This document shows positions 1 through 64,000 of a stretch of 64,000 bases of DNA, one piece after another. A model generated the notes under the pieces. The model did no database searches, was not told the DNA's origin, and worked only from the letters and a program-made list of their open reading frames with translations. The stretch lies in the sequence record KU686213.1; one strand, 5' to 3'. The position numbers were made by a program, and so were the translations under genes. How positions within the stretch are numbered: the first letter of the stretch is position 1; each line of letters begins with the position of its first letter.

Positions 1-942
1 ATGTCATTCAAAGATCTAAAGAAGCAATCATCTCTCGGCGCTCTTACCCAGAAGCTCGTCAAGGAAGTAGAGAAGATGAATACAGCTGGCTCAAGCGGTG
101 ATGACCGCTACTGGAAGCTAGAATGTGATAAAGCCCAAAACGGTTATGCTGTGATCCGTTTCCTTCCACAGCCCGAAGGTGAAGATATGCCTTTCGTCAA
201 GATGTATTCCCACGCATTTCAAGGTAAAGGTGGCTGGTATATTGAGAACAGCTTGACTACACTAGGTCAGAAAGACCCCTTGTCTGAGTTCAACTCTGAG
301 CTTTGGAACAATGGTACTGATGCTGGTAAAGAGCAAGCACGTAAGCAAAAGCGTAAGCTCACATATATTGCTAACATTATGGTCGTCAAAGACCCAGCAA
401 ACCCCCAGAACGAAGGTGGAGTATTCCTCTACAAGTTCGGTAAGAAAATCTTCGACAAGCTTATGTCTGCTATGCAGCCTGAGTTTGAAGATGAAGAAGC
501 AATCAACCCATTCGACTTCTGGGAAGGCGCTAACTTCAAGCTCAAGGCAAAGAATGTAGCTGGCTACCGCAACTATGACTCTTCTGAGTTTGCGAAGGTA
601 GAAGCTCTTCTAGGTGGTGATGACGAAGCACTTGAAGGACTATACAATAAGTTGAACTCACTATCCGAGCTTGTTGCTCCAGATCAGTTCAAAGAGTATG
701 AAGTTCTTAAGAAGCGTCTCAATCAAGTCCTAGGCTTAGGTGCTCCTAGCAGCCGTCCAGCTGCCCAAGAGGATTCTGGTGATGAGGACATTGAAGAGCA
801 GCTACGGTCCGCTAGACCTGCCTTTAAGAAGGAAGTAGCAGCCTATAGTGAGCCTGAACTACCAACAACATCAACACCAGAGCCTGCCTCTAGTGAAGAT
901 GACGATGCTCTTAGTTGGTTCCAGTCACTTTCCGAAGATTGA
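1..942 (+). CDS. gp32: T4-type single-stranded DNA-binding protein
   Basis: GYAVIRFLP, YIENSLTTLG, KRKLTYIANI and YRNYDSSEF motifs plus acidic tail ending DDDALSWFQSL. Confidence 0.97.
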   Translation: MSFKDLKKQSSLGALTQKLVKEVEKMNTAGSSGDDRYWKLECDKAQNGYAVIRFLPQPEGEDMPFVKMYSHAFQGKGGWYIENSLTTLGQKDPLSEFNSELWNNGTDAGKEQARKQKRKLTYIANIMVVKDPANPQNEGGVFLYKFGKKIFDKLMSAMQPEFEDEEAINPFDFWEGANFKLKAKNVAGYRNYDSSEFAKVEALLGGDDEALEGLYNKLNSLSELVAPDQFKEYEVLKKRLNQVLGLGAPSSRPAAQEDSGDEDIEEQLRSARPAFKKEVAAYSEPELPTTSTPEPASSEDDDALSWFQSLSED

Positions 943-1311
943 TTAACTCTGATACAACTGCATCAGTGGTAAAGTCAAAGCAGCCTGAACTTCATTAGGC
1001 TTTAACATATACAGAGGCGTAGTATTGTTCCCAGTACTATAGTTCCTCTGTTTTTTTATGTGTAAATTTATTCCAGTCCAGCCCCACTCATAGACCCCCA
1101 ACACCTGCACAATAGGATACATATCCGTCAAGAAGTCTGGTTTCTCTGCAATGTAAGTATAGACATAAACCTTACCAGGAATAGGCATAGGAGCGATACT
1201 ATCAGAAAGAACCGCTTCTAGTTCTTTCATAATATCTTCAGAGTTTTCAGTACCAATAAGTTTGTCTAACAGAGGTCTAACTCTGTTGTTGCTCTTTTTC
1301 TTTTTAGCCAT
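943..1311 (-). CDS. gp2: DNA end protector protein-like
   Basis: IPGKVYVYTY...DMYPIV...GINLH resembles T4 gp2 core; adjacent to gp4. Confidence 0.65.
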   Translation of the reverse strand: MAKKKKSNNRVRPLLDKLIGTENSEDIMKELEAVLSDSIAPMPIPGKVYVYTYIAEKPDFLTDMYPIVQVLGVYEWGWTGINLHIKKQRNYSTGNNTTPLYMLKPNEVQAALTLPLMQLYQS

Positions 1312-1742
1312 TAGACCCCTAGCTCCTTTTCAGTCATAATTTTGAACTCCCACCCCTGATCCAGGCAGAACTCCCTAGCAGCTGCCCATTTAGCCTGATT
1401 CTGAGAGAACATAGCCTCTGCTAGGAGAGTATTTTTAGTTCTCCTCTTGTATTTGGGTGGTTGAGTCTCCTTATATGGCTTAACTTCAATTAATATCTTT
1501 TCCCTCTTATCATCCTTATTAATTGCTTCCATATAAAAGTCTGGGTAATACTTAGCCATCCTTTTTTTGACAGGATTGTAATATGGGATTACAATTTCTT
1601 CTGATGCCCACTTAATTATTTTACTGTTAGTATCACAATAACGCATAAGTTTGCGCTCCCATAACGACCTATAAACAATCATATTGGGATTACCAATATA
1701 TTTCTTGGGATTCTCTGGTTTATAGATTCCTTTATAGGACAT
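1311..1742 (-). CDS. gp4: Head completion nuclease
   Basis: YKGxYKPxNPKKY, YRSLWE, WASEE, YYPDF, IEVKP, GWEFKIMTE motifs. Confidence 0.95.
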   Translation of the reverse strand: MSYKGIYKPENPKKYIGNPNMIVYRSLWERKLMRYCDTNSKIIKWASEEIVIPYYNPVKKRMAKYYPDFYMEAINKDDKREKILIEVKPYKETQPPKYKRRTKNTLLAEAMFSQNQAKWAAAREFCLDQGWEFKIMTEKELGV

Positions 1743-1772
1743 AAATAGAGTAGGTAGTTCAATAGTATTTAG
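1741..1772. promoter_or_regulatory. Divergent T4-type late promoters
   Basis: ATAAATA on + (1741-1747) and CTAAATA on - (TATTTAG 1766-1772) between divergent gp4 and gp54. Confidence 0.7.
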
Positions 1773-1773
1773 T

Positions 1774-2520
1774 GTGCCTAGAGTATTAACGCTAGAAGAT
1801 GTAAAACCACTACTTGGTAATTTGTCAAGGTCAAATTACTATCAGGTGCAGTTTGGTGGATTATCACCTGCATTGCTTGGAGCACTATCTGCAAGGGGCG
1901 TGGATCCATTTTTTGTATCTAATGATTCTGGGTTGCTTTGCTATCAAGCACAGCTTCCAGGATCTTCATTAGCTAGAACAGAATCTACAAACTTTACTGG
2001 TATTACAGAAAACTTTGCCCATAGGAAAGTATTTACTCCATTGAGCTTAGACTTTTACTGTGATGATAGATATAGATCTCTAAAGTTCTTAGAGCACTGG
2101 ATGGAATATGCCGTCAGTGGTAATGGGCTTAGTGGATATGCTGACAGTAACTACACATATAGGATGCAATATCCTAACGATCCTCTAACTGGGTATAAGT
2201 GTAGTGGTTCTAAAATATATAAGTTTGAAGCCAATGTGAGTAGGATTATTGAATACTCTTTTATTGGATTATTTCCGATTAACTTATCATCAACTCAAGT
2301 TAGATATGGTGCAGATGGTGAACTCACCAGAGTCAGTTGTCAGTTTGGATATACGAGATATATTGCTGGATCTGTATTGTCTATAGATGAGGCTAGAGGT
2401 TTCTCGAATAATTTACAGTCTGGTCTAACTAATATTACGGGCAACATTAATACCGTAATAGATACTGTAGATAGACTTAGAGGAACAGCTGCAAACGTAC
2501 TAGATCTATTCACCAACTAA
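1774..2520 (+). CDS. gp54: Baseplate tail-tube initiator (tube-like fold)
   Basis: gp19/gp54-like motifs (LPGSSL, LDFYCD, FLEHWMEY, LFPINLS); GTG start; upstream of gp48. Confidence 0.65.
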   Translation: MPRVLTLEDVKPLLGNLSRSNYYQVQFGGLSPALLGALSARGVDPFFVSNDSGLLCYQAQLPGSSLARTESTNFTGITENFAHRKVFTPLSLDFYCDDRYRSLKFLEHWMEYAVSGNGLSGYADSNYTYRMQYPNDPLTGYKCSGSKIYKFEANVSRIIEYSFIGLFPINLSSTQVRYGADGELTRVSCQFGYTRYIAGSVLSIDEARGFSNNLQSGLTNITGNINTVIDTVDRLRGTAANVLDLFTN

Positions 2521-2523
2521 ATA
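2517..2523 (+). promoter_or_regulatory. Late promoter
   Basis: CTAAATA just upstream of gp48 ATG. Confidence 0.6.
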
Positions 2524-2528
2524 GTATT

Positions 2529-3467
2529 ATGGCTAAATCATCCCCCAAACCAAGCTTACAATACCCCACCAATATTGCTAATGGCAATAATGACTACTTT
2601 CATTTGCAAATTTTTGAATATAAACCACTGGGTCTTGGTGGGGGTGGTGATAATATATTTGATGTTCCGTCAAGTCAAGCTCAAAGACCTAAAGTAGACA
2701 AAGAAACTAGTGGTGATAACCAGTCATACTTAGGTCAAATTATATTGCCTATGCCAGACAACATTGGTGATAATAACTCAGTTTCTTGGGACACTGATAC
2801 ATTAAACTCATTGACCATTGCCGGTGCAGGTACGCTCAGTGATGCTATATCAAAATTAAATTTGAATAATCCTGATCCAGGAGGGGCTTTAGATACAGTA
2901 AAAGATAGTGCATCCAAATTTTTAGATGCACTAAAAGATATTGACGTAAGAGGTAGTTTAAAAAATGCGTTAATAACTAGTGCCATAACTGGGGGAAATG
3001 TTGATCCAAACTCAATAATTAGTAGAACAACTGGACAAGTATTAAATCCAAACTTAGAGCTTCTATTTAAGGGAGTTATTTTGAGACAGTTTAACTATAG
3101 CTTTACACTAACACCAAGAACCAGTGAAGAGGGAACTCAGATTAAGGGTATCATAAATACTCTTAAGAAAAGAATGTCAGCAAAAAATACCACAGGTGCT
3201 GCTGCTGGTATATTCATTAAGGCACCTGATGTGTTCCAGCCAAGATTCATGCAAGGTCAAAAACCACATCCATTTTTATATAGTATAAGGCAGTGTGCTT
3301 TAGTGTCTATGAATGTTAATTATGATGGCGCAGGAATATATGCAACATATGGAGACGGCACACCAGTTAAAATGTCTTTACAGATGTCATTTAGAGAATT
3401 GAGTCCGTTATACTCTGAAGACTATAAAGATGGTTTACCCGGTCCAGATGAAGGAGTTGGATTCTAA
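2529..3467 (+). CDS. gp48: Baseplate tail-tube cap
   Basis: IILPMP, NPNLELLFKG..LRQFNYSF, DGTPV...SFREL motifs. Confidence 0.9.
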   Translation: MAKSSPKPSLQYPTNIANGNNDYFHLQIFEYKPLGLGGGGDNIFDVPSSQAQRPKVDKETSGDNQSYLGQIILPMPDNIGDNNSVSWDTDTLNSLTIAGAGTLSDAISKLNLNNPDPGGALDTVKDSASKFLDALKDIDVRGSLKNALITSAITGGNVDPNSIISRTTGQVLNPNLELLFKGVILRQFNYSFTLTPRTSEEGTQIKGIINTLKKRMSAKNTTGAAAGIFIKAPDVFQPRFMQGQKPHPFLYSIRQCALVSMNVNYDGAGIYATYGDGTPVKMSLQMSFRELSPLYSEDYKDGLPGPDEGVGF

Positions 3468-4117
3468 TGACTTATTTCAGACAGCTGCCGAATATTGAAT
3501 ATCAAAACTTCCTAAATGATCGCACAGGATCACAGGACTATATTTTGATGAAGAATATTTTCCTTAGGGGAAAATTGAGAGAAGACCTAGAAAGTAATTT
3601 TACAGTATTTCAGAAGTATAGTATCAAAGGTGATGAAAGACCTGATGAGATTGCTTATGATATATACGGATCATCTCAATATGACTGGGTTGTTCTAATT
3701 ACTGCTAGAATCATTACTTATCAAAATGACTACCCATTAACGAGTCAAGAACTCTATGATTATACCTTAAATAAGTATGGTGTTGAGGGTATGAATGCTA
3801 TCAATCACTATGAGAGTGTTGAGGTTAGAGATAGATTGGATAGGTTGGTATATCCAGCAGGTATCGTTGTAGCTAAAGATTTTACTATACCCAATCCAGA
3901 TACCCCAACATCATTTATCAGCCCTGTAGTTGGTGTTAGTAACTTTGAATATGAGACAAATAAGAATGATAGAAAGCGTAATATCACTATTCTAAGACCT
4001 CTATACTTAAATCAATTCTTGAATGATATGAGAGAAATCTCTAAGTATGGATTTAACTCAGAATATATTAATTCAACTACGATTAGAGCGGAGAATAGCA
4101 AGACTAAGAGCCCCTAA
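3467..4117 (+). CDS. gp53: Baseplate wedge subunit
   Basis: YFRQLP start, ERPDEIAYDIYG...DWVVL, NFEYE..KND.KRNI motifs. Confidence 0.92.
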   Translation: MTYFRQLPNIEYQNFLNDRTGSQDYILMKNIFLRGKLREDLESNFTVFQKYSIKGDERPDEIAYDIYGSSQYDWVVLITARIITYQNDYPLTSQELYDYTLNKYGVEGMNAINHYESVEVRDRLDRLVYPAGIVVAKDFTIPNPDTPTSFISPVVGVSNFEYETNKNDRKRNITILRPLYLNQFLNDMREISKYGFNSEYINSTTIRAENSKTKSP

Positions 4118-4125
4118 TTAGCCGT

Positions 4126-4132
4126 CTAAATA
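4126..4132 (+). promoter_or_regulatory. Late promoter
   Basis: CTAAATA upstream of gp26. Confidence 0.6.
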
Positions 4133-4159
4133 ACTATAGCATTCTACAAATTCTTTATT

Positions 4160-4870
4160 ATGGCGCTTCCTAAGATTGCCAAAGTGACTCACGAGACTAT
4201 TATTCCCTCAACTGGGAAGAAGATTAAGTTTCGTCCGTTTCTTGTGAAAGAGGAAAAGGTACTTATTTTAGCTCGCGAGTCTAACGACCAAAACGAGATG
4301 GTTAAGGGTATCATTGATGTAATCAATGCTTGCGTTATGACGAAAGGATTTTCTACTGAAAATCTATCCACTTTTGATATTGAATATATTTTCCTTAGTA
4401 TTAGGGGTAAGTCTATTGGGGAAGATGTTGAAGTTGTTGTTACTTGCCCTGATGATGGAGTGACTAGAGTCAATCATACTATTTTCTTGGATGAGGTAAA
4501 AGTCATCTTTGATGATGAACACTCAATGCAAGTTAAGATTGATGATACATATTCTGTTCTGATGAAGTATCCTAGTATTGAAGCTGTTATGGCTGCTGAT
4601 TCTGAGAATGTAAGTGTTACTGATAGTCTAGAACTTATTGCATCTTGCATAGATCAGATTTATTCTGAGGAGGACTCCTGGTCTTCTAGTGATAGTACTA
4701 CAGCAGAATTGGTCGAATGGGTTGAAGAACTTGAACCAAAGCAATTTGAGGGAATTGAGAAGTTCTTTACTACAATGCCTAAACTAAGTCATACCATTCA
4801 GGTTACTAACCCAGAAACTAAGGTGACTAGTGATGTTGTACTTGAGGGGCTAGGATCTTTTTTCGCGTAA
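4160..4870 (+). CDS. gp26: Baseplate hub assembly protein
   Basis: MALPKI, FRPFLVKEEKVL, FDIEYIFLxIRGKSIGE, FFTTMPKL motifs. Confidence 0.92.
   Translation: MALPKIAKVTHETIIPSTGKKIKFRPFLVKEEKVLILARESNDQNEMVKGIIDVINACVMTKGFSTENLSTFDIEYIFLSIRGKSIGEDVEVVVTCPDDGVTRVNHTIFLDEVKVIFDDEHSMQVKIDDTYSVLMKYPSIEAVMAADSENVSVTDSLELIASCIDQIYSEEDSWSSSDSTTAELVEWVEELEPKQFEGIEKFFTTMPKLSHTIQVTNPETKVTSDVVLEGLGSFFA
4858..4864 (+). other. Candidate -1 ribosomal frameshift site T TTT TTC
   Basis: X XXY YYZ heptamer phased to gp26 codons; the -1 frame is open into the gp51 ATG at 4873. Confidence 0.55.
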
Positions 4871-4872
4871 GT

Positions 4873-5052
4873 ATGGCTCACGAAGACCTTGAGTCATACT
4901 ATAAAACAAACTTTGCTCTAATACAACATCATAAATACAGTTTAAGTGATATTGAAAATCTTATCCCTTGGGAAAGAGATATATACATTACACTACTTAA
5001 AAACTGGATTGAAGAAGAAGAGCAACGCATAGCACAACAACAGCAGCGCTAA
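4873..5052 (+). CDS. gp51: Baseplate hub assembly catalyst (59 aa, absent from ORF track)
   Basis: Translates MAHEDLESYYKTNFALIQHHKYSLSDIENLIPWERDIYITLL..., typical of this family. Confidence 0.85.
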   Translation: MAHEDLESYYKTNFALIQHHKYSLSDIENLIPWERDIYITLLKNWIEEEEQRIAQQQQR

Positions 5053-6896
5053 TGAACTTATTTGGAGCCGCCACTACGGGAGTTGATCCACAAACTGGAA
5101 CATACCTCTCCAAAGAACAAAGAGTCGCAATGTTCCGCGCATCTAGGGGACAGGGTGGCGGAACAGCTGGTGGCGGAAACAATTCTGCTGGGTCTCAAGT
5201 AACTCCAAAGACTGCTATTGTTGTAGCTAATAAGTTTTCTGAAATTACACAGACACTTAGTAATAACTATCAGACTGCTAGTGCTGGTGTTGCAGAGCAG
5301 GTTGTCGAAAATAGGGCACGTATTGAAAATCTTTATCGTATTGTATATGATAGAAGAAAAGAAGATTTAAAAAGAGAGAAGCAAGAAACTAGAAATACTT
5401 TAATTGGAGCTGAGAGGAGTAAGAGGGGACTTAAGGAGGGATTTGTAGAAGGCATCTCTTCCGCAGCAGCTGCAGCAGTAGCACCATTACAGAAAGCAGC
5501 AGCGGCAGTACAGAAGCCCATTATGTCCCTATGGGATAAAATAAGGAATGCTCTACTGTTATTGACTGCAGCTTGGGTTATTGATAATCTACCTGCAATC
5601 CTGAAGAAGTTTGATGAATTTTTTGGTAGTATAAAGAGCTTAAAGGATACATTGACAAAAGCTCTGGTTAATATCAGAGGTGTATTTGGTATATTTGATG
5701 GTATTATTAGGGGTATAGTACGTACAATTGGCGCAGTAATTAAAACTGCTTATAGAGTTGGTAAGGCTATTTTTCAGTCAGCATTTCGTTTAGGTAGAGC
5801 AGTATTTAATGCTATTAAAAAGGTAGTTGAGACCGTAGTTAGGACTATTTTTAAGGGTATTCGTGCTTTAGTGGGTGGTATAGGTAATGCTTATCGTGCC
5901 GCTAGGGGATTATTACCAGGTGGAAATAAGCCAACAACCCCAAAACTACCAGATAAACAGCCTAAAAATGTCTTCCAAAGGTTGTGGGGTAAGGTTACTA
6001 AAGCTGCTACAGGACTAAAAGAATTTGCTGGAAATCAATACGGCAAACTGAAAGAGGGTGCTGATAAATTTATGACGGGATTTAGTAATCTACGCTCCAA
6101 GGCAATGGAGAAACTGAATCCTTTAAAATCATATGCTACAAAGGAAGGTATTAAAGAGGGTAATACTGCTAGTAGGACAAAGGGTATACAGGACCTGTTG
6201 GGGAAGGTATTCGAGAAAGCGGGTATTGCAGGTAAGGGTATACTGAAAAATGCAGGTAAGATTGCAAAGAACTTATTAAGATTACCTGGTATTGGTCTTG
6301 CTGTTGACGTAATGCTCAATAAAGCAGGTGGGCAAGGGATGGGTGAGTCACTTATTAGAGGCTTGGCTTCTAGTATTGCTGGGATGGTTGGTATGAAAGC
6401 CGGTGCTGCTGTTGGTGCTGGTCTTGGTACAGTAATTCTTCCTGGTATTGGTACTGCTGCTGGTGGTATTTTAGGAGGTATTATAGGATCTATTCTTGCT
6501 GGCTCTGGTGGTGATGCTCTCGCTAAAGCAGGTATGGAGAGTGTTGGGATGGAAACCACATCTGATGCCGAGATGGTGGAGAATTATAAGCCAGTTGTAG
6601 AGTCTGTAATTGGTAGTGATAAGTCCAGTACCGCAGGACAGCCTAGTCCTGCTGCAGCCATCACTCCAAGCACTCCAAGCACACCAGATGGTATGCAAGT
6701 TCCCGAAGGCTCTAATACTACAAATAATGTTACTGTTGAGCAAATGCCCCCTATTATGGAAAATATAGAGAGAGAAAAGAAGGAAGTTATACCTGAACAA
6801 CCAGTTCCTACAATCTCTACTAGAGACCCTCAGACAGATCTTTATAGAGCTATGGCTAGTAAGAGCTATCAGCTTAATTTGGCGGGTACATTCTAA
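5052..6896 (+). CDS. Tape-measure-like tail protein
   Basis: Helical Ala/Lys-rich, Gly-zipper GAAVGAGLG..GGILGGIIG; directly follows gp26/gp51. Confidence 0.55.
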   Translation: MNLFGAATTGVDPQTGTYLSKEQRVAMFRASRGQGGGTAGGGNNSAGSQVTPKTAIVVANKFSEITQTLSNNYQTASAGVAEQVVENRARIENLYRIVYDRRKEDLKREKQETRNTLIGAERSKRGLKEGFVEGISSAAAAAVAPLQKAAAAVQKPIMSLWDKIRNALLLLTAAWVIDNLPAILKKFDEFFGSIKSLKDTLTKALVNIRGVFGIFDGIIRGIVRTIGAVIKTAYRVGKAIFQSAFRLGRAVFNAIKKVVETVVRTIFKGIRALVGGIGNAYRAARGLLPGGNKPTTPKLPDKQPKNVFQRLWGKVTKAATGLKEFAGNQYGKLKEGADKFMTGFSNLRSKAMEKLNPLKSYATKEGIKEGNTASRTKGIQDLLGKVFEKAGIAGKGILKNAGKIAKNLLRLPGIGLAVDVMLNKAGGQGMGESLIRGLASSIAGMVGMKAGAAVGAGLGTVILPGIGTAAGGILGGIIGSILAGSGGDALAKAGMESVGMETTSDAEMVENYKPVVESVIGSDKSSTAGQPSPAAAITPSTPSTPDGMQVPEGSNTTNNVTVEQMPPIMENIEREKKEVIPEQPVPTISTRDPQTDLYRAMASKSYQLNLAGTF

Positions 6897-8794
6897 TGGC
6901 TATACCACTTATTGCTGCTAAATCACTTAATATTGCTAAAACTCTTATTGCATCTAGTAAGAATGTAGCTAAAGGTGTATATTCTACAGCAGCTTCTACG
7001 GTAAACAGAACCGGCGAGAAGATTAAATCAACCAATGCAAAAATTACTGCAGAGAAAAAGAAGCAGGCAGATATTAATAGAAAAAAATCTGAGAATGAAT
7101 CTCGCGCAGCAAAAGAGAATAATGCAGAAAATACCAATAAGAAAAAGGGTGCCGTTCTTAGCTTAGTTGGTGTTGTTAAAAAATCTATAATGGGGTTTTG
7201 GAAAATAATTGGTGCTTGGCTTCTAGACAACTTGCCTAGAATTATTGAGGAAGTGCGAAAGTTTGTGAAAAAGATTAGGATTGTTGGTGCTGCTATTAAG
7301 AGAGCTGTTACTCTCGTGGGTAGTGTATTTTCTTCTATTGGTAAGATTGCTAAAGCTGTCGTAAAAAATATCCTAAACTTTGATTTTACTGATAAGTCGG
7401 GCGATATTAGAGAAGCTAGAGAAGAACTTGACGCCAGTGTCGATGGTATTGGATCATCTATAAGCGAGATTGGTACTGTTTGGGGTAGGGAAGAGGATGA
7501 GTTGGATTATATTTTGACCCAATTAACAAGTAATCAAAATCTTGAAAATATTCGTAAGAACATTCTTAGTGAGTTCCCCGAAGTCGAGAAAGGGACTAGT
7601 GCCGTTGGTGATGGTTCTTCTCCTTCTTCTGGTGGTGGATCCTCTAGGGGTGATGCACTATTCGATTTAATTGGTAGTGGTGAGGGTGATTACAACTCAG
7701 TCAATAGGGGTAATGCTGGAGATACTCCAGGTGGTGCCGAGGCTATTTTTGGGAAACCACTTACAGAGATGACTGTAGGTCAAGTTGCTAGTGCTCAACA
7801 GAGTGGTCAAGTATTTGCTGTAGGAAAATATCAGATTATCCCAGACACTATGGTGGAATTTTTAAGGAATAGTCCTGACATAAAACCCACTGATAAATTT
7901 GATTCAAGAACACAGGAGAAGTTTAAGGAGTATGTTATTAATGTAAAGAGACCTGCTATTGGTAAGTATCTTCGTGGTGAAAGTGATGATAGAGATGCTG
8001 CAGCACAGGCAGTTGCTAGGGAGTTTGCTTCCGTTGGTCTAACTAAGGCTGAAGCTGGTAGAGGTCGTGGTCAATCTCGCTATGCAGGTACTGGTAATAA
8101 TGCAGCTTCTATCAGTCCAGACCAGGTTGCTTCTGCATTGGATGCTGATAGATCTGCAACTCTATCTCCACCTCAACCACAGGCTCCCCAACCAGCTAAT
8201 GGGCAGACTCCTGCTCCAGGTAAACAAAATGCTGCATTAGCATCTAGTGCGGGTAGACTCAATAAGAGTAGACTTGATACTAGTAGATTTGGTCGTAATG
8301 GGTGCGTATTTGCAGTAAATCAGGCATATAAAGCAGCTGGTATGACACCTCCTTGGGGAACTACTAACTATGTCCCCGATGCTAGAGCTATGATGATTAA
8401 AAAGGGATATGTTCAAGTTGGCGTTAAGAATGCTCAACCTGGTGATATTGTTATTATGGCTGATAGAGGATCTCCTCCGTGGGTCCATATTGGCATTGTT
8501 TCAAATTCGGGCACAGTACTACACAATTCATCAACAAATCAGGCATTTACTAACAATGAATCATTTTCAAGTCTTATGAGAAGGTATGTTAAAATTGAAG
8601 TTTATAGAGCACCTTCAGTAATATCTAGAGAATCATCTAATGTAAGCAATGCTGTTAATGGTTCTAAGAATGGAAAAAATAACGTGAAGGCATTGAATGA
8701 TAGTATGACTATTGCTTCAAGAAGAACTGGCGGAACTCAAGTAGTTAATAACACAGTCGTCTTGAAGCAGGATCGTGTTGTTATGGTGAGCTAA
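6896..8794 (+). CDS. Tail/hub protein with lysozyme-like and NlpC/P60(CHAP)-like domains
   Basis: LIGSGEGDYNSVN...AVGKYQIIPDT (lysozyme-like); GCVFAV...PGDIVIM...HIGIV (Cys/His amidase-like). Confidence 0.7.
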   Translation: MAIPLIAAKSLNIAKTLIASSKNVAKGVYSTAASTVNRTGEKIKSTNAKITAEKKKQADINRKKSENESRAAKENNAENTNKKKGAVLSLVGVVKKSIMGFWKIIGAWLLDNLPRIIEEVRKFVKKIRIVGAAIKRAVTLVGSVFSSIGKIAKAVVKNILNFDFTDKSGDIREAREELDASVDGIGSSISEIGTVWGREEDELDYILTQLTSNQNLENIRKNILSEFPEVEKGTSAVGDGSSPSSGGGSSRGDALFDLIGSGEGDYNSVNRGNAGDTPGGAEAIFGKPLTEMTVGQVASAQQSGQVFAVGKYQIIPDTMVEFLRNSPDIKPTDKFDSRTQEKFKEYVINVKRPAIGKYLRGESDDRDAAAQAVAREFASVGLTKAEAGRGRGQSRYAGTGNNAASISPDQVASALDADRSATLSPPQPQAPQPANGQTPAPGKQNAALASSAGRLNKSRLDTSRFGRNGCVFAVNQAYKAAGMTPPWGTTNYVPDARAMMIKKGYVQVGVKNAQPGDIVIMADRGSPPWVHIGIVSNSGTVLHNSSTNQAFTNNESFSSLMRRYVKIEVYRAPSVISRESSNVSNAVNGSKNGKNNVKALNDSMTIASRRTGGTQVVNNTVVLKQDRVVMVS

Positions 8795-8800
8795 TAAATA
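8794..8800 (+). promoter_or_regulatory. Late promoter
   Basis: ATAAATA upstream of 8823 ATG. Confidence 0.55.
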
Positions 8801-8822
8801 GTAGTGGTGAAACTGTATTGTA

Positions 8823-10142
8823 ATGTCAACTAAGCCATCACTGTATAAAATACTTACTATTAAGAAGGGTGATAGAGATGCTGACTTTAGATTAGCTGCT
8901 GTATCAATCGATTTTTATGAGGACATTATGTGTCCGACAGTTTCGTGTACCATACAAATTGCAAACTCCGGTGGGGTTATCAAGAGTGAAGAGACGGGGG
9001 AGAAAGTTTCTCTTTACGAAGGTATGAAAATTCGTAGTGGAGAAGAGGTTCAAATTTTAATTGCTGCCAACTCACCTACAAATGAAGATCTTGATTATTC
9101 CACTACCAAACCTCTATATGTAAATCGTATAAGTGGTTTAATTAGAGATGATAACTCTGAGTTTTTTAAGATGCATCTCATATCTAGAGAAGCATACGAT
9201 AATGAGGTAACTTTTTTAGAAAAACAATATCCAGAAGGTGTACCTGCCAGCAACCACGTAACAGATATTTTGAATGATAGTTTTATTTTTCCTAGTGAGA
9301 ATGATATAGAACAAACGACCAATGAATTTGGCTTTTGGGGTAATCAAATGAAACCATTTGATGCCTTGTTAAAAATTGCTAGCAAGTCTACTTCTGGTGT
9401 TGGTTTAAATGAGAGTGCTGGGTTTTTCTTCTACCAGACTAGGAGGGGCTTCTCATTTAAGTCTATTGATACCTTAGTGTCTCAGTCTGTTAATGTTCCT
9501 AAGTATGTTTACACACAATATAATGTAAATTCTGTGGATTTTAAGCCCGTTGGTGATTTAGAGTCTCTGGATTATAAAATAACTTCATTTGTTATTAATG
9601 AGACGGGAAATATGATTGCAGATTTAAGGAAGGGCACTTTTTCATCATCGAGGAGAATATTTGATCCATTAACATTTAATATTCAAGTTGATGATAATTT
9701 TACCGGTAATGATTACTCAAGAGTAAAGACATTAGGTGAAGCATTTTCTGAAGGGCAGGACACTTCTATTGGTGGTGTTGATTTATCCAAATTTCCATCA
9801 CAAATTATTATGGATACTAGGGATATTGGGACAGCTAATGCTGGTGTTAGTAGAAAAGATAACCAAGATCCAAAATTGTTTGTATCACAAAGAAAGATGC
9901 GATACAACACACTCTTTAGCCAATCCATCACTATTCAAGTACCACTAAACACCCGATTACACGCTGGTGATTTAGTTGAATGTGTTTTTCCTAGTATTGG
10001 AGACTCTGAAGTAACACAGCCAGATAGGACCCAAATAAGTGGTATATATATGATAAAGGAACTATGTCATCACTATGATACACAAGCTTCCTACACATCT
10101 ATGATGTTAATTAGAGACACCTTTGGTGAAAGACAAAAGTAA
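8823..10142 (+). CDS. Baseplate hub protein (gp27/GpD-like)
   Basis: FFFYQTRRGFSFKSID, LHAGDLVE, SGIYMIKELCH motifs; precedes gp5. Confidence 0.7.
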   Translation: MSTKPSLYKILTIKKGDRDADFRLAAVSIDFYEDIMCPTVSCTIQIANSGGVIKSEETGEKVSLYEGMKIRSGEEVQILIAANSPTNEDLDYSTTKPLYVNRISGLIRDDNSEFFKMHLISREAYDNEVTFLEKQYPEGVPASNHVTDILNDSFIFPSENDIEQTTNEFGFWGNQMKPFDALLKIASKSTSGVGLNESAGFFFYQTRRGFSFKSIDTLVSQSVNVPKYVYTQYNVNSVDFKPVGDLESLDYKITSFVINETGNMIADLRKGTFSSSRRIFDPLTFNIQVDDNFTGNDYSRVKTLGEAFSEGQDTSIGGVDLSKFPSQIIMDTRDIGTANAGVSRKDNQDPKLFVSQRKMRYNTLFSQSITIQVPLNTRLHAGDLVECVFPSIGDSEVTQPDRTQISGIYMIKELCHHYDTQASYTSMMLIRDTFGERQK

Positions 10143-10144
10143 TT

Positions 10145-12229
10145 ATGAGACTCTATTTCGGCAGAATTGCTCCCACTAAACCACAACAACAGCAAGTAGC
10201 TGGTGGTGGATGGGCTTGGAGATATAAAGTTCGTATCTTTGATAAGCATCCCCCTGATAAAAATGTTTTACCTGATGAGAACCTTCCTTGGGCACAAGTT
10301 CTAATGCCCGTAACTGCTGGTTCTGGTGCCGCAAATTATGCCCAGACTCCATCACTAAATCAGGGTGATACTGTTAGTATCGCATATTATGATGAAGATG
10401 AACAGCAACCAATTATTACAGGCGTGCTACCGAGGACAGAATCTGTATCAACATCAGAGCCCGTAGATACTGGTAAAACTGGGTACACTCCATCAACAGG
10501 ATTCACGGAGAATAAGCCACAAAATAGTAAAATACCATCTGATGAGTCTAATGAAAACAATGTAAATAGTCAGCCATCAAATAGACCTGATCAACTAGCA
10601 GCTGCTGTTGGTAGTAGTGCTGCTTTGGCTGATACTTGTGATCCCAATGCATACAAGACAACAGCAGTAGCAACGGAGATTAACAACCTACTAAATGAGA
10701 TTGGTAAGTTTTCCGATCAAGCATCTCGTGTTGAGTCTATGATATCAGGCACAATTGATCGTGTTCATGCACTAGTCAATCCATATGTTGGAGAGATGTT
10801 CTTCAATCTATATGAAGCTCTTGTTCCTGTATTGAATGCTGGATTATCTGCTTTATATAAGAAAGTATATTCTATTGTATTGGCATCAACTGGGAGCCCG
10901 ATCAAAGCCAAACTAGCAGCAGAGGCAGCTCTAATTGCCCTTATACCACCTATTCAGGCACTACAAGAGGCAATTCAGTTACTAGCTAATGCCGTTGTTA
11001 CTGGAATGTTGAGTAAAGTTGAGGATTTGATTAGAGATACTATTGAAAATAACGATCAGTTTACTAGTTGTGCTGGTACACAATTTAACGGTGCTCTAGT
11101 CAATTCAATCATTAACGATATTGATGATGGTATCGGTCCACTTATTGCGGCAGTATCTGCTATTTTGAGTGGTGGATTTGCTACGGCAGACGCAATCAGA
11201 TCAAGCTTGGATATTATTAGAGACTTTGCTGGTGGACTACTCGGTAAAAATCAGGGTGGTAATAAGTGTGGAGGTTTGGTTAAAGAGTATGTTATTGGTG
11301 TTGGACCAAAGAAAGATGTTGGTGATATTTTGAGTAATGTATTAGCCCAAGCAAATATGGCTAATGCCGCAGTTAATAGTGCTATTGGAGTTATTGATTC
11401 TGTTGGGGGTATTGTAGATTCTACGAATAGCCTAACGAGACAGTTTGGAGACTTCCCATTCCTAAGTGAATTCTCCGAAGCTAATAGCCCACTAAAAGAG
11501 TGTTCCACAGAACCACCAAAAACTTGCTATGCCCCAGAAGTTTTTATTTTCGGTGGTAGAGGTGAAGGAGCAAAGGCAACTGCTTATGTTGGTCGCTATG
11601 TTGATAGTGATGATGGAAGGACCGTTACTAATAAGAGGGGTGGTGTTGTTTCTATCAAGGTAGATGATGGTGGGAGTGGGTATGTTTATCCACCATTCGT
11701 TGAGATTAGAGACAACTGCAACCTAGGTATTGGTGGAGTTGCTAGATCAGTTATCAAAAATGGTAAAGTTATCAAGATTTACATAGTTACTCCTGGTGAG
11801 GGATACCCATCTGCCGGTCAGGAGTTGTTTGTTGTTGATGATGTTGAGGTCATCAGTGGTGGATCTGGATATGTTCCTGGTATTGTGCAGGATCAATATG
11901 GTGGTGAATACGAAGTAATCGTTGATGATGGTAGAGTAGTTACAATATTACCAATAAACATTATCCAAGTCCCCGATATTCCAGTTATCAAAATACCACG
12001 GATCAGCCCTGAAATACCACCAGGAGGTATTCTAAATAATGGTAAGATTTATGATGCCTCTGGTGCATTCTTTGCTGATGCTGTTATTGGTAATGGACTA
12101 ACATTCAAGCCAGTTCTAGTTCCATTACCAACGGCAGAACAAATCGCATCGGGTGATGTATCAGATAATATCACCCCAAGACTTCTACAAACGGAAGTTG
12201 TCCAAGTTATTGATTGTGTGGAGGATTGA
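10145..12229 (+). CDS. gp5: Baseplate hub/spike protein, N-terminal OB-fold part
   Basis: RYKVRI..HP...LPWAQVLMPVTAGSG...QQPIITG; GGSGY repeats; no lysozyme motif seen. Confidence 0.8.
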   Translation: MRLYFGRIAPTKPQQQQVAGGGWAWRYKVRIFDKHPPDKNVLPDENLPWAQVLMPVTAGSGAANYAQTPSLNQGDTVSIAYYDEDEQQPIITGVLPRTESVSTSEPVDTGKTGYTPSTGFTENKPQNSKIPSDESNENNVNSQPSNRPDQLAAAVGSSAALADTCDPNAYKTTAVATEINNLLNEIGKFSDQASRVESMISGTIDRVHALVNPYVGEMFFNLYEALVPVLNAGLSALYKKVYSIVLASTGSPIKAKLAAEAALIALIPPIQALQEAIQLLANAVVTGMLSKVEDLIRDTIENNDQFTSCAGTQFNGALVNSIINDIDDGIGPLIAAVSAILSGGFATADAIRSSLDIIRDFAGGLLGKNQGGNKCGGLVKEYVIGVGPKKDVGDILSNVLAQANMANAAVNSAIGVIDSVGGIVDSTNSLTRQFGDFPFLSEFSEANSPLKECSTEPPKTCYAPEVFIFGGRGEGAKATAYVGRYVDSDDGRTVTNKRGGVVSIKVDDGGSGYVYPPFVEIRDNCNLGIGGVARSVIKNGKVIKIYIVTPGEGYPSAGQELFVVDDVEVISGGSGYVPGIVQDQYGGEYEVIVDDGRVVTILPINIIQVPDIPVIKIPRISPEIPPGGILNNGKIYDASGAFFADAVIGNGLTFKPVLVPLPTAEQIASGDVSDNITPRLLQTEVVQVIDCVED

Positions 12230-12231
12230 TC

Positions 12232-12870
12232 ATGGCTGCTAATTGGGAAAAGAGGTCACTACATAGTTTTGGTTCAAACTTTAGGTTGGACATATGTAAT
12301 CCGCAGACTACAACATCAGGTAATCAAATCTATGAGTTGTATGCTGTTACTGATGAAGAAGAGGATGTAAGTCTTATTGGTTTAGGTGAGGATGGTAAAT
12401 TCCACTTATATAATGATAAGACTATTGAGATCGTTGGTGGTCAAAAAGCATCATCAAATGGTATAGATATTCTCATTCAAGGTAAGAATGGTGATGTATG
12501 TATCAATGCCGATAGAAATGGTCGCATCCGTATTCGTGGTAAGGACATTGTATTACAGGCTGATGAGGATGTAGATATTGTTGCTGGTAGAAACATCAAC
12601 TTGAAATCCGGTTCTGGTCGTGTTCTTATTTCAGGGAACACCTTGGAGAAGACTGGATTGAAAGGTAATTTACTTGACCCATCCGCACAATGGGCATTTA
12701 GAGTATTTGAAGGAACAGGTCTCCCAGCAGGTTCATTTGCACAATTAGCGTCACCATTCTCCGGTATTTCTAATTTAGCTGGTGACCTAATCAAAAATCC
12801 CAATTTATTTTCTGGGTTCGTTCAAGGTGCTGTTAGTAACGCTATTGCTTCAGCATCCTCTTTTGTATAG
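12232..12870 (+). CDS. gp5 C-terminal-like beta-helix spike protein
   Basis: Alternating beta repeats (IRIRGKDIVLQADEDVDIVAGRNINLKSG); ATG at 12232 preferred over GTG 12214. Confidence 0.5.
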   Translation: MAANWEKRSLHSFGSNFRLDICNPQTTTSGNQIYELYAVTDEEEDVSLIGLGEDGKFHLYNDKTIEIVGGQKASSNGIDILIQGKNGDVCINADRNGRIRIRGKDIVLQADEDVDIVAGRNINLKSGSGRVLISGNTLEKTGLKGNLLDPSAQWAFRVFEGTGLPAGSFAQLASPFSGISNLAGDLIKNPNLFSGFVQGAVSNAIASASSFV

Positions 12871-12873
12871 TGC

Positions 12874-12880
12874 CTAAATA
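12874..12880 (+). promoter_or_regulatory. Late promoter
   Basis: CTAAATA upstream of first collagen gene. Confidence 0.6.
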
Positions 12881-12910
12881 TAGCAGCACCCGTTTTATTA
12901 TTGTTTAGTA

Positions 12911-15871
12911 ATGTCTATTCAATTTCCAGCAAATCCAACAATTGGTCAAACATTTACAGATCCTGTAACTAATATCACTTACTATTGGAGTGGTAGTTAT
13001 TGGTCTGCTCAAGGTCCCGGAACGGGTATTGGAGCCACAGGCGCTTCAGGTTCCGCAGGGGCTACGGGCGCTGGTGCTACGGGTGCTTCGGGTATTCCTG
13101 GTCCTAGGGGAAAGACTGGATCAACAGGTCCTAAAGGAGATAAGGGAGATAGAGGTTTTATTGGATTGACTGGCGCAACTGGTCCCGATGGATCACCTGG
13201 TGGTGCTACTGGTCCTCAAGGTGAGTTGGGTTCTACTGGTGCTACTGGTACTGTTGGACCTCTAGGTTCTACTGGTGCTACTGGTATTAGGGGTCTTACA
13301 GGTGATCCAGGTGGTGCTACTGGTGCTACTGGTATTGCGGGTCTTACTGGAAATCAGGGTGCTACTGGTATTCAGGGTCCTATTGGTGATCCAGGTGGTG
13401 CTACTGGTGCTACTGGCGTTCAGGGACCACAGGGAGCAACTGGATCTGGTGCTACTGGTGTCCGAGGAGCAACTGGTGAGCAAGGACTAACTGGACCACA
13501 GGGTGATCCTGGTGGTGCTACTGGTGCTACAGGTCCTCAAGGTTTTATTGGCGCTACTGGTATTGGTGCTACTGGAGCCACTGGTATTCAGGGACCACAG
13601 GGAGCTACTGGTGTTCAGGGTCCACAGGGAGATAGTATTACTGGAGCAACTGGTCCTTTCGGTCCTGGCGGACTACCTGGAGCCACTGGATTAACTGGTC
13701 CCACTGGTCCACAGGGTGCTACTGGTGTTGGTGCTAGTGGTGCTACTGGTATTCAGGGTGATCCTGGTGGAGCCACTGGTGCTACTGGTGTTCTTGGTTC
13801 TACTGGAGCAACTGGAATCACTGGAGCTACGGGTGAGTTGGGTGCTACTGGACCACAAGGACAGCCGTCATTGGTTCCTGGACCTGATGGCTCTACGGGT
13901 TCTACTGGTCCTATTGGTCCTGTTGGTGCTACTGGTGTTGGTGCTACTGGTGCTACTGGTATTAATGGTCCTCCTGGTCCAAGAGGGCTTACTGGTCCTA
14001 CAGGTGCTACTGGGGTTGTTGGTCCTTCAGGTGGTATTACAGCTCAATGGGACGCTAATGTATCTGTTCTAAATGCTAACAACGCTGCCCTTATCGCAGA
14101 CTCCACAGGTTCTAATCTAAAAATATTTAAAGTATCAAAATTTGATCAAGGTTTTGGTGATCAAACAGCATTCTTAAGTGGATTGGTGCGGGGAAATACA
14201 ATCACACTAGCTTCTGGTACTGGATCTTATATCTTTGAGGTCAAGGCTAATAGTGGTCTAGTCAATTCTGCTGGCGTTGAATGCTTCACCATCTTGGTTG
14301 AATCAACAGGTGGTAGTGGAGTACTTGATGCAGGTGCAATCACACTAACCAAGACAGTAACCAGCGCAACCTTCGCATTCTCTACAGCATCAATTGCATA
14401 TCCTAGTGCTGATGGTGATTTAACAATTGACTATAACTTTGAGTTCAACGGATATCCAAAGTATGTCGCATTCTCCCCAACAGATGTTTTAGGTGAAGAT
14501 GTATCACAATTCTTCTTTGATCCTTTAGCCAATAGCCCAAACTTCACAGAGTTCTACTTCCAAGCACAAATCAGTGGTTCTATTAACGACTTCAGGTTTA
14601 ATGTGAGGGGTGGTAATTACTATGCAGATATTAACTCTTGGTTATATGTTGGTGAAGTAGAGACTTTATATGAAGTTCCTGTAGGTAGTGCTGATAATAT
14701 CTCTGCTATTTGGAATGTTCAGGTTGCTGCTGTAGCTACGGGTGCTACTGGTCTTCCTGGTAATCCAGGTGGAGCCACTGGTGCTACTGGCGCTCAAGGT
14801 GTTGCAGGTTCTCCTGGTGGAGCCACTGGTGCTACTGGTGTTCAAGGTATTGCTGGTTTAGATGGAGCAACAGGTCCACAAGGTGCTGCTGGTCTTCCTG
14901 GTATTCAAGGTGATCCAGGTGGTGCTACTGGTGCTACTGGATTTACTGGTGCTATTGGAGCTACTGGTATTGATGGGATAGTTGGAACAACTGGAGCCAC
15001 TGGTCCTCAAGGCGATCCTGGTGGTGCTACTGGTGCTACTGGTCTTCAAGGTTCAACTGGTTTAGGTGCTACTGGCGCTACAGGTCCTCAAGGTGATCCT
15101 GGTGGTGCTACTGGTCCTCAAGGTCTACAAGGAAATCCTGGTACAAATGGTATTCCTGGTGATCCTGGTACAAATGGATTGAACGGGTCTACAGGTGCTA
15201 CAGGTCCACAAGGTACATTTGGATTAACGGGTGCTACTGGATTAACTGGTCCCACGGGTCTTGGTGAGCTTGGTGGTACAGGTGCTACTGGTGCTACAGG
15301 TCTTCCTGGTGCTGGCGGTACTCCTGGTTCTGATGGTGAGATTGGAGCTACTGGTCTTCAAGGTACACAAGGTGTGGATGGTGTACAAGGTACTGAAGGA
15401 TTGGTTGGGGCTACTGGTCCTATTGGTCCACAAGGTCCAGCAAGTGGTGCTACAGGTGCTACTGGCTCTATTGGTCCACGGGGTTCTACGGGTGATCAAG
15501 GCGAGCCTGGTCCTCCTGGTCCTTTCGGTGGTCCTGCTGGTCCTCCTGGTCCTCCTGGTCCTGGTGGCGGTCCTACTGGTGCTGATGGCGCTACGGGTGC
15601 TACAGGCTTAACTGGTCCTTCAGGTGAGAAAGGAGATGCTGGTTCAATTGGTGCTCCTGGCTCTACTGGTGTTGAGGGACCCAAAGGTGATGGTGGAGCT
15701 ACTGGTCCACAAGGTATTCAAGGTATTCAGGGAAACAATGGTGGATTGGGAGCTACTGGTGCTACTGGACCCGATGTGAGGGCAGTTGGTATCAACGCAA
15801 TCTTTACTACCGCAGATGGAAAGACTATAACTGTTACTGATGGAATTATTACTAATGTAGTTGACGCCTAA
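12911..15871 (+). CDS. Collagen-like fibre protein 1
   Basis: Two long interrupted Gly-X-Y blocks ([12 protein letters not shown]) around a globular domain; N-terminal FPxNPxxGQ...W motif. Confidence 0.85.
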
Positions 15872-15886
15872 TTTACCTTTTTTATT

Positions 15887-18715
15887 ATGACTTACGAGAA
15901 CAAAAAAATCCCAGCTAACGGTTCTTTACTAGTTACCAGTAATGGTGCCGTCTCATATGCAGGCGCACCAACTGGAGACAAGAACCAAATTGTTACCTTT
16001 GATAAATTAAGGGCTGAACTACAAGCAACTAACTTGGGAGAACTTTTGTCTCTGGCTGGTATTTCAAGTGGTGGTGGTACTGGTGTAGCTTTGACTGTGA
16101 GAGAATCACAAGGGCTCGGCGGTACTGTTGGTAATAGTCTTGCTAATATCAATACTCTTACCTTTGACCAAAATACTGGTTTTAATGTAGAAGAGACTGG
16201 TGAAGATGGTGAGGCATTCATTAGGTTGGGTTCAGCATTCGCACCTTGGTTTGTAGCTGATTCCGAGACATTGAGACCAGAAGGTGAGGAATCAATTGCA
16301 TTCCTAACTGGTCCAGGTATTGCTATTACCACAAAAACTACGCGGACAGGTATTGGTACAACATTATCAAAAGCCATTATCTTTACTGGTACTTCTGCAT
16401 TTGCCCCTTGGCTTGTAGATGGGCAAGATACACTAACTCCAGATGGTCAAGAGCCCATTAAGTTTGTTGGTATAGGTATTACTATCCTCACTGGTGCTAC
16501 GGGTATTGGTAGCACTGAAGCCGAAGCTATTGGTATTGGTAGCACTGATGTAGTCAAAACTATTACATTCATTGGAGAAAAGGGTGCCCCTGGTGAGGGG
16601 GGCGGATCTACTGGTGCTACTGGTGTATTTGGATCTACTGGAGCAACTGGTCCTACGGGAGCTACTGGAAGTGATGGTGCTACTGGACCTATTGGTTCAA
16701 CAGGTGCTACAGGAATACCTGGGGCTGATGGTTCTACGGGTGTGGAGGGTCCCATTGGCGCTACTGGAGCCACGGGTCCTCAAGGTTCCACAGGAGCCAC
16801 TGGACCAATTGGGGCTACTGGATTTAGAGGATTTATTGGGTCTACAGGTGCTACTGGACTACAAGGAACGACTGGACCTATTGGCTCCACTGGTGCTACT
16901 GGCGTATTTGGATCTACTGGGGCAACTGGTCCTGTAGGAGCCACGGGGATAAGTGTAACTGGCTCAACTGGTGCTACTGGACCCCAAGGTTCTACGGGTA
17001 TATTTGGTTCTACTGGTGCTACTGGTGTATTTGGTTCTACTGGGGCAACTGGTCCTTCTGGTCCAACGGGTGCTACTGGTGTATTTGGTGCTACTGGTTC
17101 TACTGGTGTAGCAGGTGCTACGGGTTCTCTTGGCGCTACTGGAGCAACAGGAGTTCTTGGTTCCACTGGCGCTACTGGTATAGATGGATCAACAGGTGCT
17201 ACTGGCTCTCTCGGTGCTACTGGAGCAACAGGTGTTCTTGGATCCACTGGGGCAACAGGTCCTCAAGGTGCTACTGGTTCTCTTGGTGCGACTGGTGCAA
17301 CGGGTGTTCTTGGATCTACAGGAGCTACTGGTTCTCAAGGTGCTACTGGTTCTCTTGGCGCTACTGGACCCATAGGTTCTACAGGAGCTACTGGAATTGG
17401 AGCTACAGGATCCACAGGAGTTCCTGGTGCTACAGGTTCCACAGGACCCATAGGTTCCACAGGAGCTACTGGTATAGGTGCTACGGGAGCCACGGGAGTT
17501 CCTGGTGCTACAGGTGCTACTGGTCTTCTAGGTTCCACAGGAGCTACTGGTATCGGAGCCACTGGTCCTACAGGAGCTACTGGTCCTACTGGTTCTACTG
17601 GTTCTACGGGTGCTGGTACGACAGGCGCTACTGGTGTTGCGGGTGCTACTGGGGCTACTGGAGCTACTGGAATGTTGGGTTCCACAGGAGCCACTGGTAT
17701 TGGAGCTACTGGACCCATTGGATCTACTGGTGCTACTGGTCCTCTTGGAACAACTGGTGCTACAGGTGTAGGTTCTACTGGTGCTACTGGACTTGCGGGA
17801 TCCACTGGAATTGATGGTGCTACTGGTCCTCTTGGGTCCACTGGTGCTACTGGTCCTGTTGGTGCTACTGGTATTCCTGGTCCTCCTGGTCCTGGTGGTG
17901 GAGATCCTGGTCCCCCAGGTCCTGGTGGCGGTGCTACTGGTGCTACAGGTCCCGCAGGAGCTACGGGTATTCAGGGGGCTACTGGTTTAGGTGCTACTGG
18001 TGCTACTGGCGTATTTGATAATACTAGTGATATCAATACTAGTGGGAACATTACTGCTGCTACTATCACTGCTACTGTTAAGTTTGATGGTGATCTAGAA
18101 GGTAATGCTGATACTGCTACGGTATCAACTAACTCTAATATTATTACCGCTACTGGCTCTAACGAGCATAGGGTGATTATCGTTGATGGTGATACAGGAG
18201 ATCTTGGATTGGAGAGTGATAGTAATCTCACATTCAATCCAAATACAAATACTCTCACCGCTGGTAGTTTCGTTGGCGGTGGTGTTATTTCTGGCTTCGT
18301 ACAGAACAGCACTACTACAAGAGTTCAAACTAGTAGTACTAACTGGGCAAGTACTACATTATCTGCCACCATCAATAAAAAAACTGTAGATAGTTCTATT
18401 CTTATTATGGTGAATCAGAATTACTTGATCAGTAACGTTATTGGTAGTTTTAGGATTATGAGGGGGACAACTCCAATTTTCGCTGTTGATGGTGATATTG
18501 GTTTAATTAACAATACAACTGGAAATCCAATTGTTTCAACAACAGCAGTTGCTTCTAGGTGGGCAGCTACCTTTATCGACACAACTCTAACTTCTGGTAA
18601 TATCACATACTCAACAGAGTTTAGAAAGAGTTCTGGCGGTAGTGGAGCAACAGAATACCTTGTTGTTCAAAGTGCGAATATTGAGAGTTTGATTCAGGTG
18701 ATTGAAATCTCATAG
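15887..18715 (+). CDS. Collagen-like fibre protein 2
   Basis: Long (GATGxx)/(GSTGAT) block and a beta-rich C-terminal domain. Confidence 0.85.
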
Positions 18716-18754
18716 GAATATGGTATAATAGATACTATAATATAGTTGTTTATT

Positions 18755-19828
18755 ATGCGATTTCATATTCTGGGTTTGCCCCACACAGTATCCAGTAAAG
18801 AATATGTTGCCTGTGCTTATACCCAAAAGGTAGTAAAGTTCGGCAAAATGATGAAGGAACGTGGTCACGAGATAATTCACTATGGTCACGAAGATAGTGA
18901 TCTAGTATGCGATGAGCACGTCACTGTGACCACTAATGCCGACTTGGAGAAGGCATATGGTTCATATGATTGGAGAAAGAACTTCTTCAAGTTCAATACA
19001 GGCGATCACGCATATCAAACATTTTATAAAAACGGGATTGAAGAAGTTGGAAAACGTAAGCAGAAGAATGACTTTATTCTCCCTTTTTGGGGATCAGGTA
19101 CTCGCCCTATTTGTGATGCTCATCCTGACCTTATCACAGTAGAGCCTGGTATTGGCTACGCAGGAGGTCATTGGGCTAACTGGAAGATCTTTGAGAGCTA
19201 CGCTATTATGCACGCTTATCAAGGTCTTGAATCTGTTGGTACTTGTAAGCAGAGCTGGTATGACGTTGTTATCCCAAACTATTTCGATTTAGAGGACTTT
19301 GAGTATGCGCCAGAGAATAAAGAGGATTATTTTCTATTTTTGGGTCGTGTATATGCTGGTAAAGGTATTGATATTGCCGTCCAAGTAACCGAGAAGATCG
19401 GAGCGAAGCTAGTAGTAGCTGGACAGAACCCAGAGAACAGAACATTCCCCCCACACGTTGAGTTTGTTGGTTATGCCGACGTAGAGACCCGTAAGCGCCT
19501 TATGAGCCGCGCCAAGGCATCCTTTGTAGCTTCCACATACTTGGAGCCATTTGGTGGCGTACAGGTGGAGAACTTGCTCTCAGGCACCCCTACGATCACT
19601 ACTGATTGGGGAGCATTCGTTGAGAACAACCCACACGGACTAACGGGATTCCGTTGCCGCACTTTTGCTGACTTTGTAGATGCCGCTAAAAACATTGATA
19701 GCATTGCTCCTAGCGTATGTCGTACTTATGGCGAGCAGTTCGCCTTAGAGAATGTAGCACCACGATATGAGAAGTTTTTCCAAGATGTTCTCAATGTATA
19801 TACTGGTGAAGGCTGGTATCAACTATGA
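18755..19828 (+). CDS. GT-B (GT4-like) glycosyltransferase
   Basis: FLFLGRV...[33 protein letters not shown] (EX7E); ATG 18755 preferred over TTG 18746. Confidence 0.9.
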
Positions 19829-20727
19829 AGAGAATAGCATTCTTTACATATAATGAATGGGCTTTCGGGTCCATTCATAAAGCATTGATAAAGGAGCTAT
19901 ACAAAACTGGTATTGACTCTAATATCATTGACTGGAATGTCTCTTATAGTAGAGAAGAGTTCAATGCTTTTATGGATACATATGATGTATTTGTTACAGT
20001 ACCAGGAAACGCAGTAACTGCTCTGCTATCCTATGGTGTTCCTTATAATAATATCATTGCTATTGCCCACGGTAGGTATGATATACAATTTGGTTTAGCG
20101 GAATGTAATGACTTTAATGCCTTCCGTGCTTATGGTGGGGTTAGTTTAGATTTAGCTGATTTTTCACATAAGAATGGAATAACCAAGGACTTCTATGTTG
20201 TCCGTAATGGTATTAACTTTGATGAGTTCTATCGTCCAGTAGCAGAACAACTAAATGTTATTGGTTATTCGGGTGTTATTGAAAAGGAGAATCCACACTC
20301 CAATATAAAAGATTGGAAGCGTGGTTATCTAGTCAAAGAAATAGCATCCAAAACAGATACCAAGTTACTTCTACCATCACAGAGGAGTCATCTAGCTATG
20401 GCTGCCTACTATAAGAATGTTGATTGTCTTATGGTATCATCCACAGAACAAGAATCTTGTGGTCTTCCACTATTAGAAGCTGCCGCAGCAGGTAGGCTAC
20501 CCATATCAACTCTCACTGGTATCAATAGAGACTTTGAAGTTCCTACTGGCGTTATACTACCGATGGAAGAAGACCGTTATTTGTTTGCTGGTACAAATGC
20601 TATCAATACACTCAAAGAAAACCCCAAGTTCTTTAAGCAGCTATGTACAAATGCCCAAGATTTTGCTAGAATACATTACGATTGGTCAGTTGTTATAGAC
20701 GGCTGGATTACTCTACTCACACAATAA
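19825..20727 (+). CDS. GT-B glycosyltransferase
   Basis: [25 protein letters not shown] (EX7E-type); start overlaps previous stop. Confidence 0.85.
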
Positions 20728-20731
20728 TATT

Positions 20732-21328
20732 ATGCTTACCGATTTAATACAAGTTGTAGATTGCCTTACACCAGAACAAACTCAAAGGTGTTTGGAATTG
20801 CTGGAAAATTATGAATGGACTCCAACTACCGTATTTGGTATGAGTGGTTGTGAAGTAAATCCTAATATCCGTCTCAATGATAGAGTTTGTTTGAGTGATG
20901 TAGACGAGTGTGCTAAAATTATGCACGAGGGAATGAATGCATCTCTTCTTACATACAAAGATATTGTGGGTGGTATTAATCAGGAGTTCCAAAAGTATCC
21001 TGTCCCAGGCACATATAGAACAAATTGTTATAGGGAATCCATTCAAGTCCTCCGATATACAGAAGGTCAATACTATAAATGGCACTCTGACGAAGCCACT
21101 GATAGGACTATAAGCGAAGCTAATAGAACTATTTCTATGGTTCTATACCTAACAGATGACTTTGAGGGTGGTAGAACCCACTTTATCCACCGCCACTATA
21201 AGCCAAAAGCTGGTCAGGTATTAGTATTCCCATCTAACTGGTGCTTCCCACACGAGTGTGAGGTAATCACCAAAGGAACTAAAATCGCAGCAGTTACTTG
21301 GTATCATTCACATTACAATTTTGACTAA
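20732..21328 (+). CDS. 2OG-Fe(II) oxygenase, prolyl 4-hydroxylase-like
   Basis: YYKWHSD, RTISMVLYL..DFEGGRTHF, PHE, GTKIAAVTW. Confidence 0.88.
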   Translation: MLTDLIQVVDCLTPEQTQRCLELLENYEWTPTTVFGMSGCEVNPNIRLNDRVCLSDVDECAKIMHEGMNASLLTYKDIVGGINQEFQKYPVPGTYRTNCYRESIQVLRYTEGQYYKWHSDEATDRTISEANRTISMVLYLTDDFEGGRTHFIHRHYKPKAGQVLVFPSNWCFPHECEVITKGTKIAAVTWYHSHYNFD

Positions 21329-21519
21329 TGAGTAAAACTACACCCCAGACCGTCCACGAAGCACATCTAGCATCATTCAGTGGACGCTTAAATATGATTG
21401 CTGCCGCAGCACATTGTGGCTTAACATTACGAGAGTTTAAGATGACTTTCCGAGAGTTTTTGAAGTATAATCCACCTTCATATAGCCCAGAAACCACTCT
21501 ACAACTTGATCTATTTTAG
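21328..21519 (+). CDS. Small protein with HTH-like segment ending QLDLF
   Basis: 63 aa, translationally coupled to the oxygenase. Confidence 0.7.
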   Translation: MSKTTPQTVHEAHLASFSGRLNMIAAAAHCGLTLREFKMTFREFLKYNPPSYSPETTLQLDLF

Positions 21520-21523
21520 CCTG

Positions 21524-21530
21524 CTAAATA
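21524..21530 (+). promoter_or_regulatory. Late promoter
   Basis: CTAAATA upstream of the 1958-aa gene. Confidence 0.6.
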
Positions 21531-21560
21531 TAGTAACAGTTTTATTATGGGTACGGAAAA

Positions 21561-24500
21561 TTGCCACTTAATAAGTTAGAAAATTTCATTAAGAACGTTG
21601 ACGGTCGCACTCTGTATGTGAATCCAGCGGATTTGAATGCGACCGACAGTATTACAAACGAAGGCACTTCTCTCACAGAGCCCTTCCGTACTCTTCAAAG
21701 GGCACTCATAGAGTCAGCTCGTTTTTCCTATGTTCAGGGAGATAATAACGATTTAATCGAAAAAACTACGATTATCTTATATCCAGGTGAGCACACTATT
21801 GATAATAGACCTGGCTATGGTATTAAGGTTGATGGTAGTGGTGATGCTATTGCGGTAGCTCCTAATGGTCAGCAAGTTACACCAGCACCAGTATTCAACC
21901 TAGCTTCTGATACAAACTTTGATATTGAGTCCCCAAACAATATTTTATGGCACTTCAACTCCATTTATGGTGGTGTTGTAATTCCTCGTGGTACTTCTAT
22001 CGTAGGTATGGATCTACGTAAGACAAAGATCCGCCCCAAGTATGTACCAAACCCAACAGACCCATCAGTACCATCCTCTGCAATTTTCCGTGTTACTGGT
22101 ACCTGTTACTTCTGGCAGTTCACAATTTTTGATGGTGCTGAAAATGGTCTAGTATTCACTGACCCACAAGATTTCTCTGAAAACAATCAGTGTCGCCCAA
22201 CATTCTCACATAATAAGCTAACCGCATTTGAGTATGCTGATGGTGTAAATCCTGCTATTGCTAATGGATTTGAGCTAACTGACTTGCAGATGTATTATAG
22301 TAAGCTATCAAATGCTTATAATGAAGCATCTGGTCGTCAAATCAAACAGAAGTTCCCTGCACAACCAGAGGGATTTGCTCCAATGCTCCCCGAGTTTGAG
22401 ATTGTGGGTGCATTTGCAACAGATCCTATTCGCATTGCTTCTCTAATTTCTGGTGATGGATTTACCCCAGACGCTGTTATTACAGTAGACACTGTTGTCC
22501 CCAATGATTTAGCCGTTGGAACTCCCATTAAGATCCGTGGAGTAGCTGTATCCGATTATAATATTTCTGCGAAAGTTGCGACAGTCATTAGCCCAACACG
22601 TTTTACATACTTAATCCCATTCGTAAGACCTGAACTTCCAGCACGTCCATCTGTATCCTCTGCAACTGTAACCGTTGAGACTGATACTGTTACTGGTGCA
22701 TCTCCGTACATTTTTAACGTATCGATGCGATCCGTCTGGGGTATCAATGGTATGCATGCTGACGGCAGTAAGGCAACTGGATTCCGTAGCATGGTCGTTG
22801 CACAGTTCACCGCGATCAGCCTTCAAAAAGATGACCGTTCATTCGTTAAGTATAACGAACAGGCACGTAGATATGATGGTATTGATGTTAGTACCACAGT
22901 ACGTGGTGCTGAACTAGCAGCAGGCTCATCCTCCACAAATAGTGCTCGTGTTTATCATCTAGACCCACGAGCAATTTATCGTCCAGGTTGGGATACTACT
23001 CACATTAAGATGAGTAATGATGCTGTTATTCAGATCGTTTCAGTCTTTGCTATTGGATTCAACCAGCACTTCGCAGCACTATCTGGAGCTGACGCATCTG
23101 TCACCAACTCAAACTCAAACTTCGGTCAATTTGCCCTATTATCAGGTGGATTTAAGAATGATGCATTTGAGAAAGACGACCGAGGATTTGTAACACAAAT
23201 TGTTACACCAAATACTGCATACAATCCATCAGAAGATGCTATCTCCAATATTGGTTGGGTTAATATTGACTTTTCGTTGACTAACAGCCAATCATTACCT
23301 GGTCAGTTATATCTACTTGGTTATTCTAATAAAGAGGATATACCACCATACATCAATCAGGGCTTCCGTATTGGTGGAAACTATAATGAGACTTTATATC
23401 AACCACTTAGTGATGAATCACTGGAAAGTGCTTCAATTTGTATGGTTGATAACCTTATTGATGGCAATTCCAATGTTGCTACTGGTACTGATATTGCTCG
23501 CAAAACATATCCAGTAATTGCTGGTCCTGGTCAAGGTCCAACATCAGGCTCCACTCTAACTCTTCCATTCCACGGTCTATTAAATGGAGAAACTATTCGT
23601 ATCTTCTCTGGGACGGGTGATCTACCAGAAAATATCGATGCAGCTACATTATATTACGCAAACGTTGTTGATGCAGAGAACATTCGCATTTCAACCTCCC
23701 AGTCTAATGCTCTAAATGACCTATTTTTGGATATTTACGGCGGCACTGATCTGCGCATTGAATCTCGTGTAAATGATAAGACACCTGGTGATGCGGGTCA
23801 TCCAATCCAGTATGATGATACTATAGGTAATTGGTTTGTTCATACTAATGTAAATAGTGATATCTATCAGTATGTTAAATCAAATCCCACATCTACTGAA
23901 GGTCTTGACTCTGTTACTTTCTACCAGAGAGAGGGTGATAATAGAAGCCTTGACGATAAAATCTATAGACTAAGATATGTTATCCCCAAAGAAACTGTAA
24001 ATGCTAAGCCACCAACCCCAGGATATGTTATTCAGGAGTCTTCTTCTACTGGTGCTAGGGATAATGATGATTTCATCCTCAATGATTTAACATTCACTGA
24101 TTATGAATATGATAGAAACCCAAGATATATTGTTAGCTGTAACTTCATCTCTATCTCATCAGAGGTAGAGGTTCGCAGTGAAATCCCTCACCAATTATTT
24201 GTTGGTGATAAGATCAACATCATTAATGTTACTTCAACAAATAATCCTGACGCAGTAAATGGTAGAGGATATAATGGTGAGTTCTTAGTAACACGTATTA
24301 TAGATGCTAGAACTTTCTATTATAGTTCTACTGATGTTAATGGATTTACTAGAAACTTAATTGGTGAATTGTTTACCAATGATACAAACGATAGAAACAT
24401 CCTACTACCACGTTTTCAGCGTAAGGATAATCAAACCAATACTTTCGTCTATCGTGTAGAGGAAATTTCTCCATTCAGTGAGACGATTAGAGATGGTATC

Positions 24501-27437
24501 TATCATTTGTTCTGTGTTAATGGTTCAAATCAAGTAACCGAGACCTTTACCAATAGATTCTACAATCAGCCCATTGAAGATCTTTATCCTCAATTAGATA
24601 CTGATAATACTAATAACAATGTTGAGTCATCAACAACTTTCGCCAATAGTTCACCACTAGGTAAAGTCGTTATTGATAGCCTACAGTCCTCTATCACTAG
24701 AGAGACTATTGATAAGCTATCAAAGAGTTCAAGTACAAATATAATCAAAACAGTTACTATTGGTGCTTCAGAAACTACATTAGAATTTGAGCGTGAGCAC
24801 AACTTCAGTGGAGTATATGGTTACACTACATTAGCCGGTGGTAGTGGTTATGTTGATGGTACTTACTATAATGTAAGGTTGCTATCTGGTGCTGCCTGGA
24901 AAGGTGCATCTGCCGAGGTTGTTGTTATCTCAGGTCAAGTTAATTCACTAACCATTATGGACCCAGGTTCTGGGTATAGTGGTGGAGAAACATTGAATAT
25001 TGATCCATCTGGCTTGGGTGGTGGCGTAGGCGCAAGTATTACTATCACTTCAGATGATATTGAAAGTTCTGCTGGATTCGTATTACAACTCACTGGTGGT
25101 GGTCTAACAACACCTGACTCATACGCACCTATTGTAACAGTAGATAGCACAACATCAGTATCAATTGCTAATTCTTCTATTGTTTCTGGTATCTCAACTA
25201 CCGGAATGTATGCTCTACCTACTGATAGTGGAACATCTATCGCAGCATATAGTTTTGATAGTACTACTGGAGTATCAACATTCACTGCAGACCCAACAAC
25301 TGGCTTTGGTATGCAGAGAGGTAATAGCTTCGTAGCATTTGACTCTAATGGATATCCATTAGGTAAGTATTACGTGTCTTCTGTTCCATCTCCAAACATT
25401 ATTGAAACTAAAACTAATTCAAATCTAGTAGATGTAGCATTGATTGGTAAGTGTGGTTATGAAGATAACGATGCTAATACTGGTTCTAGTGGAGAAAATA
25501 TTGGTATCCGTGGTACCGCAGCATTTGATTTAGGTGTATTCTACTTAGAAACCAATTCAGGCACTGAAAATGTATTGACTCTATCAGCCAGAGATGGCGG
25601 CGTAACTGGTAAAGTCGCACAGAAACTACCTCTTGGAAGATACCTACAGATTGGCTCTGAAATTATTCGTGTTGCTAGTACTACATTTGGTGGACTAAAC
25701 CTCAATGAAGTAACTGTTATCCGTGGTGCTCTTGGTACTAATATCATCAACCACCCACAGTTCTCTAAACTCAGGGCTATCAATCCTCTAGCGATTGAGC
25801 TACGCAGACCTTCTATTCTCCGTGCATCTGGTCACACTTTTGAGTACCTAGGCTATGGTCCTGGTAACTACTCAACAGCACTACCACAGCTACAAGTAGA
25901 ACAGCTCCCTGATGAAGAAGTATTCTTGGTACAGGCACAGGAACTATCTTGTGGTCAGGTTGTATACACTGGTATGTCCGATAATGGAGACTTCTACATC
26001 GGCAACACCAAGTATTCTGCTACTTCAGGCACACAAACTACATTTGATGTACCCATTCCAACAGTAGCAGGTCAAAATGCTTCCAGTAATAACGTAGTAT
26101 TTGATGAAGTTATAGTCAATCAGAGATTATTCGTTGCTGGCGGTGAGACAAATCAAGTTCTATCACAGTTTGATGGACCTGTTAAGTTTACTCAATCAGT
26201 TAACATAGAAAATACTTTAGGTGTAACTGGTAATAGTTCATTCAATACTGTAGATATTCTCTCACAGGAGAATGCTATTTCTCTAACTGATGGTGGAGCA
26301 CTTACTATTCGTGGTGGGGCATCCGTTGGTAAGGATTTGTATATTGGAGGCACACTATACTCAACTGGTGATTTCTCTACTAATATTGTTTTAGCAGCTG
26401 AGCCAGATTCTCCTATTAGCCTATTTGAGAATCAGAATAATGGTTTGCTTGGTATTGGTAGTCAACCAGGTAAAGTTGTTTTCAACACAACAGTACCTGC
26501 TACTGGTGATGGTGGAGATGACATTGCTGATGCTGATGCTGGTGTTGTTGTTGAGGGTGGTTTAGTTGTAAGGGGCACTCTACTAGCAGGTGAAGTTAAG
26601 GCTAATGGTCTTGGTAAGCCTGGTACCGTTATTATGTGGGGTGGTACTGTTGATAATGTCCCTGAGGGATACTTATTGTGTAATGGTGCAGCATATGATA
26701 GAACCACATACGATAAGTTATTCGCTTCCATTGGGTATGTTCATGGTGGTTCTGGTAATAACTTCAATGTTCCTGACCTAAGAGACAAGTTCATTACTGG
26801 TGCTGGTTCTCAATATAATACTTCTGATGAAGGTGGAAGCAATACTGTTGTTTTAACTGAAGCGGAACTTCCCACGCATACTCACATCATAGACAATACG
26901 GATATATCCCATACACACGCTCTTGATGCGGGGGCAACTGCAAGTGTTGTAAATGATAATACTCCATTATCTGTTAGTGGTTCTACTGATGATGATACAG
27001 GAAAGCATATACACTCTTCTGGTGCTACCAGTGATCCTGGAAATCATACCCATTCTATTACTGATGTACAACATGCACATAGTATGGCAGGCTTTAATCA
27101 AGAGGACAGTGCAGAAAGAAGTGCTGGACTCATTGTCGATGATGATCGAAGACCTAATGAGAATACTGGGTGGGCTACAAGGGGAGCATTCACTGGAATT
27201 ACTGGCACGAATGGAGGTGGGAGTCATACCCATACTATTTCTGTAACTAATCTCAACTCCGAGCATAATCATACATTGACTGCTAGTGGTAATGCTAACC
27301 ATAACCATGATCTTGAGGGAAATACTGCAAGTTCTCTTGGTGATCATGATCATACTGCACAAACCACTGGTGCTGATGTTGCTCACGAGAACCGTCCTCC
27401 ATATTACGCTCTGGTCTATTTGATCCAGTACAAGTGA
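21561..27437 (+). CDS. Large virion structural/tail fibre protein with tail-collar domain
   Basis: C-terminal PGTVIMWGG..VPEGYLLCNG...FNVPDLRDKF collar, nine HxH motifs, AHENRPPYY; TTG start. Confidence 0.85.
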   Translation: MPLNKLENFIKNVDGRTLYVNPADLNATDSITNEGTSLTEPFRTLQRALIESARFSYVQGDNNDLIEKTTIILYPGEHTIDNRPGYGIKVDGSGDAIAVAPNGQQVTPAPVFNLASDTNFDIESPNNILWHFNSIYGGVVIPRGTSIVGMDLRKTKIRPKYVPNPTDPSVPSSAIFRVTGTCYFWQFTIFDGAENGLVFTDPQDFSENNQCRPTFSHNKLTAFEYADGVNPAIANGFELTDLQMYYSKLSNAYNEASGRQIKQKFPAQPEGFAPMLPEFEIVGAFATDPIRIASLISGDGFTPDAVITVDTVVPNDLAVGTPIKIRGVAVSDYNISAKVATVISPTRFTYLIPFVRPELPARPSVSSATVTVETDTVTGASPYIFNVSMRSVWGINGMHADGSKATGFRSMVVAQFTAISLQKDDRSFVKYNEQARRYDGIDVSTTVRGAELAAGSSSTNSARVYHLDPRAIYRPGWDTTHIKMSNDAVIQIVSVFAIGFNQHFAALSGADASVTNSNSNFGQFALLSGGFKNDAFEKDDRGFVTQIVTPNTAYNPSEDAISNIGWVNIDFSLTNSQSLPGQLYLLGYSNKEDIPPYINQGFRIGGNYNETLYQPLSDESLESASICMVDNLIDGNSNVATGTDIARKTYPVIAGPGQGPTSGSTLTLPFHGLLNGETIRIFSGTGDLPENIDAATLYYANVVDAENIRISTSQSNALNDLFLDIYGGTDLRIESRVNDKTPGDAGHPIQYDDTIGNWFVHTNVNSDIYQYVKSNPTSTEGLDSVTFYQREGDNRSLDDKIYRLRYVIPKETVNAKPPTPGYVIQESSSTGARDNDDFILNDLTFTDYEYDRNPRYIVSCNFISISSEVEVRSEIPHQLFVGDKINIINVTSTNNPDAVNGRGYNGEFLVTRIIDARTFYYSSTDVNGFTRNLIGELFTNDTNDRNILLPRFQRKDNQTNTFVYRVEEISPFSETIRDGIYHLFCVNGSNQVTETFTNRFYNQPIEDLYPQLDTDNTNNNVESSTTFANSSPLGKVVIDSLQSSITRETIDKLSKSSSTNIIKTVTIGASETTLEFEREHNFSGVYGYTTLAGGSGYVDGTYYNVRLLSGAAWKGASAEVVVISGQVNSLTIMDPGSGYSGGETLNIDPSGLGGGVGASITITSDDIESSAGFVLQLTGGGLTTPDSYAPIVTVDSTTSVSIANSSIVSGISTTGMYALPTDSGTSIAAYSFDSTTGVSTFTADPTTGFGMQRGNSFVAFDSNGYPLGKYYVSSVPSPNIIETKTNSNLVDVALIGKCGYEDNDANTGSSGENIGIRGTAAFDLGVFYLETNSGTENVLTLSARDGGVTGKVAQKLPLGRYLQIGSEIIRVASTTFGGLNLNEVTVIRGALGTNIINHPQFSKLRAINPLAIELRRPSILRASGHTFEYLGYGPGNYSTALPQLQVEQLPDEEVFLVQAQELSCGQVVYTGMSDNGDFYIGNTKYSATSGTQTTFDVPIPTVAGQNASSNNVVFDEVIVNQRLFVAGGETNQVLSQFDGPVKFTQSVNIENTLGVTGNSSFNTVDILSQENAISLTDGGALTIRGGASVGKDLYIGGTLYSTGDFSTNIVLAAEPDSPISLFENQNNGLLGIGSQPGKVVFNTTVPATGDGGDDIADADAGVVVEGGLVVRGTLLAGEVKANGLGKPGTVIMWGGTVDNVPEGYLLCNGAAYDRTTYDKLFASIGYVHGGSGNNFNVPDLRDKFITGAGSQYNTSDEGGSNTVVLTEAELPTHTHIIDNTDISHTHALDAGATASVVNDNTPLSVSGSTDDDTGKHIHSSGATSDPGNHTHSITDVQHAHSMAGFNQEDSAERSAGLIVDDDRRPNENTGWATRGAFTGITGTNGGGSHTHTISVTNLNSEHNHTLTASGNANHNHDLEGNTASSLGDHDHTAQTTGADVAHENRPPYYALVYLIQYK

Positions 27438-27440
27438 TAA

Positions 27441-27448
27441 TATAAATA
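27441..27448 (+). promoter_or_regulatory. Late promoter
   Basis: Perfect T4 consensus TATAAATA. Confidence 0.75.
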
Positions 27449-27478
27449 GCTAAAAGCACTTACCAGCATTAACTAATA

Positions 27479-29533
27479 ATGGCTAATTTTAATAAGTCCT
27501 TCAATTTTAGAGGTGGATTCCAGGTCGATGAAACAACTTTCATCGTCCGTGGAGAGAAGGTGGGCATTGGTTCCAGTGTCCCCGATACTCTCCTAGATGT
27601 AAATGGAACCATCACAGCTAAAGGACTGGCTATTGATTCTAGTGCTGATGTTATTATAGAGAGTGCGAATGTAGGCTTCTTAAGTGCTACAACTATTCAC
27701 GTTGGTGTTGCTTCTATTAGTGCTGGTATTATTACATCAGCAACTCCAACTGGAATCGTCACATACTATGGCGATGCAAGATTTTTACAAGGACTACCAA
27801 CTTCGCAGTGGATTGATACTGATGTTGGGTTAGGCTACACAAGTATCTACGCAGCTGGTAATGTTGGTGTAGATACAACAGATCCCCGTTATGCCTTCCA
27901 GGTTGGTGGTGTTCCTTTCCCCACCATAGATGGACCACCACTACCCGCACAGGATGGCGTAGGTATTGAGAATGGTAATGTATATGCTTCTGGTATTGTA
28001 TCTACCCGTGGTGAGTTTATTGGTTTAGGTAGTAATATCACTGCTATTGATGGTAGTAATATTACTGTTGGTGCTATTGGTTCTATGGCTTATGGTCCTC
28101 TAATTGTAACAGAGGAAGTCATTGCTGATAGGTTCACTGGTATTGCTTCTACAGCTATTAGTGTAACTCCTGATGCTACACTAGAGTTTGATACTGCAAC
28201 AGCTAATGAGTTTAACGCAGTAAATAGATTCGTATCTACCACAGGTAAGCTACAGATAGGTGATGACTCAACATCTTCCGCTGTAGGTGATATTGATGTA
28301 TTTAAGACTGGTTCTAATTCATCAGTATATTCACTATCAAATCAAGTATCCAAGCTATTTGTAGGGGCACAAAGACAATCTGGTCAGGCTAGGCAGTTCG
28401 GTGGACTACGACACGGATTAGTTGGTAGCGACCCACTCACTCAAATTAATGACCTTGACCTAGTAAACTATGATATTGGTAATCTAAACTTTTATCTACA
28501 CTCTGGTAGTGGTGGTCCAGGTATTACTACTGGTGCTTTCCGCTGGATATATGGTCAGACTGGCTTCTCTCTAGCAGAACTATCCAAAGAAGGTGTATTT
28601 TCACTGAAAGGTAATGGTGTTTCTGGTTCTATTGTATTGGAAGTTGCTGGTATCTCTAGTTTTTCTGACGCAGTATATATTAACGGAGACTTAAACGTTC
28701 CCGCAGGGAATAATGTTGATATTGGTGCTGATATAACTGTTAGTGGTAATTTTGACTTTAGTGGTAGTACTATAACCTTCCCAGATCAAGTTACAATGGA
28801 AGAATTGATAATAAGTGATACTCTCACAGTTGGTAATCCATTATCAGATTTTGTAACTATTACATCAACGCAAATATCTAATGGAAATAGTATTATTGGT
28901 AATGGCACTATCAACTCTACTTCAATTCAGGGTGATACAATTAATGGTACATCTGTAAATGCAACAGAATTACAATATACCACATCTTTAGTTGGTCCTC
29001 AATTCTCAATAAATTCTCTGGGTGATCTACAGGCATCTTCAATAACATCTGCATCTGCATCATTATCATCAATTATATCCACAGATATTACTACTGGCAG
29101 TCTTTCTGTTACTAGCTCTTTATCTGCAATTAATGCAAATGTAACTACAATTACTTCGGATACGGTTAATTCCACTAATATTAATGGAACAACATTGGAT
29201 ATTTCGGGAACCAGTACATTAAATGATATATCTTCCAATTCTATAGATACCCCTTTAGCAAATATAACTGCGGTTAATACTAATAGTATTGCTCCACTTA
29301 GTTCATCATCTATCTCTATACCTGGAGATATTGATGGCGCTGGAAATGGAACTATCACAGATTTTAGTGAATTGAATTCTAGTTTAGTTAATTGTACAAC
29401 ACTTAGAGTTGATCAAATTGAGATCGCTCCAGGATTGTTTAGTTCAACTAGCGTTAGATTGACCTTCATTAGTGATTCAGTTCCCGACGGTGCTTATGTT
29501 GATCTTACATTGACCCCACTTCCATCTAACTGA
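27479..29533 (+). CDS. Virion fibre-like structural protein
   Basis: KVGIGSSVP / NVGVDTTDP repeats, Ser/Thr-rich beta C-terminus; under a late promoter. Confidence 0.7.
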   Translation: MANFNKSFNFRGGFQVDETTFIVRGEKVGIGSSVPDTLLDVNGTITAKGLAIDSSADVIIESANVGFLSATTIHVGVASISAGIITSATPTGIVTYYGDARFLQGLPTSQWIDTDVGLGYTSIYAAGNVGVDTTDPRYAFQVGGVPFPTIDGPPLPAQDGVGIENGNVYASGIVSTRGEFIGLGSNITAIDGSNITVGAIGSMAYGPLIVTEEVIADRFTGIASTAISVTPDATLEFDTATANEFNAVNRFVSTTGKLQIGDDSTSSAVGDIDVFKTGSNSSVYSLSNQVSKLFVGAQRQSGQARQFGGLRHGLVGSDPLTQINDLDLVNYDIGNLNFYLHSGSGGPGITTGAFRWIYGQTGFSLAELSKEGVFSLKGNGVSGSIVLEVAGISSFSDAVYINGDLNVPAGNNVDIGADITVSGNFDFSGSTITFPDQVTMEELIISDTLTVGNPLSDFVTITSTQISNGNSIIGNGTINSTSIQGDTINGTSVNATELQYTTSLVGPQFSINSLGDLQASSITSASASLSSIISTDITTGSLSVTSSLSAINANVTTITSDTVNSTNINGTTLDISGTSTLNDISSNSIDTPLANITAVNTNSIAPLSSSSISIPGDIDGAGNGTITDFSELNSSLVNCTTLRVDQIEIAPGLFSSTSVRLTFISDSVPDGAYVDLTLTPLPSN

Positions 29534-29536
29534 TCC

Positions 29537-29565
29537 TTGACAAGCCGTAGCAGCTGTGCTACAAT
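29537..29565 (+). promoter_or_regulatory. Sigma70-type early promoter
   Basis: TTGACA-17 bp-TACAAT at the start of the accessory region. Confidence 0.8.
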
Positions 29566-29587
29566 TCATCCATATAATGCAAGACCA

Positions 29588-29989
29588 ATGCTCAAGCCTC
29601 TTCTCGCAGCAATTATATTCTCTACGATGCCAGTTGCTACACTGGCACAGGAACAGGAACCATATGATTACACTGGTGCTACACTTAGACAGCAGCAGTA
29701 TCAGATCTATGAGCTAAACCGTCGCCTTCAGGTTCAAGGAAACCAGAGGGAGATTCAAATGCTCCAAGATCGTGTAGCGAATGGAGGTCAGCCACCCCAG
29801 CCAACTCAAGTTATAGTTGAGCAAAGAACTAACCCCATAGTACCTATTTTAGGTGCTGCTTTAATTGGTGGTGCTATCATCTACGGTGCTAATCAAAACA
29901 ACCGTAGCTATCACCACCACCACGAATACCACAGAAACGGTAATAGATACCGTATTTGTAGAGATCACAAACGTCGTTACTATTGTTAA
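29588..29989 (+). CDS. Hypothetical exported/membrane protein
   Basis: Signal-like MLKPLLAAIIFS..., later hydrophobic GAALIGG; the track's TTG start lies in the promoter. Confidence 0.65.
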   Translation: MLKPLLAAIIFSTMPVATLAQEQEPYDYTGATLRQQQYQIYELNRRLQVQGNQREIQMLQDRVANGGQPPQPTQVIVEQRTNPIVPILGAALIGGAIIYGANQNNRSYHHHHEYHRNGNRYRICRDHKRRYYC

Positions 29990-29991
29990 TT

Positions 29992-30201
29992 ATGGATTCC
30001 GTAGCACTATTCCTTTCTAGGGACTACACAATGAGTATCATTCAAGCATTACGTGAAGCAAAGGAGAGGTGTGATGGAGATGGGCGTAGGATTATGGCTA
30101 AACAATATGAAGAAGTTGAGACCATTATGCGTGCTCAACACGATATTGCCCAAAGCATTAGGGAAAATATGGATCGGAACGGCGGCGACTACTCAATCTG
30201 A
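29992..30201 (+). CDS. Hypothetical protein
   Basis: ORF in + strand gene run; start uncertain. Confidence 0.5.
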   Translation: MDSVALFLSRDYTMSIIQALREAKERCDGDGRRIMAKQYEEVETIMRAQHDIAQSIRENMDRNGGDYSI

Positions 30202-30283
30202 ACCACTTACCAAAGTGTCCACTAACCCACCCGGTGCTGCCGTGGTGGGTTATACTAGTTGTATCAACAGAGCAGAGAGCTAC

Positions 30284-31537
30284 GTGATCCAACTTCGTCC
30301 CCATCAGCAAGAAGCACTTAACAAGCTGACCGTGGCGAGCCGTGGTCAAGTGATCGTCCCTACTGGCGGCGGTAAGACTCTTATCGGTATTATGGATGCC
30401 TGTAAGCGCTTTGAGAGCGCTTCTGAGCCCATCTCCATCATTGTTGTGGCTCCACGTTTACTTTTAGCTAACCAGCTCTGTGAAGAGTATATGGAGGTCA
30501 TCAAGGATCAAGTTTCTACTCAAGTTGTTCCCGCTCATATTCATTCTGGGGACACCTCACATTTCTCTACCACCAAAGCCTGTGAGATCCGTAACTTCGT
30601 CTCTATGACTCAGGCAGCTGGTCTTCACCGCATTTTCTTTACCACCTATCACAGCCTTCATAGGATCGCTGAGAGTAGTGTTCAAGCGGACACCATCTAC
30701 TTTGACGAGGCACACAACAGTGTCCAAAAGGGCTTCTACCCAGCTGTAAAGTTCTTCTCAGAGACCACGCAACGCGCATTCTTTTTTACCGCTACACCAA
30801 AACATTCGGTGACCCCAAAGAAGCCTGGAATGAACGACAGCAGTGTCTATGGAAACGTCATCGTGAACGTAGAAGCAGGCAAACTTGTCCAAGGGGGCTT
30901 CATTGTTCGCCCACAGGTCGTAGCACGTGAGCTGCGCCTACTCCAAAAGGATGAGCTGACTTCTCACCGTGATTCTGAGCATATTATTCAGAGCATCGAC
31001 GAGAGTCGCGTTAGTAAGGTTCTGGTCTGCGCCAAGAGTGTAAAACAGATTGTTCGTATGGTTGCTGAGTCTTCCTTTGTGAATGACTTGAAGGCACGTG
31101 GCTTCTCCTATATGTACATTGCTGCTTCCACAGGAGCAATCATCAACGGACACAAAGTAACCCGCGAAGAGTTCTTTAAGACTCTCAATGCTTGGGGTGC
31201 CGATAACACGAAGCAGTTCGTTGTTTTACATCACTCTATCCTCTCTGAGGGTATCAATGTGAGTGGCTTGGAAGCTGTTATTATGCTGAGAGCTATGGAT
31301 GCGGTAGGTGTCGCACAAACAATCGGAAGAGTTATTAGGCTTCACAAAGATGATGCCGCTGGTCTGCGTGCGGGAACAATCACACCAGGTAACACTTCTG
31401 AATATACTAAAAGCTTCGGTCTTGTTATTGTTCCCGTATTCAACACTACTCAACAGGGTGTAGCGCGTTCCGTTGATAAGATTGTTGATACCATCTTCAA
31501 CAAAGGTGAGGCAGCTGTATCTGTTATCCGTCGCTAA
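30284..31537 (+). CDS. SF2 DEAH helicase (type III Res/ISP-like), copy 1
   Basis: VPTGGGKT, DEAH, FTATPK, LSEGINV, QTIGRVIR; GTG 30284 follows the promoter cassette. Confidence 0.9.
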   Translation: MIQLRPHQQEALNKLTVASRGQVIVPTGGGKTLIGIMDACKRFESASEPISIIVVAPRLLLANQLCEEYMEVIKDQVSTQVVPAHIHSGDTSHFSTTKACEIRNFVSMTQAAGLHRIFFTTYHSLHRIAESSVQADTIYFDEAHNSVQKGFYPAVKFFSETTQRAFFFTATPKHSVTPKKPGMNDSSVYGNVIVNVEAGKLVQGGFIVRPQVVARELRLLQKDELTSHRDSEHIIQSIDESRVSKVLVCAKSVKQIVRMVAESSFVNDLKARGFSYMYIAASTGAIINGHKVTREEFFKTLNAWGADNTKQFVVLHHSILSEGINVSGLEAVIMLRAMDAVGVAQTIGRVIRLHKDDAAGLRAGTITPGNTSEYTKSFGLVIVPVFNTTQQGVARSVDKIVDTIFNKGEAAVSVIRR

Positions 31538-31540
31538 ATA
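31534..31540 (+). promoter_or_regulatory. Late promoter
   Basis: CTAAATA overlapping the helicase stop. Confidence 0.5.
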
Positions 31541-31560
31541 CTAGAAAGAATGGCTATACC

Positions 31561-31713
31561 ATGGAACCAATCACACTAACAATACTAGTTGGCTTGATGC
31601 AAGTATCACCAACTCACTGTCAATTTGAATTGCTACATCCAAATGGAGTTATTGACACTCACGTTGTTAAGTGTGAGTATATCATCAATGGTGATATACT
31701 ACCAATCACATAA
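31561..31713 (+). CDS. Small hypothetical protein (50 aa)
   Basis: MEPITLTILVGLMQVSPTHC...; lies between late promoter and terminator. Confidence 0.55.
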   Translation: MEPITLTILVGLMQVSPTHCQFELLHPNGVIDTHVVKCEYIINGDILPIT

Positions 31714-31741
31714 ATATCATTACATTACCTTTAACCACAAT

Positions 31742-31764
31742 ACCTCCCGCAAGGGGGGTTTTTT
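31742..31764 (+). terminator. Intrinsic terminator
   Basis: ACCTCCC-GCAA-GGGGGGT + T run. Confidence 0.7.
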
Positions 31765-31829
31765 AATGGAATCTTCACAATTCAGCTGATCTGTGTTAGA
31801 ATACATATATTGTTACGATACTCTACACA

Positions 31830-32135
31830 ATGAAAGCATTTTTCTTAATCCTTGCTAGTGCAGTTCTAGCATCCCCCGTAGCTGCCGCTGAGGTAGGTGT
31901 GCGCCATACTCACGGTCATACCACTAGCAACACATACAACGGTCGCTCAGTCACCCGTAGCCACTCACAGGGCAGCTTTGCAGAGGTCTCTGGTGGTGGT
32001 TCCGCTGGTCATAATGGTGGTTCTGGCTATCGCCGCGTAGAGGCAGGCAGCTATGGTAGCCGCACCCGTGAAAGTTTTGATTTTAACAGCAGAACTACAT
32101 CAACATTCACTGAAAGTAGCACTTTTAGTCGGTGA
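31830..32135 (+). CDS. Hypothetical exported Ser/Gly/Thr-rich protein
   Basis: Signal peptide MKAFFLILASAVLASPVAAA. Confidence 0.65.
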   Translation: MKAFFLILASAVLASPVAAAEVGVRHTHGHTTSNTYNGRSVTRSHSQGSFAEVSGGGSAGHNGGSGYRRVEAGSYGSRTRESFDFNSRTTSTFTESSTFSR

Positions 32136-32198
32136 TCAGACCAATTCTTAGCGAGAAAGAAGAGATAAGCCCCAAAATGTCCTATTTTACCTACAACA

Positions 32199-32708
32199 AT
32201 GCTAAAACATTTGTTCGTGGGAGCACTTATCTCTTTTTCTTGCTCCCCTGTGCTTGCTAACGGTCAATCTACCGTGTCTTCCAGCAGTAATGCACAAAAT
32301 AACCAGAATAACAATGGAACTGTGAATCTTGCCCCTATGGGTGGTTCAAACTCCAACTATCAGATCAATTCTGTATCAAATAGCCAGTACCAATTCGGTC
32401 CTGGTATCTCTTGTCCCACACCTGAACTTGGTATTGGGGCTTTTGGGGGCAATAATAGCTCATTTGATTCTGATTATAGCAACGGTTCTAACAATATAGG
32501 TGCAACCTTAATGTTTACTACACCTTTGGGTGGTGATGTTGGTCGTTATTGTAAAGAATTGGTACAGGAGATCACCAAACAACGGCAATTGGACACAAAG
32601 GTGACTATGATTCGCCAATGTGCGCAGTTTGCTCGGGAAGGTGTTATACTAGACACCGAACAGTTCCCCGAGTTCGCTATCTGCTCTGCTGTAACAGTCA
32701 CTCGGTAA
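32199..32708 (+). CDS. Hypothetical exported protein
   Basis: Signal peptide, Asn-rich, CPTP motif. Confidence 0.7.
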   Translation: MLKHLFVGALISFSCSPVLANGQSTVSSSSNAQNNQNNNGTVNLAPMGGSNSNYQINSVSNSQYQFGPGISCPTPELGIGAFGGNNSSFDSDYSNGSNNIGATLMFTTPLGGDVGRYCKELVQEITKQRQLDTKVTMIRQCAQFAREGVILDTEQFPEFAICSAVTVTR

Positions 32709-32780
32709 ACTGTCCACTAATCCACGACAGCCTAGCCTAGTGGGTTATACTATTCACATACCACACAAGGTTATTCACAA

Positions 32781-32975
32781 ATGTCTGAAAACATGAGCTA
32801 CTCAGCAGTTCTTTATGAAATGCAAGAGATTAAAGATGAGTGGCGTCGCAATACCTATACATACCACGAAGGTCAAAAAGAACGTTATGCACTCCTTCTT
32901 GAGGTCCGCCGTATCCGCGTTGCTCAAATGTACGCAGATGGGCGAGTACACGATGGATCAATGCAGTCAGGCTGA
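32781..32975 (+). CDS. Hypothetical protein
   Basis: Follows cassette at 32710. Confidence 0.65.
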   Translation: MSENMSYSAVLYEMQEIKDEWRRNTYTYHEGQKERYALLLEVRRIRVAQMYADGRVHDGSMQSG

Positions 32976-33009
32976 AACACAGCCAACTGAAGTAAACAAC
33001 ACAATTATT

Positions 33010-33252
33010 ATGGAAAATCAACCCCTAGATCAGTACTGGACCACTCCTTATGGCGATTTTGCCATCCGAAAGACTCGTTTTGGTGTATTCACTTCATATG
33101 ATCGTGAGTTAGTTCAGTTAGTAACTGGTGGAACATATGAAGCCGTCTTCAAAATGACGCCATCACACCTACAATGGGCACGTGAAGGTTACATTGTCCC
33201 AGAAGGACAAGAAGTGGGCACCTATTCATCCTCTGTTGGAGTAAAACTATGA
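33010..33252 (+). CDS. Hypothetical protein
   Basis: MENQPLDQYW...; start shortened from track ORF 32815 to avoid overlap. Confidence 0.6.
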   Translation: MENQPLDQYWTTPYGDFAIRKTRFGVFTSYDRELVQLVTGGTYEAVFKMTPSHLQWAREGYIVPEGQEVGTYSSSVGVKL

Positions 33253-33584
33253 CACACGACTACAAAGAGACCCTTTACATCAATTTATTCAATATATTGC
33301 GGGAATTGACTGAGCACGAGTCTCCAGAAGTCATCTTTGATCGTATTGTAGAAGACTTTGCTATGAGTGCAGAGTATCATATGGGTCAAGCAGACACCTT
33401 CAAGTCAATGCTAGACACATTTAGGCACGACAATCCAACAGAAACTATCCCTGAGTTCAAAGTTACTGACCCCAAGGTAGTTATTGAGGACCTATATGGT
33501 GGAATTACCGATATCAATAAGCAGTATATGTTAGAAGATCGTGATAAATTGATGGACTTTCTTAATGGAAGAACCGATATCTGA
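33249..33584 (+). CDS. Hypothetical protein
   Basis: Coupled ORF. Confidence 0.65.
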   Translation: MTHDYKETLYINLFNILRELTEHESPEVIFDRIVEDFAMSAEYHMGQADTFKSMLDTFRHDNPTETIPEFKVTDPKVVIEDLYGGITDINKQYMLEDRDKLMDFLNGRTDI

Positions 33585-33627
33585 TATAATTATCCCATAA
33601 ATATCCACATCCACCCAACCTAATACA

Positions 33628-33783
33628 ATGCTAAACGACTATCAGGAAATTGATCCCTCGGCAATGGCTACTCAACAAGCCAAGTTCTTTGAAGAATTAG
33701 AAAAGAACAGTTGGAGAGCCCGATATGAGCGATTCTGCGAAGAGAATCCATGGGACCTAGAGTGCAAAATCTTTGATCTATAA
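33628..33783 (+). CDS. CP12 C-terminal-like microprotein (51 aa, absent from ORF track)
   Basis: Ends FCEENPWDLECKIFDL, matching the CP12 C-x3-P-x4-C motif; ATAAATA at 33597-33603. Confidence 0.55.
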   Translation: MLNDYQEIDPSAMATQQAKFFEELEKNSWRARYERFCEENPWDLECKIFDL

Positions 33784-33896
33784 TCATATGCTCCCATCTG
33801 GGAGCTTTTTTGTCCACTTTATTAAGTGGCACCTTCATCGACCATAAAAGCTCATACTGAGCTATATTAAATCCGTTGAGACAAGGACCTATTCCA

Positions 33897-34064
33897 ATGT
33901 TCATCACTAACGAGTACATCACCTTTGCTGATGCTGTTACCGAAGATGGAACAGACTACGGCACAGGCTACTATCTACTCCAAGAGTATAGTAGTGGAGT
34001 AACAGACATCTTTGGACCATATCAATACGAAGAAGATGTTCCCAACAAAACACGCATTTTTTAA
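33897..34064 (+). CDS. Hypothetical protein
   Basis: MFITNEYITF...; small acidic ORF. Confidence 0.5.
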   Translation: MFITNEYITFADAVTEDGTDYGTGYYLLQEYSSGVTDIFGPYQYEEDVPNKTRIF

Positions 34065-34066
34065 TT

Positions 34067-34198
34067 ATGAACAACATCATTACTGAAGACATCGATCTAT
34101 TTGAAGCACTTGGTATTGCCGAAGAATGGGAAGACCAAGAAGTTGCTGACGAATACGCAGAACAGGACGCTCGCACACTAAAAGAATATGGCTTTTAA
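34067..34198 (+). CDS. Acidic microprotein (43 aa)
   Basis: MNNIITEDIDLFEALGIAEEWEDQEVADEYAEQDARTLKEYGF. Confidence 0.5.
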   Translation: MNNIITEDIDLFEALGIAEEWEDQEVADEYAEQDARTLKEYGF

Positions 34199-34321
34199 TT
34201 TAGGCTATGCTGGAGAAGCATTCCCCTTCTTCAAGCTAGCCATTGGTGCTACACTTGTATGGATGGGACTAAACATCAGTATTGTTATTACTGATAGTCC
34301 AAAAGACGAATAGTTTACATT

Positions 34322-34344
34322 AAGGGGCATTAAGCCCCTTTGTT
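34322..34344 (+). terminator. Probable intrinsic terminator
   Basis: AAGGGGC-ATTAA-GCCCCTT followed by TGTT. Confidence 0.5.
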
Positions 34345-34514
34345 ACAATATCAAAACATTTAAGCCAAATTTAGCAAAAATTATGCTATACTTGGTGAGG
34401 CAATACAGAGAGACTTCTTAAAAATCACTGATAGCCACTAAATATCATCAATGGTTGTATTTCAACCTGATGGTTTGTTACTTATATCTACACACAGAAA
34501 AAAAAAAACATATT

Positions 34515-34901
34515 ATGACATCATTCAACAAGAGCCTTTTGCGTCAAATTGCCCAGAAAAAAAATAAAGCACAAAACGGATTTACATTGATTGAACTAAT
34601 GGTCGTTGTTGCGATTGTTGGCGTTCTATCTGCCGTAGGTCTACCTCAGCTATTGAAAGCACAAGACCGAGCAAAGATTTCAGTGGCACAACAGGAAGCA
34701 GTCAACTACGCTAAAGAGTGTTCTATCTCCCTCCTTACAGGTGGTGCTGGTCCTGACGCTGGTGACTTTGAAACAGTTCCTGCCGCACAGACATGCGTCG
34801 CTGGTACAAGTGTAACCGGTGTATCTGATACTGACCCAGCAGTAACCTGGACAGTAACAATGGAAGGCGGCATCCCTGGCGTTCCTTCTTCCGATGAGTA
34901 A
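34515..34901 (+). CDS. pilA: Type IV prepilin-like protein
   Basis: Basic leader then G|FTLIELMVVVAIVGVLSAVGLP class III signal with Glu5; Cys pair in head. Confidence 0.88.
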   Translation: MTSFNKSLLRQIAQKKNKAQNGFTLIELMVVVAIVGVLSAVGLPQLLKAQDRAKISVAQQEAVNYAKECSISLLTGGAGPDAGDFETVPAAQTCVAGTSVTGVSDTDPAVTWTVTMEGGIPGVPSSDE

Positions 34902-34907
34902 TCTATT

Positions 34908-35471
34908 ATGAACCTAATGTCCACCATGGTGGGACTTAGCGTTATGGGAGTTATGGCTCCCTCCATAATGCAAATGTCCATCGCACCATACGAAGCAAAT
35001 CTAAGGGCAAAAAACCTTGGAACTGCCGAAGCTGCTGCTACAGTTTTTGCTGCTACATATGAAGGTGGACTCGACACTCCACCAACAGTTGAAGGTCCCT
35101 GTACATCAGAGGCTAGAGAAAATACAGATAACGCATATAGCGTCACCTGTACCTATGGATCTGGTAAGTATGTTCAGTCTGTTATGCGTGCCTTTCGTAC
35201 TGCTGTCCCCGATAAAGGACTAGATGGTACAGGCGCTAGAGGAGGGAGAGAGTTTCAATTTGAGACACCCACACGCTACTCAGGTCACCAATGTCCTATC
35301 CACGACCCCTGGGGTGTTTATGGTTACAATGACCAAATGTATACAGCTCTAGGTGGTGCTTGTATGCCACATGATGCTTGGACTCCGACCAAATATCAGT
35401 TCTCTGACCCTACTGCCTGGCTCTACGACATCAACAACATCAAAGGTTACGGAGATCATCCAGACTATTAG
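34908..35471 (+). CDS. Pilin/pseudopilin-like protein without canonical leader
   Basis: N-terminal hydrophobic helix with Pro followed by an Ala-rich helix; 6 bp after the pilin. Confidence 0.45.
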   Translation: MNLMSTMVGLSVMGVMAPSIMQMSIAPYEANLRAKNLGTAEAAATVFAATYEGGLDTPPTVEGPCTSEARENTDNAYSVTCTYGSGKYVQSVMRAFRTAVPDKGLDGTGARGGREFQFETPTRYSGHQCPIHDPWGVYGYNDQMYTALGGACMPHDAWTPTKYQFSDPTAWLYDINNIKGYGDHPDY

Positions 35472-35475
35472 TATA

Positions 35476-35664
35476 ATGATTAAAAAACTGATTGAATCTT
35501 ATAAAGATTATCTAAATTATTTGAGAGACTTGTCTCACCGATCATCACCAATATATCGTGAATTAGCTATTGAGCGATTAAAAGCTCATAGAGAATATAT
35601 GGATAATCGCAGAAGATACAACCCATATCTTCATCCAGACGAATGGGATGCTGAAAATATCTAA
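35476..35664 (+). CDS. Hypothetical protein
   Basis: MIKKLIESY...; followed by terminator. Confidence 0.5.
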   Translation: MIKKLIESYKDYLNYLRDLSHRSSPIYRELAIERLKAHREYMDNRRRYNPYLHPDEWDAENI

Positions 35665-35673
35665 AATAAATAG

Positions 35674-35697
35674 AGGGGAGTGATGCTCCCCTTTTTT
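35674..35697 (+). terminator. Intrinsic terminator
   Basis: AGGGGAG-TGATG-CTCCCCT + T run. Confidence 0.7.
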
Positions 35698-36000
35698 ATG
35701 GATTTTATAGTAACAGTTAGAACATACACTGGTGCTGTTAAGTCAGTAGAAGTCAAGAACATGCCCGATGAGGATGCTGCCCGTGCTGAAGCGGTTAGCT
35801 TAACCTTCGGGCGTGTTCTTTCTATTGAGAGGACAGATACTGAGGAAGTTGTAGTAGCTACTACACCAAAGAAGAAAAAGCGGAAACTACCTGAAATTGA
35901 AAGAGAACTGATGCCTGGTGAGACTGAAACTATCGTCACAGGATACGATAACAACCCACTAGCAGTTTTCACATATCTAAATGATGATGGGTTGGTGTGA
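35698..36000 (+). CDS. Hypothetical protein
   Basis: MDFIVTVRTY... Confidence 0.6.
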   Translation: MDFIVTVRTYTGAVKSVEVKNMPDEDAARAEAVSLTFGRVLSIERTDTEEVVVATTPKKKKRKLPEIERELMPGETETIVTGYDNNPLAVFTYLNDDGLV

Positions 36001-36075
36001 CGGCTGATATAGTGTCCACCTAACCCCCACAGGGGTGGTTTTTTATTATATGATGACTTCATACGAAACGAACTG

Positions 36076-36282
36076 ATGACTTCTCTCTTTTCAGTCAAAT
36101 GCTTCAGTCCATCTCAAGTTTTTTATACTTGTCAAACTGAACTTTGGGTAGAAGCAGTTGCTATGGCACATCTTCTGGCAGAAACATATGGACATCGTGC
36201 TAATGTGTATAAACCCAATGAGGTTCATCACGCATATTCTGCCACAGGGAACCCCGATATCACTGATCGTATCTTTACCTGA
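36076..36282 (+). CDS. Hypothetical protein
   Basis: Follows cassette at 36012. Confidence 0.55.
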   Translation: MTSLFSVKCFSPSQVFYTCQTELWVEAVAMAHLLAETYGHRANVYKPNEVHHAYSATGNPDITDRIFT

Positions 36283-36367
36283 TAAGATAACCACTTCCTA
36301 AACTGACCACTGAACCCCCACAGGGCACCCAAATGCCCTATACTAATTACATCAACACAGCACTACT

Positions 36368-36799
36368 ATGGCTCGCCACTCCGAAGTTCTTATCCAAGGC
36401 GTCAACGTTCCAGGCGGAAACTTCAAAGTAACAGTTCCCGTAGACTCCTCCTATGCTTCCGATGCTGCTCGTAACATCTATCCATACGATGGAGCACAAT
36501 ACATCTGGATGAAGTCTTGGGAGGTTGGTCAGTCCTCTCGTGGCGGTGGTGGCTCCTCCTCTGGGGCAGGAATGGGTCCAGGCACCATCGTAATGGGGCT
36601 TATTGGTCTTATCCTGGTTGCTGGTATTGGTTCTGCCTTTGAGGATGATACATCACCTGTTGAGACCCCCCAGGCTGCCCCTGTAGAGCGTGTTCAGGCA
36701 GCTCCTGCTCCCGTTGCACCTGCTGCTGAACCACAGTTTAGGGACTATGCTAGCCCTCCTCCTTCCTACTGCATCACTGAAAACTTTGAGCCTTGCTGA
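36368..36799 (+). CDS. Hypothetical membrane protein
   Basis: One TM segment (GTIVMGLIGLILVAGIG), Pro/Ala tail; follows cassette at 36303. Confidence 0.7.
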   Translation: MARHSEVLIQGVNVPGGNFKVTVPVDSSYASDAARNIYPYDGAQYIWMKSWEVGQSSRGGGGSSSGAGMGPGTIVMGLIGLILVAGIGSAFEDDTSPVETPQAAPVERVQAAPAPVAPAAEPQFRDYASPPPSYCITENFEPC

Positions 36800-36800
36800 T

Positions 36801-36974
36801 ATGATTGACTTCCGTCCCCCGCATCACATCACCACACAAGAAGAGTGGGATTTTATATTCAAGACACAGATCGAAAACTGTGCTAAACTAAAGAATACCG
36901 AGGCACAATACTATACCTGTATTGATTCCACTGGTAAGACTACCCGTAAAGTTGTTATTGAGTTTGATGACTGA
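36801..36974 (+). CDS. Hypothetical protein
   Basis: MIDFRPPHH... Confidence 0.5.
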   Translation: MIDFRPPHHITTQEEWDFIFKTQIENCAKLKNTEAQYYTCIDSTGKTTRKVVIEFDD

Positions 36975-37116
36975 ATCCGACATCACAATCTTCTTCCTAA
37001 AAACAATATCATTATTCTTTGTTCTTGGATGTGCTTATGCCGTATCTTTGATGGAAGAGGATGATGATGACGATGATGATGAGGGAATGTATCAACCTGC
37101 ATACAATAGAATCTAA
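36967..37116 (+). CDS. Small membrane protein with poly-Asp
   Basis: TM segment then EEDDDDDDDE. Confidence 0.55.
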   Translation: MTESDITIFFLKTISLFFVLGCAYAVSLMEEDDDDDDDEGMYQPAYNRI

Positions 37117-37418
37117 TGACTGAAAAAGAAATTGAAATGAACTTTGGTAGTGAGTATGAGTCCGGCATTGATTATGGTGAGACTGCAATCCTAGACTATA
37201 CCGAAGAAGTAAGTGTCACACTATCACGTTCTGATTGGAACTGGTTTGTTACACTTATGAGTGACTCCGTTGATAAAATGGAGCTAGCAGTTGCTGCTGC
37301 TGGTAAAGACTCTGCCGAGTTCCTAGCTATTGAGACCCTACGCACTATTCGTAATGAAATTGCCCGACAATCTGGACTTGACCAATTTATTGAAGGAGAT
37401 GCCCGTCAAAGCTCCTAA
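37116..37418 (+). CDS. Hypothetical protein
   Basis: Coupled ORF. Confidence 0.6.
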   Translation: MTEKEIEMNFGSEYESGIDYGETAILDYTEEVSVTLSRSDWNWFVTLMSDSVDKMELAVAAAGKDSAEFLAIETLRTIRNEIARQSGLDQFIEGDARQSS

Positions 37419-37671
37419 AGGGTATCACTATGAGATTACAGAACATAAGCGGAATGTAGCGGCTATTTGGTTATGTGGTGGTCCCACATACCTCTATAAT
37501 GGCGGAGAAACTGCTAGAACTATTCACTCATTCTATGACTATAAGAAGAAGGTATGGTTCTCTCCAATTAATAGTAAGAAGGTAGGTCAAGAAGTTCACC
37601 CTAGCAATATTCGTCCATATTCTTCTATGCCGTTGAACCTAAATCCACTGATGGCAGCTCTTATGTCTTGA
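37399..37671 (+). CDS. Hypothetical protein
   Basis: MPVKAPKGYHYE...; AAGGAG ribosome site upstream. Confidence 0.65.
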   Translation: MPVKAPKGYHYEITEHKRNVAAIWLCGGPTYLYNGGETARTIHSFYDYKKKVWFSPINSKKVGQEVHPSNIRPYSSMPLNLNPLMAALMS

Positions 37672-38188
37672 TACAGTACATAAGAGCTACGTTACGTGGT
37701 CGATATGATATCCAGTTGTCAACGTTAGGGGCAGCATTGTCCTGCGCACCCCTTGATACATTGTCTTGAGTAGAATTTGCCACACCACCATTAGACTGTA
37801 GTCTAGTCCCAGTTAGCTGATTACCATCAGCCTCTGCATATTGTTGACCAATATTGAAAGTGGGAGATGTTACATTACTATCACTGCCGAAAGCATCATT
37901 CATTGCCTGCCTTGTGGATGTAGCTGCTTGACTACTACCCAAAGCACGACCAGTATCAACACCAGCACCGTTATCCCAACCCCTAACAAACTCACCACGA
38001 AGATCTGGAGTGTTGGAACCAATTAGGGTCTCTAGGTCATCAAAGCCAGAAGTTGACTGACCATTACATTCCAAGTACCCAGTGGGAGGAACAGCACCAT
38101 AGTACATAATAACAGTACCTGTTGGATTGGTTCCTTGGGATACTCCACTTCCACTTTCTATTGTATCTACAACTAAAGTTCCTGCCAT
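37661..38188 (-). CDS. Short tail-collar domain protein
   Basis: TGTVIMYYG..PPTGYLECNG...PDLRGEFVRGWDNG..VD.GRALGSSQ and RPRNVALMYCIK. Confidence 0.88.
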   Translation of the reverse strand: MAGTLVVDTIESGSGVSQGTNPTGTVIMYYGAVPPTGYLECNGQSTSGFDDLETLIGSNTPDLRGEFVRGWDNGAGVDTGRALGSSQAATSTRQAMNDAFGSDSNVTSPTFNIGQQYAEADGNQLTGTRLQSNGGVANSTQDNVSRGAQDNAAPNVDNWISYRPRNVALMYCIKT

Positions 38189-38209
38189 GATAAATAAGAG
38201 ACTTTTTAC

Positions 38210-38221
38210 TATTTATAAATA
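38210..38221. promoter_or_regulatory. Palindromic bidirectional late promoter
   Basis: TATTTATAAATA contains TATAAATA on both strands. Confidence 0.7.
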
Positions 38222-38245
38222 GAATTGTAAACATACGAACAACAA

Positions 38246-38407
38246 ATGACTTACGCACCTAAGCGTTGTCATGAATGTGCTCAAATTATTGTACCAAAGC
38301 GACCCTTAGAAATTATTGAGATCATTAAACAGTCAGATGCTCTCCTGGAGGCAGAGATTCAAAGAGTCGAACAAGAACTTGTAGACAAGTACGGTCACAA
38401 GTGGTAA
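38246..38407 (+). CDS. Small hypothetical protein (53 aa, CxxC)
   Basis: MTYAPKRCHECAQ...; lies between late promoter and terminator. Confidence 0.5.
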   Translation: MTYAPKRCHECAQIIVPKRPLEIIEIIKQSDALLEAEIQRVEQELVDKYGHKW

Positions 38408-38415
38408 GCTAAATA

Positions 38416-38445
38416 ACCTCGTAGGGCAACCTACGGGGTTTTTTT
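38416..38445 (+). terminator. Intrinsic terminator
   Basis: CCTCGTAGG-GCAA-CCTACGGGG + T run. Confidence 0.75.
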
Positions 38446-38459
38446 GTTGGATTGAAGAT

Positions 38460-38699
38460 ATGTCCTTTAAGAAGAGTAAGGAACAGCTTAATTCTGAGTT
38501 CAAACTAGTTATTGAACGGGCACGGGTATGTGGTAAGGGAGCTGCTAGGGCAGACAATCTACACAAACTATCCACTCAACTAGGATATATCGATGCTGCT
38601 CTCACAGGTGGTAAGCTGACCAATAAGCAGGCAGCACAGCAAGTTAAAGATTTGTATAAAGCTTGGAAAGAAACCAATAGAGCCATCGACCTGGAGTGA
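38460..38699 (+). CDS. Hypothetical protein
   Basis: ORF in gene run. Confidence 0.55.
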   Translation: MSFKKSKEQLNSEFKLVIERARVCGKGAARADNLHKLSTQLGYIDAALTGGKLTNKQAAQQVKDLYKAWKETNRAIDLE

Positions 38700-38720
38700 T
38701 TCTGTGCTATAATCTATGGT

Positions 38721-39107
38721 ATGGAAAGCTTTATGTCCCTAGCCATTGAGGTCGCCAAGACCTCACCATCACGCAAGCCTGTTGGGGCAGTTCTCTTACG
38801 GAAAAACAAGGTGATTGCTACGGCAACCAACCACGACTGTAAGACGCATCCCATTCAAGCCAAGTGGGCAGAGCGTGTGGGATTATCTGAAAAGATCTAC
38901 CTACACGCCGAAATATCTGCTATGATAAAGGCTAGGGAAGAGGCAGACAAGATCGTTGTGGTCCGCCTAGGCGGTCATTCAGGCAACGAACTACGCCAAG
39001 CTCGCCCCTGTAAGATCTGTGAAGCATACTTGCGTCACACATCTAGTATCAAACACGTCTACTATTCAGAGTGGACAAACAAGTTCTCCTATGAGTATTG
39101 GGGTTAA
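38721..39107 (+). CDS. Zn-dependent cytidine/dCMP deaminase-superfamily protein
   Basis: HAE...PCKIC signature. Confidence 0.85.
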   Translation: MESFMSLAIEVAKTSPSRKPVGAVLLRKNKVIATATNHDCKTHPIQAKWAERVGLSEKIYLHAEISAMIKAREEADKIVVVRLGGHSGNELRQARPCKICEAYLRHTSSIKHVYYSEWTNKFSYEYWG

Positions 39108-39125
39108 TCCCACTAATTTATTATT

Positions 39126-39332
39126 ATGAGTATCCAAACAGGCGACACAGTTATCTTCCGTGGTGGTGTAATCCCCGAGCAAGTTAAGTATTCTGGTTCG
39201 GACTATCCATCAGACCTTACTATCGGCAAGACATATGTTGTTGCTAGTGTAGAGAAGACTAGCTCATACACCAACTTAACATTGGAAAATACCGAAGGTA
39301 GGTTCAACTCAAATCAATTCCAAGTAGCATGA
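39126..39332 (+). CDS. Hypothetical protein
   Basis: Small beta-rich ORF. Confidence 0.55.
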   Translation: MSIQTGDTVIFRGGVIPEQVKYSGSDYPSDLTIGKTYVVASVEKTSSYTNLTLENTEGRFNSNQFQVA

Positions 39333-39535
39333 GTTCCATTAAAACATTCACACAAACAAGCGATGATCTCTATGATCGTCACAACTATAAAGTTGTATTC
39401 AAAGGTGGTCGTAAAGAGATCTACTGTGAATCTTGGGAAGGTGTCCAATCTATTTGGTTTCAATGGGCACAGATGCAAGCTATAGATTACATTGAAGTCT
39501 GTGATATTAAGAAGTACAAGCCGAAAGGATTTTAA
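39329..39535 (+). CDS. Hypothetical protein
   Basis: YDRHNYKV..., ends KGF. Confidence 0.65.
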   Translation: MSSIKTFTQTSDDLYDRHNYKVVFKGGRKEIYCESWEGVQSIWFQWAQMQAIDYIEVCDIKKYKPKGF

Positions 39536-39537
39536 TT

Positions 39538-39726
39538 ATGATTCCACTTGCGTTAGCTTGTGTTCTTGGTGGTTGTTTAGATGTACCTATTGGTACTACT
39601 AGTGATACTCTACCGGAAACTATTGTAAAGGAGTTCCGTAGACAAAACCCCAAACAAACAACAAACCCATCCTGTTATGTGATGGGTACATTTTATGTAG
39701 AATGTCCAGAGGTTAATTATGACTAG
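39538..39726 (+). CDS. Hypothetical exported protein
   Basis: Hydrophobic Cys-containing N-terminus. Confidence 0.5.
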   Translation: MIPLALACVLGGCLDVPIGTTSDTLPETIVKEFRRQNPKQTTNPSCYVMGTFYVECPEVNYD

Positions 39727-39970
39727 AAGTATTATTCATCCAGAACTACAAATCCCCGAGTGGGGAACAGAAGAGTATCGTATTTGGTGGGAATCACAAT
39801 ATGATCAACACGAGAGCCACGAACTACAGCGGACACCGCCAATGGAAGTTTTAGAATGGGCTGATGGTTTCGTAGGTAAATAATAGACAGTTCCAATAGT
39901 GTCCACTGCCCCTTGCTAGGGGCTTTTTTGTTGTTATACTATGTTCAACCAACCAAACCAACCCAACCAA

Positions 39971-40318
39971 ATGGCTTCCTTCGCTGACTACGTTGACTCC
40001 AAGCCTGCTGCTGATAAAGCTGAGGCTGATGTGCTACGCTACACCGAGGTGCTTATTGAAGCACTGACCCAGGATGCCCCTGACGACTACACCTATGCCA
40101 TTGACGGTGGTCGTAAGTTCCATAAGGTGTGGATGTATCGCTATGGCAAGCGTGACTCCATCCACGCCTTTGTGGACAAGAAGACTGGTGAGGTTTACAA
40201 GCCTGCCAGCACCAAGGCACCAGCCAAGGGTGTTCGCTTCAACCTCCTAGACGAAGCAAGCCGTGAGGATATGCTCTCTCGTGCTGGCTGGTCCGGCGGC
40301 TACCTCTACATTCGCTAA
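39971..40318 (+). CDS. Hypothetical early protein
   Basis: GRKFHKV...IHAFVDKKTGEVYKPAS.KAPAKGVRFNL; follows cassette at 39899. Confidence 0.75.
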   Translation: MASFADYVDSKPAADKAEADVLRYTEVLIEALTQDAPDDYTYAIDGGRKFHKVWMYRYGKRDSIHAFVDKKTGEVYKPASTKAPAKGVRFNLLDEASREDMLSRAGWSGGYLYIR

Positions 40319-40478
40319 AATACTATGTATATTCTCCCTCTCATTTTCATTGCCTGCCTGACTACTGGTGAGTGCTTCAGCTCTAACAGAGCACCCGAAG
40401 TACGTGAACCAGTACCATACGGCACAGACCTAGAAGCTCCCCGTAGAGGGATGCGTGACCCCCGAGTGAGGACAACTA

Positions 40479-40673
40479 ATGATTGATTATTACAGCGAAG
40501 ACCACATAGACTCGTTTGACTTTGAAAAAGCCGAACAACTTGAACAAGACATTTTAGAGATGATTTCTAACCCCAACAAAGAGTATTATCACCACAGCTC
40601 TCCCGCTTGGAATATTGCTGCACTTCTTGTATACTTGGAGGATATGGTGGACAAACTAGAGGAACTAAACTGA
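40479..40673 (+). CDS. Hypothetical protein
   Basis: Acidic small ORF. Confidence 0.5.
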   Translation: MIDYYSEDHIDSFDFEKAEQLEQDILEMISNPNKEYYHHSSPAWNIAALLVYLEDMVDKLEELN

Positions 40674-40906
40674 TGAATCAAGCAAAGCAACTAGCAGAGA
40701 ACCTTGCCTTTGATGCCTATATGAGGTATCACCGCAACAGAATGACTCTCCCCTGCCCTGATGTGGACCAGCTCCGCACCTATGATGTGGTTGACCGTGG
40801 TGAGAGCTATGTTATACTGTATAAGAACGGTATGGATGCTGGTAAGTCCTGTATCTATGCTACAATAAATAAGGAGACCTGTAAGGTATGCTCGAACTAT
40901 CTCTGA
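40673..40906 (+). CDS. Hypothetical protein
   Basis: MNQAKQL..., coupled. Confidence 0.5.
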   Translation: MNQAKQLAENLAFDAYMRYHRNRMTLPCPDVDQLRTYDVVDRGESYVILYKNGMDAGKSCIYATINKETCKVCSNYL

Positions 40907-41057
40907 TTCTAGGGCTCGCTCTGACGCCCCTAGAAGCCTCTGAGAAGGTCAATGAGTTCTGTTCATATGTCGTTGGTATCCCCTACGCTAGCGACAACTT
41001 CACAGACGAAGAGTGGGGGAGATTTGTATATTGTAGAGAGTCCATAAGAGTACCACA

Positions 41058-41702
41058 ATGAATAAGATATTTGCATTATTGGCTGCTGTCGTAGCAGCTA
41101 CACCCGCACAAGCTGGGTTCATTATCCCTGATGATATTGTTCCACTAAGTGGAGAAAGAGCCAGTAGAATGTTCTGGCGTGGATGTATTGATGAGAAAGG
41201 TGAGATTACTAAGATAACTGTTAAGTGTGATAGAATCTTTAAGCCTAAACCAACCCAAGCAAGGGTAGAATGGAAGAACGCAAAGAAGTGTGAGGAATAT
41301 ACTCCTGGTTGTGTATCTGTTGATGCTAGTATTCAAGTTGGGGGCTTTCAGCTTTCAGTTTTATCAGCTAGAACTAGAAGACGCCGTGGTCCTGGTGGTG
41401 GTTGGGAGTCATATTCTCAACTAGATATGGCTCCATCTAAGAAAGGTTTTGAGCAATATTCTATCAACTGTACTGATCCTGATAGTGATATTAGAGTGCT
41501 AGATTTTGATGGTAAACCTAAGCATATGTATAGAACAACACAGTTTAGACTTGATCTATGTAATAGTGTATTCCCTGAGCTTGAGCGTGATACAGCATAC
41601 CAGTTGAAAGAGTTAGCTTGTAGGCTTACGAAGGACCCAAAAAAGAATAGAGAGTGTTGGATAGACTTTAAGGAGTGGAAAGCAAACAGGAGGTACAGAT
41701 AG
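41058..41702 (+). CDS. Hypothetical exported Cys-rich protein
   Basis: Signal peptide MNKIFALLAAVVAATPAQA. Confidence 0.65.
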   Translation: MNKIFALLAAVVAATPAQAGFIIPDDIVPLSGERASRMFWRGCIDEKGEITKITVKCDRIFKPKPTQARVEWKNAKKCEEYTPGCVSVDASIQVGGFQLSVLSARTRRRRGPGGGWESYSQLDMAPSKKGFEQYSINCTDPDSDIRVLDFDGKPKHMYRTTQFRLDLCNSVFPELERDTAYQLKELACRLTKDPKKNRECWIDFKEWKANRRYR

Positions 41703-41780
41703 ACCACCTTGAGTAGTGTCCACTGCCCCATCACAGGGGCTTTTTTATGCTCTATAATAATCACATACACACAGAAACAG

Positions 41781-42392
41781 ATGAAACTCAACCACAAATT
41801 CAATAAGCGAGCCAAAGTTGAGGATCGTATCATTCTATCTAAGTCTGGCACACTATCAAAGTTTACCAAAAACCTCCAGACTATTGCGGGTTATCAGAAT
41901 CCTGATAGATATGACCCAGATAAGTATAAAGGTGATGCCTTTGAGTGGTTTGCTGAATACTTCTTTAAAGTATTCTCATGCGACAAAATGTTCTTATATA
42001 TTACTGATTATGAACCCAACCAGGGGTCTGATTATGGTGTTGATGGTTTGGGTAAATATGTTCTTGATACTCTCAAGCAGGTAGCGTTGCAGGTCAAGTT
42101 TAAGTCAAATCAATCTTCAACATTATCTGCAAAAAATGACAGCCTCTCTAATTTTGGAGTACACGCATATACTAAGCATGGTATTGAAATTAAGAGTGAG
42201 TATATAGTCATATTTACCAATTGTAGTGGTATTGAGCAATCAACTTATAAAATTTATTGTGATCAAATTCGTTGTATTGATAAAGAAATTATTTCTAGGT
42301 ATGTGGATAATAATGAATCATTCTGGGGGGGTTTAGAGGAGTATGTCACTCCAAAGACTGTCACATCACAGTCCACATCACCCACCACCTGA
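41781..42392 (+). CDS. Mrr-like (D..QxK) restriction endonuclease domain protein
   Basis: GDAFEWFAEYFF...DYGVDGLG...ALQVKFKS. Confidence 0.7.
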   Translation: MKLNHKFNKRAKVEDRIILSKSGTLSKFTKNLQTIAGYQNPDRYDPDKYKGDAFEWFAEYFFKVFSCDKMFLYITDYEPNQGSDYGVDGLGKYVLDTLKQVALQVKFKSNQSSTLSAKNDSLSNFGVHAYTKHGIEIKSEYIVIFTNCSGIEQSTYKIYCDQIRCIDKEIISRYVDNNESFWGGLEEYVTPKTVTSQSTSPTT

Positions 42393-42421
42393 TCTATACT
42401 ACATACATCAACGAACCACCA

Positions 42422-43576
42422 ATGGATTTTCAATTTTCTCTAGACCTATGCCGACATATTCGTGATAAATGGAATAGTGCAAAAAATAAAAAGGTAGATA
42501 AACTACATCTGCCCATATCAGAAGACCTTGCTATTGATCTCTGTTCGGGCTATAATAATAATACTAAATTTGCATTATTTGATGCGGGTTGTATCCTTGC
42601 AATTACCCTCATTGGCATGGGACATGAGCCATCAAATATTTATGTGGTGGAGAGTCCCGAGTTTGACTATCATTATAGTATTGCAAAAGATCTGTCAACT
42701 AAACTTGGATTTAGTATCATTGAATATCCCCTCCTCCAAAAACCAGATTTTAATATGAACTTTACCGCAACTCTCGGCAATCCCCCCTATAGTGGACAAC
42801 TTCATCTTGAGTTTCTTCTGAAGTGTCTTGAGATATCTGATGAGGTTAAACTAATTCATCCATCTGGTTGGCTGACACGTAGTGATCGTTCAATTGAGAA
42901 AGATGTGAAGAATGCTCTAGATGGTAGAGTAAAGTCACTGAAGATATTCAATGGTGTTCCAGTATTCAATGCCGAGTTTCAAGCTCCTTTAGTTATTACA
43001 GAGGCGGTGAAGAGTTGGGATGGTCCAGTAACAGTAACATATGATAATACAGGTAATACCTATGAAATTGATTCTATCTGGGACTTCCCTACTGGTTATT
43101 GGGAACCAACTGAGATCAACCTCACTCTCAGAGATTTAATTTTTAGTGAAGCAAAGAAGTCTAACCTACTTTCACTAAGAACTTCTAATATCAATTCAGT
43201 TCCACTTAATCTCCCCACGATTTGTGGTCATCCCGTAGTAAACGACAGTAAAAAGTTATTTGGTGATGACTTTCACACGTTCTTCTATCATAATAGTAAC
43301 ATCTATACTCACGAGAACAATGAAGGTAGATTTTACTCACTCAAGAGTGAAGAAGAGAGGGATAATCTAGTTTCATATCTCAAGACTAAGTTTGCTAGAT
43401 TTGCTCTTGCCCTGAATAAAGCAACTAATAGAAATAACGTTATTAGGTATATTGAGAATGTACCACTACCGCCACTTGATGTTGAGTGGACTGATGAGAG
43501 TGTATATGAATATTATGGTCTAAGTTCGGAACAGATTGATTCGATTGAATCGTTTATTCCAACATACTATAAGTGA
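42422..43576 (+). CDS. Eco57I/TaqI-like adenine methyltransferase, NPPY + target recognition part
   Basis: TLGNPPY, LIHPSGWL, C-terminal YLKTKFARF...VP...WTDE.VY.YYGLS; motif I degenerate (FDAGCILA). Confidence 0.8.
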   Translation: MDFQFSLDLCRHIRDKWNSAKNKKVDKLHLPISEDLAIDLCSGYNNNTKFALFDAGCILAITLIGMGHEPSNIYVVESPEFDYHYSIAKDLSTKLGFSIIEYPLLQKPDFNMNFTATLGNPPYSGQLHLEFLLKCLEISDEVKLIHPSGWLTRSDRSIEKDVKNALDGRVKSLKIFNGVPVFNAEFQAPLVITEAVKSWDGPVTVTYDNTGNTYEIDSIWDFPTGYWEPTEINLTLRDLIFSEAKKSNLLSLRTSNINSVPLNLPTICGHPVVNDSKKLFGDDFHTFFYHNSNIYTHENNEGRFYSLKSEEERDNLVSYLKTKFARFALALNKATNRNNVIRYIENVPLPPLDVEWTDESVYEYYGLSSEQIDSIESFIPTYYK

Positions 43577-43668
43577 TCCAATAATTAACCAATTAAAATA
43601 GTGTCACACTACACCAAAACGGGGTAGTGTGGTTTGCTATACTATATTCATACAAACGACCCCCCACA

Positions 43669-45114
43669 ATGAAAGCATATCCACACCAGTCCCGCACCCT
43701 TACTGCTATGGATGAGAATGATCGTGGTCTCATTGTCATTCCCACTGGTGGCGGTAAGACATTTGTGATGGCAGAAAATCTCCGTCAGAACCTTTCAGGT
43801 GTGTCTGTAGTGGTTGCTCCTAGGATCCTTTTGGCACAACAGTTATTCGGTGAGATTGACTCCATCATCGGTAATAGTGCTACCTTCCAGCACATGTTTG
43901 CATATAGTGGAGAAGCAATTGAGCGTGAGATGGATGAGTTGAGTCCAGAACAGATTCTTGATGTTAACTATGCTAATTGTAGTTCAGATAATGTTAAAAG
44001 TGAATATGTAAGATCTCTATCCAATAATTTACCCCTAATTATCTTTACAACATACCATTCACTTAATAATGTTGTTGGGGCTAATATTCCTATCGACAGA
44101 GCATATCTAGATGAGGCACACAATGCAACATCTATTCAGTTCAGTAATTCGGTTAAAGAGCTCAGTGATGTTGTTACGAAAATGTATTCTTTTACTGCAA
44201 CACCCAAGTTAGGTGAATCTACTACAGGCAGAGGAAACAATGTAGTAAAGACATTTGGTGAGAAAATTATCGAAGTTCCTGCTAAGGAGTTGGTTGAGAA
44301 TGGTATTATTGTTCCCCCTATGCCAGTCACTGTGTATACTGGTTTGTGTAGAGAAAAACTTGATGAGACTATGCTCTCCCGCGATAGTATTATTCGCGCA
44401 TACTCCCATTGCAAAGATAATCATCCAGGTATCAATCATAAGATTCTAGTTGCTGCTGATGGTACTAAGACTATCAATGATATGAGAACATCCACTAATT
44501 TAATCAAAAGTCTTAATGCTGACGGATGTGATGTATTCATGGTAACTTCAGCTCATGGTAGTTGGATGAATAATACTGAAATTAAGAGTAGAAGTGAGTT
44601 CTTAAATCTTCTCCGCGAATATGGATCCAATCCCACTAAGAAGATTGTTGTTATTCACCATTCTATTCTATCTGAAGGTATTGATGTGCCAGGTATGACT
44701 GGTGTTCTTGTCCTTAGAAATATGAATGTTAGTGTCTTAAGGCAGACTATTGGTAGGGTATTGCGTATGCTTAAGACTGACCGCAATGCTATTGCTAATG
44801 GTGACATTGATGCTGGCGATTACATGAACTACCATAAATCATATGGTCTGGTTATGGTTCCTGTTCACAAGGATGATGGTTCTGATTTGGATTCTACTGT
44901 TGGTATAGTATATAATTCAATTATGGGTATGGGCTTCACCCCTGAAGATGTGATAAATGAGGAGAATGTGCGGGGTGAGCATAAACTAGAACTGCCAGAT
45001 GATCTAAAGAAGTCTATTCAGCAGAAGATTAAAGAAGTGGACAATAACTGGAAATGGATGTATAATACGACTATCATAGAGAGAGACTTTTCCTCTCTTT
45101 TACATCTGCTATGA
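43669..45114 (+). CDS. SF2 DEAH helicase (type III Res/ISP-like), copy 2
   Basis: IPTGGGKT, DEAH, FTATPK, LSEGIDV, QTIGRVLR. Confidence 0.9.
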   Translation: MKAYPHQSRTLTAMDENDRGLIVIPTGGGKTFVMAENLRQNLSGVSVVVAPRILLAQQLFGEIDSIIGNSATFQHMFAYSGEAIEREMDELSPEQILDVNYANCSSDNVKSEYVRSLSNNLPLIIFTTYHSLNNVVGANIPIDRAYLDEAHNATSIQFSNSVKELSDVVTKMYSFTATPKLGESTTGRGNNVVKTFGEKIIEVPAKELVENGIIVPPMPVTVYTGLCREKLDETMLSRDSIIRAYSHCKDNHPGINHKILVAADGTKTINDMRTSTNLIKSLNADGCDVFMVTSAHGSWMNNTEIKSRSEFLNLLREYGSNPTKKIVVIHHSILSEGIDVPGMTGVLVLRNMNVSVLRQTIGRVLRMLKTDRNAIANGDIDAGDYMNYHKSYGLVMVPVHKDDGSDLDSTVGIVYNSIMGMGFTPEDVINEENVRGEHKLELPDDLKKSIQQKIKEVDNNWKWMYNTTIIERDFSSLLHLL

Positions 45115-45120
45115 GAAAGT

Positions 45121-45522
45121 ATGTCTAAGAATACGCATAATGAAAACGTAGGGTCTAATATTATACGTTCTAATGAGCGCATTGATCAGACTGGTGAGGT
45201 ATTCACTCCAATGGAACTATGCCGTGAGATGGTCAACGAACTACCACTAGATGTACTACAGAATCCTAAGAGCACCTTTTTAGATAATTCTGCTGGTCAC
45301 GGTAACTTTATCATCGCTCTCCGCGATAAGCTACTAGAATATCACGAGTTATCACATATCTTAGACAATATGCTCTATGCTGTTGAGTTTATGGAGGATA
45401 ATCACGCCGAGTTGTGTGAGAGAATAGGTGTGCCTGTTACTCACCCACATTATGTTAGAGCTGATGCTACCACATATGATTATAGCTTTGGTGAGCCTAT
45501 AGGATTAGAGGCATTCTTCTAG
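45121..45522 (+). CDS. Methyltransferase SAM-binding module (motif X-I-II, no NPPY), copy 1
   Basis: GEVFTP, FLDNSAGHGNF, LYAVE; no catalytic motif. Confidence 0.8.
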   Translation: MSKNTHNENVGSNIIRSNERIDQTGEVFTPMELCREMVNELPLDVLQNPKSTFLDNSAGHGNFIIALRDKLLEYHELSHILDNMLYAVEFMEDNHAELCERIGVPVTHPHYVRADATTYDYSFGEPIGLEAFF

Positions 45523-45597
45523 CCACTTTGAGTAGTGTCCACTGCCCCAACACAGGGGCATTTTTAATGTTATGATTTATCCATCAGCTTAACGCAT

Positions 45598-45915
45598 ATG
45601 ATCGAAGCTATCGCAGCTCCAAACACACAGGTCACTGAAGAGGGTGGACTCTTCTACATCTCTATGAGCGTTGGTGCTGATGAGGTATGCACTGCTTGTT
45701 ATATGCGCGACAAGGCGCAGAGAGTGGTCATTATCCAATTAGATACACCAGTGGAGTATAGAGGCAATGGCTACGCCACAGCCCTCCTGGAGGGCATACA
45801 GAGGCGTGAGAAGACTGGTCCTATCCGTGTGATTAGTACTAGCCATGCCGTTGGTTTCTACAATAAGCTAGGATACATTGAAGTATCACCATACGTGTTC
45901 CAAAGCTCAAACTGA
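45598..45915 (+). CDS. GNAT family acetyltransferase
   Basis: YRGNGYATALL and AVGFYNKLGY. Confidence 0.8.
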   Translation: MIEAIAAPNTQVTEEGGLFYISMSVGADEVCTACYMRDKAQRVVIIQLDTPVEYRGNGYATALLEGIQRREKTGPIRVISTSHAVGFYNKLGYIEVSPYVFQSSN

Positions 45916-45976
45916 CCACTGAACCCCCACAGGGCACCTAAATGCCCTATACTATTCACATAAGCAACGGACACCA

Positions 45977-46870
45977 ATGACCAAGAACCTACACCTTGAG
46001 CACCCAGAAGACCTTATCTTGTCTGGTGACCTATCAGTGCTTGACTGGTTCTCTACTATCTCCACCACCAGTGTGAAGATGGACGGCAGTGTAGCCATTG
46101 TATGGGGCATCAACCCAGAGAATGGTAAGTTTTTCGTAGGTAAGAAATCAGTATTCAATAAGAAGAAGGTTGAGATATGCTATACACCACAAGATATTAG
46201 GAAGTTCTACGGTGACCGTGAGGAACTAGCAGACATTCTCCTCACTTGCCTTGACTTCTTGCCCCGCACTGGTGGTATCTATCAAGGTGACTTCATTGGG
46301 CTGGGTGGTAACTCAAAATACACACCCAACACCATTACATATGACTTTGGCTCTCCTGTTGAGGAAGTCATTATCATTGCTCCTCACACATACTATGTTG
46401 GTGATACTATCAAGGGATGTGTTGCTCACCCACTATCACACCAATTAGAATCAACTGGTGATGTTCTGTTTGTTCAGCCTACCGTTGATTGTAAGTGTAC
46501 CTTCTATGATTCTGTTGATGCTATCCGCACATCAGTGAAGAAGTCCAAGTTCTTGACGGATAAATCAGCCAAAGAGGTTCGTGTTATACTTAACGCATTC
46601 GTTCGCGAAGGTAAGTCCATCAGCCCACAACTACTAGAACAAGTTGTAGGTGACTGGAATCTCACTATGTCCTACTTCCAAATCATTGACCTAAAGGAGC
46701 AAATGATGGAAGCTATGATAGTATATGATGGACCAAAGGCATTTATTGGTGATATGCCCGTAGCTTGTGAAGGCTATGTTCGCACCAATCGCCACGGTTC
46801 TATGAAACTGGTTGACCGCTACCAGTTCGCACAGGCTAACTTCAACAACACACGATTCAGGTCAAACTAA
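45977..46870 (+). CDS. ATP-dependent ligase-like nucleotidyltransferase
   Basis: KMDG (motif I), QGDF, EGYV (IV), KLVDR (V). Confidence 0.65.
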   Translation: MTKNLHLEHPEDLILSGDLSVLDWFSTISTTSVKMDGSVAIVWGINPENGKFFVGKKSVFNKKKVEICYTPQDIRKFYGDREELADILLTCLDFLPRTGGIYQGDFIGLGGNSKYTPNTITYDFGSPVEEVIIIAPHTYYVGDTIKGCVAHPLSHQLESTGDVLFVQPTVDCKCTFYDSVDAIRTSVKKSKFLTDKSAKEVRVILNAFVREGKSISPQLLEQVVGDWNLTMSYFQIIDLKEQMMEAMIVYDGPKAFIGDMPVACEGYVRTNRHGSMKLVDRYQFAQANFNNTRFRSN

Positions 46871-47097
46871 TGGATTGCACTAGATGTCTACACTACTATG
46901 AAATACGTGGGAGAAAGATATGCCGCTCTCCCCATCTTGATGAGGAAGCACCTGTTGAACAGGAGAGATCTAGTTTAGGTCAATGCAATCAAGATGGAAA
47001 GAACTTTGAATTTTGTGTTTATAGAAAGGCACGTCACGTGTTTTTGGGCTCAATATATGATGAAAATGCAACTAGACTAGACCACTATCCAAACTGA
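46870..47097 (+). CDS. Small Cys-rich protein
   Basis: CxxC...C...C..C pattern; coupled. Confidence 0.5.
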   Translation: MDCTRCLHYYEIRGRKICRSPHLDEEAPVEQERSSLGQCNQDGKNFEFCVYRKARHVFLGSIYDENATRLDHYPN

Positions 47098-47162
47098 CCA
47101 CTAACGTTCCACAGGGCACACAGATGCCTTATACTACATACATAGCAAACGAGGCTTACTAA

Positions 47163-47492
47163 ATGCTTATCAACTGGACAGATGAAGAGAGAGCAGCCGC
47201 TACCCGTGGTGATGTAAACATCTTCATCCTCAACACCACTCCACAAGCTATCAAGGAGATGGACAAAGAACTACCCACTGATACACATATCATTGAGTAC
47301 GTTATTGATGGTGAGACATCCTATGATGCTGTTAGAGGCTATAAGATGAGCGATATCTTCAATGTATACCACGATAAGTTTAGAAGAGACGACATCACTG
47401 CTCAAGTCATTAGTATCAAGAGTGGCTATGGTGTTATCAAACCCAAGCTTTATGGCTATCAAGCCGTTGAATCATCCAAGAAAACCAAGTAA
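47163..47492 (+). CDS. Hypothetical protein
   Basis: Follows cassette at 47094; YGVIKPKLYGY motif. Confidence 0.7.
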   Translation: MLINWTDEERAAATRGDVNIFILNTTPQAIKEMDKELPTDTHIIEYVIDGETSYDAVRGYKMSDIFNVYHDKFRRDDITAQVISIKSGYGVIKPKLYGYQAVESSKKTK

Positions 47493-47498
47493 TTCATT

Positions 47499-47876
47499 AT
47501 GACTAACACAACACCCGATCCAATAGACAATCTTCCTTATCAACCCGTTGCTCGTGATAGAAATGCTGAACAGCAACGCTTCCAGGAGCGCGTCCTAGTG
47601 CGCTCCACAGCCACTGGTTTCGAGCAGGGCATTGCTGCTATGGCTGGGCTGTTTACGGCTGGTCCTCTGGGCTCTCTGGCTGCCTGGGGGGCTCTCCGTG
47701 GTCTCCAAGGTAAGTGGGCACCCTGGTTCATCCTAGGCATCCCTGCTTCTGTTGCTCTCAACGTAGTTCAGTTGCTTATTATTGCTGCTATCTTTGGGGC
47801 AGTTGAGCCAGAAGCTGGAACAGACTATGAAGCACACCACATACAGGAGCAGCAAGAGCAAGTAACGAACATTTAA
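47499..47876 (+). CDS. Hypothetical membrane protein
   Basis: Gly-rich hydrophobic segments. Confidence 0.65.
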   Translation: MTNTTPDPIDNLPYQPVARDRNAEQQRFQERVLVRSTATGFEQGIAAMAGLFTAGPLGSLAAWGALRGLQGKWAPWFILGIPASVALNVVQLLIIAAIFGAVEPEAGTDYEAHHIQEQQEQVTNI

Positions 47877-47912
47877 GTTTGTCTTGATTGGAGCACAAAA
47901 GTCTGTTATAAT

Positions 47913-48107
47913 ATGTGTGTAAATACTAACAGAGTAATTCATATAATAATGAGACACAATAACACAGACGCACTGATAAATGATTGCGAAGACTACCTAC
48001 TACACAGATATATTCCAATACATTCATATACAGGAGATGAAATCATAAAGCAAGCCATTAAGGAAGGTTATATGATGGACCTATTTTATAGACACTACTC
48101 AAAGTGA
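47913..48107 (+). CDS. Hypothetical protein
   Basis: ORF before terminator; start uncertain. Confidence 0.45.
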   Translation: MCVNTNRVIHIIMRHNNTDALINDCEDYLLHRYIPIHSYTGDEIIKQAIKEGYMMDLFYRHYSK

Positions 48108-48111
48108 CTAC

Positions 48112-48135
48112 GGGGGGCAATATGCCCTCTTTTTT
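48112..48135 (+). terminator. Intrinsic terminator
   Basis: GGGGGCA-ATA-TGCCCTC + T run. Confidence 0.65.
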
Positions 48136-48145
48136 ATGATATAAT

Positions 48146-48934
48146 ATGGAAACCAATTCAGAAACTATGAACAAGCTACTCAATGGTGAATGTCTTGAAG
48201 TTATGAAGACACTAGCTGATAATTCAATTGATATGGTTTTCTGTGACCTACCTTATGGTACTACACAGAACTCTTGGGATACTATCATCCCATTCGATGA
48301 GTTGTGGGCAGAGTATCATCGTATCGTCAAGATTGATGGTGCTATTGTACTAACAGCACAACCACCATTTGATAAGGTCTTAGCTTGTTCAAATCTAAAA
48401 GACTTCCGTTATGAATGGATATGGGAGAAGAATAAAGCAACTGGGCACCTAAATGCTAAGAAGATGCCTATGAAGGCACACGAGAACATACTAGTATTTT
48501 ATAGAAAGCTTCCTACATATAACCCACAGATGACCACAGGTCATAAGCCAATGAATGCAGTATTGCCTAAGAGCAATATGCCTGCACCAAAGGAGAAGAG
48601 AAACTATAACCACGTAGAAGAGCGACTAGGTAATCCTGGTGGTGGAACTAGTAGGTATCCAAGAGATACTGTTAGGTTCCCCGTTATCAACAATGATGAC
48701 CCAAAGAAGTTCCACCCAACACAGAAACCTATCCCCTTGATTGAGTACTTCATCAAGACATATTCTAATCCAGGTGATGTTGTACTAGACAATTGTATGG
48801 GCTCAGGTTCTACCTGTATTGCTGCATCTAATCTAGATCGACAGTTTGTTGGTATTGAGATGAGTGAGGAATATTACAACCTAGCAGTTGAGTGGGTCGA
48901 ATCCGAACGTAGACTCACCCAGTTCTTTAACTGA
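48146..48934 (+). CDS. Beta-class N4-C/N6-A DNA methyltransferase (orphan)
   Basis: CDLPYG (IV), HPTQKP, VLDNCMGSGST (I). Confidence 0.93.
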   Translation: METNSETMNKLLNGECLEVMKTLADNSIDMVFCDLPYGTTQNSWDTIIPFDELWAEYHRIVKIDGAIVLTAQPPFDKVLACSNLKDFRYEWIWEKNKATGHLNAKKMPMKAHENILVFYRKLPTYNPQMTTGHKPMNAVLPKSNMPAPKEKRNYNHVEERLGNPGGGTSRYPRDTVRFPVINNDDPKKFHPTQKPIPLIEYFIKTYSNPGDVVLDNCMGSGSTCIAASNLDRQFVGIEMSEEYYNLAVEWVESERRLTQFFN

Positions 48935-48995
48935 CCACTGAACCACCACAGGGCACCCAAATGCCCTATACTATATTCATCAACCAAAGGGAACA

Positions 48996-49163
48996 ATGAT
49001 CAAGTCACAAGTTCAGCGCATCGTTCGCGAAGTAGCTACTACTCAAGGTGCTACGCTCACACGTGATGAGAAGTGGTCCGTGTTCCTTAACGTCTGTGAT
49101 GGTCTCTATCGTGACGGGCGCATCACACTCAAGCAACACGACAACTGGACATCCCCTTTCTGA
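48996..49163 (+). CDS. Small early protein (55 aa)
   Basis: Follows cassette at 48931; DGRIT..Q.DNWT.PF. Confidence 0.6.
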   Translation: MIKSQVQRIVREVATTQGATLTRDEKWSVFLNVCDGLYRDGRITLKQHDNWTSPF

Positions 49164-49171
49164 GTATAACA

Positions 49172-49318
49172 ATGATCACCCAAGACGACCGCGATTTCGT
49201 AAACTTTCTGTTCGGTAAGTTGCTTACTGAGACAGATACTGATATGATTGATCTACACGATGACGATACTGCTGGTATCGACGCACTTGAATTTGAACAA
49301 CTCACCCTCGCTATTTGA
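49172..49318 (+). CDS. Acidic microprotein (48 aa)
   Basis: MITQDDRDFVNFLF...DLHDDD. Confidence 0.55.
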   Translation: MITQDDRDFVNFLFGKLLTETDTDMIDLHDDDTAGIDALEFEQLTLAI

Positions 49319-49320
49319 TT

Positions 49321-49668
49321 ATGAGCATCCTTACACAAGAGTCTACACAAAAACTTGCTGAGGCTATTGCACAAGATGTATTCGCATACATCTCCGAAGA
49401 TGGTCGCTACCTTGACGGTGTGATGAACACCATTGAGCCTGCTATTGTACACGTTATTGGTCAAACAAGCCCCGAGCTAGTTGGTGAGCTTGGTTGCGCT
49501 ATTATGGGTATGATTTGTATCCCTAGTGACCCAGATGTATACCAAGATGACCTATGGAAGACACGATATGAGCGACTCTATCGCTATGTGAAGCACACAT
49601 ATGCTGAGAGTTACATTGATGGTGCTGAGTATGGTATAATTGCTAGTGATGAAGTTTACGGATACTGA
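49321..49668 (+). CDS. Hypothetical protein
   Basis: ORF in gene run. Confidence 0.6.
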   Translation: MSILTQESTQKLAEAIAQDVFAYISEDGRYLDGVMNTIEPAIVHVIGQTSPELVGELGCAIMGMICIPSDPDVYQDDLWKTRYERLYRYVKHTYAESYIDGAEYGIIASDEVYGY

Positions 49669-49670
49669 TT

Positions 49671-49877
49671 ATGCCTGCACATAGTAATATGGGTCAATAT
49701 AGACTCACTGATATTCAGGTAGATCTTATTCTCCATTGTTTGGAGTATACAAGAAACCTTACTATTGAGGAAGACAATGAGAGGAGGAAGATTGTAGAAT
49801 CACTACAGTCTGGAGTATTACCACCACCACCTCATACCATAGAAGAAGACCCCTACGCCAACTATTGCGACATCTAA
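49671..49877 (+). CDS. Hypothetical protein
   Basis: ORF in gene run. Confidence 0.5.
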   Translation: MPAHSNMGQYRLTDIQVDLILHCLEYTRNLTIEEDNERRKIVESLQSGVLPPPPHTIEEDPYANYCDI

Positions 49878-50260
49878 TGCCTAAAACAAAGCAACCCAAA
49901 CTAACACAAGAAGAGCTATTCCCTCACGGTAGGGAGTTTGGCTATCGCCTACAACTTGAAGAGCGTATTGAAGGTCTAGGAACTATTGCTTGGTTTCAGT
50001 GTGAGTTCCACTTGACTAAACACGTAGAAAGATATAGAATAACCAAAGGTAAAATTGATGTGATGAAAGGGGCAACCCCCCTCACCAAAGACCCATTTAC
50101 CCCTAAACGTACTAGGAAGGCTAGTGGTACCAAGGCATCTCAAGCATCAAAAACCAAAAAACCTGTAAAAACAGCAGCCAAGACCAAGAGTACCCCTCGC
50201 ACATCTAAAACTGCTAAAAAAGAGGTTTTTAGTAATCTAGACACATTCTTTTCTAAATGA
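49877..50260 (+). CDS. Hypothetical protein with Lys/Thr-rich tail
   Basis: WFQCE.HL.K...RY motif; ends LDTFFSK. Confidence 0.65.
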   Translation: MPKTKQPKLTQEELFPHGREFGYRLQLEERIEGLGTIAWFQCEFHLTKHVERYRITKGKIDVMKGATPLTKDPFTPKRTRKASGTKASQASKTKKPVKTAAKTKSTPRTSKTAKKEVFSNLDTFFSK

Positions 50261-50402
50261 ATAACCCATTGAGTGCTATAAAGCACACTAGAACAACATA
50301 TAGTAGGCAATATCAGAAAAACTATGTTGAGGTATTAGTCCAATTTAAGGATGAGCCTGAAGCATGGATACCCCTTGAAACTTTACTAGCACTTAAAGAA
50401 CA

Positions 50403-50630
50403 ATGATTGAACTATTCAGTACAGTAAATTTTACTCCATTAGAAGCTTCTAAAGCAGCACTTTTAGCGTTGCTGATTGGTGGCATAGTCTACTACGCCAT
50501 ATTTTTTTTGCTTCAAAAATGGATTTCTTTATCTGTTAGACTTGAAAGTCCTTGGTCAGAAATTGTATTTTATGTTCCGCTTATTTTTGGAGCATGGCTC
50601 GCTGTTTTCTCCGCTTTAATTTCCAAATGA
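50403..50630 (+). CDS. Small two-TM membrane protein
   Basis: Two hydrophobic segments. Confidence 0.55.
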   Translation: MIELFSTVNFTPLEASKAALLALLIGGIVYYAIFFLLQKWISLSVRLESPWSEIVFYVPLIFGAWLAVFSALISK

Positions 50631-50863
50631 TTGAACTATCTCTTATCACACTACTCAATACAATGGCTCCACGCTATTGTGAATACAAGCGTAGTGGCTT
50701 AAATGATACAAAAGCAACTCTACTATCATACAGTGAGATGCATGACGAATACCCATCAGCTGCTATTAGAAAGGCAGTGCTTAATGGTAGGGGATTAGAA
50801 GCAATTGCTGTCGCTATGGTAGCAACAACTTGTCCACTTGATGCAATAAAAGACAATGACTAA
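50627..50863 (+). CDS. Hypothetical protein
   Basis: MIELSLITLL...; coupled. Confidence 0.55.
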   Translation: MIELSLITLLNTMAPRYCEYKRSGLNDTKATLLSYSEMHDEYPSAAIRKAVLNGRGLEAIAVAMVATTCPLDAIKDND

Positions 50864-51135
50864 ACCACTCAAAACATATCACGTTAAGGTAAAGTTCCTT
50901 GATGACCTAAAGTATGGTGAGTTTATCACAGCACCATCAGAAAAAGAAGCCCTCAAACTATTTGTAGAGGAGTATTTGTATGTTGCATCGGAGAGGGAAG
51001 AATGAACAATAAACTATATGAACAGCACGATGATGAGAGTATTGAAGCACTCAATACTATCGACACATTGAAGCGTAGGATTATTGAATTAGAAGCAGAG
51101 ATTGTAACACTTAAAGCACGAATGAGGGATATGGG

Positions 51136-51330
51136 ATGAGTTTTTCACCAGCACTAGGTATATTAGTTGAGTATAAGGGAAGCGTAGGTGAGATTAAGTT
51201 CATTGATGACGTATATCTCACCATATGCACAAAGAGTAAGACTGATGGGATGATAGGTGACCTATGTTTGGTTGTCTACAAGCCAGAATGGGACCTAATC
51301 AAGATGATTGGTGATCGTAATAGACAGTAA
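51136..51330 (+). CDS. Hypothetical protein
   Basis: Small beta-rich ORF. Confidence 0.6.
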   Translation: MSFSPALGILVEYKGSVGEIKFIDDVYLTICTKSKTDGMIGDLCLVVYKPEWDLIKMIGDRNRQ

Positions 51331-51335
51331 GTAAA

Positions 51336-52040
51336 GTGTCCACTGCCCTCAGTGGTATTCTTCCTATTCTCTTGAGACAAGAATTTCCAGATGCTGAAAT
51401 TTGCTGCCTTGAGTATAATAATATGTTTGTAAAACATCTAGAAACTCTTGGCTTTATCACTTATACATCTAAAGACACACTTCCTATGAATTTTGACTTA
51501 ACTATAGGCAACCCACCATATGGGAATAGAGCTTCATTAGCAATTAAGTTTGTTAATAAGGGGTTAGAGTTATCTGGTCGTGTTGATATGGTACTACCCC
51601 TATCATTTAATAAACCATCAATACAAAACTCAATTGACCCATATTCTGAATGTATATTCAGCGAAGAACTACCTGCCGATACATTCCCCAATGGAATTAG
51701 GGCAGTCCGCCAAATATGGGTAAAGTCAAAGACTAAGAGGGAGCTAGTTCCCCTACCAACTACACACTCAGACTTTGAGTTTATTAAATGGGAAGATAGA
51801 GACACTGCCGACCTAATGATTGGGGCAGTAGGCTCTGGTCCTTCTGGTAGAGTCTACACAGAGAACTTCAGTCATTATCAATGCAAGCATAGTTTCATTA
51901 AATGTAAGTCTCAGGAGATTATTGATAGGTTGGTTGAGATGGGACCTGAACTGAGAGAAACTTCTAAAGCTCAAAATGGTAGAGGTGGTGTATGTAAGTC
52001 TGATATTGTTACACTGTACATTAGTAAGTATGATTCATGA
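51336..52040 (+). CDS. Adenine methyltransferase NPPY + target recognition part (start uncertain)
   Basis: MNFDLTIGNPPYG, LAIKFVNK, VLPLSF, QIW; no intact motif I. Confidence 0.75.
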   Translation: MSTALSGILPILLRQEFPDAEICCLEYNNMFVKHLETLGFITYTSKDTLPMNFDLTIGNPPYGNRASLAIKFVNKGLELSGRVDMVLPLSFNKPSIQNSIDPYSECIFSEELPADTFPNGIRAVRQIWVKSKTKRELVPLPTTHSDFEFIKWEDRDTADLMIGAVGSGPSGRVYTENFSHYQCKHSFIKCKSQEIIDRLVEMGPELRETSKAQNGRGGVCKSDIVTLYISKYDS

Positions 52041-52438
52041 GTAAGAACAGGCACAACCTGGATGTTGGTTCATCCATTGATAGAAGCGATGAGCGTATTG
52101 CAGAGACACAAGAGGTATTCACTCCCATTTCTCTATGTGCATCTATGGTCAATGATATTGATGAAGATACACTCAAGAATCCATCCAGTAAGTTTCTAGA
52201 CAACTCTGCTGGTTCTGGCAACTTCTTGGTTGCCCTCCGCGATGAGCTATTGGAATATCACGAGTTATCACATATCTTAGATAATATGCTATATGCGGTT
52301 GAGCTTATGGAAGACAATCACGCCGAGTTATGTGAGAGGTTAGGTGTTCCTGTCACCCATCCACACTATGTCTGCCACAATGCACTCACATATGATTATA
52401 GCTTCGGTGAGCTTGTAGGATTAGAGGCATTCTTCTAG
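52037..52438 (+). CDS. Methyltransferase SAM-binding module (motif X-I-II, no NPPY), copy 2
   Basis: EVFTP, FLDNSAGSGNF; 100/133 identical to 45121-45522 by manual alignment. Confidence 0.8.
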   Translation: MSKNRHNLDVGSSIDRSDERIAETQEVFTPISLCASMVNDIDEDTLKNPSSKFLDNSAGSGNFLVALRDELLEYHELSHILDNMLYAVELMEDNHAELCERLGVPVTHPHYVCHNALTYDYSFGELVGLEAFF

Positions 52439-52520
52439 CCACTTTCAATAGTGTCCACTAATACACCACAGCCCACCTAGGTGGGTTATACTATATTCAA
52501 CAAGCAAAGCAAACTAGCCA

Positions 52521-52778
52521 ATGCGATCACTACTACTAGCGGGGGTCTTGATGCTCTCCACACTACCAGCACAAGCCCAGACCCGTGTGGTGTGTGGTTT
52601 TATGCTAGAATACAATGCCTGCCTAACGGACAACACCAACACCACTGATATTGTGCTGGTACTAGGACCAGATGGTGGAGAGAGAATCACTATTGATTGT
52701 AGTAACAGTCAATGGAACTCACACGGTCCTAACACACAAGAGTTCGTTCAGTCCATCGTAGATTCTTACTGTAACTGA
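52521..52778 (+). CDS. Hypothetical exported protein
   Basis: Signal peptide; follows cassette at 52451. Confidence 0.65.
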   Translation: MRSLLLAGVLMLSTLPAQAQTRVVCGFMLEYNACLTDNTNTTDIVLVLGPDGGERITIDCSNSQWNSHGPNTQEFVQSIVDSYCN

Positions 52779-52780
52779 TT

Positions 52781-53317
52781 ATGAAAGCATTTATCTCCGC
52801 ATTCCTTGCATCACTCGCTATTGCTGCTCCTGCTATGGCAGCACCACTCCCAGCAGATCATCAACGATTTGTAGACACAATGGTCAACGATGGTGTGATC
52901 TTCAAGGTTAATGAACCAGCAGAGCTATGTTATGGTGATAAAGACGTTGACGGTGGCTATGTTGTATATAAAGGTGATCGCTATCTAGTAGTATGTCAAG
53001 ACAATCGCACAACCAGTGATGTAACAAACTGGACTGCTAATGACCTTGATACTATCAGACACGAAGGTTTCCACGTCATTCAAGACTGTATGTCAGGAGC
53101 CAAGAATGATAATGTATTTGATACAGTATTCACTAGTCAAGAGGAGGTCATTGATGCTCTTGGTGTAGAAGAAGCAATGCGCATTACGAGTATCTATTCT
53201 AATAACTATAATAAAGATAGGCACGGTGATATTAAGATGGAGATTGAAGCATTCTATGCTGCTAGGGACTACTCTGCTACAGAACTAAATTCTTTGTACA
53301 CACAATACTGTAAGTAA
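52781..53317 (+). CDS. Exported putative zinc metallopeptidase
   Basis: Signal peptide; IRHEGFHVIQDC (HExxH) and downstream EIEA. Confidence 0.6.
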   Translation: MKAFISAFLASLAIAAPAMAAPLPADHQRFVDTMVNDGVIFKVNEPAELCYGDKDVDGGYVVYKGDRYLVVCQDNRTTSDVTNWTANDLDTIRHEGFHVIQDCMSGAKNDNVFDTVFTSQEEVIDALGVEEAMRITSIYSNNYNKDRHGDIKMEIEAFYAARDYSATELNSLYTQYCK

Positions 53318-53318
53318 A

Positions 53319-53606
53319 ATGAAACGCTACGGTCTTTATTGGTTACGAGCACTCACACTAGGTGCTGGTCTTAATGCTCTTATTGTAAGCTCATTGATGA
53401 ATCATAGGGATTGGAAGTTTCATCAAGCAGCACCTATTGGAGCTCTTGTGTGTGTTAATTGTTCCTTTGCTGCTGACCGTCTTATCTTTGGTAGAACAAA
53501 AAAGAAGGCAGTTGTACCCACCATAACACCTACCGAGACACCCCACAGTTGCCCTGTATGCTCTGACTACCCTTGTGTATGTGACGCTTGGAAAAGTGGC
53601 TCATAA
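53319..53606 (+). CDS. Hypothetical membrane protein
   Basis: Hydrophobic segments, C-terminal Cys cluster. Confidence 0.5.
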   Translation: MKRYGLYWLRALTLGAGLNALIVSSLMNHRDWKFHQAAPIGALVCVNCSFAADRLIFGRTKKKAVVPTITPTETPHSCPVCSDYPCVCDAWKSGS

Positions 53607-53691
53607 GAGCATACAGTGCCCACTCATAGACTATAATTACAGGAGTAGACACACCCCCACCTCAATCAAACAAACTACACACAAATAACAA

Positions 53692-53850
53692 ATGAAAACA
53701 TCACACACTGTATTAATTTCAGCTACAGCAGCATCTTCATTCGTCATTGGTAAGAACTATGCACCTCGAACAACTTGGGACATTTTTATTGTTTTGTTGC
53801 TAACTGCTATTATGAGTCTTATGATTCAATTTGTGAGGGAAAATAGTTGA
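53692..53850 (+). CDS. Two-TM microprotein paralogue A (52 aa)
   Basis: MKTSHTVLISATAASSFVIGKNYAPRTTWDIFIVLLLTAIMSLMIQFVRENS. Confidence 0.6.
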   Translation: MKTSHTVLISATAASSFVIGKNYAPRTTWDIFIVLLLTAIMSLMIQFVRENS

Positions 53851-53905
53851 GGTATATTCTAATTCCACCCCCACCTCAATCAAACAAACTACACACAAAT
53901 AACAA

Positions 53906-54064
53906 ATGAAAAACTTACACATTGCAGCAATTTCAGCGGTATTATCATTTACATTTATTATTGGATTAACATATGTACCTGAAACAACTGGTTATTTTAT
54001 TGCTGGTTCTGTATTAACTGCTGTTATTAGTCTTGTTATTGGTTCTATGAGGGAAAATAGTTGA
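53906..54064 (+). CDS. Two-TM microprotein paralogue B (52 aa)
   Basis: MKNLHIAAISAVLSFTFIIGLTYVPETTGYFIAGSVLTAVISLVIGSMRENS. Confidence 0.6.
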   Translation: MKNLHIAAISAVLSFTFIIGLTYVPETTGYFIAGSVLTAVISLVIGSMRENS

Positions 54065-54154
54065 GGTATATTCTAATTCCACCCATTGCAGCGCCTATTC
54101 ACCTGTCGCGCCACTAATTGTACTTGCAGTAATCTTTACTTTGGATAATAAACT

Positions 54155-54331
54155 ATGAAAACATCACATACTGTATTAATTTCAGCTACAGCAGCATCTT
54201 CATTCGTCATTGGTATGAACTACGCACCTATAATATCTTATAATATTTTTGCTGTTTTAGCACTAACTGCTGTATTTACTCTTATTGTTAAAGGAATCCA
54301 ATTCATTATTAAAAACCCAAATGAAATCTAA
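54155..54331 (+). CDS. Two-TM microprotein paralogue C (58 aa)
   Basis: MKTSHTVLISATAASSFVIGMNYAPIISYNIFAVLALTAVFTLIVKGIQFIIKNPNEI. Confidence 0.6.
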   Translation: MKTSHTVLISATAASSFVIGMNYAPIISYNIFAVLALTAVFTLIVKGIQFIIKNPNEI

Positions 54332-54488
54332 CTATCTACCATATATTGTTGTAGGGCTCACTATTGTTGTTGGTGTTAATCTATGGGTAATTGAGAGAGA
54401 TGCCGAATCATTTGAACGTTGGTGTTCTAGTGAATCAGCACAGACACAAAGTCTAGCTTGTTACCCACAGTTAAACCCAATGCCCTAA
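54321..54488 (+). CDS. Small membrane protein
   Basis: MKSNYLPYIVVGLTIVVGVNLW. Confidence 0.55.
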   Translation: MKSNYLPYIVVGLTIVVGVNLWVIERDAESFERWCSSESAQTQSLACYPQLNPMP

Positions 54489-55183
54489 TCAACATCAGCA
54501 TAGAACCACATATAACCTTTCCAACGTTGATTCCATTTGATAGAAGTACAAATGCCTTTACCTCTATCATCTTCACCCATAGCTCTCATTGCTTCACTGA
54601 TAGAGTCGAAGATAGGAGTAACGTGACCTTCTTTGTGTATGCCGTATACCTTACGTTTGTTACTACCAATTTGTTTATATACCCACCATTTGTATCCATA
54701 GGCAGTACCATCTCTAGCAATAGCATCTTTAATTTTAGTTATCTTACCATTAGCAAACTCAGCAGCAGCTTTCCATCCGTGATGAGTCTTAAGCTTGCCC
54801 GTTTTAGTACAACGTGATTTAATGGTATTACAAGGGTGTTTAGGTGATGGTTTCTTCTTTCTCTGTATGCCCCATTTACGCTTACTAGTAGTATGCCGTT
54901 CCCTTGTAATGTTATGCTCTAATACGTCTTGATTATACTCTGGTTTATATCTATCGAACCAGTATTCCATACGGTTAGCAATGTCACACTTATAATACTC
55001 TTCAAGTATAGATATCTTAAAATTAGAGGGATTGTAACGTCTCATAGACATAAATAGGGAGCTATTCTCAGACTCATATTTTTGTAACATTTCACGCCAC
55101 TCTCGATTGAGTGGTTTTTCCGTGTAATCAATGTACGAATGCCCTGTTTCAAGGTTTTTGATGACGTAGATGTTATAGAGCAT
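54485..55183 (-). CDS. GIY-YIG-like homing endonuclease, possibly degenerate
   Basis: NIYVIKNLETGHSYIDYT N-terminus; NUMOD-like C-terminal repeats (IFDSISEAMR, G.KW). Confidence 0.6.
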   Translation of the reverse strand: MLYNIYVIKNLETGHSYIDYTEKPLNREWREMLQKYESENSSLFMSMRRYNPSNFKISILEEYYKCDIANRMEYWFDRYKPEYNQDVLEHNITRERHTTSKRKWGIQRKKKPSPKHPCNTIKSRCTKTGKLKTHHGWKAAAEFANGKITKIKDAIARDGTAYGYKWWVYKQIGSNKRKVYGIHKEGHVTPIFDSISEAMRAMGEDDRGKGICTSIKWNQRWKGYMWFYADVD

Positions 55184-55248
55184 TTGAGGTGTTTCTCTCT
55201 TTTATTATAGTATGTATATTAAATATGTAAATAAACTAGGTTAGCTAC

Positions 55249-55278
55249 TTGACACCGATGAGTAGTATGCTATATAAT
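55249..55278 (+). promoter_or_regulatory. Sigma70-type promoter
   Basis: TTGACA-18 bp-TATAAT with no long ORF downstream. Confidence 0.6.
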
Positions 55279-55380
55279 AGTAACGTTCACGATGAATGTA
55301 GAAGATAAACCCAACCAACCTAAACGATTGATTGAGTTGTTAATATAATCACTTGTAAGCACATAGGAACCATCTATACC

Positions 55381-55460
55381 CATAGAGTACATAGAGCCTA
55401 TTAGCTCCATAGAGTCCATAGAGCCTATTAGCTCCATAGAGCCTATTAGCTCCATAAAGG
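55381..55460. repeat. Tandem repeat of CATAGAGCCTATTAGCTC
   Basis: Three exact 18-mers (55390, 55417, 55435) interspersed with 9-mer CATAGAGT(A/C) units. Confidence 0.9.
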
Positions 55461-55781
55461 TCCACAGGAACTGCAACCTTAGCCTGTTTTCTATCGAAAG
55501 TCAAGCGGAACCCCACGGGACACAAAAATTTCTGGGAAATACCTCGGAAAAGTCCTCTCAGGTTCTCTCATAGAACTCTCATAAAGGTCCCCTAAATAAG
55601 TGTGCTTACCGACACAGCAATACGCTATAAACCTTAAGGATACTAGCAATTGCTTGAAAGACTGCTATAATATATCCATAGGGGGAAAGCAATGCCCCCA
55701 CGTCAATCCCCCATATGGGGGAAAGACACTATGGTCATCTTCACAAACTGATGAACCTCTGATCCATTACTTCCTACTACT

Positions 55782-56033
55782 ATGGCAATGATCTACTTAT
55801 TTGAATCCAACCAAGACCTAGCTCAACGGGGCGGCGGTGTAATGTCATGGGATGGCGAACCCGAAGAGATGTGGGGTGAAGTCAATCCTAACAATATCTC
55901 TAATGGTGATATCGCTGATATCATTGAGATGATTGGTCGTCCCGCATCTGCCGAGGTTGCTGCTGCTGAATATGATGAGTATCGTGATGAGCGTGATAGC
56001 TCTGAGCGTATGGCTGATCGTTATGGTTGCTGA
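55782..56033 (+). CDS. Acidic hypothetical protein
   Basis: Asp/Glu-rich 83 aa. Confidence 0.5.
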   Translation: MAMIYLFESNQDLAQRGGGVMSWDGEPEEMWGEVNPNNISNGDIADIIEMIGRPASAEVAAAEYDEYRDERDSSERMADRYGC

Positions 56034-56039
56034 TGTAAT

Positions 56040-56244
56040 AATACTGCGCGGTAAATAACCTTCGCGTGTGGATATACTGCGATGCATATAACCTGTGTGC
56101 CTGCATACACTGCGCAGCATATAACATGCATTACGCAGCATATATCGCAGCATATATGCACACATTACGCAGTATATCTCGTACACGTACACGCAGTATA
56201 TAATAATATTGTTCACTGCGGGAGCTGTCACTCTCGCAGTATTT
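56040..56244. repeat. CGCAGYATAT direct/inverted repeat array (iteron-like)
   Basis: Direct copies at 56113, 56134, 56146, 56168, 56192 (near-match 56235); inverted at 56072 (near-match 56040). Confidence 0.85.
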
Positions 56245-56429
56245 TTGTGTGTCTCGCTGCGCCCCCTCTGATAAAGGCACAGCGGACTGCGGAATCTCTT
56301 AAGGATCCTGGAGATATTATAACATATGCGTATCATGCAGCGCAAGTGGGTCTCATAGTACTCTCATATATACTATTCTAGGTTTTTCCTAGATTATGTG
56401 CTATAATATATCTTCACCACCTTGGGCTA

Positions 56430-56597
56430 ATGAATACCTCGTACTCTCATAGAAAGTCTATTAGTATTACTTTAGACTTGGAAGTTTATGATGATTTTAA
56501 TTACAATGAAATTGATTTTAATTCTTTATTAGAATTAGAAGGTAATGAGACTGTAGAGGTTAGTATTACCGACCATTCTGATGTAGAAGTATATTAA
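56430..56597 (+). CDS. Acidic small protein (55 aa)
   Basis: ITLDLEVYDDFN...LLELEGNE.V.V motif. Confidence 0.55.
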   Translation: MNTSYSHRKSISITLDLEVYDDFNYNEIDFNSLLELEGNETVEVSITDHSDVEVY

Positions 56598-56739
56598 TAT
56601 ACTTTGTAATTATACTTTGAGTTAATTGTTATTACTTAATGAGGCATTATGTGCCGATAGGTGAAGTGTCCACAAAACCGAATATTTACCCCAGGATGCC
56701 TTATAGTTGATTCATCAACACAAAGGGGCATCCTTTTTA

Positions 56740-57021
56740 ATGAATACCGAGTATCAACTGGCAGACACAATTACTGAAACTTTAACAACAATTTCATCTC
56801 GTTGTAGTCAGTTAATCAATGAAGATCGCTTAGAAGATGTTACATCAATGCTCAATGAGTGGACACTTAATGATGACACAGTAGTGCTGACTCACTTCCT
56901 CAATGAGACTACTGATAGTATTGAAGATCAGCTGATGTATGTTACTATGAGTGAAACTCACATCACAGAGGGATCATTCTGGTTTGATCCCGAGGTTGAA
57001 CTCCCCACCGACAACATTTAA
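56740..57021 (+). CDS. Hypothetical early protein
   Basis: Follows cassette at 56666. Confidence 0.6.
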   Translation: MNTEYQLADTITETLTTISSRCSQLINEDRLEDVTSMLNEWTLNDDTVVLTHFLNETTDSIEDQLMYVTMSETHITEGSFWFDPEVELPTDNI

Positions 57022-57034
57022 TTTTATTAAAAAA

Positions 57035-57238
57035 ATGAATCTTACAAACGACCAGCGCCTAGCTCTTGCTCAACGTATCACTGACGAGTTTAAATTGTTC
57101 GTTAAAGAAGAACTAGTATATCAAGTTGATGATATGAAAGATAACGACCAGCTGAATCACGATTACTATATTACATCTAGCGACCAAGAGGATATCACAA
57201 AACTGGTAATTGACCTCATTGCTGTGCCAGTTAGCTAA
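57035..57238 (+). CDS. Hypothetical early protein
   Basis: MNLTNDQRL... Confidence 0.6.
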   Translation: MNLTNDQRLALAQRITDEFKLFVKEELVYQVDDMKDNDQLNHDYYITSSDQEDITKLVIDLIAVPVS

Positions 57239-57304
57239 GTGTCCACTAAATCCCCCACTGGTTCGCTAGTGGGTTATATTACATACATCAACACAAGAAC
57301 CCCA

Positions 57305-57493
57305 ATGACCTCCGATCTCATCGAACTAATGGAAGCACAGGGATCCGATGGAATCCTAGAAATGATGGCTGATAGAGATGGTTCAGCTTTCTTGCTTGAT
57401 AGGCTCTTTGCTTCAATGGATGAGACGGAAGTTGCCGAGTGGACCACCTGGTTAAAGACCAGTTTGAAAACCTACACATCAAACCAACCATAG
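57305..57493 (+). CDS. Hypothetical early protein
   Basis: Follows cassette at 57239. Confidence 0.6.
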   Translation: MTSDLIELMEAQGSDGILEMMADRDGSAFLLDRLFASMDETEVAEWTTWLKTSLKTYTSNQP

Positions 57494-57536
57494 GGTCCTC
57501 AATGCCCTATACTAATCACATCAACACAGGACCCCA

Positions 57537-57734
57537 ATGGACATCAGAGTATACTGTACATCTGAGGAGAGTTTAAACCAAGCAGTGGAGCTTATCCAAA
57601 TGCTAGACGATAATGCTAGCATCTCCACGTGGGAGCCTGATGGGGACGATGGGACCTATGGGGCATTCGTTGATGGTATTGACGATCAACTAGCCACCAC
57701 CTTGGGACAGTTGTACGAAGTGTCCACTGACTGA
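57537..57734 (+). CDS. Hypothetical early protein
   Basis: Follows truncated cassette ending TATACT near 57510. Confidence 0.6.
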   Translation: MDIRVYCTSEESLNQAVELIQMLDDNASISTWEPDGDDGTYGAFVDGIDDQLATTLGQLYEVSTD

Positions 57735-57785
57735 CCCACTGGGTCCTCAATGCCCTATACTAATCACATCAACACAGGAACCCCA

Positions 57786-57941
57786 ATGAAAAAGTCATTC
57801 AAGGTTTGTCTCTCAAAGATGGATAATCCAAATTTCCTTAATTTTATTATTGTTGAGGATTGTGTTGATATGGATGAATGTGTTGAACATATTCACTCCA
57901 CCGAAAGAGGATGGGTGATTGATTCTATCAAGCAGCTTTGA
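57786..57941 (+). CDS. Hypothetical early protein
   Basis: Follows cassette at 57720. Confidence 0.55.
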   Translation: MKKSFKVCLSKMDNPNFLNFIIVEDCVDMDECVEHIHSTERGWVIDSIKQL

Positions 57942-58023
57942 TGGGACACTTAGCTAAGTGACCACTGAACCACCCATAGGGCACTCAATGCCCTATACTA
58001 ATCACATCAACACAAAACAACCA

Positions 58024-58344
58024 ATGACCACTGCCCCACATTTCGTTCGTTCTACAATGAGCCTCGGACCTACTGAGAGCATCTGCTTCAAAGTGAGCTG
58101 TGACGCAAAAGCACAATGGGAGAATGGAATCTTCCACAACTCACGATATGGAATCTTCTTTCTTTGTGAGGAGGGAGGGAAGCTGAAGCTTGAGCTCACA
58201 TCAAAGGGACTCGACACCATTAAGTTCCGTAAGTGTACAGTCAAGAGTGAAGCAGGGGCAGTGAACCGCATCCTAAAATGGATGGGTGATATTATGGGAG
58301 ACAGTATCTTCCTTCCTATGCCTGAGTTTGAGGAAGCAAACTAA
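58024..58344 (+). CDS. Hypothetical early protein
   Basis: Follows cassette at 57958. Confidence 0.65.
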   Translation: MTTAPHFVRSTMSLGPTESICFKVSCDAKAQWENGIFHNSRYGIFFLCEEGGKLKLELTSKGLDTIKFRKCTVKSEAGAVNRILKWMGDIMGDSIFLPMPEFEEAN

Positions 58345-58372
58345 CAGCGCTCTATTTAACCTTCGCATCATA

Positions 58373-58478
58373 ATATACTGCGCAGCATATAACATGCACG
58401 CAGTATATAATATACATCACACACATTACTAATGAACAACTACATCGACGACGCAGCACTCTATGAAGATATACTGCG
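58373..58478. repeat. Second CGCAGYATAT cluster
   Basis: Inverted at 58373 and 58469, direct at 58381 and 58399; shares ACTGCGCAGCATATAACATGCA with 56109. Confidence 0.8.
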
Positions 58479-58599
58479 CGAGGACGAAGTATATAATGGG
58501 CTACGCAGGCTTGAGCTGCCTGTAAGGGATGGACGCAGGCAACAGCGTAGACGCAGGGAGCGCCAGCGTCAAGCTTGTTACAATAAGTATCACAACTAG
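58432..58599 (+). CDS. Small Arg-rich protein (55 aa)
   Basis: MNNYIDDAALYED...RRQQRRRRERQRQ. Confidence 0.4.
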   Translation: MNNYIDDAALYEDILREDEVYNGLRRLELPVRDGRRQQRRRRERQRQACYNKYHN

Positions 58600-58678
58600 G
58601 ACAGTATACTAACTGTCCACCAAACCAACACAGCGCAGCCATCTGCGCTATATTATATACATCAACACAAGGAACCCA

Positions 58679-58846
58679 ATGAACACATTCACACCCAATC
58701 CTATGCTTGAGATGTTAATGAGTCGTGAACAGTTAATGGAAGATATTGATGCGATTGTTGATAGTTTTGACCGTGATTCAGAAAGTAATGATGATTTAGT
58801 TTCTAGGCTATGTGATGCTGTATGTGCTAATTTCCCCGTTAAGTAA
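58679..58846 (+). CDS. Small early protein (55 aa)
   Basis: Follows cassette at 58613; REQLMEDID...LCDAVC.NFP. Confidence 0.6.
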   Translation: MNTFTPNPMLEMLMSREQLMEDIDAIVDSFDRDSESNDDLVSRLCDAVCANFPVK

Positions 58847-58873
58847 CACCAACTCAATTCACACTATCTAACA

Positions 58874-59101
58874 ATGAACCTCGGTCATCTTCAAACAAAA
58901 ATGTTGACGTTCGTCAATGAGCGTCCTGGTTTTCATCACATAAGAAAAGACAGAGATACACTTAGAGTGGCTAATTCACTCGCAAAGCGTAACTTAATAA
59001 TACTTGAAGAATATCTTGGAGACTATACTATTCGGGCTATTGATAGCGAACGTGTTGATGTAAATGATTATAACTACGCAGGGAGTAGGCATCACTATTG
59101 A
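58874..59101 (+). CDS. Hypothetical protein, winged-helix-like
   Basis: RVANSLAKRNLI segment. Confidence 0.5.
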   Translation: MNLGHLQTKMLTFVNERPGFHHIRKDRDTLRVANSLAKRNLIILEEYLGDYTIRAIDSERVDVNDYNYAGSRHHY

Positions 59102-59183
59102 GTGTGCCAGTTGCGCTAGTGTCCACTAAATCACCCACTGGGCTCCTGGTGGGTTATATTAATCACATCAACACAAAACCTCA

Positions 59184-59426
59184 ATGAACACCCTCAAAGA
59201 TCTCCAAGCTAGAGTTGCCGCACTAATTGAACAGCAAGGCGAAGATTCTGTATGTGCTGCGTGGATTTACACTGGCGAAGATGTTATTAGATATGACGAA
59301 AATTGTGATGCAATACGTCAGCCCAAAGAATTGAGTGATAAAGTAATAAATGGTTTAGATGCCTATGATTACATTTATCAAGTTATTGATGAGGCTATTA
59401 CTCAAGAAATGGATGAGTGCGTGTGA
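59184..59426 (+). CDS. Hypothetical early protein
   Basis: Follows cassette at 59119. Confidence 0.65.
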   Translation: MNTLKDLQARVAALIEQQGEDSVCAAWIYTGEDVIRYDENCDAIRQPKELSDKVINGLDAYDYIYQVIDEAITQEMDECV

Positions 59427-59506
59427 CGGTTGGGCTAGTGTCCACTAGGGCTAGCAGCTCCCCTCCTAGCTGCTACAATTGATTCATACCAAACAAGGGA
59501 ACTCAA

Positions 59507-59707
59507 ATGAGCACCGTTGAAATCAACTACGAAATCGCCAAGCTTCGTGAAGAGCGTCAGCAGCTGCTGAACCGTGCGAACGTAATCGGTGATTGTATCC
59601 AAGAGCTTGCGCAGCTGCGCACCAAACAGCAGCTTGCCTCAAAGCGTGAGCACGATGAGCGCTTCGAGTCCAGTGAGGATCTGTTCGCTGAGATGTTTGG
59701 CGGTTGA
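59507..59707 (+). CDS. Hypothetical early coiled-coil protein
   Basis: Single-gene cassette. Confidence 0.65.
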   Translation: MSTVEINYEIAKLREERQQLLNRANVIGDCIQELAQLRTKQQLASKREHDERFESSEDLFAEMFGG

Positions 59708-59781
59708 TTAAGTGGCACAAGGGGGCTAGGCAAGCCCCCACCACCTGCTACAATTGATTCATACCAAACAAAGGAACCCCA

Positions 59782-60048
59782 ATGACTTCAGTTTTTCTAG
59801 TATTTCATGTTGAGTATCCTTTCAACGAAGGCTGTGATAATGTTATTGGTGATGAATTCTCTAAAGTATTTCATACCAAAGAAGATGCTGAAGAGTATAT
59901 CAAGAAGACTGATGTTTCAGAGTCAGTTCGAGTTGCTAAGTGGGCAAAAGAAAAGTGTGATAGGTTGGGTTGGGGTGAGGACATGCTTAAGCGCCTGATT
60001 AAATCAAATGTCAAAGAATGGGAGATTAAAGAGATTCCATTCGGCTGA
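59782..60048 (+). CDS. Hypothetical early protein
   Basis: Single-gene cassette. Confidence 0.65.
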   Translation: MTSVFLVFHVEYPFNEGCDNVIGDEFSKVFHTKEDAEEYIKKTDVSESVRVAKWAKEKCDRLGWGEDMLKRLIKSNVKEWEIKEIPFG

Positions 60049-60088
60049 TGCCCTCTCGCTACAAATAAAAACCACTAAAAAACACAAA

Positions 60089-60355
60089 ATGATCTCAACT
60101 CAAATCACTATTACAATCAAACGTAGCGAGTGGGAATGTTACATCGACACCCCAGATTCAGTCATCGAAACTATTAACAACTACTTTGCCTTTGTATTAC
60201 AATCACGTGATACGGCATTAGAAGCACAAGCTGAAATCTTTAAGTTTATGTGCATGTTTAGTGAGTTTGGTTTCTATGATAGTGAGCCTAGGCAATGTGC
60301 AACAGATACTATTAACGATTTCTTCGGGACAAGCTTGAGCAGGTGGGACAGTTGA
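60089..60355 (+). CDS. Hypothetical early protein
   Basis: MISTQITI...; FGFYDSEPR motif. Confidence 0.6.
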   Translation: MISTQITITIKRSEWECYIDTPDSVIETINNYFAFVLQSRDTALEAQAEIFKFMCMFSEFGFYDSEPRQCATDTINDFFGTSLSRWDS

Positions 60356-60429
60356 GCTAGTGGCACAAGGGAGCCGCCACTGGCTCCCACAGCTGCTATG
60401 ATTACAAAGTAATCGAGGGAGACACCCCA

Positions 60430-60621
60430 ATGAACATTCAAGTCAACGGCTACGCAATCGACACCCTTAAGCAAGCGCTTCAAGAGTCTTCGATGCTATG
60501 GCAAGAGCGTATCGACCAAGCCGAGCGTGGCGAACGTCAGAACCTCAGCATCGAGGGAGCTCGTGCGATGCAAGATGACTTGAGGGACATCCTAGAGCAG
60601 ATCAGGTTGCAAGACGCCTGA
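60430..60621 (+). CDS. Hypothetical early protein
   Basis: Single-gene cassette. Confidence 0.65.
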   Translation: MNIQVNGYAIDTLKQALQESSMLWQERIDQAERGERQNLSIEGARAMQDDLRDILEQIRLQDA

Positions 60622-60694
60622 TCAACTGGCACACGGGAGCCACACAGGCTCCCACCACCTGCTACAATTGATTCATACCAAACAAAGGAACCCA

Positions 60695-60952
60695 ATGAAC
60701 GGCTGGACTAACTACGAAACCTGGAACGCATCACTTTGGATCAGCAACGAGGAGTTCCTCTACAACACCGCTCGCGCTTGCGTGACCTATTGTGACCCCA
60801 GCGAGCAGCCTTGGACCAAGTTCGTCCGTTGTATGACCGAGGGACAGATCGGCAGCTTCCTTGGTGAGACTGGCGATGGCGTCCGCTGGGATGATACCAG
60901 CATCAACGCCGATGAGATGAACGAGATGATGCTAGAGTTAGTCGCCGACTGA
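60695..60952 (+). CDS. Early phage protein
   Basis: MNGWTNYETWNASLWI motif, ...TGDGVRW. Confidence 0.75.
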   Translation: MNGWTNYETWNASLWISNEEFLYNTARACVTYCDPSEQPWTKFVRCMTEGQIGSFLGETGDGVRWDDTSINADEMNEMMLELVAD

Positions 60953-61023
60953 ACTGGCACAAGGGGGCTCGCAGCCCCCTCCCACAGCTGCTACAATTAC
61001 AGAGTAATCAAAACACAGCACCA

Positions 61024-61194
61024 ATGACCGAAATGACTTTCTACGTGATGTTCAGCTCCGAGGAGCTTACAGAGCCAGACTACATTGGTCCTTTCTACAA
61101 GCTAGAAGACGCCGAAGATTACGCAGATCACCAGAACCAAGGGCTTGCGAATAACGGCATCCCTGGCTGGGTTGCTTCTTACGGTGTCGTCTGA
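61024..61194 (+). CDS. Small early protein (56 aa)
   Basis: IGPFYKLEDAEDYA motif; single-gene cassette. Confidence 0.6.
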   Translation: MTEMTFYVMFSSEELTEPDYIGPFYKLEDAEDYADHQNQGLANNGIPGWVASYGVV

Positions 61195-61221
61195 ACCAAT
61201 CTCCAAACTGTCCCAATGGGG

Positions 61222-61250
61222 TTGACGGTTCCCCTCAAAACCGTTATATT
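61222..61250 (+). promoter_or_regulatory. Sigma70-type promoter
   Basis: TTGACG-17 bp-TATATT. Confidence 0.65.
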
Positions 61251-61312
61251 AGATTCATCGGTTGAGCCACACTCTACAGGCTCCCGATTATTCACCTCAT
61301 TTCTCTACAACA

Positions 61313-61615
61313 ATGAAAACCACACTTTCCACCATCTTCAGCCGCAATAACGTGATGAATGCCCTCCTGGCTCTCTGCACTGCTATCGAGTTCTGCTACG
61401 ATATGGGCGCACGCTTCGGTACCTGGTATCGCAACGGCGGCAACGCACAGATCCGCAATGCCTTTGTAATGACGGTAGCAGCTCTCCTATGGCTCGGTGA
61501 GACCGCTAGGCTAGGTTATGCCGTGGTTCGCCGTGATGGTCCCCAATGGCTCGCACAGGCTAACGCAACACGCCATCGTATCAGCCGCGCATTCAGCTAC
61601 GAGTATGCCGCCTGA
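61313..61615 (+). CDS. Hypothetical early membrane-associated protein
   Basis: Hydrophobic helices. Confidence 0.6.
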   Translation: MKTTLSTIFSRNNVMNALLALCTAIEFCYDMGARFGTWYRNGGNAQIRNAFVMTVAALLWLGETARLGYAVVRRDGPQWLAQANATRHRISRAFSYEYAA

Positions 61616-61692
61616 GGCACTGTCACAAGGAGGCTAGCAGCTCCCCCCCTAGCTGCTACAATTGATTCATACCAAACAAAGGGAGCCACCCA

Positions 61693-61923
61693 ATGTCCAG
61701 CACCACTTACACCCAGGCAGCTTACGCCGAAGCAATCCGCCGCCTCTCGGCTGGCTACGTTTCAGAGTTTGCTGAGTTTGCTGCAGGTGATGAGAGGATG
61801 CATGAGCTGATGATGGAACTTGCTTCTGAGTTCGTTGATGCCAATCTACCCATCGTCAGGGAGGAGGACGCAATCGACGTAGCTGCTGAGCTCCACTTGG
61901 GCATCACAATCCGTGCCGTGTGA
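61693..61923 (+). CDS. Hypothetical early protein
   Basis: Single-gene cassette. Confidence 0.65.
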   Translation: MSSTTYTQAAYAEAIRRLSAGYVSEFAEFAAGDERMHELMMELASEFVDANLPIVREEDAIDVAAELHLGITIRAV

Positions 61924-62005
61924 CGGCTGACCAACTATCACAAGGGGGCTTGCCTAGCCCCCACCACCTGCTACAATTGATTCATACCAAACAAAGGAAC
62001 CTCAA

Positions 62006-62320
62006 ATGCGCAAGATTGAAATCCAAATGAACCGCGCTGTTCAGTCTGGCACCAATTTCAGCCAAGCTAACACCTCAGTTCATCATCACGAGGGCGTAGC
62101 AATTGTCCGCCTACACGGTAGCAAGATCGCTGAGGTAGGCGACGATTTCATCACTCTCTTCGATGGTGGCTTCCAATCCAATACTACCAAGAGCCGCCTC
62201 AATGCCTTGATGGCTGAGTTCTGCTCACCCGGTGAGAACGTATTCCAGAAAGCTTACCAGTGGTTCATTCGCGCTAACGGCGTCACCATCCCATTTGAGT
62301 CAGGTGTGACACTCCGCTAA
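62006..62320 (+). CDS. Early phage protein
   Basis: LHGSKIA...DGGFQSNTTKSRLNAL motif. Confidence 0.75.
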   Translation: MRKIEIQMNRAVQSGTNFSQANTSVHHHEGVAIVRLHGSKIAEVGDDFITLFDGGFQSNTTKSRLNALMAEFCSPGENVFQKAYQWFIRANGVTIPFESGVTLR

Positions 62321-62387
62321 ACTGGCACACGCTCCCTAGCGGGAGCTCCCCCAGCTGCTACAATTGATTCATACCAAAGGAACCACA

Positions 62388-62957
62388 ATGAACACCTTTC
62401 TGACCTCCTCATTCCAAAACGTTCGCTCTTCAAAGCGTACTGACGAACTCCACACCGTCTTGCTAGCTGAGGTACTGGAAGCTAACCCCCAGTGGGCAGG
62501 CTACGACTGGCAGTTCGAATACCGCCTTCCCGTTGACGGCTTCGGTGGAACCTTTGATATTGATATCGCCGGTTTCGTCAACGGTGAGCTGAAGGTGGCT
62601 GTCCTGGCTAAGGCAATGAACTCAAACGTCAATAAGAATATCAAAAACTACGCTAACACCACCATTGGCGAAGCTGCCCGTCTGACCTATGCCCCTGGCT
62701 TAGACCTCGAGGCTGTGCTCTTCGTTTCAGTCCTTCCCCGCACTGCCCCCCGCTTCAATAAGGCAGGCGAGGTTGTGGGACTTGACAACGTGCTAAGCGC
62801 TAAGGCTCGCACCAACATCGGCAATATCATCGAAGCTCAGTACGGTGGGCTGGTTCAGGTCATCGACCTATTCTTCGATATCGACAATATCTCAGAGATG
62901 CTGACCTCTGCCGACTTTCAAACTATCACCGTATCGAACGTCGATAAGGTGAGCTAA
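62388..62957 (+). CDS. Putative PD-(D/E)xK restriction-endonuclease-like protein
   Basis: FEYRL...FDIDIAG...VAVLAK..NSNVNKNIKNY..TTIGE pattern. Confidence 0.45.
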   Translation: MNTFLTSSFQNVRSSKRTDELHTVLLAEVLEANPQWAGYDWQFEYRLPVDGFGGTFDIDIAGFVNGELKVAVLAKAMNSNVNKNIKNYANTTIGEAARLTYAPGLDLEAVLFVSVLPRTAPRFNKAGEVVGLDNVLSAKARTNIGNIIEAQYGGLVQVIDLFFDIDNISEMLTSADFQTITVSNVDKVS

Positions 62958-63039
62958 GCCAATTGAGCCACTGGCACAAGGGAGCGGCACAGCTCCCCCC
63001 AGCTGCTACAATTGATTCATACCAAACAAAGGAACTCAA

Positions 63040-63318
63040 ATGAAAATCTCACTCGATCAGCAAGTCGCTCAACTCGCAGCCGAAGGTCATCAAGAGATTG
63101 CAGTCATCAAACTCCCTAGTCAGGCAACCCGCAAGCGTCGCAAGCCTAGCAAGCGTCGCACTACCTCTACGAATGCGGTCAGCCAAACTGCCTACACTCA
63201 AACCGAGAGCCGCAACCTAGGCAAGATCAATTCAGCCTATGCGCGTCAGCATAGTGCCGATAGGAGGGCAGCAGCTCAACAGCGAGCAGCCGAGCTTAAA
63301 GGTCAGCCAATCTTCTAA
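63040..63318 (+). CDS. Basic early protein
   Basis: IKLPSQATRKRRKPSKRR; single-gene cassette. Confidence 0.6.
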   Translation: MKISLDQQVAQLAAEGHQEIAVIKLPSQATRKRRKPSKRRTTSTNAVSQTAYTQTESRNLGKINSAYARQHSADRRAAAQQRAAELKGQPIF

Positions 63319-63388
63319 GAGGCACAAGGGGGCTAGGCAAGCCCCCACCAGCTGCTACAATTGATTCATACCAAACAAGGAACCCACA

Positions 63389-63835
63389 ATGGCTACTCTC
63401 AACTATTCACCCGCTCAGCAGACTCAACTCATTGAGTTCTATCAGCAATGGCTGCCTAGAGTCAATGCCTTCGGATACGACAATCTCCCCGACGGTTATC
63501 ACACATACTACCGCCACGGCAAGAAGCTGGCTAAGGCAGCAGCAGCCGCTAAGATAGTCGAAGCTAAAGCAGCGCGTCGTCGTGGCAATCCATACCTCCG
63601 TCCCGAAGTTGAATTTATTGTGCATAGCTACGTTCGGACCGATAGTCCTTCTATCGTTGCCGACGAATTTAAGGCAGCTTTTATCGACTCTCCCCATAGT
63701 CGCGAGAGCGTCCGCTCTTGTGCTGGGCAGCTTCGCTCATTAGACAACCTCTGCCCCGACGATACGGGCTGGACTGTAAAAAGCCTAGTCGCAGAAGTAG
63801 CTAGCGAATTATACCCCGAGCGCTTCGCCGCATGA
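63389..63835 (+). CDS. Hypothetical early protein
   Basis: Single-gene cassette. Confidence 0.65.
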   Translation: MATLNYSPAQQTQLIEFYQQWLPRVNAFGYDNLPDGYHTYYRHGKKLAKAAAAAKIVEAKAARRRGNPYLRPEVEFIVHSYVRTDSPSIVADEFKAAFIDSPHSRESVRSCAGQLRSLDNLCPDDTGWTVKSLVAEVASELYPERFAA

Positions 63836-63906
63836 TTCTATCAAGGGGCTAGCCACCTAGCCCCGATCTATGGTACAATTCATTCATACCAAACCAGGAA
63901 CCGACA

Positions 63907-64000
63907 ATGCCTTTCTCACCTGCCTGCCGCCTTTCAGACCAGACCCGTGTATGGGTTGAGCGCTCAATCTATGAAGGGTGCGATTGGCAAATCGAAAAGC
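63907..64000 (+). CDS. Early protein, truncated by window edge
   Basis: ATG after cassette; open to the window end. Confidence 0.45.
   Translation, partial: MPFSPACRLSDQTRVWVERSIYEGCDWQIEK

Follow-up and report, generated by a model that had tools for sequence, protein, structure and literature searches.

In the marine cyanophage Synechococcus phage S-CAM7, isolate 0910SB42, the half of a DNA adenine methylase that binds the cofactor is encoded, to judge by homology, by a small, well-conserved gene of its own. This gene sits just 3' of the genes for the other half, responsible for catalysis and DNA reading. These upstream genes are interchangeable, and the layout probably lets the phage exchange methylation modules through recombination. 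The small gene occurs twice in the window, the stretch of 64,000 nucleotides of the phage record (KU686213.1) that was analysed, as genes 057 (45121-45522) and 076 (52037-52438), and their 133-amino-acid products are here called S133; these and the other features of the two sites lie on the plus strand. On balance we incline, without great confidence, to the reading in which S133 is a functional, free-standing N-terminal half of a gamma-type N6-adenine methylase that pairs with an upstream NPPY/TRD partner. The observations presented here concern gene content, linkage, purifying selection, fused and unfused relatives, a module swap and fold models; we infer physical pairing, SAM binding, DNA methylation and any restriction-like activity of the accompanying helicase and nuclease-like genes, the pairing of S133 with its partner being read from homology and linkage.

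The two S133 sequences are identical at 100 of 133 positions without gaps (BLASTP, E 1e-76) and both carry E-V-F-T-P and F-L-D-N-S-A-G-x-G-N-F, and no (N/D)PP(Y/F) motif is found in either. Of the motifs of a gamma-type N6-adenine methylase they have X, I, II and III, and both end in the loop before motif IV. A 28-nt string, GGATTAGAGGCATTCTTCTAGCCACTTT, is found exactly twice, at 45502 and 52418, spanning both S133 stop codons, and each copy continues into a repeated intergenic stem-loop cassette. On all these points, namely the degree of identity, the two motifs, the missing catalytic motif and the common DNA running into a cassette, the preliminary description was borne out. Gene 057 belongs to phrog_4376 (E 7e-77). 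The Pfam N6_Mtase scores of the two proteins (17.2 and 14.8 bits vs. a cut-off of 20.4) are sub-threshold, and CamA, at motif I, is the only PDB sequence match. The reading frame is intact at 130-140 amino acids in relatives down to 29% identity, and the SAM-motif residues are invariant, with P30, G59 and G61 conserved throughout 25 relatives. Furthermore, dN/dS is 0.17 between the paralogues and 0.04-0.13 among orthologues, a range that rules against the view, held out as an alternative in the preliminary description, that these genes are decaying fragments.

It is at the second site (51336-52438) that the split-enzyme reading is well supported. The frame of gene 075 is open from 51336, the first 20 nt being occupied by the stem-loop of a cassette (51340-51355), and the GenBank start is at 51423. 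The stretch 51336-51485, which combines this cassette fragment with what is left of an N-terminal half that was lost (resembling motifs II/III, with neither motif X nor motif I), is missing from the orthologues, which begin at the Met equivalent to 51486; the true start of 075 is probably 51423 or 51486. The core of the gene (51486-52040; phrog_5172, E 4e-75) extends from beta-4/NPPY through the TRD and is 45% identical to P-SSM2 gp036, which begins M-K-F-T-L-A-I-G-N-P-P-Y. In fact, the partner orthologues of 075 begin exactly at strand beta-4, with M-K-F-x-x-x-I-G-N-P-P-Y, and are under purifying selection (dN/dS ~0.10). Gene 075 contains neither motif X nor motif I, and its Eco57I score of 18.0 bits is sub-threshold (Pfam cut-off 25.3). 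The ATG of 076 overlaps the stop codon of 075 (ATGA). Motifs IV and I lie on different chains, with IV encoded first, and this pair, like the orthologues starting at beta-4, consists of adjacent genes with complementary, non-overlapping parts of one catalytic domain. S133 would here supply helix X, beta1-beta3 and the SAM-binding loop, its gene ending in the loop that joins beta3 to beta4 at the surface; strand beta4 and the NPPY catalytic loop would come from 075, together with beta5-beta7 and the domain that recognises DNA. The two proteins would be co-produced through translational coupling at the ATGA overlap and would most likely complement each other as fragments of one active site, in which beta1 of S133 pairs with the partner's beta4. 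In genome order the pair is permuted: IV-VIII, TRD, X, I-III. A further cassette, composed of a stem-loop plus TATACTAT (52439-52514; repeat family D3), lies downstream of 076.

The linkage extends well beyond this phage. More than 80 marine viral loci have the S133 gene, in each of them as the last (3') gene of a module. In about 80 IMG/VR loci and six isolate genomes, S133 comes immediately after the gene upstream of it, or overlaps it, in every case where the sequence reaches that far, and this upstream gene usually encodes an NPPY protein. At least nine partners begin exactly at beta4, and the ATGA-overlap arrangement recurs at an S133 identity of only 42%. The motif sets are complementary, S133 having X, I, II and III without IV and the partners having IV and the TRD without a canonical motif I. 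The architecture is shared by T4-like phages of Klebsiella and Aeromonas, both of them experimentally tractable. Both parts are found in single chains as well. The normal order is seen in P0023 (386 aa), which has 49% identity to S133 and continues directly into F-D-V-I-V-G-N-P-P-F, and in P0104, where residues 12-103 resemble S133 and residues 107-360 a partner; the junction falls at the same loop in these single-chain relatives. The order IV-VIII, TRD, X, I-III occurs in one chain in some Aeromonas phages and metagenomic relatives (P0024, P0075, P0086, P0132 and Aeromonas phage Aeh1 ORF084c), which begin M-x-F-x-x-x-x-G-N-P-P-Y and finish with an S133 segment. In line with the permuted order, gene 055 of the first site matches phrog_11371 at positions 2-248 and S133 matches it at positions 282-362. 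The AlphaFold2 (AF2) model of P0024 is confident over residues 1-100 (beta4-beta7) and 270-378 (X/beta1-beta3), with a pTM of 0.58 despite 169 disordered residues, and its nearest solved folds (Foldseek) are CamA, M.TaqI and PglX; it is the pTM that suggests contact between the two halves, since the Foldseek alignments span one half only. Likeness to the class I methylase fold and to a TRD was found through this model and that of 055.

The first site (42422-45522) is different, and here the split-enzyme reading is doubtful. S133 is the last member of a four-gene module, which is bracketed by terminator stem-loops. Gene 054 (41781-42392; phrog_7683, E 3.8e-102) encodes a candidate Mrr-like PD-(D/E)xK nuclease with an E..D-x-G-x-D-G..Q-x-K pattern invariant in 11 orthologues; the assignment is by motif, since no match was found in Pfam, NCBIfam, PADLOC or PDB sequence searches. 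Gene 055 (42422-43576), preceded by a TATACTA box 24 nt upstream of its ATG, encodes a 384-aa NPPY protein, and gene 056 (43669-45114) an SF2 helicase (Pfam ResIII 5e-12, DEAD 1e-11, Helicase_C 2e-5) that gave PADLOC matches to Type IIG enzyme models, in their helicase part. Three of the four genes have a promoter-like box of their own, and the helicase and nuclease-like genes, which the preliminary description had passed over, give the site the look of a restriction-modification-type module.

The preliminary description had seen the split architecture twice, with each paralogue downstream of an ORF that has M-N-F and G-N-P-P-Y and no intact motif I, and with differing C-terminal regions in the two ORFs. 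G-N-P-P-Y does occur in only two ORFs of the whole window (42422-43576 and 51336-52040), with M-N-F 6-8 residues upstream in both, and their likeness is limited to 69 residues round NPPY (39% identity), so the C-terminal regions do differ. At the first site helicase 056 separates 055 from 057, which starts 6 nt past the 056 stop. Neither ORF has a canonical SAM loop, but 055, in which a glycine-poor F-D-A-G-C replaces the G-x-G loop, retains the rest of the N-terminal half-domain in the gamma motif order, with motif I degenerate. Its Eco57I score is sub-threshold (15.6 bits vs. 25.3), and its AF2 model is a complete gamma-class fold (pLDDT 80-94 over beta1-beta7) matching M.TaqI and CamA (Foldseek, E 1e-8, 260-340 columns). 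Having its own modelled beta1-beta3, 055 does not form with 057 a pair of complementary parts, and to lie next to its beta4, S133 would have to push the resident half aside. Furthermore, the subfamily of 057 also follows methylases with an intact motif I in other phages, such as the partners in 0809CC03 (F-Y-D-P-A-M-G-G-G-Q-Y) and L090 (F-L-D-P-S-M-G-G-G-Q-F), so that S133 there is not simply a stand-in for a lacking SAM site. The intervening helicase, the complete fold of 055 and these intact partners make the first-site split doubtful. In the partner families, conservation of the resident N-terminal halves extends to the acidic residues of motifs I and II, and these halves may therefore still bind SAM; at this site S133 may be a substitute for a dead SAM site, or else an accessory subunit.

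The interchangeability of the upstream genes is evident from two further isolates, 0910CC49 and 0809CC03, which are 97.8-99.5% identical to 0910SB42 on both flanks and in which 41776-45119 is replaced by unrelated helicase and NPPY genes. There are 38 mismatches in 7.7 kb, 21 of them in the first 220 nt of gene 057, and the crossover zone for module exchange lies in the 5' end of 057 (its first ~220 nt). The exact left border of the replaced segment is a cassette (41715-41775) with a GC stem-loop and T-run (41725-41740; terminator-like match) followed by a TATAAT-like box, which is 100% identical in 0910CC49 though the DNA on either side differs. On the right, a stem-loop with T-run follows 057 (45523-45566; terminator-like match at 45543-45560), and 41704-41747 and 45523-45566 form a 93% direct repeat (D7); at least 15 copies of the cassette lie on the plus strand. 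At both sites, the S133 gene and the upstream regulatory cassette probably act as a pair of homology arms, by which whole upstream modules are exchanged between phages.

The earlier proposal of a conserved SAM-binding subunit with variable partners fits these data in that the small gene stays constant and the partners vary even between near-identical isolates. Its corollary of combinatorial specificity is weakened: the S133 tree separates clade A (subfamily A, with 057 and the partners N55/N56b/N55c) from clade B (subfamily B, with 076 and phrog_5172 partners), and dS between 057 and 076 is ~1.2. The paralogues belong to two old subfamilies, each with its own partner families, which makes free cross-pairing inside one phage unlikely.

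Other readings of S133 have to be weighed against that of a functional half-enzyme. It might be an accessory or regulatory SAM-binding subunit (a cofactor sensor or assembly factor) of helicase/nuclease/methylase modules, in which the NPPY proteins with their own N-terminal half are the real enzymes. This we consider unlikely, although it would agree with the position of S133 behind complete methylases with an intact motif I and behind 055 with its complete predicted fold, with its nearly constant linkage to SF2 helicases and with the presence of an S133 segment within single-chain helicase-methylase fusions of 1251-1337 aa; it leaves unexplained both the partners that start exactly at beta4 under purifying selection and the fused permuted enzymes whose only SAM-binding half is the S133 segment. 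Still less probable is a methylase-like enzyme whose target is not DNA adenine but RNA, protein or a different base modification, or NPPY proteins that merely bind and flip bases for the helicase or nuclease. Every Pfam match is indeed sub-threshold, NPPY-type folds include RNA and protein methylases, with TrmM among the fold matches of 055, and a canonical beta-class DNA methylase is already encoded by the phage at 48146-48934; the best fold and sequence relatives, however, are TRD-bearing DNA adenine methylases (TaqI, CamA, PglX, BseCI and Type I M subunits), and the genes alongside are a ResIII helicase and a nuclease-like gene.

The existence of fused permuted homologues and the 4-nt overlap of the two frames could suggest that 075 and 076 are made as a single permuted chain by programmed frameshifting at ATGA. 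We regard this as very improbable, since overlaps elsewhere (1, 4, 8, 14, 17 or 20 nt) fall in either relative frame and give way to small gaps at some loci, no conserved slippery site is present and S133 always retains its own Met and a conserved N-terminus. Equally hard to credit is that S133 is a remnant without protein function, kept merely as a DNA homology arm for cassette exchange: the crossover zone does lie inside its 5' end, and nucleotide identity between the paralogues climbs along the gene, 5' to 3', from 0.54 to 0.88, but the low dN/dS, the intact frame and the invariant SAM-motif residues speak against it.

The half-enzyme reading places S133 and its partners close to the gamma-class N6-adenine DNA methylases (M.TaqI, CamA, PglX/BrxX; Pfam N6_Mtase/Eco57I), with which they share motifs X, I, II, III and IV (NPPY) and which are the best structural matches of 055 and the permuted relative. 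Known members are one chain with the order X, I-VIII, TRD, whereas here the N-terminal half is a separate gene after the catalytic/TRD gene, and S133, 055 and 075 score under the Pfam thresholds. The order of the 075-076 pair and of the fused relatives is instead that of the beta-class amino-methylases, but the proteins are gamma-type by sequence and fold, not Pfam N6_N4_Mtase. Circular permutation of methylases is reportedly explained by a duplication model (Jeltsch in 1999, Bujnicki in 2002), and the putative series from complete, complete plus S133, degenerate half plus S133 and beta-4 start plus S133 to fused permuted forms would correspond to its intermediates. To our knowledge, only a few cytosine-5 enzymes are natural two-chain DNA methylases, M.AquI, with two subunits, among them, and our literature search found no adenine methylase described as split into a cofactor half and a catalytic half in permuted order. 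M.EcoHK31I is one methylase from two polypeptides, alpha and beta, that must associate (PMC2836561); it resembles the present case in this respect but is a C5 enzyme, and its small chain, unlike S133, has motif IX only and is encoded inside the large gene. Unlike 075/076, neither M.EcoHK31I nor M.AquI is split into SAM and catalytic halves or permuted in gene order. METTL3-METTL14 and the ciliate MTA1c are built of subunits that all have a complete MT-A70 fold, SAM site and catalytic motif both lying in the active one (PMC9174199); these too are heteromeric adenine methylases with a degenerate cofactor site in one subunit, but are not homologous to the S133 family.

As in the Type ISP enzymes (LlaGI, LlaBIII) and helicase-containing Type IIG enzymes, the first site combines an SF2 helicase-like ATPase, a gamma N6A methylase and a TRD; its candidate nuclease gene would add the Mrr-like nuclease of that set. 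PADLOC Type IIG models are matched by the helicase, S133 and a partner protein at the expected positions, and in the relatives P0080 and P0085 helicase and methylase are in one chain. Unlike Type ISP, the module consists of four separate genes in a lytic phage, its nuclease is assigned by motif with no restriction activity known, and its proteins gave no sequence match to solved Type ISP structures. The cassettes, for their part, resemble the PeSL cassettes of T4-type phages, repeated intergenic stem-loops with a -10-like box at the borders of segments differing between close relatives (PMC2839356, PMC4122927), in being repeated, in joining a stem-loop to an early-promoter-like box and in standing at indel borders. 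They differ in that the right-hand crossover falls in coding sequence (the S133 gene) rather than in a second cassette, and the cyanophage motif T-G-W-C-C-A-C-T ... T-A-T-A-C-T-A is unlike the published enterobacterial and vibrio versions.

A more far-reaching possibility, which we put forward tentatively and hold to be less probable than the half-enzyme reading itself, is that S133 is a portable, near-universal SAM-binding half that activates several non-homologous NPPY/TRD subunits in trans, so that one recombination through the S133 arm would change specificity together with helicase and nuclease, and that the family preserves every intermediate of circular permutation. If 075/076 is active, it would be a natural case of fragment complementation in the methylase fold, and the pair would offer both a ready scaffold for split, targetable adenine methylases and a direct test of the origin of methylase circular permutation. 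The locus is, moreover, a hot spot where whole methylase/helicase modules distinguish cyanophages that are 99.5% identical elsewhere, and such differences point to strong diversifying selection, exerted by host restriction systems or by phage-phage competition.

The window is identical (100%) to nt 1–64000 of KU686213.1, Synechococcus phage S-CAM7 isolate 0910SB42. This T4-like cyanomyovirus belongs to the family Kyanoviridae, and in its deposited annotation all of the genes treated here, save the helicase, are listed as "hypothetical protein". Two of them, gene 057 (45121–45522) and gene 076 (52037–52438), encode the 133-residue half-methylase proteins termed S133; the preliminary description had presented them as paralogues with 100/133 identical residues, and a gap-free alignment confirms this count. 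Both carry the reported sequences, of motif X (E-V-F-T-P) and motif I (F-L-D-N-S-A-G-x-G-N-F), and neither has NPPY; in addition, motif II is V-E-x-M-E-D-N, at the end of beta2, and motif III is an A-L/T-T-Y-D-Y stretch. G-N-P-P-Y is present in only two ORFs of the window, starting at 42422 and 51336, with M-N-F shortly upstream in each, and their C-terminal regions do differ, the similarity being confined to the surroundings of NPPY. The 28-mer quoted as the common end of the two paralogues is found exactly twice, straddling each S133 stop codon and followed by a repeated intergenic cassette. Two further claims stand in part. The position of S133 downstream of an NPPY ORF applies to the second site, formed by gene 075 (open frame 51336–52040) and 076, but at the first site, comprising genes 054 (nuclease-like), 055 (NPPY, 42422–43576), 056 (SF2 helicase, 43669–45114) and 057, S133 comes after the helicase gene; and the statement that both NPPY proteins are devoid of an intact motif I has to be qualified, as the 42422 protein still has most of the N-terminal half.

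S133 matches phrog_4376 from end to end (E 1e-76) and aligns to the first third of N6_Mtase-type profiles. A protein search retrieved 585 relatives among 1.84 billion representative proteins, distributed in four forms. In the first, the protein is free-standing (120–180 aa), with its own Met and a common end point, and its alignment shows P30, G59 and G61 to be invariant and R20, E26, F28, T29, D93, N94 and F123 nearly so. In the second, ordinary gamma-order methylases carry the S133 segment at their N-terminus, as does P0023 (49% identity to S133), which continues directly into F-D-V-I-V-G-N-P-P-F; in the third it is the C-terminus of proteins starting with M-x-F-x-x-x-x-G-N-P-P-Y (P0024, P0075, P0086, P0132 and ORF084c of Aeromonas phage Aeh1); in the fourth it is internal to helicase-methylase fusions of 1251–1337 aa. 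From these four forms it follows that S133 terminates exactly in the loop between motifs III and IV. The fused relative P0024, used as a query, matched mostly normal-order enzymes and only over the S133 quarter; therefore, permuted fusions look rare. A search with gene 057 alone found no relative in bacterial and archaeal genomes, NCBIfam and PADLOC gave only weak, partial matches, and cluster look-up of the distant S133 relatives returned metagenomic records only. Among PDB sequence searches, S133 had a motif I match to CamA, and nothing useful came from those with 075, 055, the helicase, the nuclease-family profile or the relative P0085. One metagenomic protein, P0134 (444 aa), has two tandem S133-like segments ahead of NPPY, that is, a duplicated N-terminal half in one chain.

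Close S133 genes were found on 80 IMG/VR viral contigs. At every locus for which the upstream region is available, S133 comes immediately after the preceding gene or overlaps with it. It occupies the 3′ end of a module, and in some cases another helicase gene comes after it. The module includes an NPPY protein, drawn from at least five families; an SF2 helicase (three families) and a 187-aa nuclease-like protein are each present in some modules and absent from others. On some contigs helicase and NPPY are fused (1039 aa) and S133 is still next. Gene order varies among phages: nuclease-like, NPPY, helicase, S133 at the first site of the window; S133, nuclease-like, NPPY, helicase in ACG-2014f; helicase, NPPY, nuclease-like, S133 in Bellamy-like contigs. 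A metagenomic phage contig with an S133 of 42% identity has a split helicase, a methylase with intact motif I and S133 with an ATGA overlap, and T4-like Klebsiella phages share the same layout with an NPPY protein fused to a GIY-YIG domain. In these phages, for example KpV477 (993–2926), the GIY-YIG domain is N-terminal on the NPPY protein and the target recognition domain (TRD) tail is a separate 110-aa ORF ahead of the S133-like gene, so that the enzyme found as a single chain in Aeromonas comes in three pieces.

Gene 075 is a member of phrog_5172. In rV5-like coliphages it has relatives that are complete methylases of compact size, in which motif I is canonical. Its orthologues in cyanophages (P-SSM2 gp036 and several metagenomic loci) have a predicted start exactly at M-K-F-x-h-h-I-G-N-P-P-Y; the S-CAM7 gene has 50 additional upstream codons, with a motif II/III-like remnant and without motif X or I, which originate inside a truncated cassette. 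The first 20 nt of the open frame (51336–51355) are the cassette stem-loop (called at 51340–51355), and this stretch looks like a scar left when an ancestral gene, then complete, lost its motifs X and I. That S133 and a beta-4-start partner would form one enzyme is argued mainly from fused relatives: in P0104, of normal order, residues 12–103 align to S133 and 107–360 to a cyanophage partner, and phrog_11371 is matched at positions 2–248 by gene 055 and at 282–362 by S133. In the class I methylase fold, a protein starting at beta4 is unable to bind SAM alone, and the conservation of beta-4-start proteins thus argues for a partner. As regards gene starts, there are three candidates for 075 (51336, 51423 and 51486). 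GenBank places the start of S420910_055 at a CTG (42323), and the TATACTA box 24 nt upstream of ATG 42422 suggests that translation begins there instead, giving the shorter product of 384 aa. Furthermore, a Met lies 6–10 residues ahead of G-N-P-P-Y in 37/37 distinct N-terminally extended partners (loci L002–L089) versus 17/52 normal-order relatives; in the window it is at 42755 and 51486, and it may be an internal start giving a beta-4-start product, or the relic of one.

That these genes are decaying fragments is rejected on the basis of dN/dS values and of the breadth of conservation: the ratio amounts to 0.17 for the S-CAM7 paralogue pair (dS ~1.2), 0.04–0.13 among S133 orthologues and 0.10 among beta-4-start partners, and therefore both halves are maintained as proteins. 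A recent duplication of S133 is likewise rejected, given the dS of ~1.2 and the location of the copies in separate clades. The S133 tree splits into two principal clades (SH-aLRT 92). Members of clade A, 057 among them, are found behind partners of the N55, N56b or N55c families, which retain an N-terminal half; those of clade B, 076 among them, are found behind phrog_5172 partners, in which that half is either missing (beta-4-start) or long and degenerate. Such co-variation is consistent with functional coupling, and the two sites of the window would be two systems, not one duplicated gene. It also argues against the combinatorial pairing proposed in the preliminary description, in which either S133 would mix freely with either partner inside one phage. 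Frameshift fusion of the two reading frames as a general mechanism is rejected, because the overlaps differ in length and frame.

Structure predictions were based on shallow alignments built without sequences from annotated GenBank records. The model of the permuted P0024 (24-row alignment) is confident at 1–100 (beta4, NPPY, beta5–beta7) and 270–378 (helix X, beta1–beta3) and poor in the TRD, and its pTM of 0.58 leads us to infer that the two confident parts form one body. In Foldseek it groups with CamA, M.TaqI and PglX over ~115–140 aligned columns, short as expected from the permutation. In contrast, gene 055 is modeled as a complete gamma-class enzyme, with its own helix X, beta1 (50–53), beta2 (73–77), beta3 (98–101) and beta4 (114–119) at pLDDT 80–94, and aligns to M.TaqI and CamA over 260–340 columns (E 1e-8). 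Across the 055 family, motifs I and II of the resident half keep their acidic residues, and the glycine loop is absent. Profile comparison places S133 in register with this N-terminus, weakly (E 0.002, probability 14%), and the proposed homology of the resident half to S133 therefore rests mainly on the fold model.

At the second site, 075 and 076 would be expressed from one message, with coupled translation yielding both chains, which would complement each other across the beta3–beta4 loop to give a gamma-type N6-adenine methylase with its specificity in the 075 TRD. We consider this reading probable for the second site taken alone, and the overall account slightly favored. At the first site, fold complementation is rather doubtful. 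S133 stands there beside a partner that already has beta1–beta3, and it may either serve as an accessory subunit or replace a dead cofactor site in a manner that the fold does not make evident. The combination of S133 with a nuclease-like protein, a TRD-bearing gamma methylase and an SF2 helicase is reminiscent of a Type ISP or helicase-linked Type IIG restriction-modification enzyme taken apart, the nuclease being a motif-level call only; the closest evidence is that PADLOC models of these enzymes are matched by the helicase, S133 and a partner at the expected positions.

The module is exchanged among sister isolates. Isolate 0910CC49, 99.3–99.5% identical to the window on both flanks, has 41776–45119 replaced by two unrelated genes, one helicase-like (711 aa) and one for an NPPY protein of 348 aa, the latter overlapping S133 by ATGA; 0809CC03 has a third version at the first site, with a split helicase and a methylase with intact motif I, and its pair at the second site differs too. 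The left border of the exchange is a 61-nt cassette (41715–41775), 100% identical, and the right border is a graded zone within S133, 21 of the 38 mismatches (7.7 kb) lying within the 5′-most 220 nt of gene 057. Two stem-loops with T-runs, 93% identical, flank the four-gene module; a TATACTA/TATAAT box lies 22–25 nt upstream of the ATG of 054, 055 and 056, and none is found ahead of 057, 075 and 076. Promoter/stem-loop units mediating shuffling in T4-type phages are a published idea, and the window cassettes match these units (PMC2839356, PMC4122927). The intergenic cassette, in at least 15 copies, consists of T-G-(A/T)-C-C-A-C-T, a GC stem-loop and T-A-T-A-C-T-A, with an ATG ~20 nt on (plus-strand copies at 30216, 32711, 36304, 39900, 41717, 45536, 45913, 47095, 48932, 52452, 57240, 57721, 57959 and 59120), and looks like a cyanophage version of PeSL promoter/terminator units. 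Directly left of the boundary cassette there is a second variable slot, in which the signal-peptide protein gene 053 (41084–41714) is swapped for an unrelated 145-aa secreted-looking protein in 0910CC49.

Other genes of this area were also observed. Between the two split-type sites, 48146–48934 encodes a complete beta-class N6/N4 DNA methylase of canonical type (Pfam N6_N4_Mtase, 1e-29), and a small GNAT acetyltransferase gene (45598–45915) lies just ahead of that for a DUF6267 protein (45977–46870, E 2.9e-76), whose K-x-D-G-like motif (V-K-M-D-G-S) suggests a nucleotidyl-transferase or ligase-like enzyme. Three tandem paralogous genes at 53652–54331 (214-nt repeat, 64–77% identity) encode hydrophobic proteins of 52–58 aa. 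The only sizeable minus-strand gene of the area (54485–55183, 232 aa) has a product without a Pfam match whose N-terminus resembles a GIY-YIG homing endonuclease, and a short tandem array with a 27-nt unit (55380–55451) lies within overlapping small minus-strand ORFs.

M.AquI is a natural two-chain cytosine-5 methylase. M.EcoHK31I is another (PMC2836561), and both are split elsewhere in the fold than S133 and its partner. Among amino-methylases, circularly permuted enzymes are well known (beta class, PMC7544214). No description of the cyanophage S133/partner arrangement was found in the literature searched, the coverage of which was incomplete and had REBASE outside it. The forms found side by side in the S133 family are exactly those that the duplication-and-truncation model of methylase permutation predicts.

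Follow-up and report, generated by a model that had tools for sequence, protein, structure and literature searches.

A gene array with repeated intergenic units

The window analysed, a stretch of 64,000 nucleotides, is 100% identical to bases 1–64000 of Synechococcus phage S-CAM7 (KU686213), a T4-like cyanomyovirus of the Kyanoviridae with a 214-kb genome. An array of small genes occupies 55–65 kb, in a variable region that precedes the baseplate genes gp25/gp6, and runs on past the end of the window to about 64.7 kb. From 59427 to 64665 there are 16 intergenic gaps, and around 14 of these are repeated units of 67–82 nt, in agreement with a sequence-only reading of this DNA in which such units bracket nearly every gene. 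Each unit runs from a stop codon through a core (type ACTGGCACA), a GC hairpin with a stem sequence that varies among units, TGn-TACAAT, a leader and AAGGAAC to an ATG.

The 24-mer CTGCTACAATTGATTCATACCAAA is present in the window in eight exact copies (at 59470, 59745, 60659, 61653, 61968, 62355, 63003 and 63352), the number given by that reading, and in one further copy with three mismatches at 63870; chance predicts none, and none was seen in 100 shuffled sequences. Across the 214-kb genome there are 11 related copies of the motif, all on the + strand and confined to 59.4–64.7 kb, and the family-B motif was not found elsewhere in the genome. A strict palindrome (TGTGCCAGT, gap, ACTGGCACA) had no match within the window, and its left arm TGTGCCAGT is present only at 57223 and 59103. 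The units and the cassettes that they separate are as follows.

56630–59183, + strand: family-A block, units starting at about 56665, 57238, 57719, 58612 and 59118, built of core AGTGTCCACT, a hairpin abutting TATAyT and leader CATCAACACAA
59427–59506, + strand: hybrid unit with family-A core AGTGTCCACT, imperfect hairpin, family-B tail (24-mer at 59470) and AGGGAAC; ATG at 59507
59507–59707, + strand: 66-aa cassette, phrog_3146, unassigned in function
59708–59781, + strand: family-B unit; core 59711–59720; hairpin 59721–59739 (GGGGGCT/AGCCCCC, loop AGGCA); -35-like TAGGCA 59727–59732; TGn and TACAAT 59746–59754; leader; AAGGAAC; predicted transcript start near 59761
59782–60048 and 60089–60355, + strand: two low-GC genes that share one upstream unit, with no unit separating them
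60356–60429, + strand: family-B unit with variant tail TGCTATGATTACAAAG; hairpin GGGAGCC/GGCTCCC
60430–60621, + strand: 63-aa cassette, phrog_35291, no function from the family
60622–60694, + strand: family-B unit with the exact 24-mer; hairpin GGGAGCC-ACACA-GGCTCCC, with compensatory changes relative to the hairpin at 59721
60695–60952, + strand: 85-aa cassette, DUF7249, with other neighbours in other cyanomyoviruses
60953–61023, + strand: family-B unit with variant tail TGCTACAATTACAGAG; hairpin GGGGGCT-CGC-AGCCCCC
61024–61194, + strand: 56-aa cassette, no functional match
61195–61312, + strand: A-like unit; core ACTGTCCCA; G4/C4 hairpin with TTGACG in the loop; 17-nt spacer; TATATT; longer leader
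61313–61615, + strand: 100-aa cassette, no functional match; internal tract 61433–61546 strongly divergent in MT586120
61616–61692, + strand: family-B unit; hairpin unlike that of the orthologous unit of two sister isolates; converted tract at about 61631–61652
61693–61923, + strand: 76-aa cassette, no functional match; two other cassettes at its place in the metagenomic relative L010
61924–62005, + strand: family-B unit; 19-nt hairpin that is the exact reverse complement of the hairpins at 59708 and 63319, loop flipped
62006–62320, + strand: 104-aa cassette, Kyano_Gp96, conserved across Kyanoviridae
62321–62387, + strand: family-B unit; hairpin GCTCCC/GGGAGC, of opposite polarity; left boundary of the cassette replaced in MT586120
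62388–62957, + strand: 189-aa cassette, PD-(D/E)XK nuclease-like fold; unrelated gene at its place in MT586120 and L010
62958–63039, + strand: family-B unit; right boundary of the cassette replaced in MT586120; hairpin differs in sister isolates
63040–63318, + strand: 92-aa cassette, no functional match; 89% identity in MT586120
63319–63388, + strand: family-B unit; hairpin replaced in MT586120 together with the downstream gene
63389–63835, + strand: 148-aa cassette; 31%-identical homologue in MT586120, chimera in KU686212, gene absent from L010
63836–63906, + strand: family-B unit with three-mismatch tail TGGTACAATTCATTCATACCAAA; hairpin GGGGCTAG/CTAGCCCC
63907–64000, + strand: start of a 72-aa cassette, the gene ending at 64125 in the record

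Pfam and PHROGs provided a function for none of the cassettes, matching only PHROGs and DUFs without assigned function. PDB sequences searched with a profile of the 189-aa family gave nothing useful, and no Rfam family matched between 50 and 64 kb. The hybrid unit at the head of family B is the A-to-B transition that had been placed near 59438.

A phased core of a probable promoter

The core lies 37–39 nt upstream of a -10 hexamer, in S-CAM7 as in 80 loci of other cyanomyoviruses. In the window, a -10-like hexamer follows at this distance for 27 of 31 cores on the + strand and for 2 of 10 on the − strand, and in the 80 loci, which were taken from IMG/VR, phased cores account for 113 of 214 on the gene strand and 5 of 111 on the opposite strand. 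The element also occurs in Syn9 and ACG-2014a, giving three named genera in addition to the metagenomic loci, and in distant cyanomyoviruses the core, its spacing and the -10 recur along with parts of the leader. The -10 is TACAAT preceded by TG (TGn-TACAAT). This fixed phase relative to the -10 fits a promoter element, suggesting that the core is one, in an outer position at −49 to −40. The hairpin overlies the -35 position, and the loops of some units contain -35-like hexamers (4 of 6 matches) 16–18 nt upstream of the -10. Judged by the extended -10 and the phased upstream core, the units look like the strong, uniform promoters that had been proposed.

A sigma-54 reading of TGGCAC was dropped in view of the fixed spacing to a sigma-70-type -10; sigma-54 is not known from cyanobacteria. 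In 2016 Doron et al. reportedly described an element upstream of early genes in T4-like cyanophages, said to differ from a plain sigma-70 promoter and to be abundant and conserved among these phages. The phased core here fits that element as described; the repeat array, the hairpin and the cassette exchange are observations of the present analysis.

Small mobile promoter elements of a MITE-like kind, inserting between genes on their own, would account for the many near-identical copies and for a partial additional copy of the 5' half of a unit at record position 64126. We consider this origin very improbable. The units have neither terminal inverted repeats nor target duplications, all copies share a single orientation, each takes up the entire interval between stop codon and ATG, at a fixed distance, and the motif is absent from the remaining genome.

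Hairpins of variable sequence

When units were folded individually, 16 of 19 distinct units folded better than shuffles (mean z −3.0), and the hairpins use at least eight different stem sequences. Per-unit folding was used in place of a fixed-frame covariation count on a MAFFT alignment, in which the signal was weak (75% paired versus 70.5% in shuffles) and stems fall in a different register from one unit to the next. T-runs are absent from the family-B hairpins, and a terminator scan of them was negative. Three sibling units of S-CAM7 (36011, 39898 and 41715) have a GC hairpin with T5-7 in the same spacer, as do units of another phage between core and -10, and by this likeness the hairpin resembles a terminator. 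In other cyanomyoviruses a hairpin is present in only about one-fifth of such units.

Similarity among units

The sequence-only reading held that neighbouring units are the most alike, a pattern that does not hold inside family B. Unit similarity did not follow distance there (Mantel test, p = 0.2 with whole units, 0.1 with core and hairpin), an adjacent unit was the best match for only 1–2 of 12 units, and the closest pairs are far apart (59708 and 63319 at 94%, 59427 and 61616 at 86%). Position affects similarity only in that the A block differs from the B block.

Comparison with relatives shows that units are homogenised within the genome. At all four comparable positions, the whole of this test, the unit resembles a paralogue elsewhere in the array more closely than its orthologue at the matching position. 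Hairpins differ between orthologous units of isolates that are 98–99% identical, yet match those of other units, showing that hairpins have been copied between units and swapped between orthologous units of sister isolates. The concerted evolution that had been proposed is supported as homogenisation. The similarities among the units speak for gene conversion over long distances or for ectopic exchange, not for the neighbour-only gradient that unequal crossing-over would leave. Promoter and leader are conserved across genera, so selection, and not conversion, may account for some of the sequence that units have in common.

Replacement of single genes at units

Gene order is identical for 18 of about 20 cassettes in three isolates, and sister isolates and metagenomic relatives differ by replacements, losses or additions of single genes with breakpoints in or adjoining units. 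In MT586120 a 196-aa gene of no relation to it stands in place of the 189-aa cassette (62388–62957): the alignment is lost at 62394, identity ends 3–4 nt before the ATG, and homology returns at the stop codon, at 62957. The cassette at 63389–63835 has given way there to its 31%-identical homologue, and is chimeric in KU686212. L010 keeps the order of the backbone, with two cassettes replaced and one absent, and in an ENA cyanomyovirus contig the DUF7249 gene adjoins a homologue of the 189-aa gene, within a similar array of 72–81-nt units. Replacements bounded by units number two among the three isolates, with further cases in L010 and the ENA contig, and gene content between units varies across relatives. 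Metagenome contigs also join unit to unit (60655 to 60985, 59408 to 59709 and 62325 to 63323), but these joints carry moderate weight only, because short contigs may be placed on the wrong repeat copy.

These differences bear on whether the units have any special role. They could be standard cyanomyovirus promoter and terminator signals kept alike by selection, the gene differences arising by general or illegitimate recombination. The signals shared with distant cyanomyoviruses (core, spacing and -10, with some of the leader) speak for this, as does the mostly conserved gene order, and the divergent tracts inside genes (61433–61546) indicate that ordinary recombination also acts away from units. 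We nevertheless think it unlikely, since both non-homologous replacements begin and finish in units, units are nearer to paralogues than to orthologues, and hairpin sequences, which selection leaves free to vary, have moved between units in near-identical isolates.

An enzyme of phage or host that recognises core and folded hairpin in the way that attC is recognised by an integrase, and cuts and joins the cassettes, would explain why hairpin structure is kept and sequence is not, and why a conserved core adjoins every hairpin; the exact flipped copy of one hairpin by another would suit a hairpin in DNA. The tyrosine integrase family PF00589 has no match in the 214-kb genome, although all 14 of 14 control genomes match, and breakpoints fall at varied places (ahead of the ATG, inside the hairpin loop, at the stop codon, in the last codons). 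The fixed core-to-(-10) phase fits a promoter element, and the scarcity of hairpins in such units of other cyanomyoviruses likewise argues against a recombination site, leaving recognition of this kind very improbable. The S-CAM7 genome does encode a RecA/UvsX recombinase.

Relation to PeSL cassettes and integrons

Promoter-early stem-loop (PeSL) cassettes are known from the T4-like phages RB49/phi1, T4/PST and KVP40/nt-1 (Arbiol 2010, PMC2839356; Comeau 2014, PMC4122927). The S-CAM7 array has several features in common with them: stem-loop, host-type promoter, ribosome site and ATG recur together between genes as one composite; small genes of unassigned function stand singly or a few at a time between copies, in a hyperplastic region; close relatives show insertions, deletions and replacements at the elements; and there is no site-specific recombinase. 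The G-run/C-run stems are like those of RB49/phi1.

The two also differ. In PeSLs the stem-loop lies upstream of a complete -35/N17/-10 promoter, an arrangement that the S-CAM7 units do not have; here the hairpin is inside the promoter, between the core and the -10 and over the -35. The -10 is of the extended TGn type, the family-B hairpins are without a T-run, and the host phage is a cyanophage. Published PeSL sets themselves vary in promoter type, with PmSL variants (PMC4122927), and we treat the hairpin placement as a difference of layout. Mini-circles formed by recombination between flanking elements, in infected cells and virions, are a PeSL feature (PMC2839356, PMC4122927); the S-CAM7 array is known here from sequence and assembled metagenome contigs. 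Dense PeSLs were sought in cyanophage S-PM2 and none was found (Puxty 2015, PMC4503421), and apart from that negative result our literature search found no description of PeSL-type arrays in cyanophages. What is found here thus matches cassettes already known in T4-like coliphages, the cyanophage setting and the hairpin-inside-promoter layout being the differences.

The likeness to integrons that had been suggested holds as an analogy only. One gene per repeat, a hairpin conserved in structure and variable in sequence, and variable gene content are common to both. Unlike an integron, S-CAM7 has no IntI or attC, each cassette has its own -10 and leader in place of one common Pc, and breakpoints are not at one fixed site, and exchange looks homology-driven.

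A model for the array

We favour, with a probability of about 0.75, a reading in which the array consists of PeSL-type regulatory cassettes, the units serving as cyanomyovirus promoters and exchange proceeding by the phage's homologous recombination. Each unit would be a compact promoter of a class common to cyanomyoviruses: positions of about −49 to −40 are taken by a core A[CG]TG[GT]C[C]AC, and a 27–29-nt spacer, which here holds a GC hairpin over the -35 position, separates it from an extended -10 (TGn-TACAAT); a leader of some 20 nt and a weak ribosome site, AGGA, come last. Each unit would presumably give rise to a short transcript made by host RNA polymerase, so that every small gene would be expressed on its own, probably early in infection. 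In read-through RNA the hairpin would probably act as a leaky terminator or protect 3' ends. Units share 24–33 identical bases, all in the same orientation, so the UvsX system could pair non-corresponding units, or units of different genomes that infect the same cell. Such pairing would homogenise units by gene conversion, and would allow a single gene between two units to be deleted, inserted or replaced with its expression signals intact.

A more speculative proposal, to which we give little credence, is that core, hairpin and -10 form a cyanomyovirus-wide promoter class without a -35 box in which the hairpin stimulates exchange as DNA; that it forms in DNA is suggested by the exact flipped copy. 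If this were true, ocean cyanophages would carry a general, integrase-free form of cassette shuffling with its recombination signal within an early promoter.

Implications

T4-like cyanophages are among the most abundant marine viruses, and for the majority of their variable genes no function is known. In S-CAM7 and its relatives, a dense PeSL-type array would offer a route to try, swap and discard small, presumably early genes while expression is kept, and would extend to marine cyanophages, where the one published search (S-PM2) was negative, a mechanism known from their coliphage relatives. The units give precise sites at which to look for deletions and gene swaps in laboratory-evolved S-CAM7 lines; a preprint on such lines reports many deletions in variable regions, without coordinates in its text. 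The phased core, as a marker of a promoter class, could be used to find presumed early genes of uncultured cyanophages.

An array of promoter–hairpin units ahead of the baseplate genes

The window is 100% identical to bases 1–64000 of Synechococcus phage S-CAM7 isolate 0910SB42 (KU686213.1), a 214-kb T4-like cyanomyovirus (Kyanoviridae, genus Mazuvirus). The array lies in a series of small plus-strand genes of unknown function that ends about 4 kb ahead of the gp25/gp6 baseplate genes, the type of site termed a hyperplastic region in T4-like phages. The sequence-only reading had described a 24-mer array here, and this observation was largely correct: the window holds eight exact copies and one with three mismatches, and shuffled sequence holds none. 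A looser pattern has 11 copies genome-wide, all on the plus strand at 59.4–64.7 kb, and the array extends about 700 nt beyond the window end. The sister isolates are MT586120 and KU686212; one of the two genomes carries 11 such copies and the other 12.

When all intergenic gaps are listed, those of 67–82 nt prove to be wholly occupied by a repeat unit, and we refer to the gene between two units as a cassette. The unit runs from the stop codon through a core (ACTGGCACA, AGTGGCACA or ACTGTCACA), a GC hairpin, 5–9 nt, TGn-TACAAT, TGATTCATACCAAAC, AAGGAAC and 3–6 nt to the ATG. This build is present in about 14 of the 16 gaps between 59427 and 64665; the gap at 60049–60088 has no unit. Units with the 24-mer tail form family B, and those of the block at 56630–59183 form family A. 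At 59427, a core of family A (AGTGTCCACT) is followed by a tail of family B, bearing out the earlier description of this unit as a hybrid.

Units of the same build (core, 27–29-nt spacer, −10) are also dispersed on the plus strand over window positions 30214–59183, with others at record positions 117739, 159485, 161790, 185396 and 214131; in several dispersed units the spacer contains a complete terminator, with both hairpin and T-run. The 5′ half of the unit (CCAGCCAAGGGGGTTG) has a second copy about 200 nt upstream of a full unit (14127–14141 and 14330–14391 of our S-CAM7 locus L001; record 64126–64390). The half-unit copy and the full unit flank a doubtful TTG-start ORF, and KU686212 diverges within this stretch. 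Several deposited gene starts (GenBank CDS 60008–60355, 60626–60952 and 61262–61615) fall inside or upstream of units; starting at the ATG after the AGGA site (60089, 60695 and 61313) gives shorter genes that match the repeated layout. ACTGCGCAGCATATA-like repeats form short arrays at 56040–56180 and 58344–58400 (repeat families D8 and D11).

The core is phased with the −10 hexamer

In the window, 27 of 31 plus-strand cores lie 37–39 nt upstream of a −10-like hexamer, compared with 2 of 10 minus-strand cores. The same spacing is found for 113 of 214 gene-strand cores and 5 of 111 opposite-strand cores in 80 cyanomyovirus loci, which were retrieved with the conserved Kyano_Gp96 protein as query. 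The core also occurs in Syn9 and ACG-2014a, members of other genera. This fixed spacing, together with the presence in other genera, argues that the core is a phased upstream promoter element, predicted to lie at about −49 to −40. The alternative that the core is a leftover of duplication was rejected on the phased spacing in the window and in the 80 loci. Doron et al. (2016, ISME J) reportedly described a novel early-gene regulatory element conserved among T4-like cyanophages, which may be the same element as the core.

The spacer covering the −35 position is taken up by the hairpin. Several units have a TTGACA-like hexamer (four of six positions) in the loop, 16–18 nt ahead of the −10. At the equivalent place ACG-2014a has true −35 boxes (TTGCAA and TTGAAA) and no hairpin.

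A hairpin within the predicted promoter

We compared the predicted folding of 34 nt from each of 19 distinct units, drawn from the window, the sister isolates and one metagenomic relative, with that of 1,000 shuffles. Sixteen of the 19 fold better (mean z −3.0), and pairing is kept across at least eight different stem sequences. A count of pairs at fixed alignment columns is only weakly positive, since the register of the stems varies between the aligned units. A significant hairpin is present in about 85% of the S-CAM7 family-B array units and in about one-fifth of 88 distinct units of metagenomic loci.

No family-B hairpin passes a terminator scan, because no T-run follows it, and the two family-A hairpins that do pass owe this to the T-rich −10 directly after. 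A GC hairpin followed by T5–7, which has the form expected of a textbook intrinsic terminator, occupies the same spacer in S-CAM7 units 36011, 39898 and 41715 and in units of a cyanomyovirus contig from ENA. The simplest reading is thus that the hairpin descends from, or functions as, a terminator, which for family B we infer.

The 19-nt hairpin of unit 61924 (61944–61962) is the exact reverse complement of those of units 59708 (59721–59739) and 63319 (63328–63346), with the loop TGCCT in place of AGGCA. This flipped copy points to hairpin formation at the DNA level, in the course of replication or repair.

Probable homogenisation of units within the array

Between isolates that are 98–99% identical, a stretch of about 20 nt in the hairpin of unit 61616 is different. 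Both sister isolates have at this unit the same hairpin as units 59708 and 63319, and the version in the window is nearly that found at the 63319 position in MT586120. At all four positions that can be compared, the S-CAM7 unit is nearer to another S-CAM7 unit (0.79–0.89) than to the unit at the matching position of the metagenomic relative (0.58–0.81). The hairpin matches and the closeness of paralogous units support concerted evolution of the units, and the homogenisation proposed from sequence alone was right in spirit. The accompanying claim that neighbouring units are most alike fails inside family B, where similarity does not drop with distance (Mantel p 0.1–0.2) and the most similar pairs are separated by 3.6 and 2.2 kb.

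Adjoining the array, a 214-nt repeat containing a small ORF is present in three tandem copies (53652–54328). Exactly one of these copies is missing from KU686212, where the alignment offset shifts by 214 nt at 53866–53870, and this loss reads as a clear unequal crossing-over.

Genes are exchanged at the units

The three S-CAM7 isolates are collinear across most of the array, with 18 of about 20 cassettes in common. The cassettes that vary between isolates or in a metagenomic relative (IMGVR_UViG_3300017744_000049) are:

61693–61923, plus strand: replaced by two other cassettes in the metagenomic relative.
62388–62957, plus strand: 189-aa gene; its place is taken in MT586120 by a 196-aa gene, the two showing no detectable similarity, and in the metagenomic relative by another gene.
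63389–63835, plus strand: 148-aa gene; a 31%-identical homologue in MT586120, a chimera with only the first 64 residues in common in KU686212, and missing from the metagenomic relative.

At the 189-aa gene the MT586120 alignment ends at 62394, just after the ATG, and restarts at 62957, at the stop codon. At the 148-aa gene the hairpin of the preceding unit is also replaced in MT586120. The metagenomic relative keeps the backbone order and shares cassettes at 76–89% amino-acid identity (49% for c64391). On the ENA contig (137 kb, from a more distant phage), a DUF7249 gene directly adjoins a homologue of the 189-aa gene; the two are five cassettes apart in S-CAM7. This pair lies within a similar array of 72–81-nt units ahead of gp25, and one of these units holds 24 nt of the S-CAM7 tail unaltered (TGCTACAATTGATTCATACCAAAC).

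Unit-to-unit joints are also present in metagenome contigs from four studies; examples link 60655 with 60985 (64 anchoring bases), 59408 with 59709 and, in two runs, 62325 with 63323. We give these joints moderate weight because the contigs are short and repeats may map to the wrong copy. Breakpoints fall at several positions within units, and one strongly divergent tract (61433–61546) is inside a gene, a pattern that resembles homologous recombination in which the units serve as portable homology, and does not resemble cutting at a fixed site. The S-CAM7 genome contains no tyrosine integrase and has a gene of the RecA family (UvsX).

PeSLs of T4-like phages are the nearest known counterpart

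Promoter-early stem-loops (PeSLs) are repeated elements that combine a stem-loop with an early promoter in hyperplastic regions of T4-like phages; they border small genes of unknown function, are located at indels between sister phages, and give rise to mini-circles by recombination (PMC2839356, PMC4122927). They are the closest known system to the S-CAM7 array, which, compared at the sequence level, shares the defining features tested except hairpin placement: the hairpin inside the promoter is a feature of S-CAM7. In the only cyanophage PeSL search that we found, PeSLs were judged sparse in S-PM2 (PMC4503421). The mechanism put forward in the sequence-only reading holds in spirit for uniform promoters, integrase-free exchange and homogenisation, but its integron analogy describes the array less well than the published PeSL model. 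The phased upstream core and the promoter-internal hairpin are the most interesting features remaining.

Cassette genes

All cassettes fall in phage families of unknown function, and the DUF7249 and Kyano_Gp96 cassettes represent two widespread cyanomyovirus families. The 189-aa protein is a widespread marine phage protein with more than 445 relatives at 65–77% identity. Its model has a high-confidence fold (pLDDT 89.7), and its structural matches, although weak (TM 0.3–0.4), are nearly all PD-(D/E)XK nucleases. A conserved pattern in the family (D57, D59 ... E67-x-K69) fits these matches.

Genes behind family-B units have a GC content of 0.50–0.56 and a GC3 of 0.51–0.73 (window 59507–64000, and L001 to record position 65270; also 35–5576 of locus L091), compared with a GC3 of 0.28–0.38 in flanking genes and in two low-GC genes within the array (59782–60355). 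The rise may point to a separate origin, or to tuning of presumed early genes to the codon usage of the GC-rich host at a stage when phage tRNAs are not yet present. The same local rise surrounds Kyano_Gp96 in other cyanomyovirus contigs and is seen in the ENA array.
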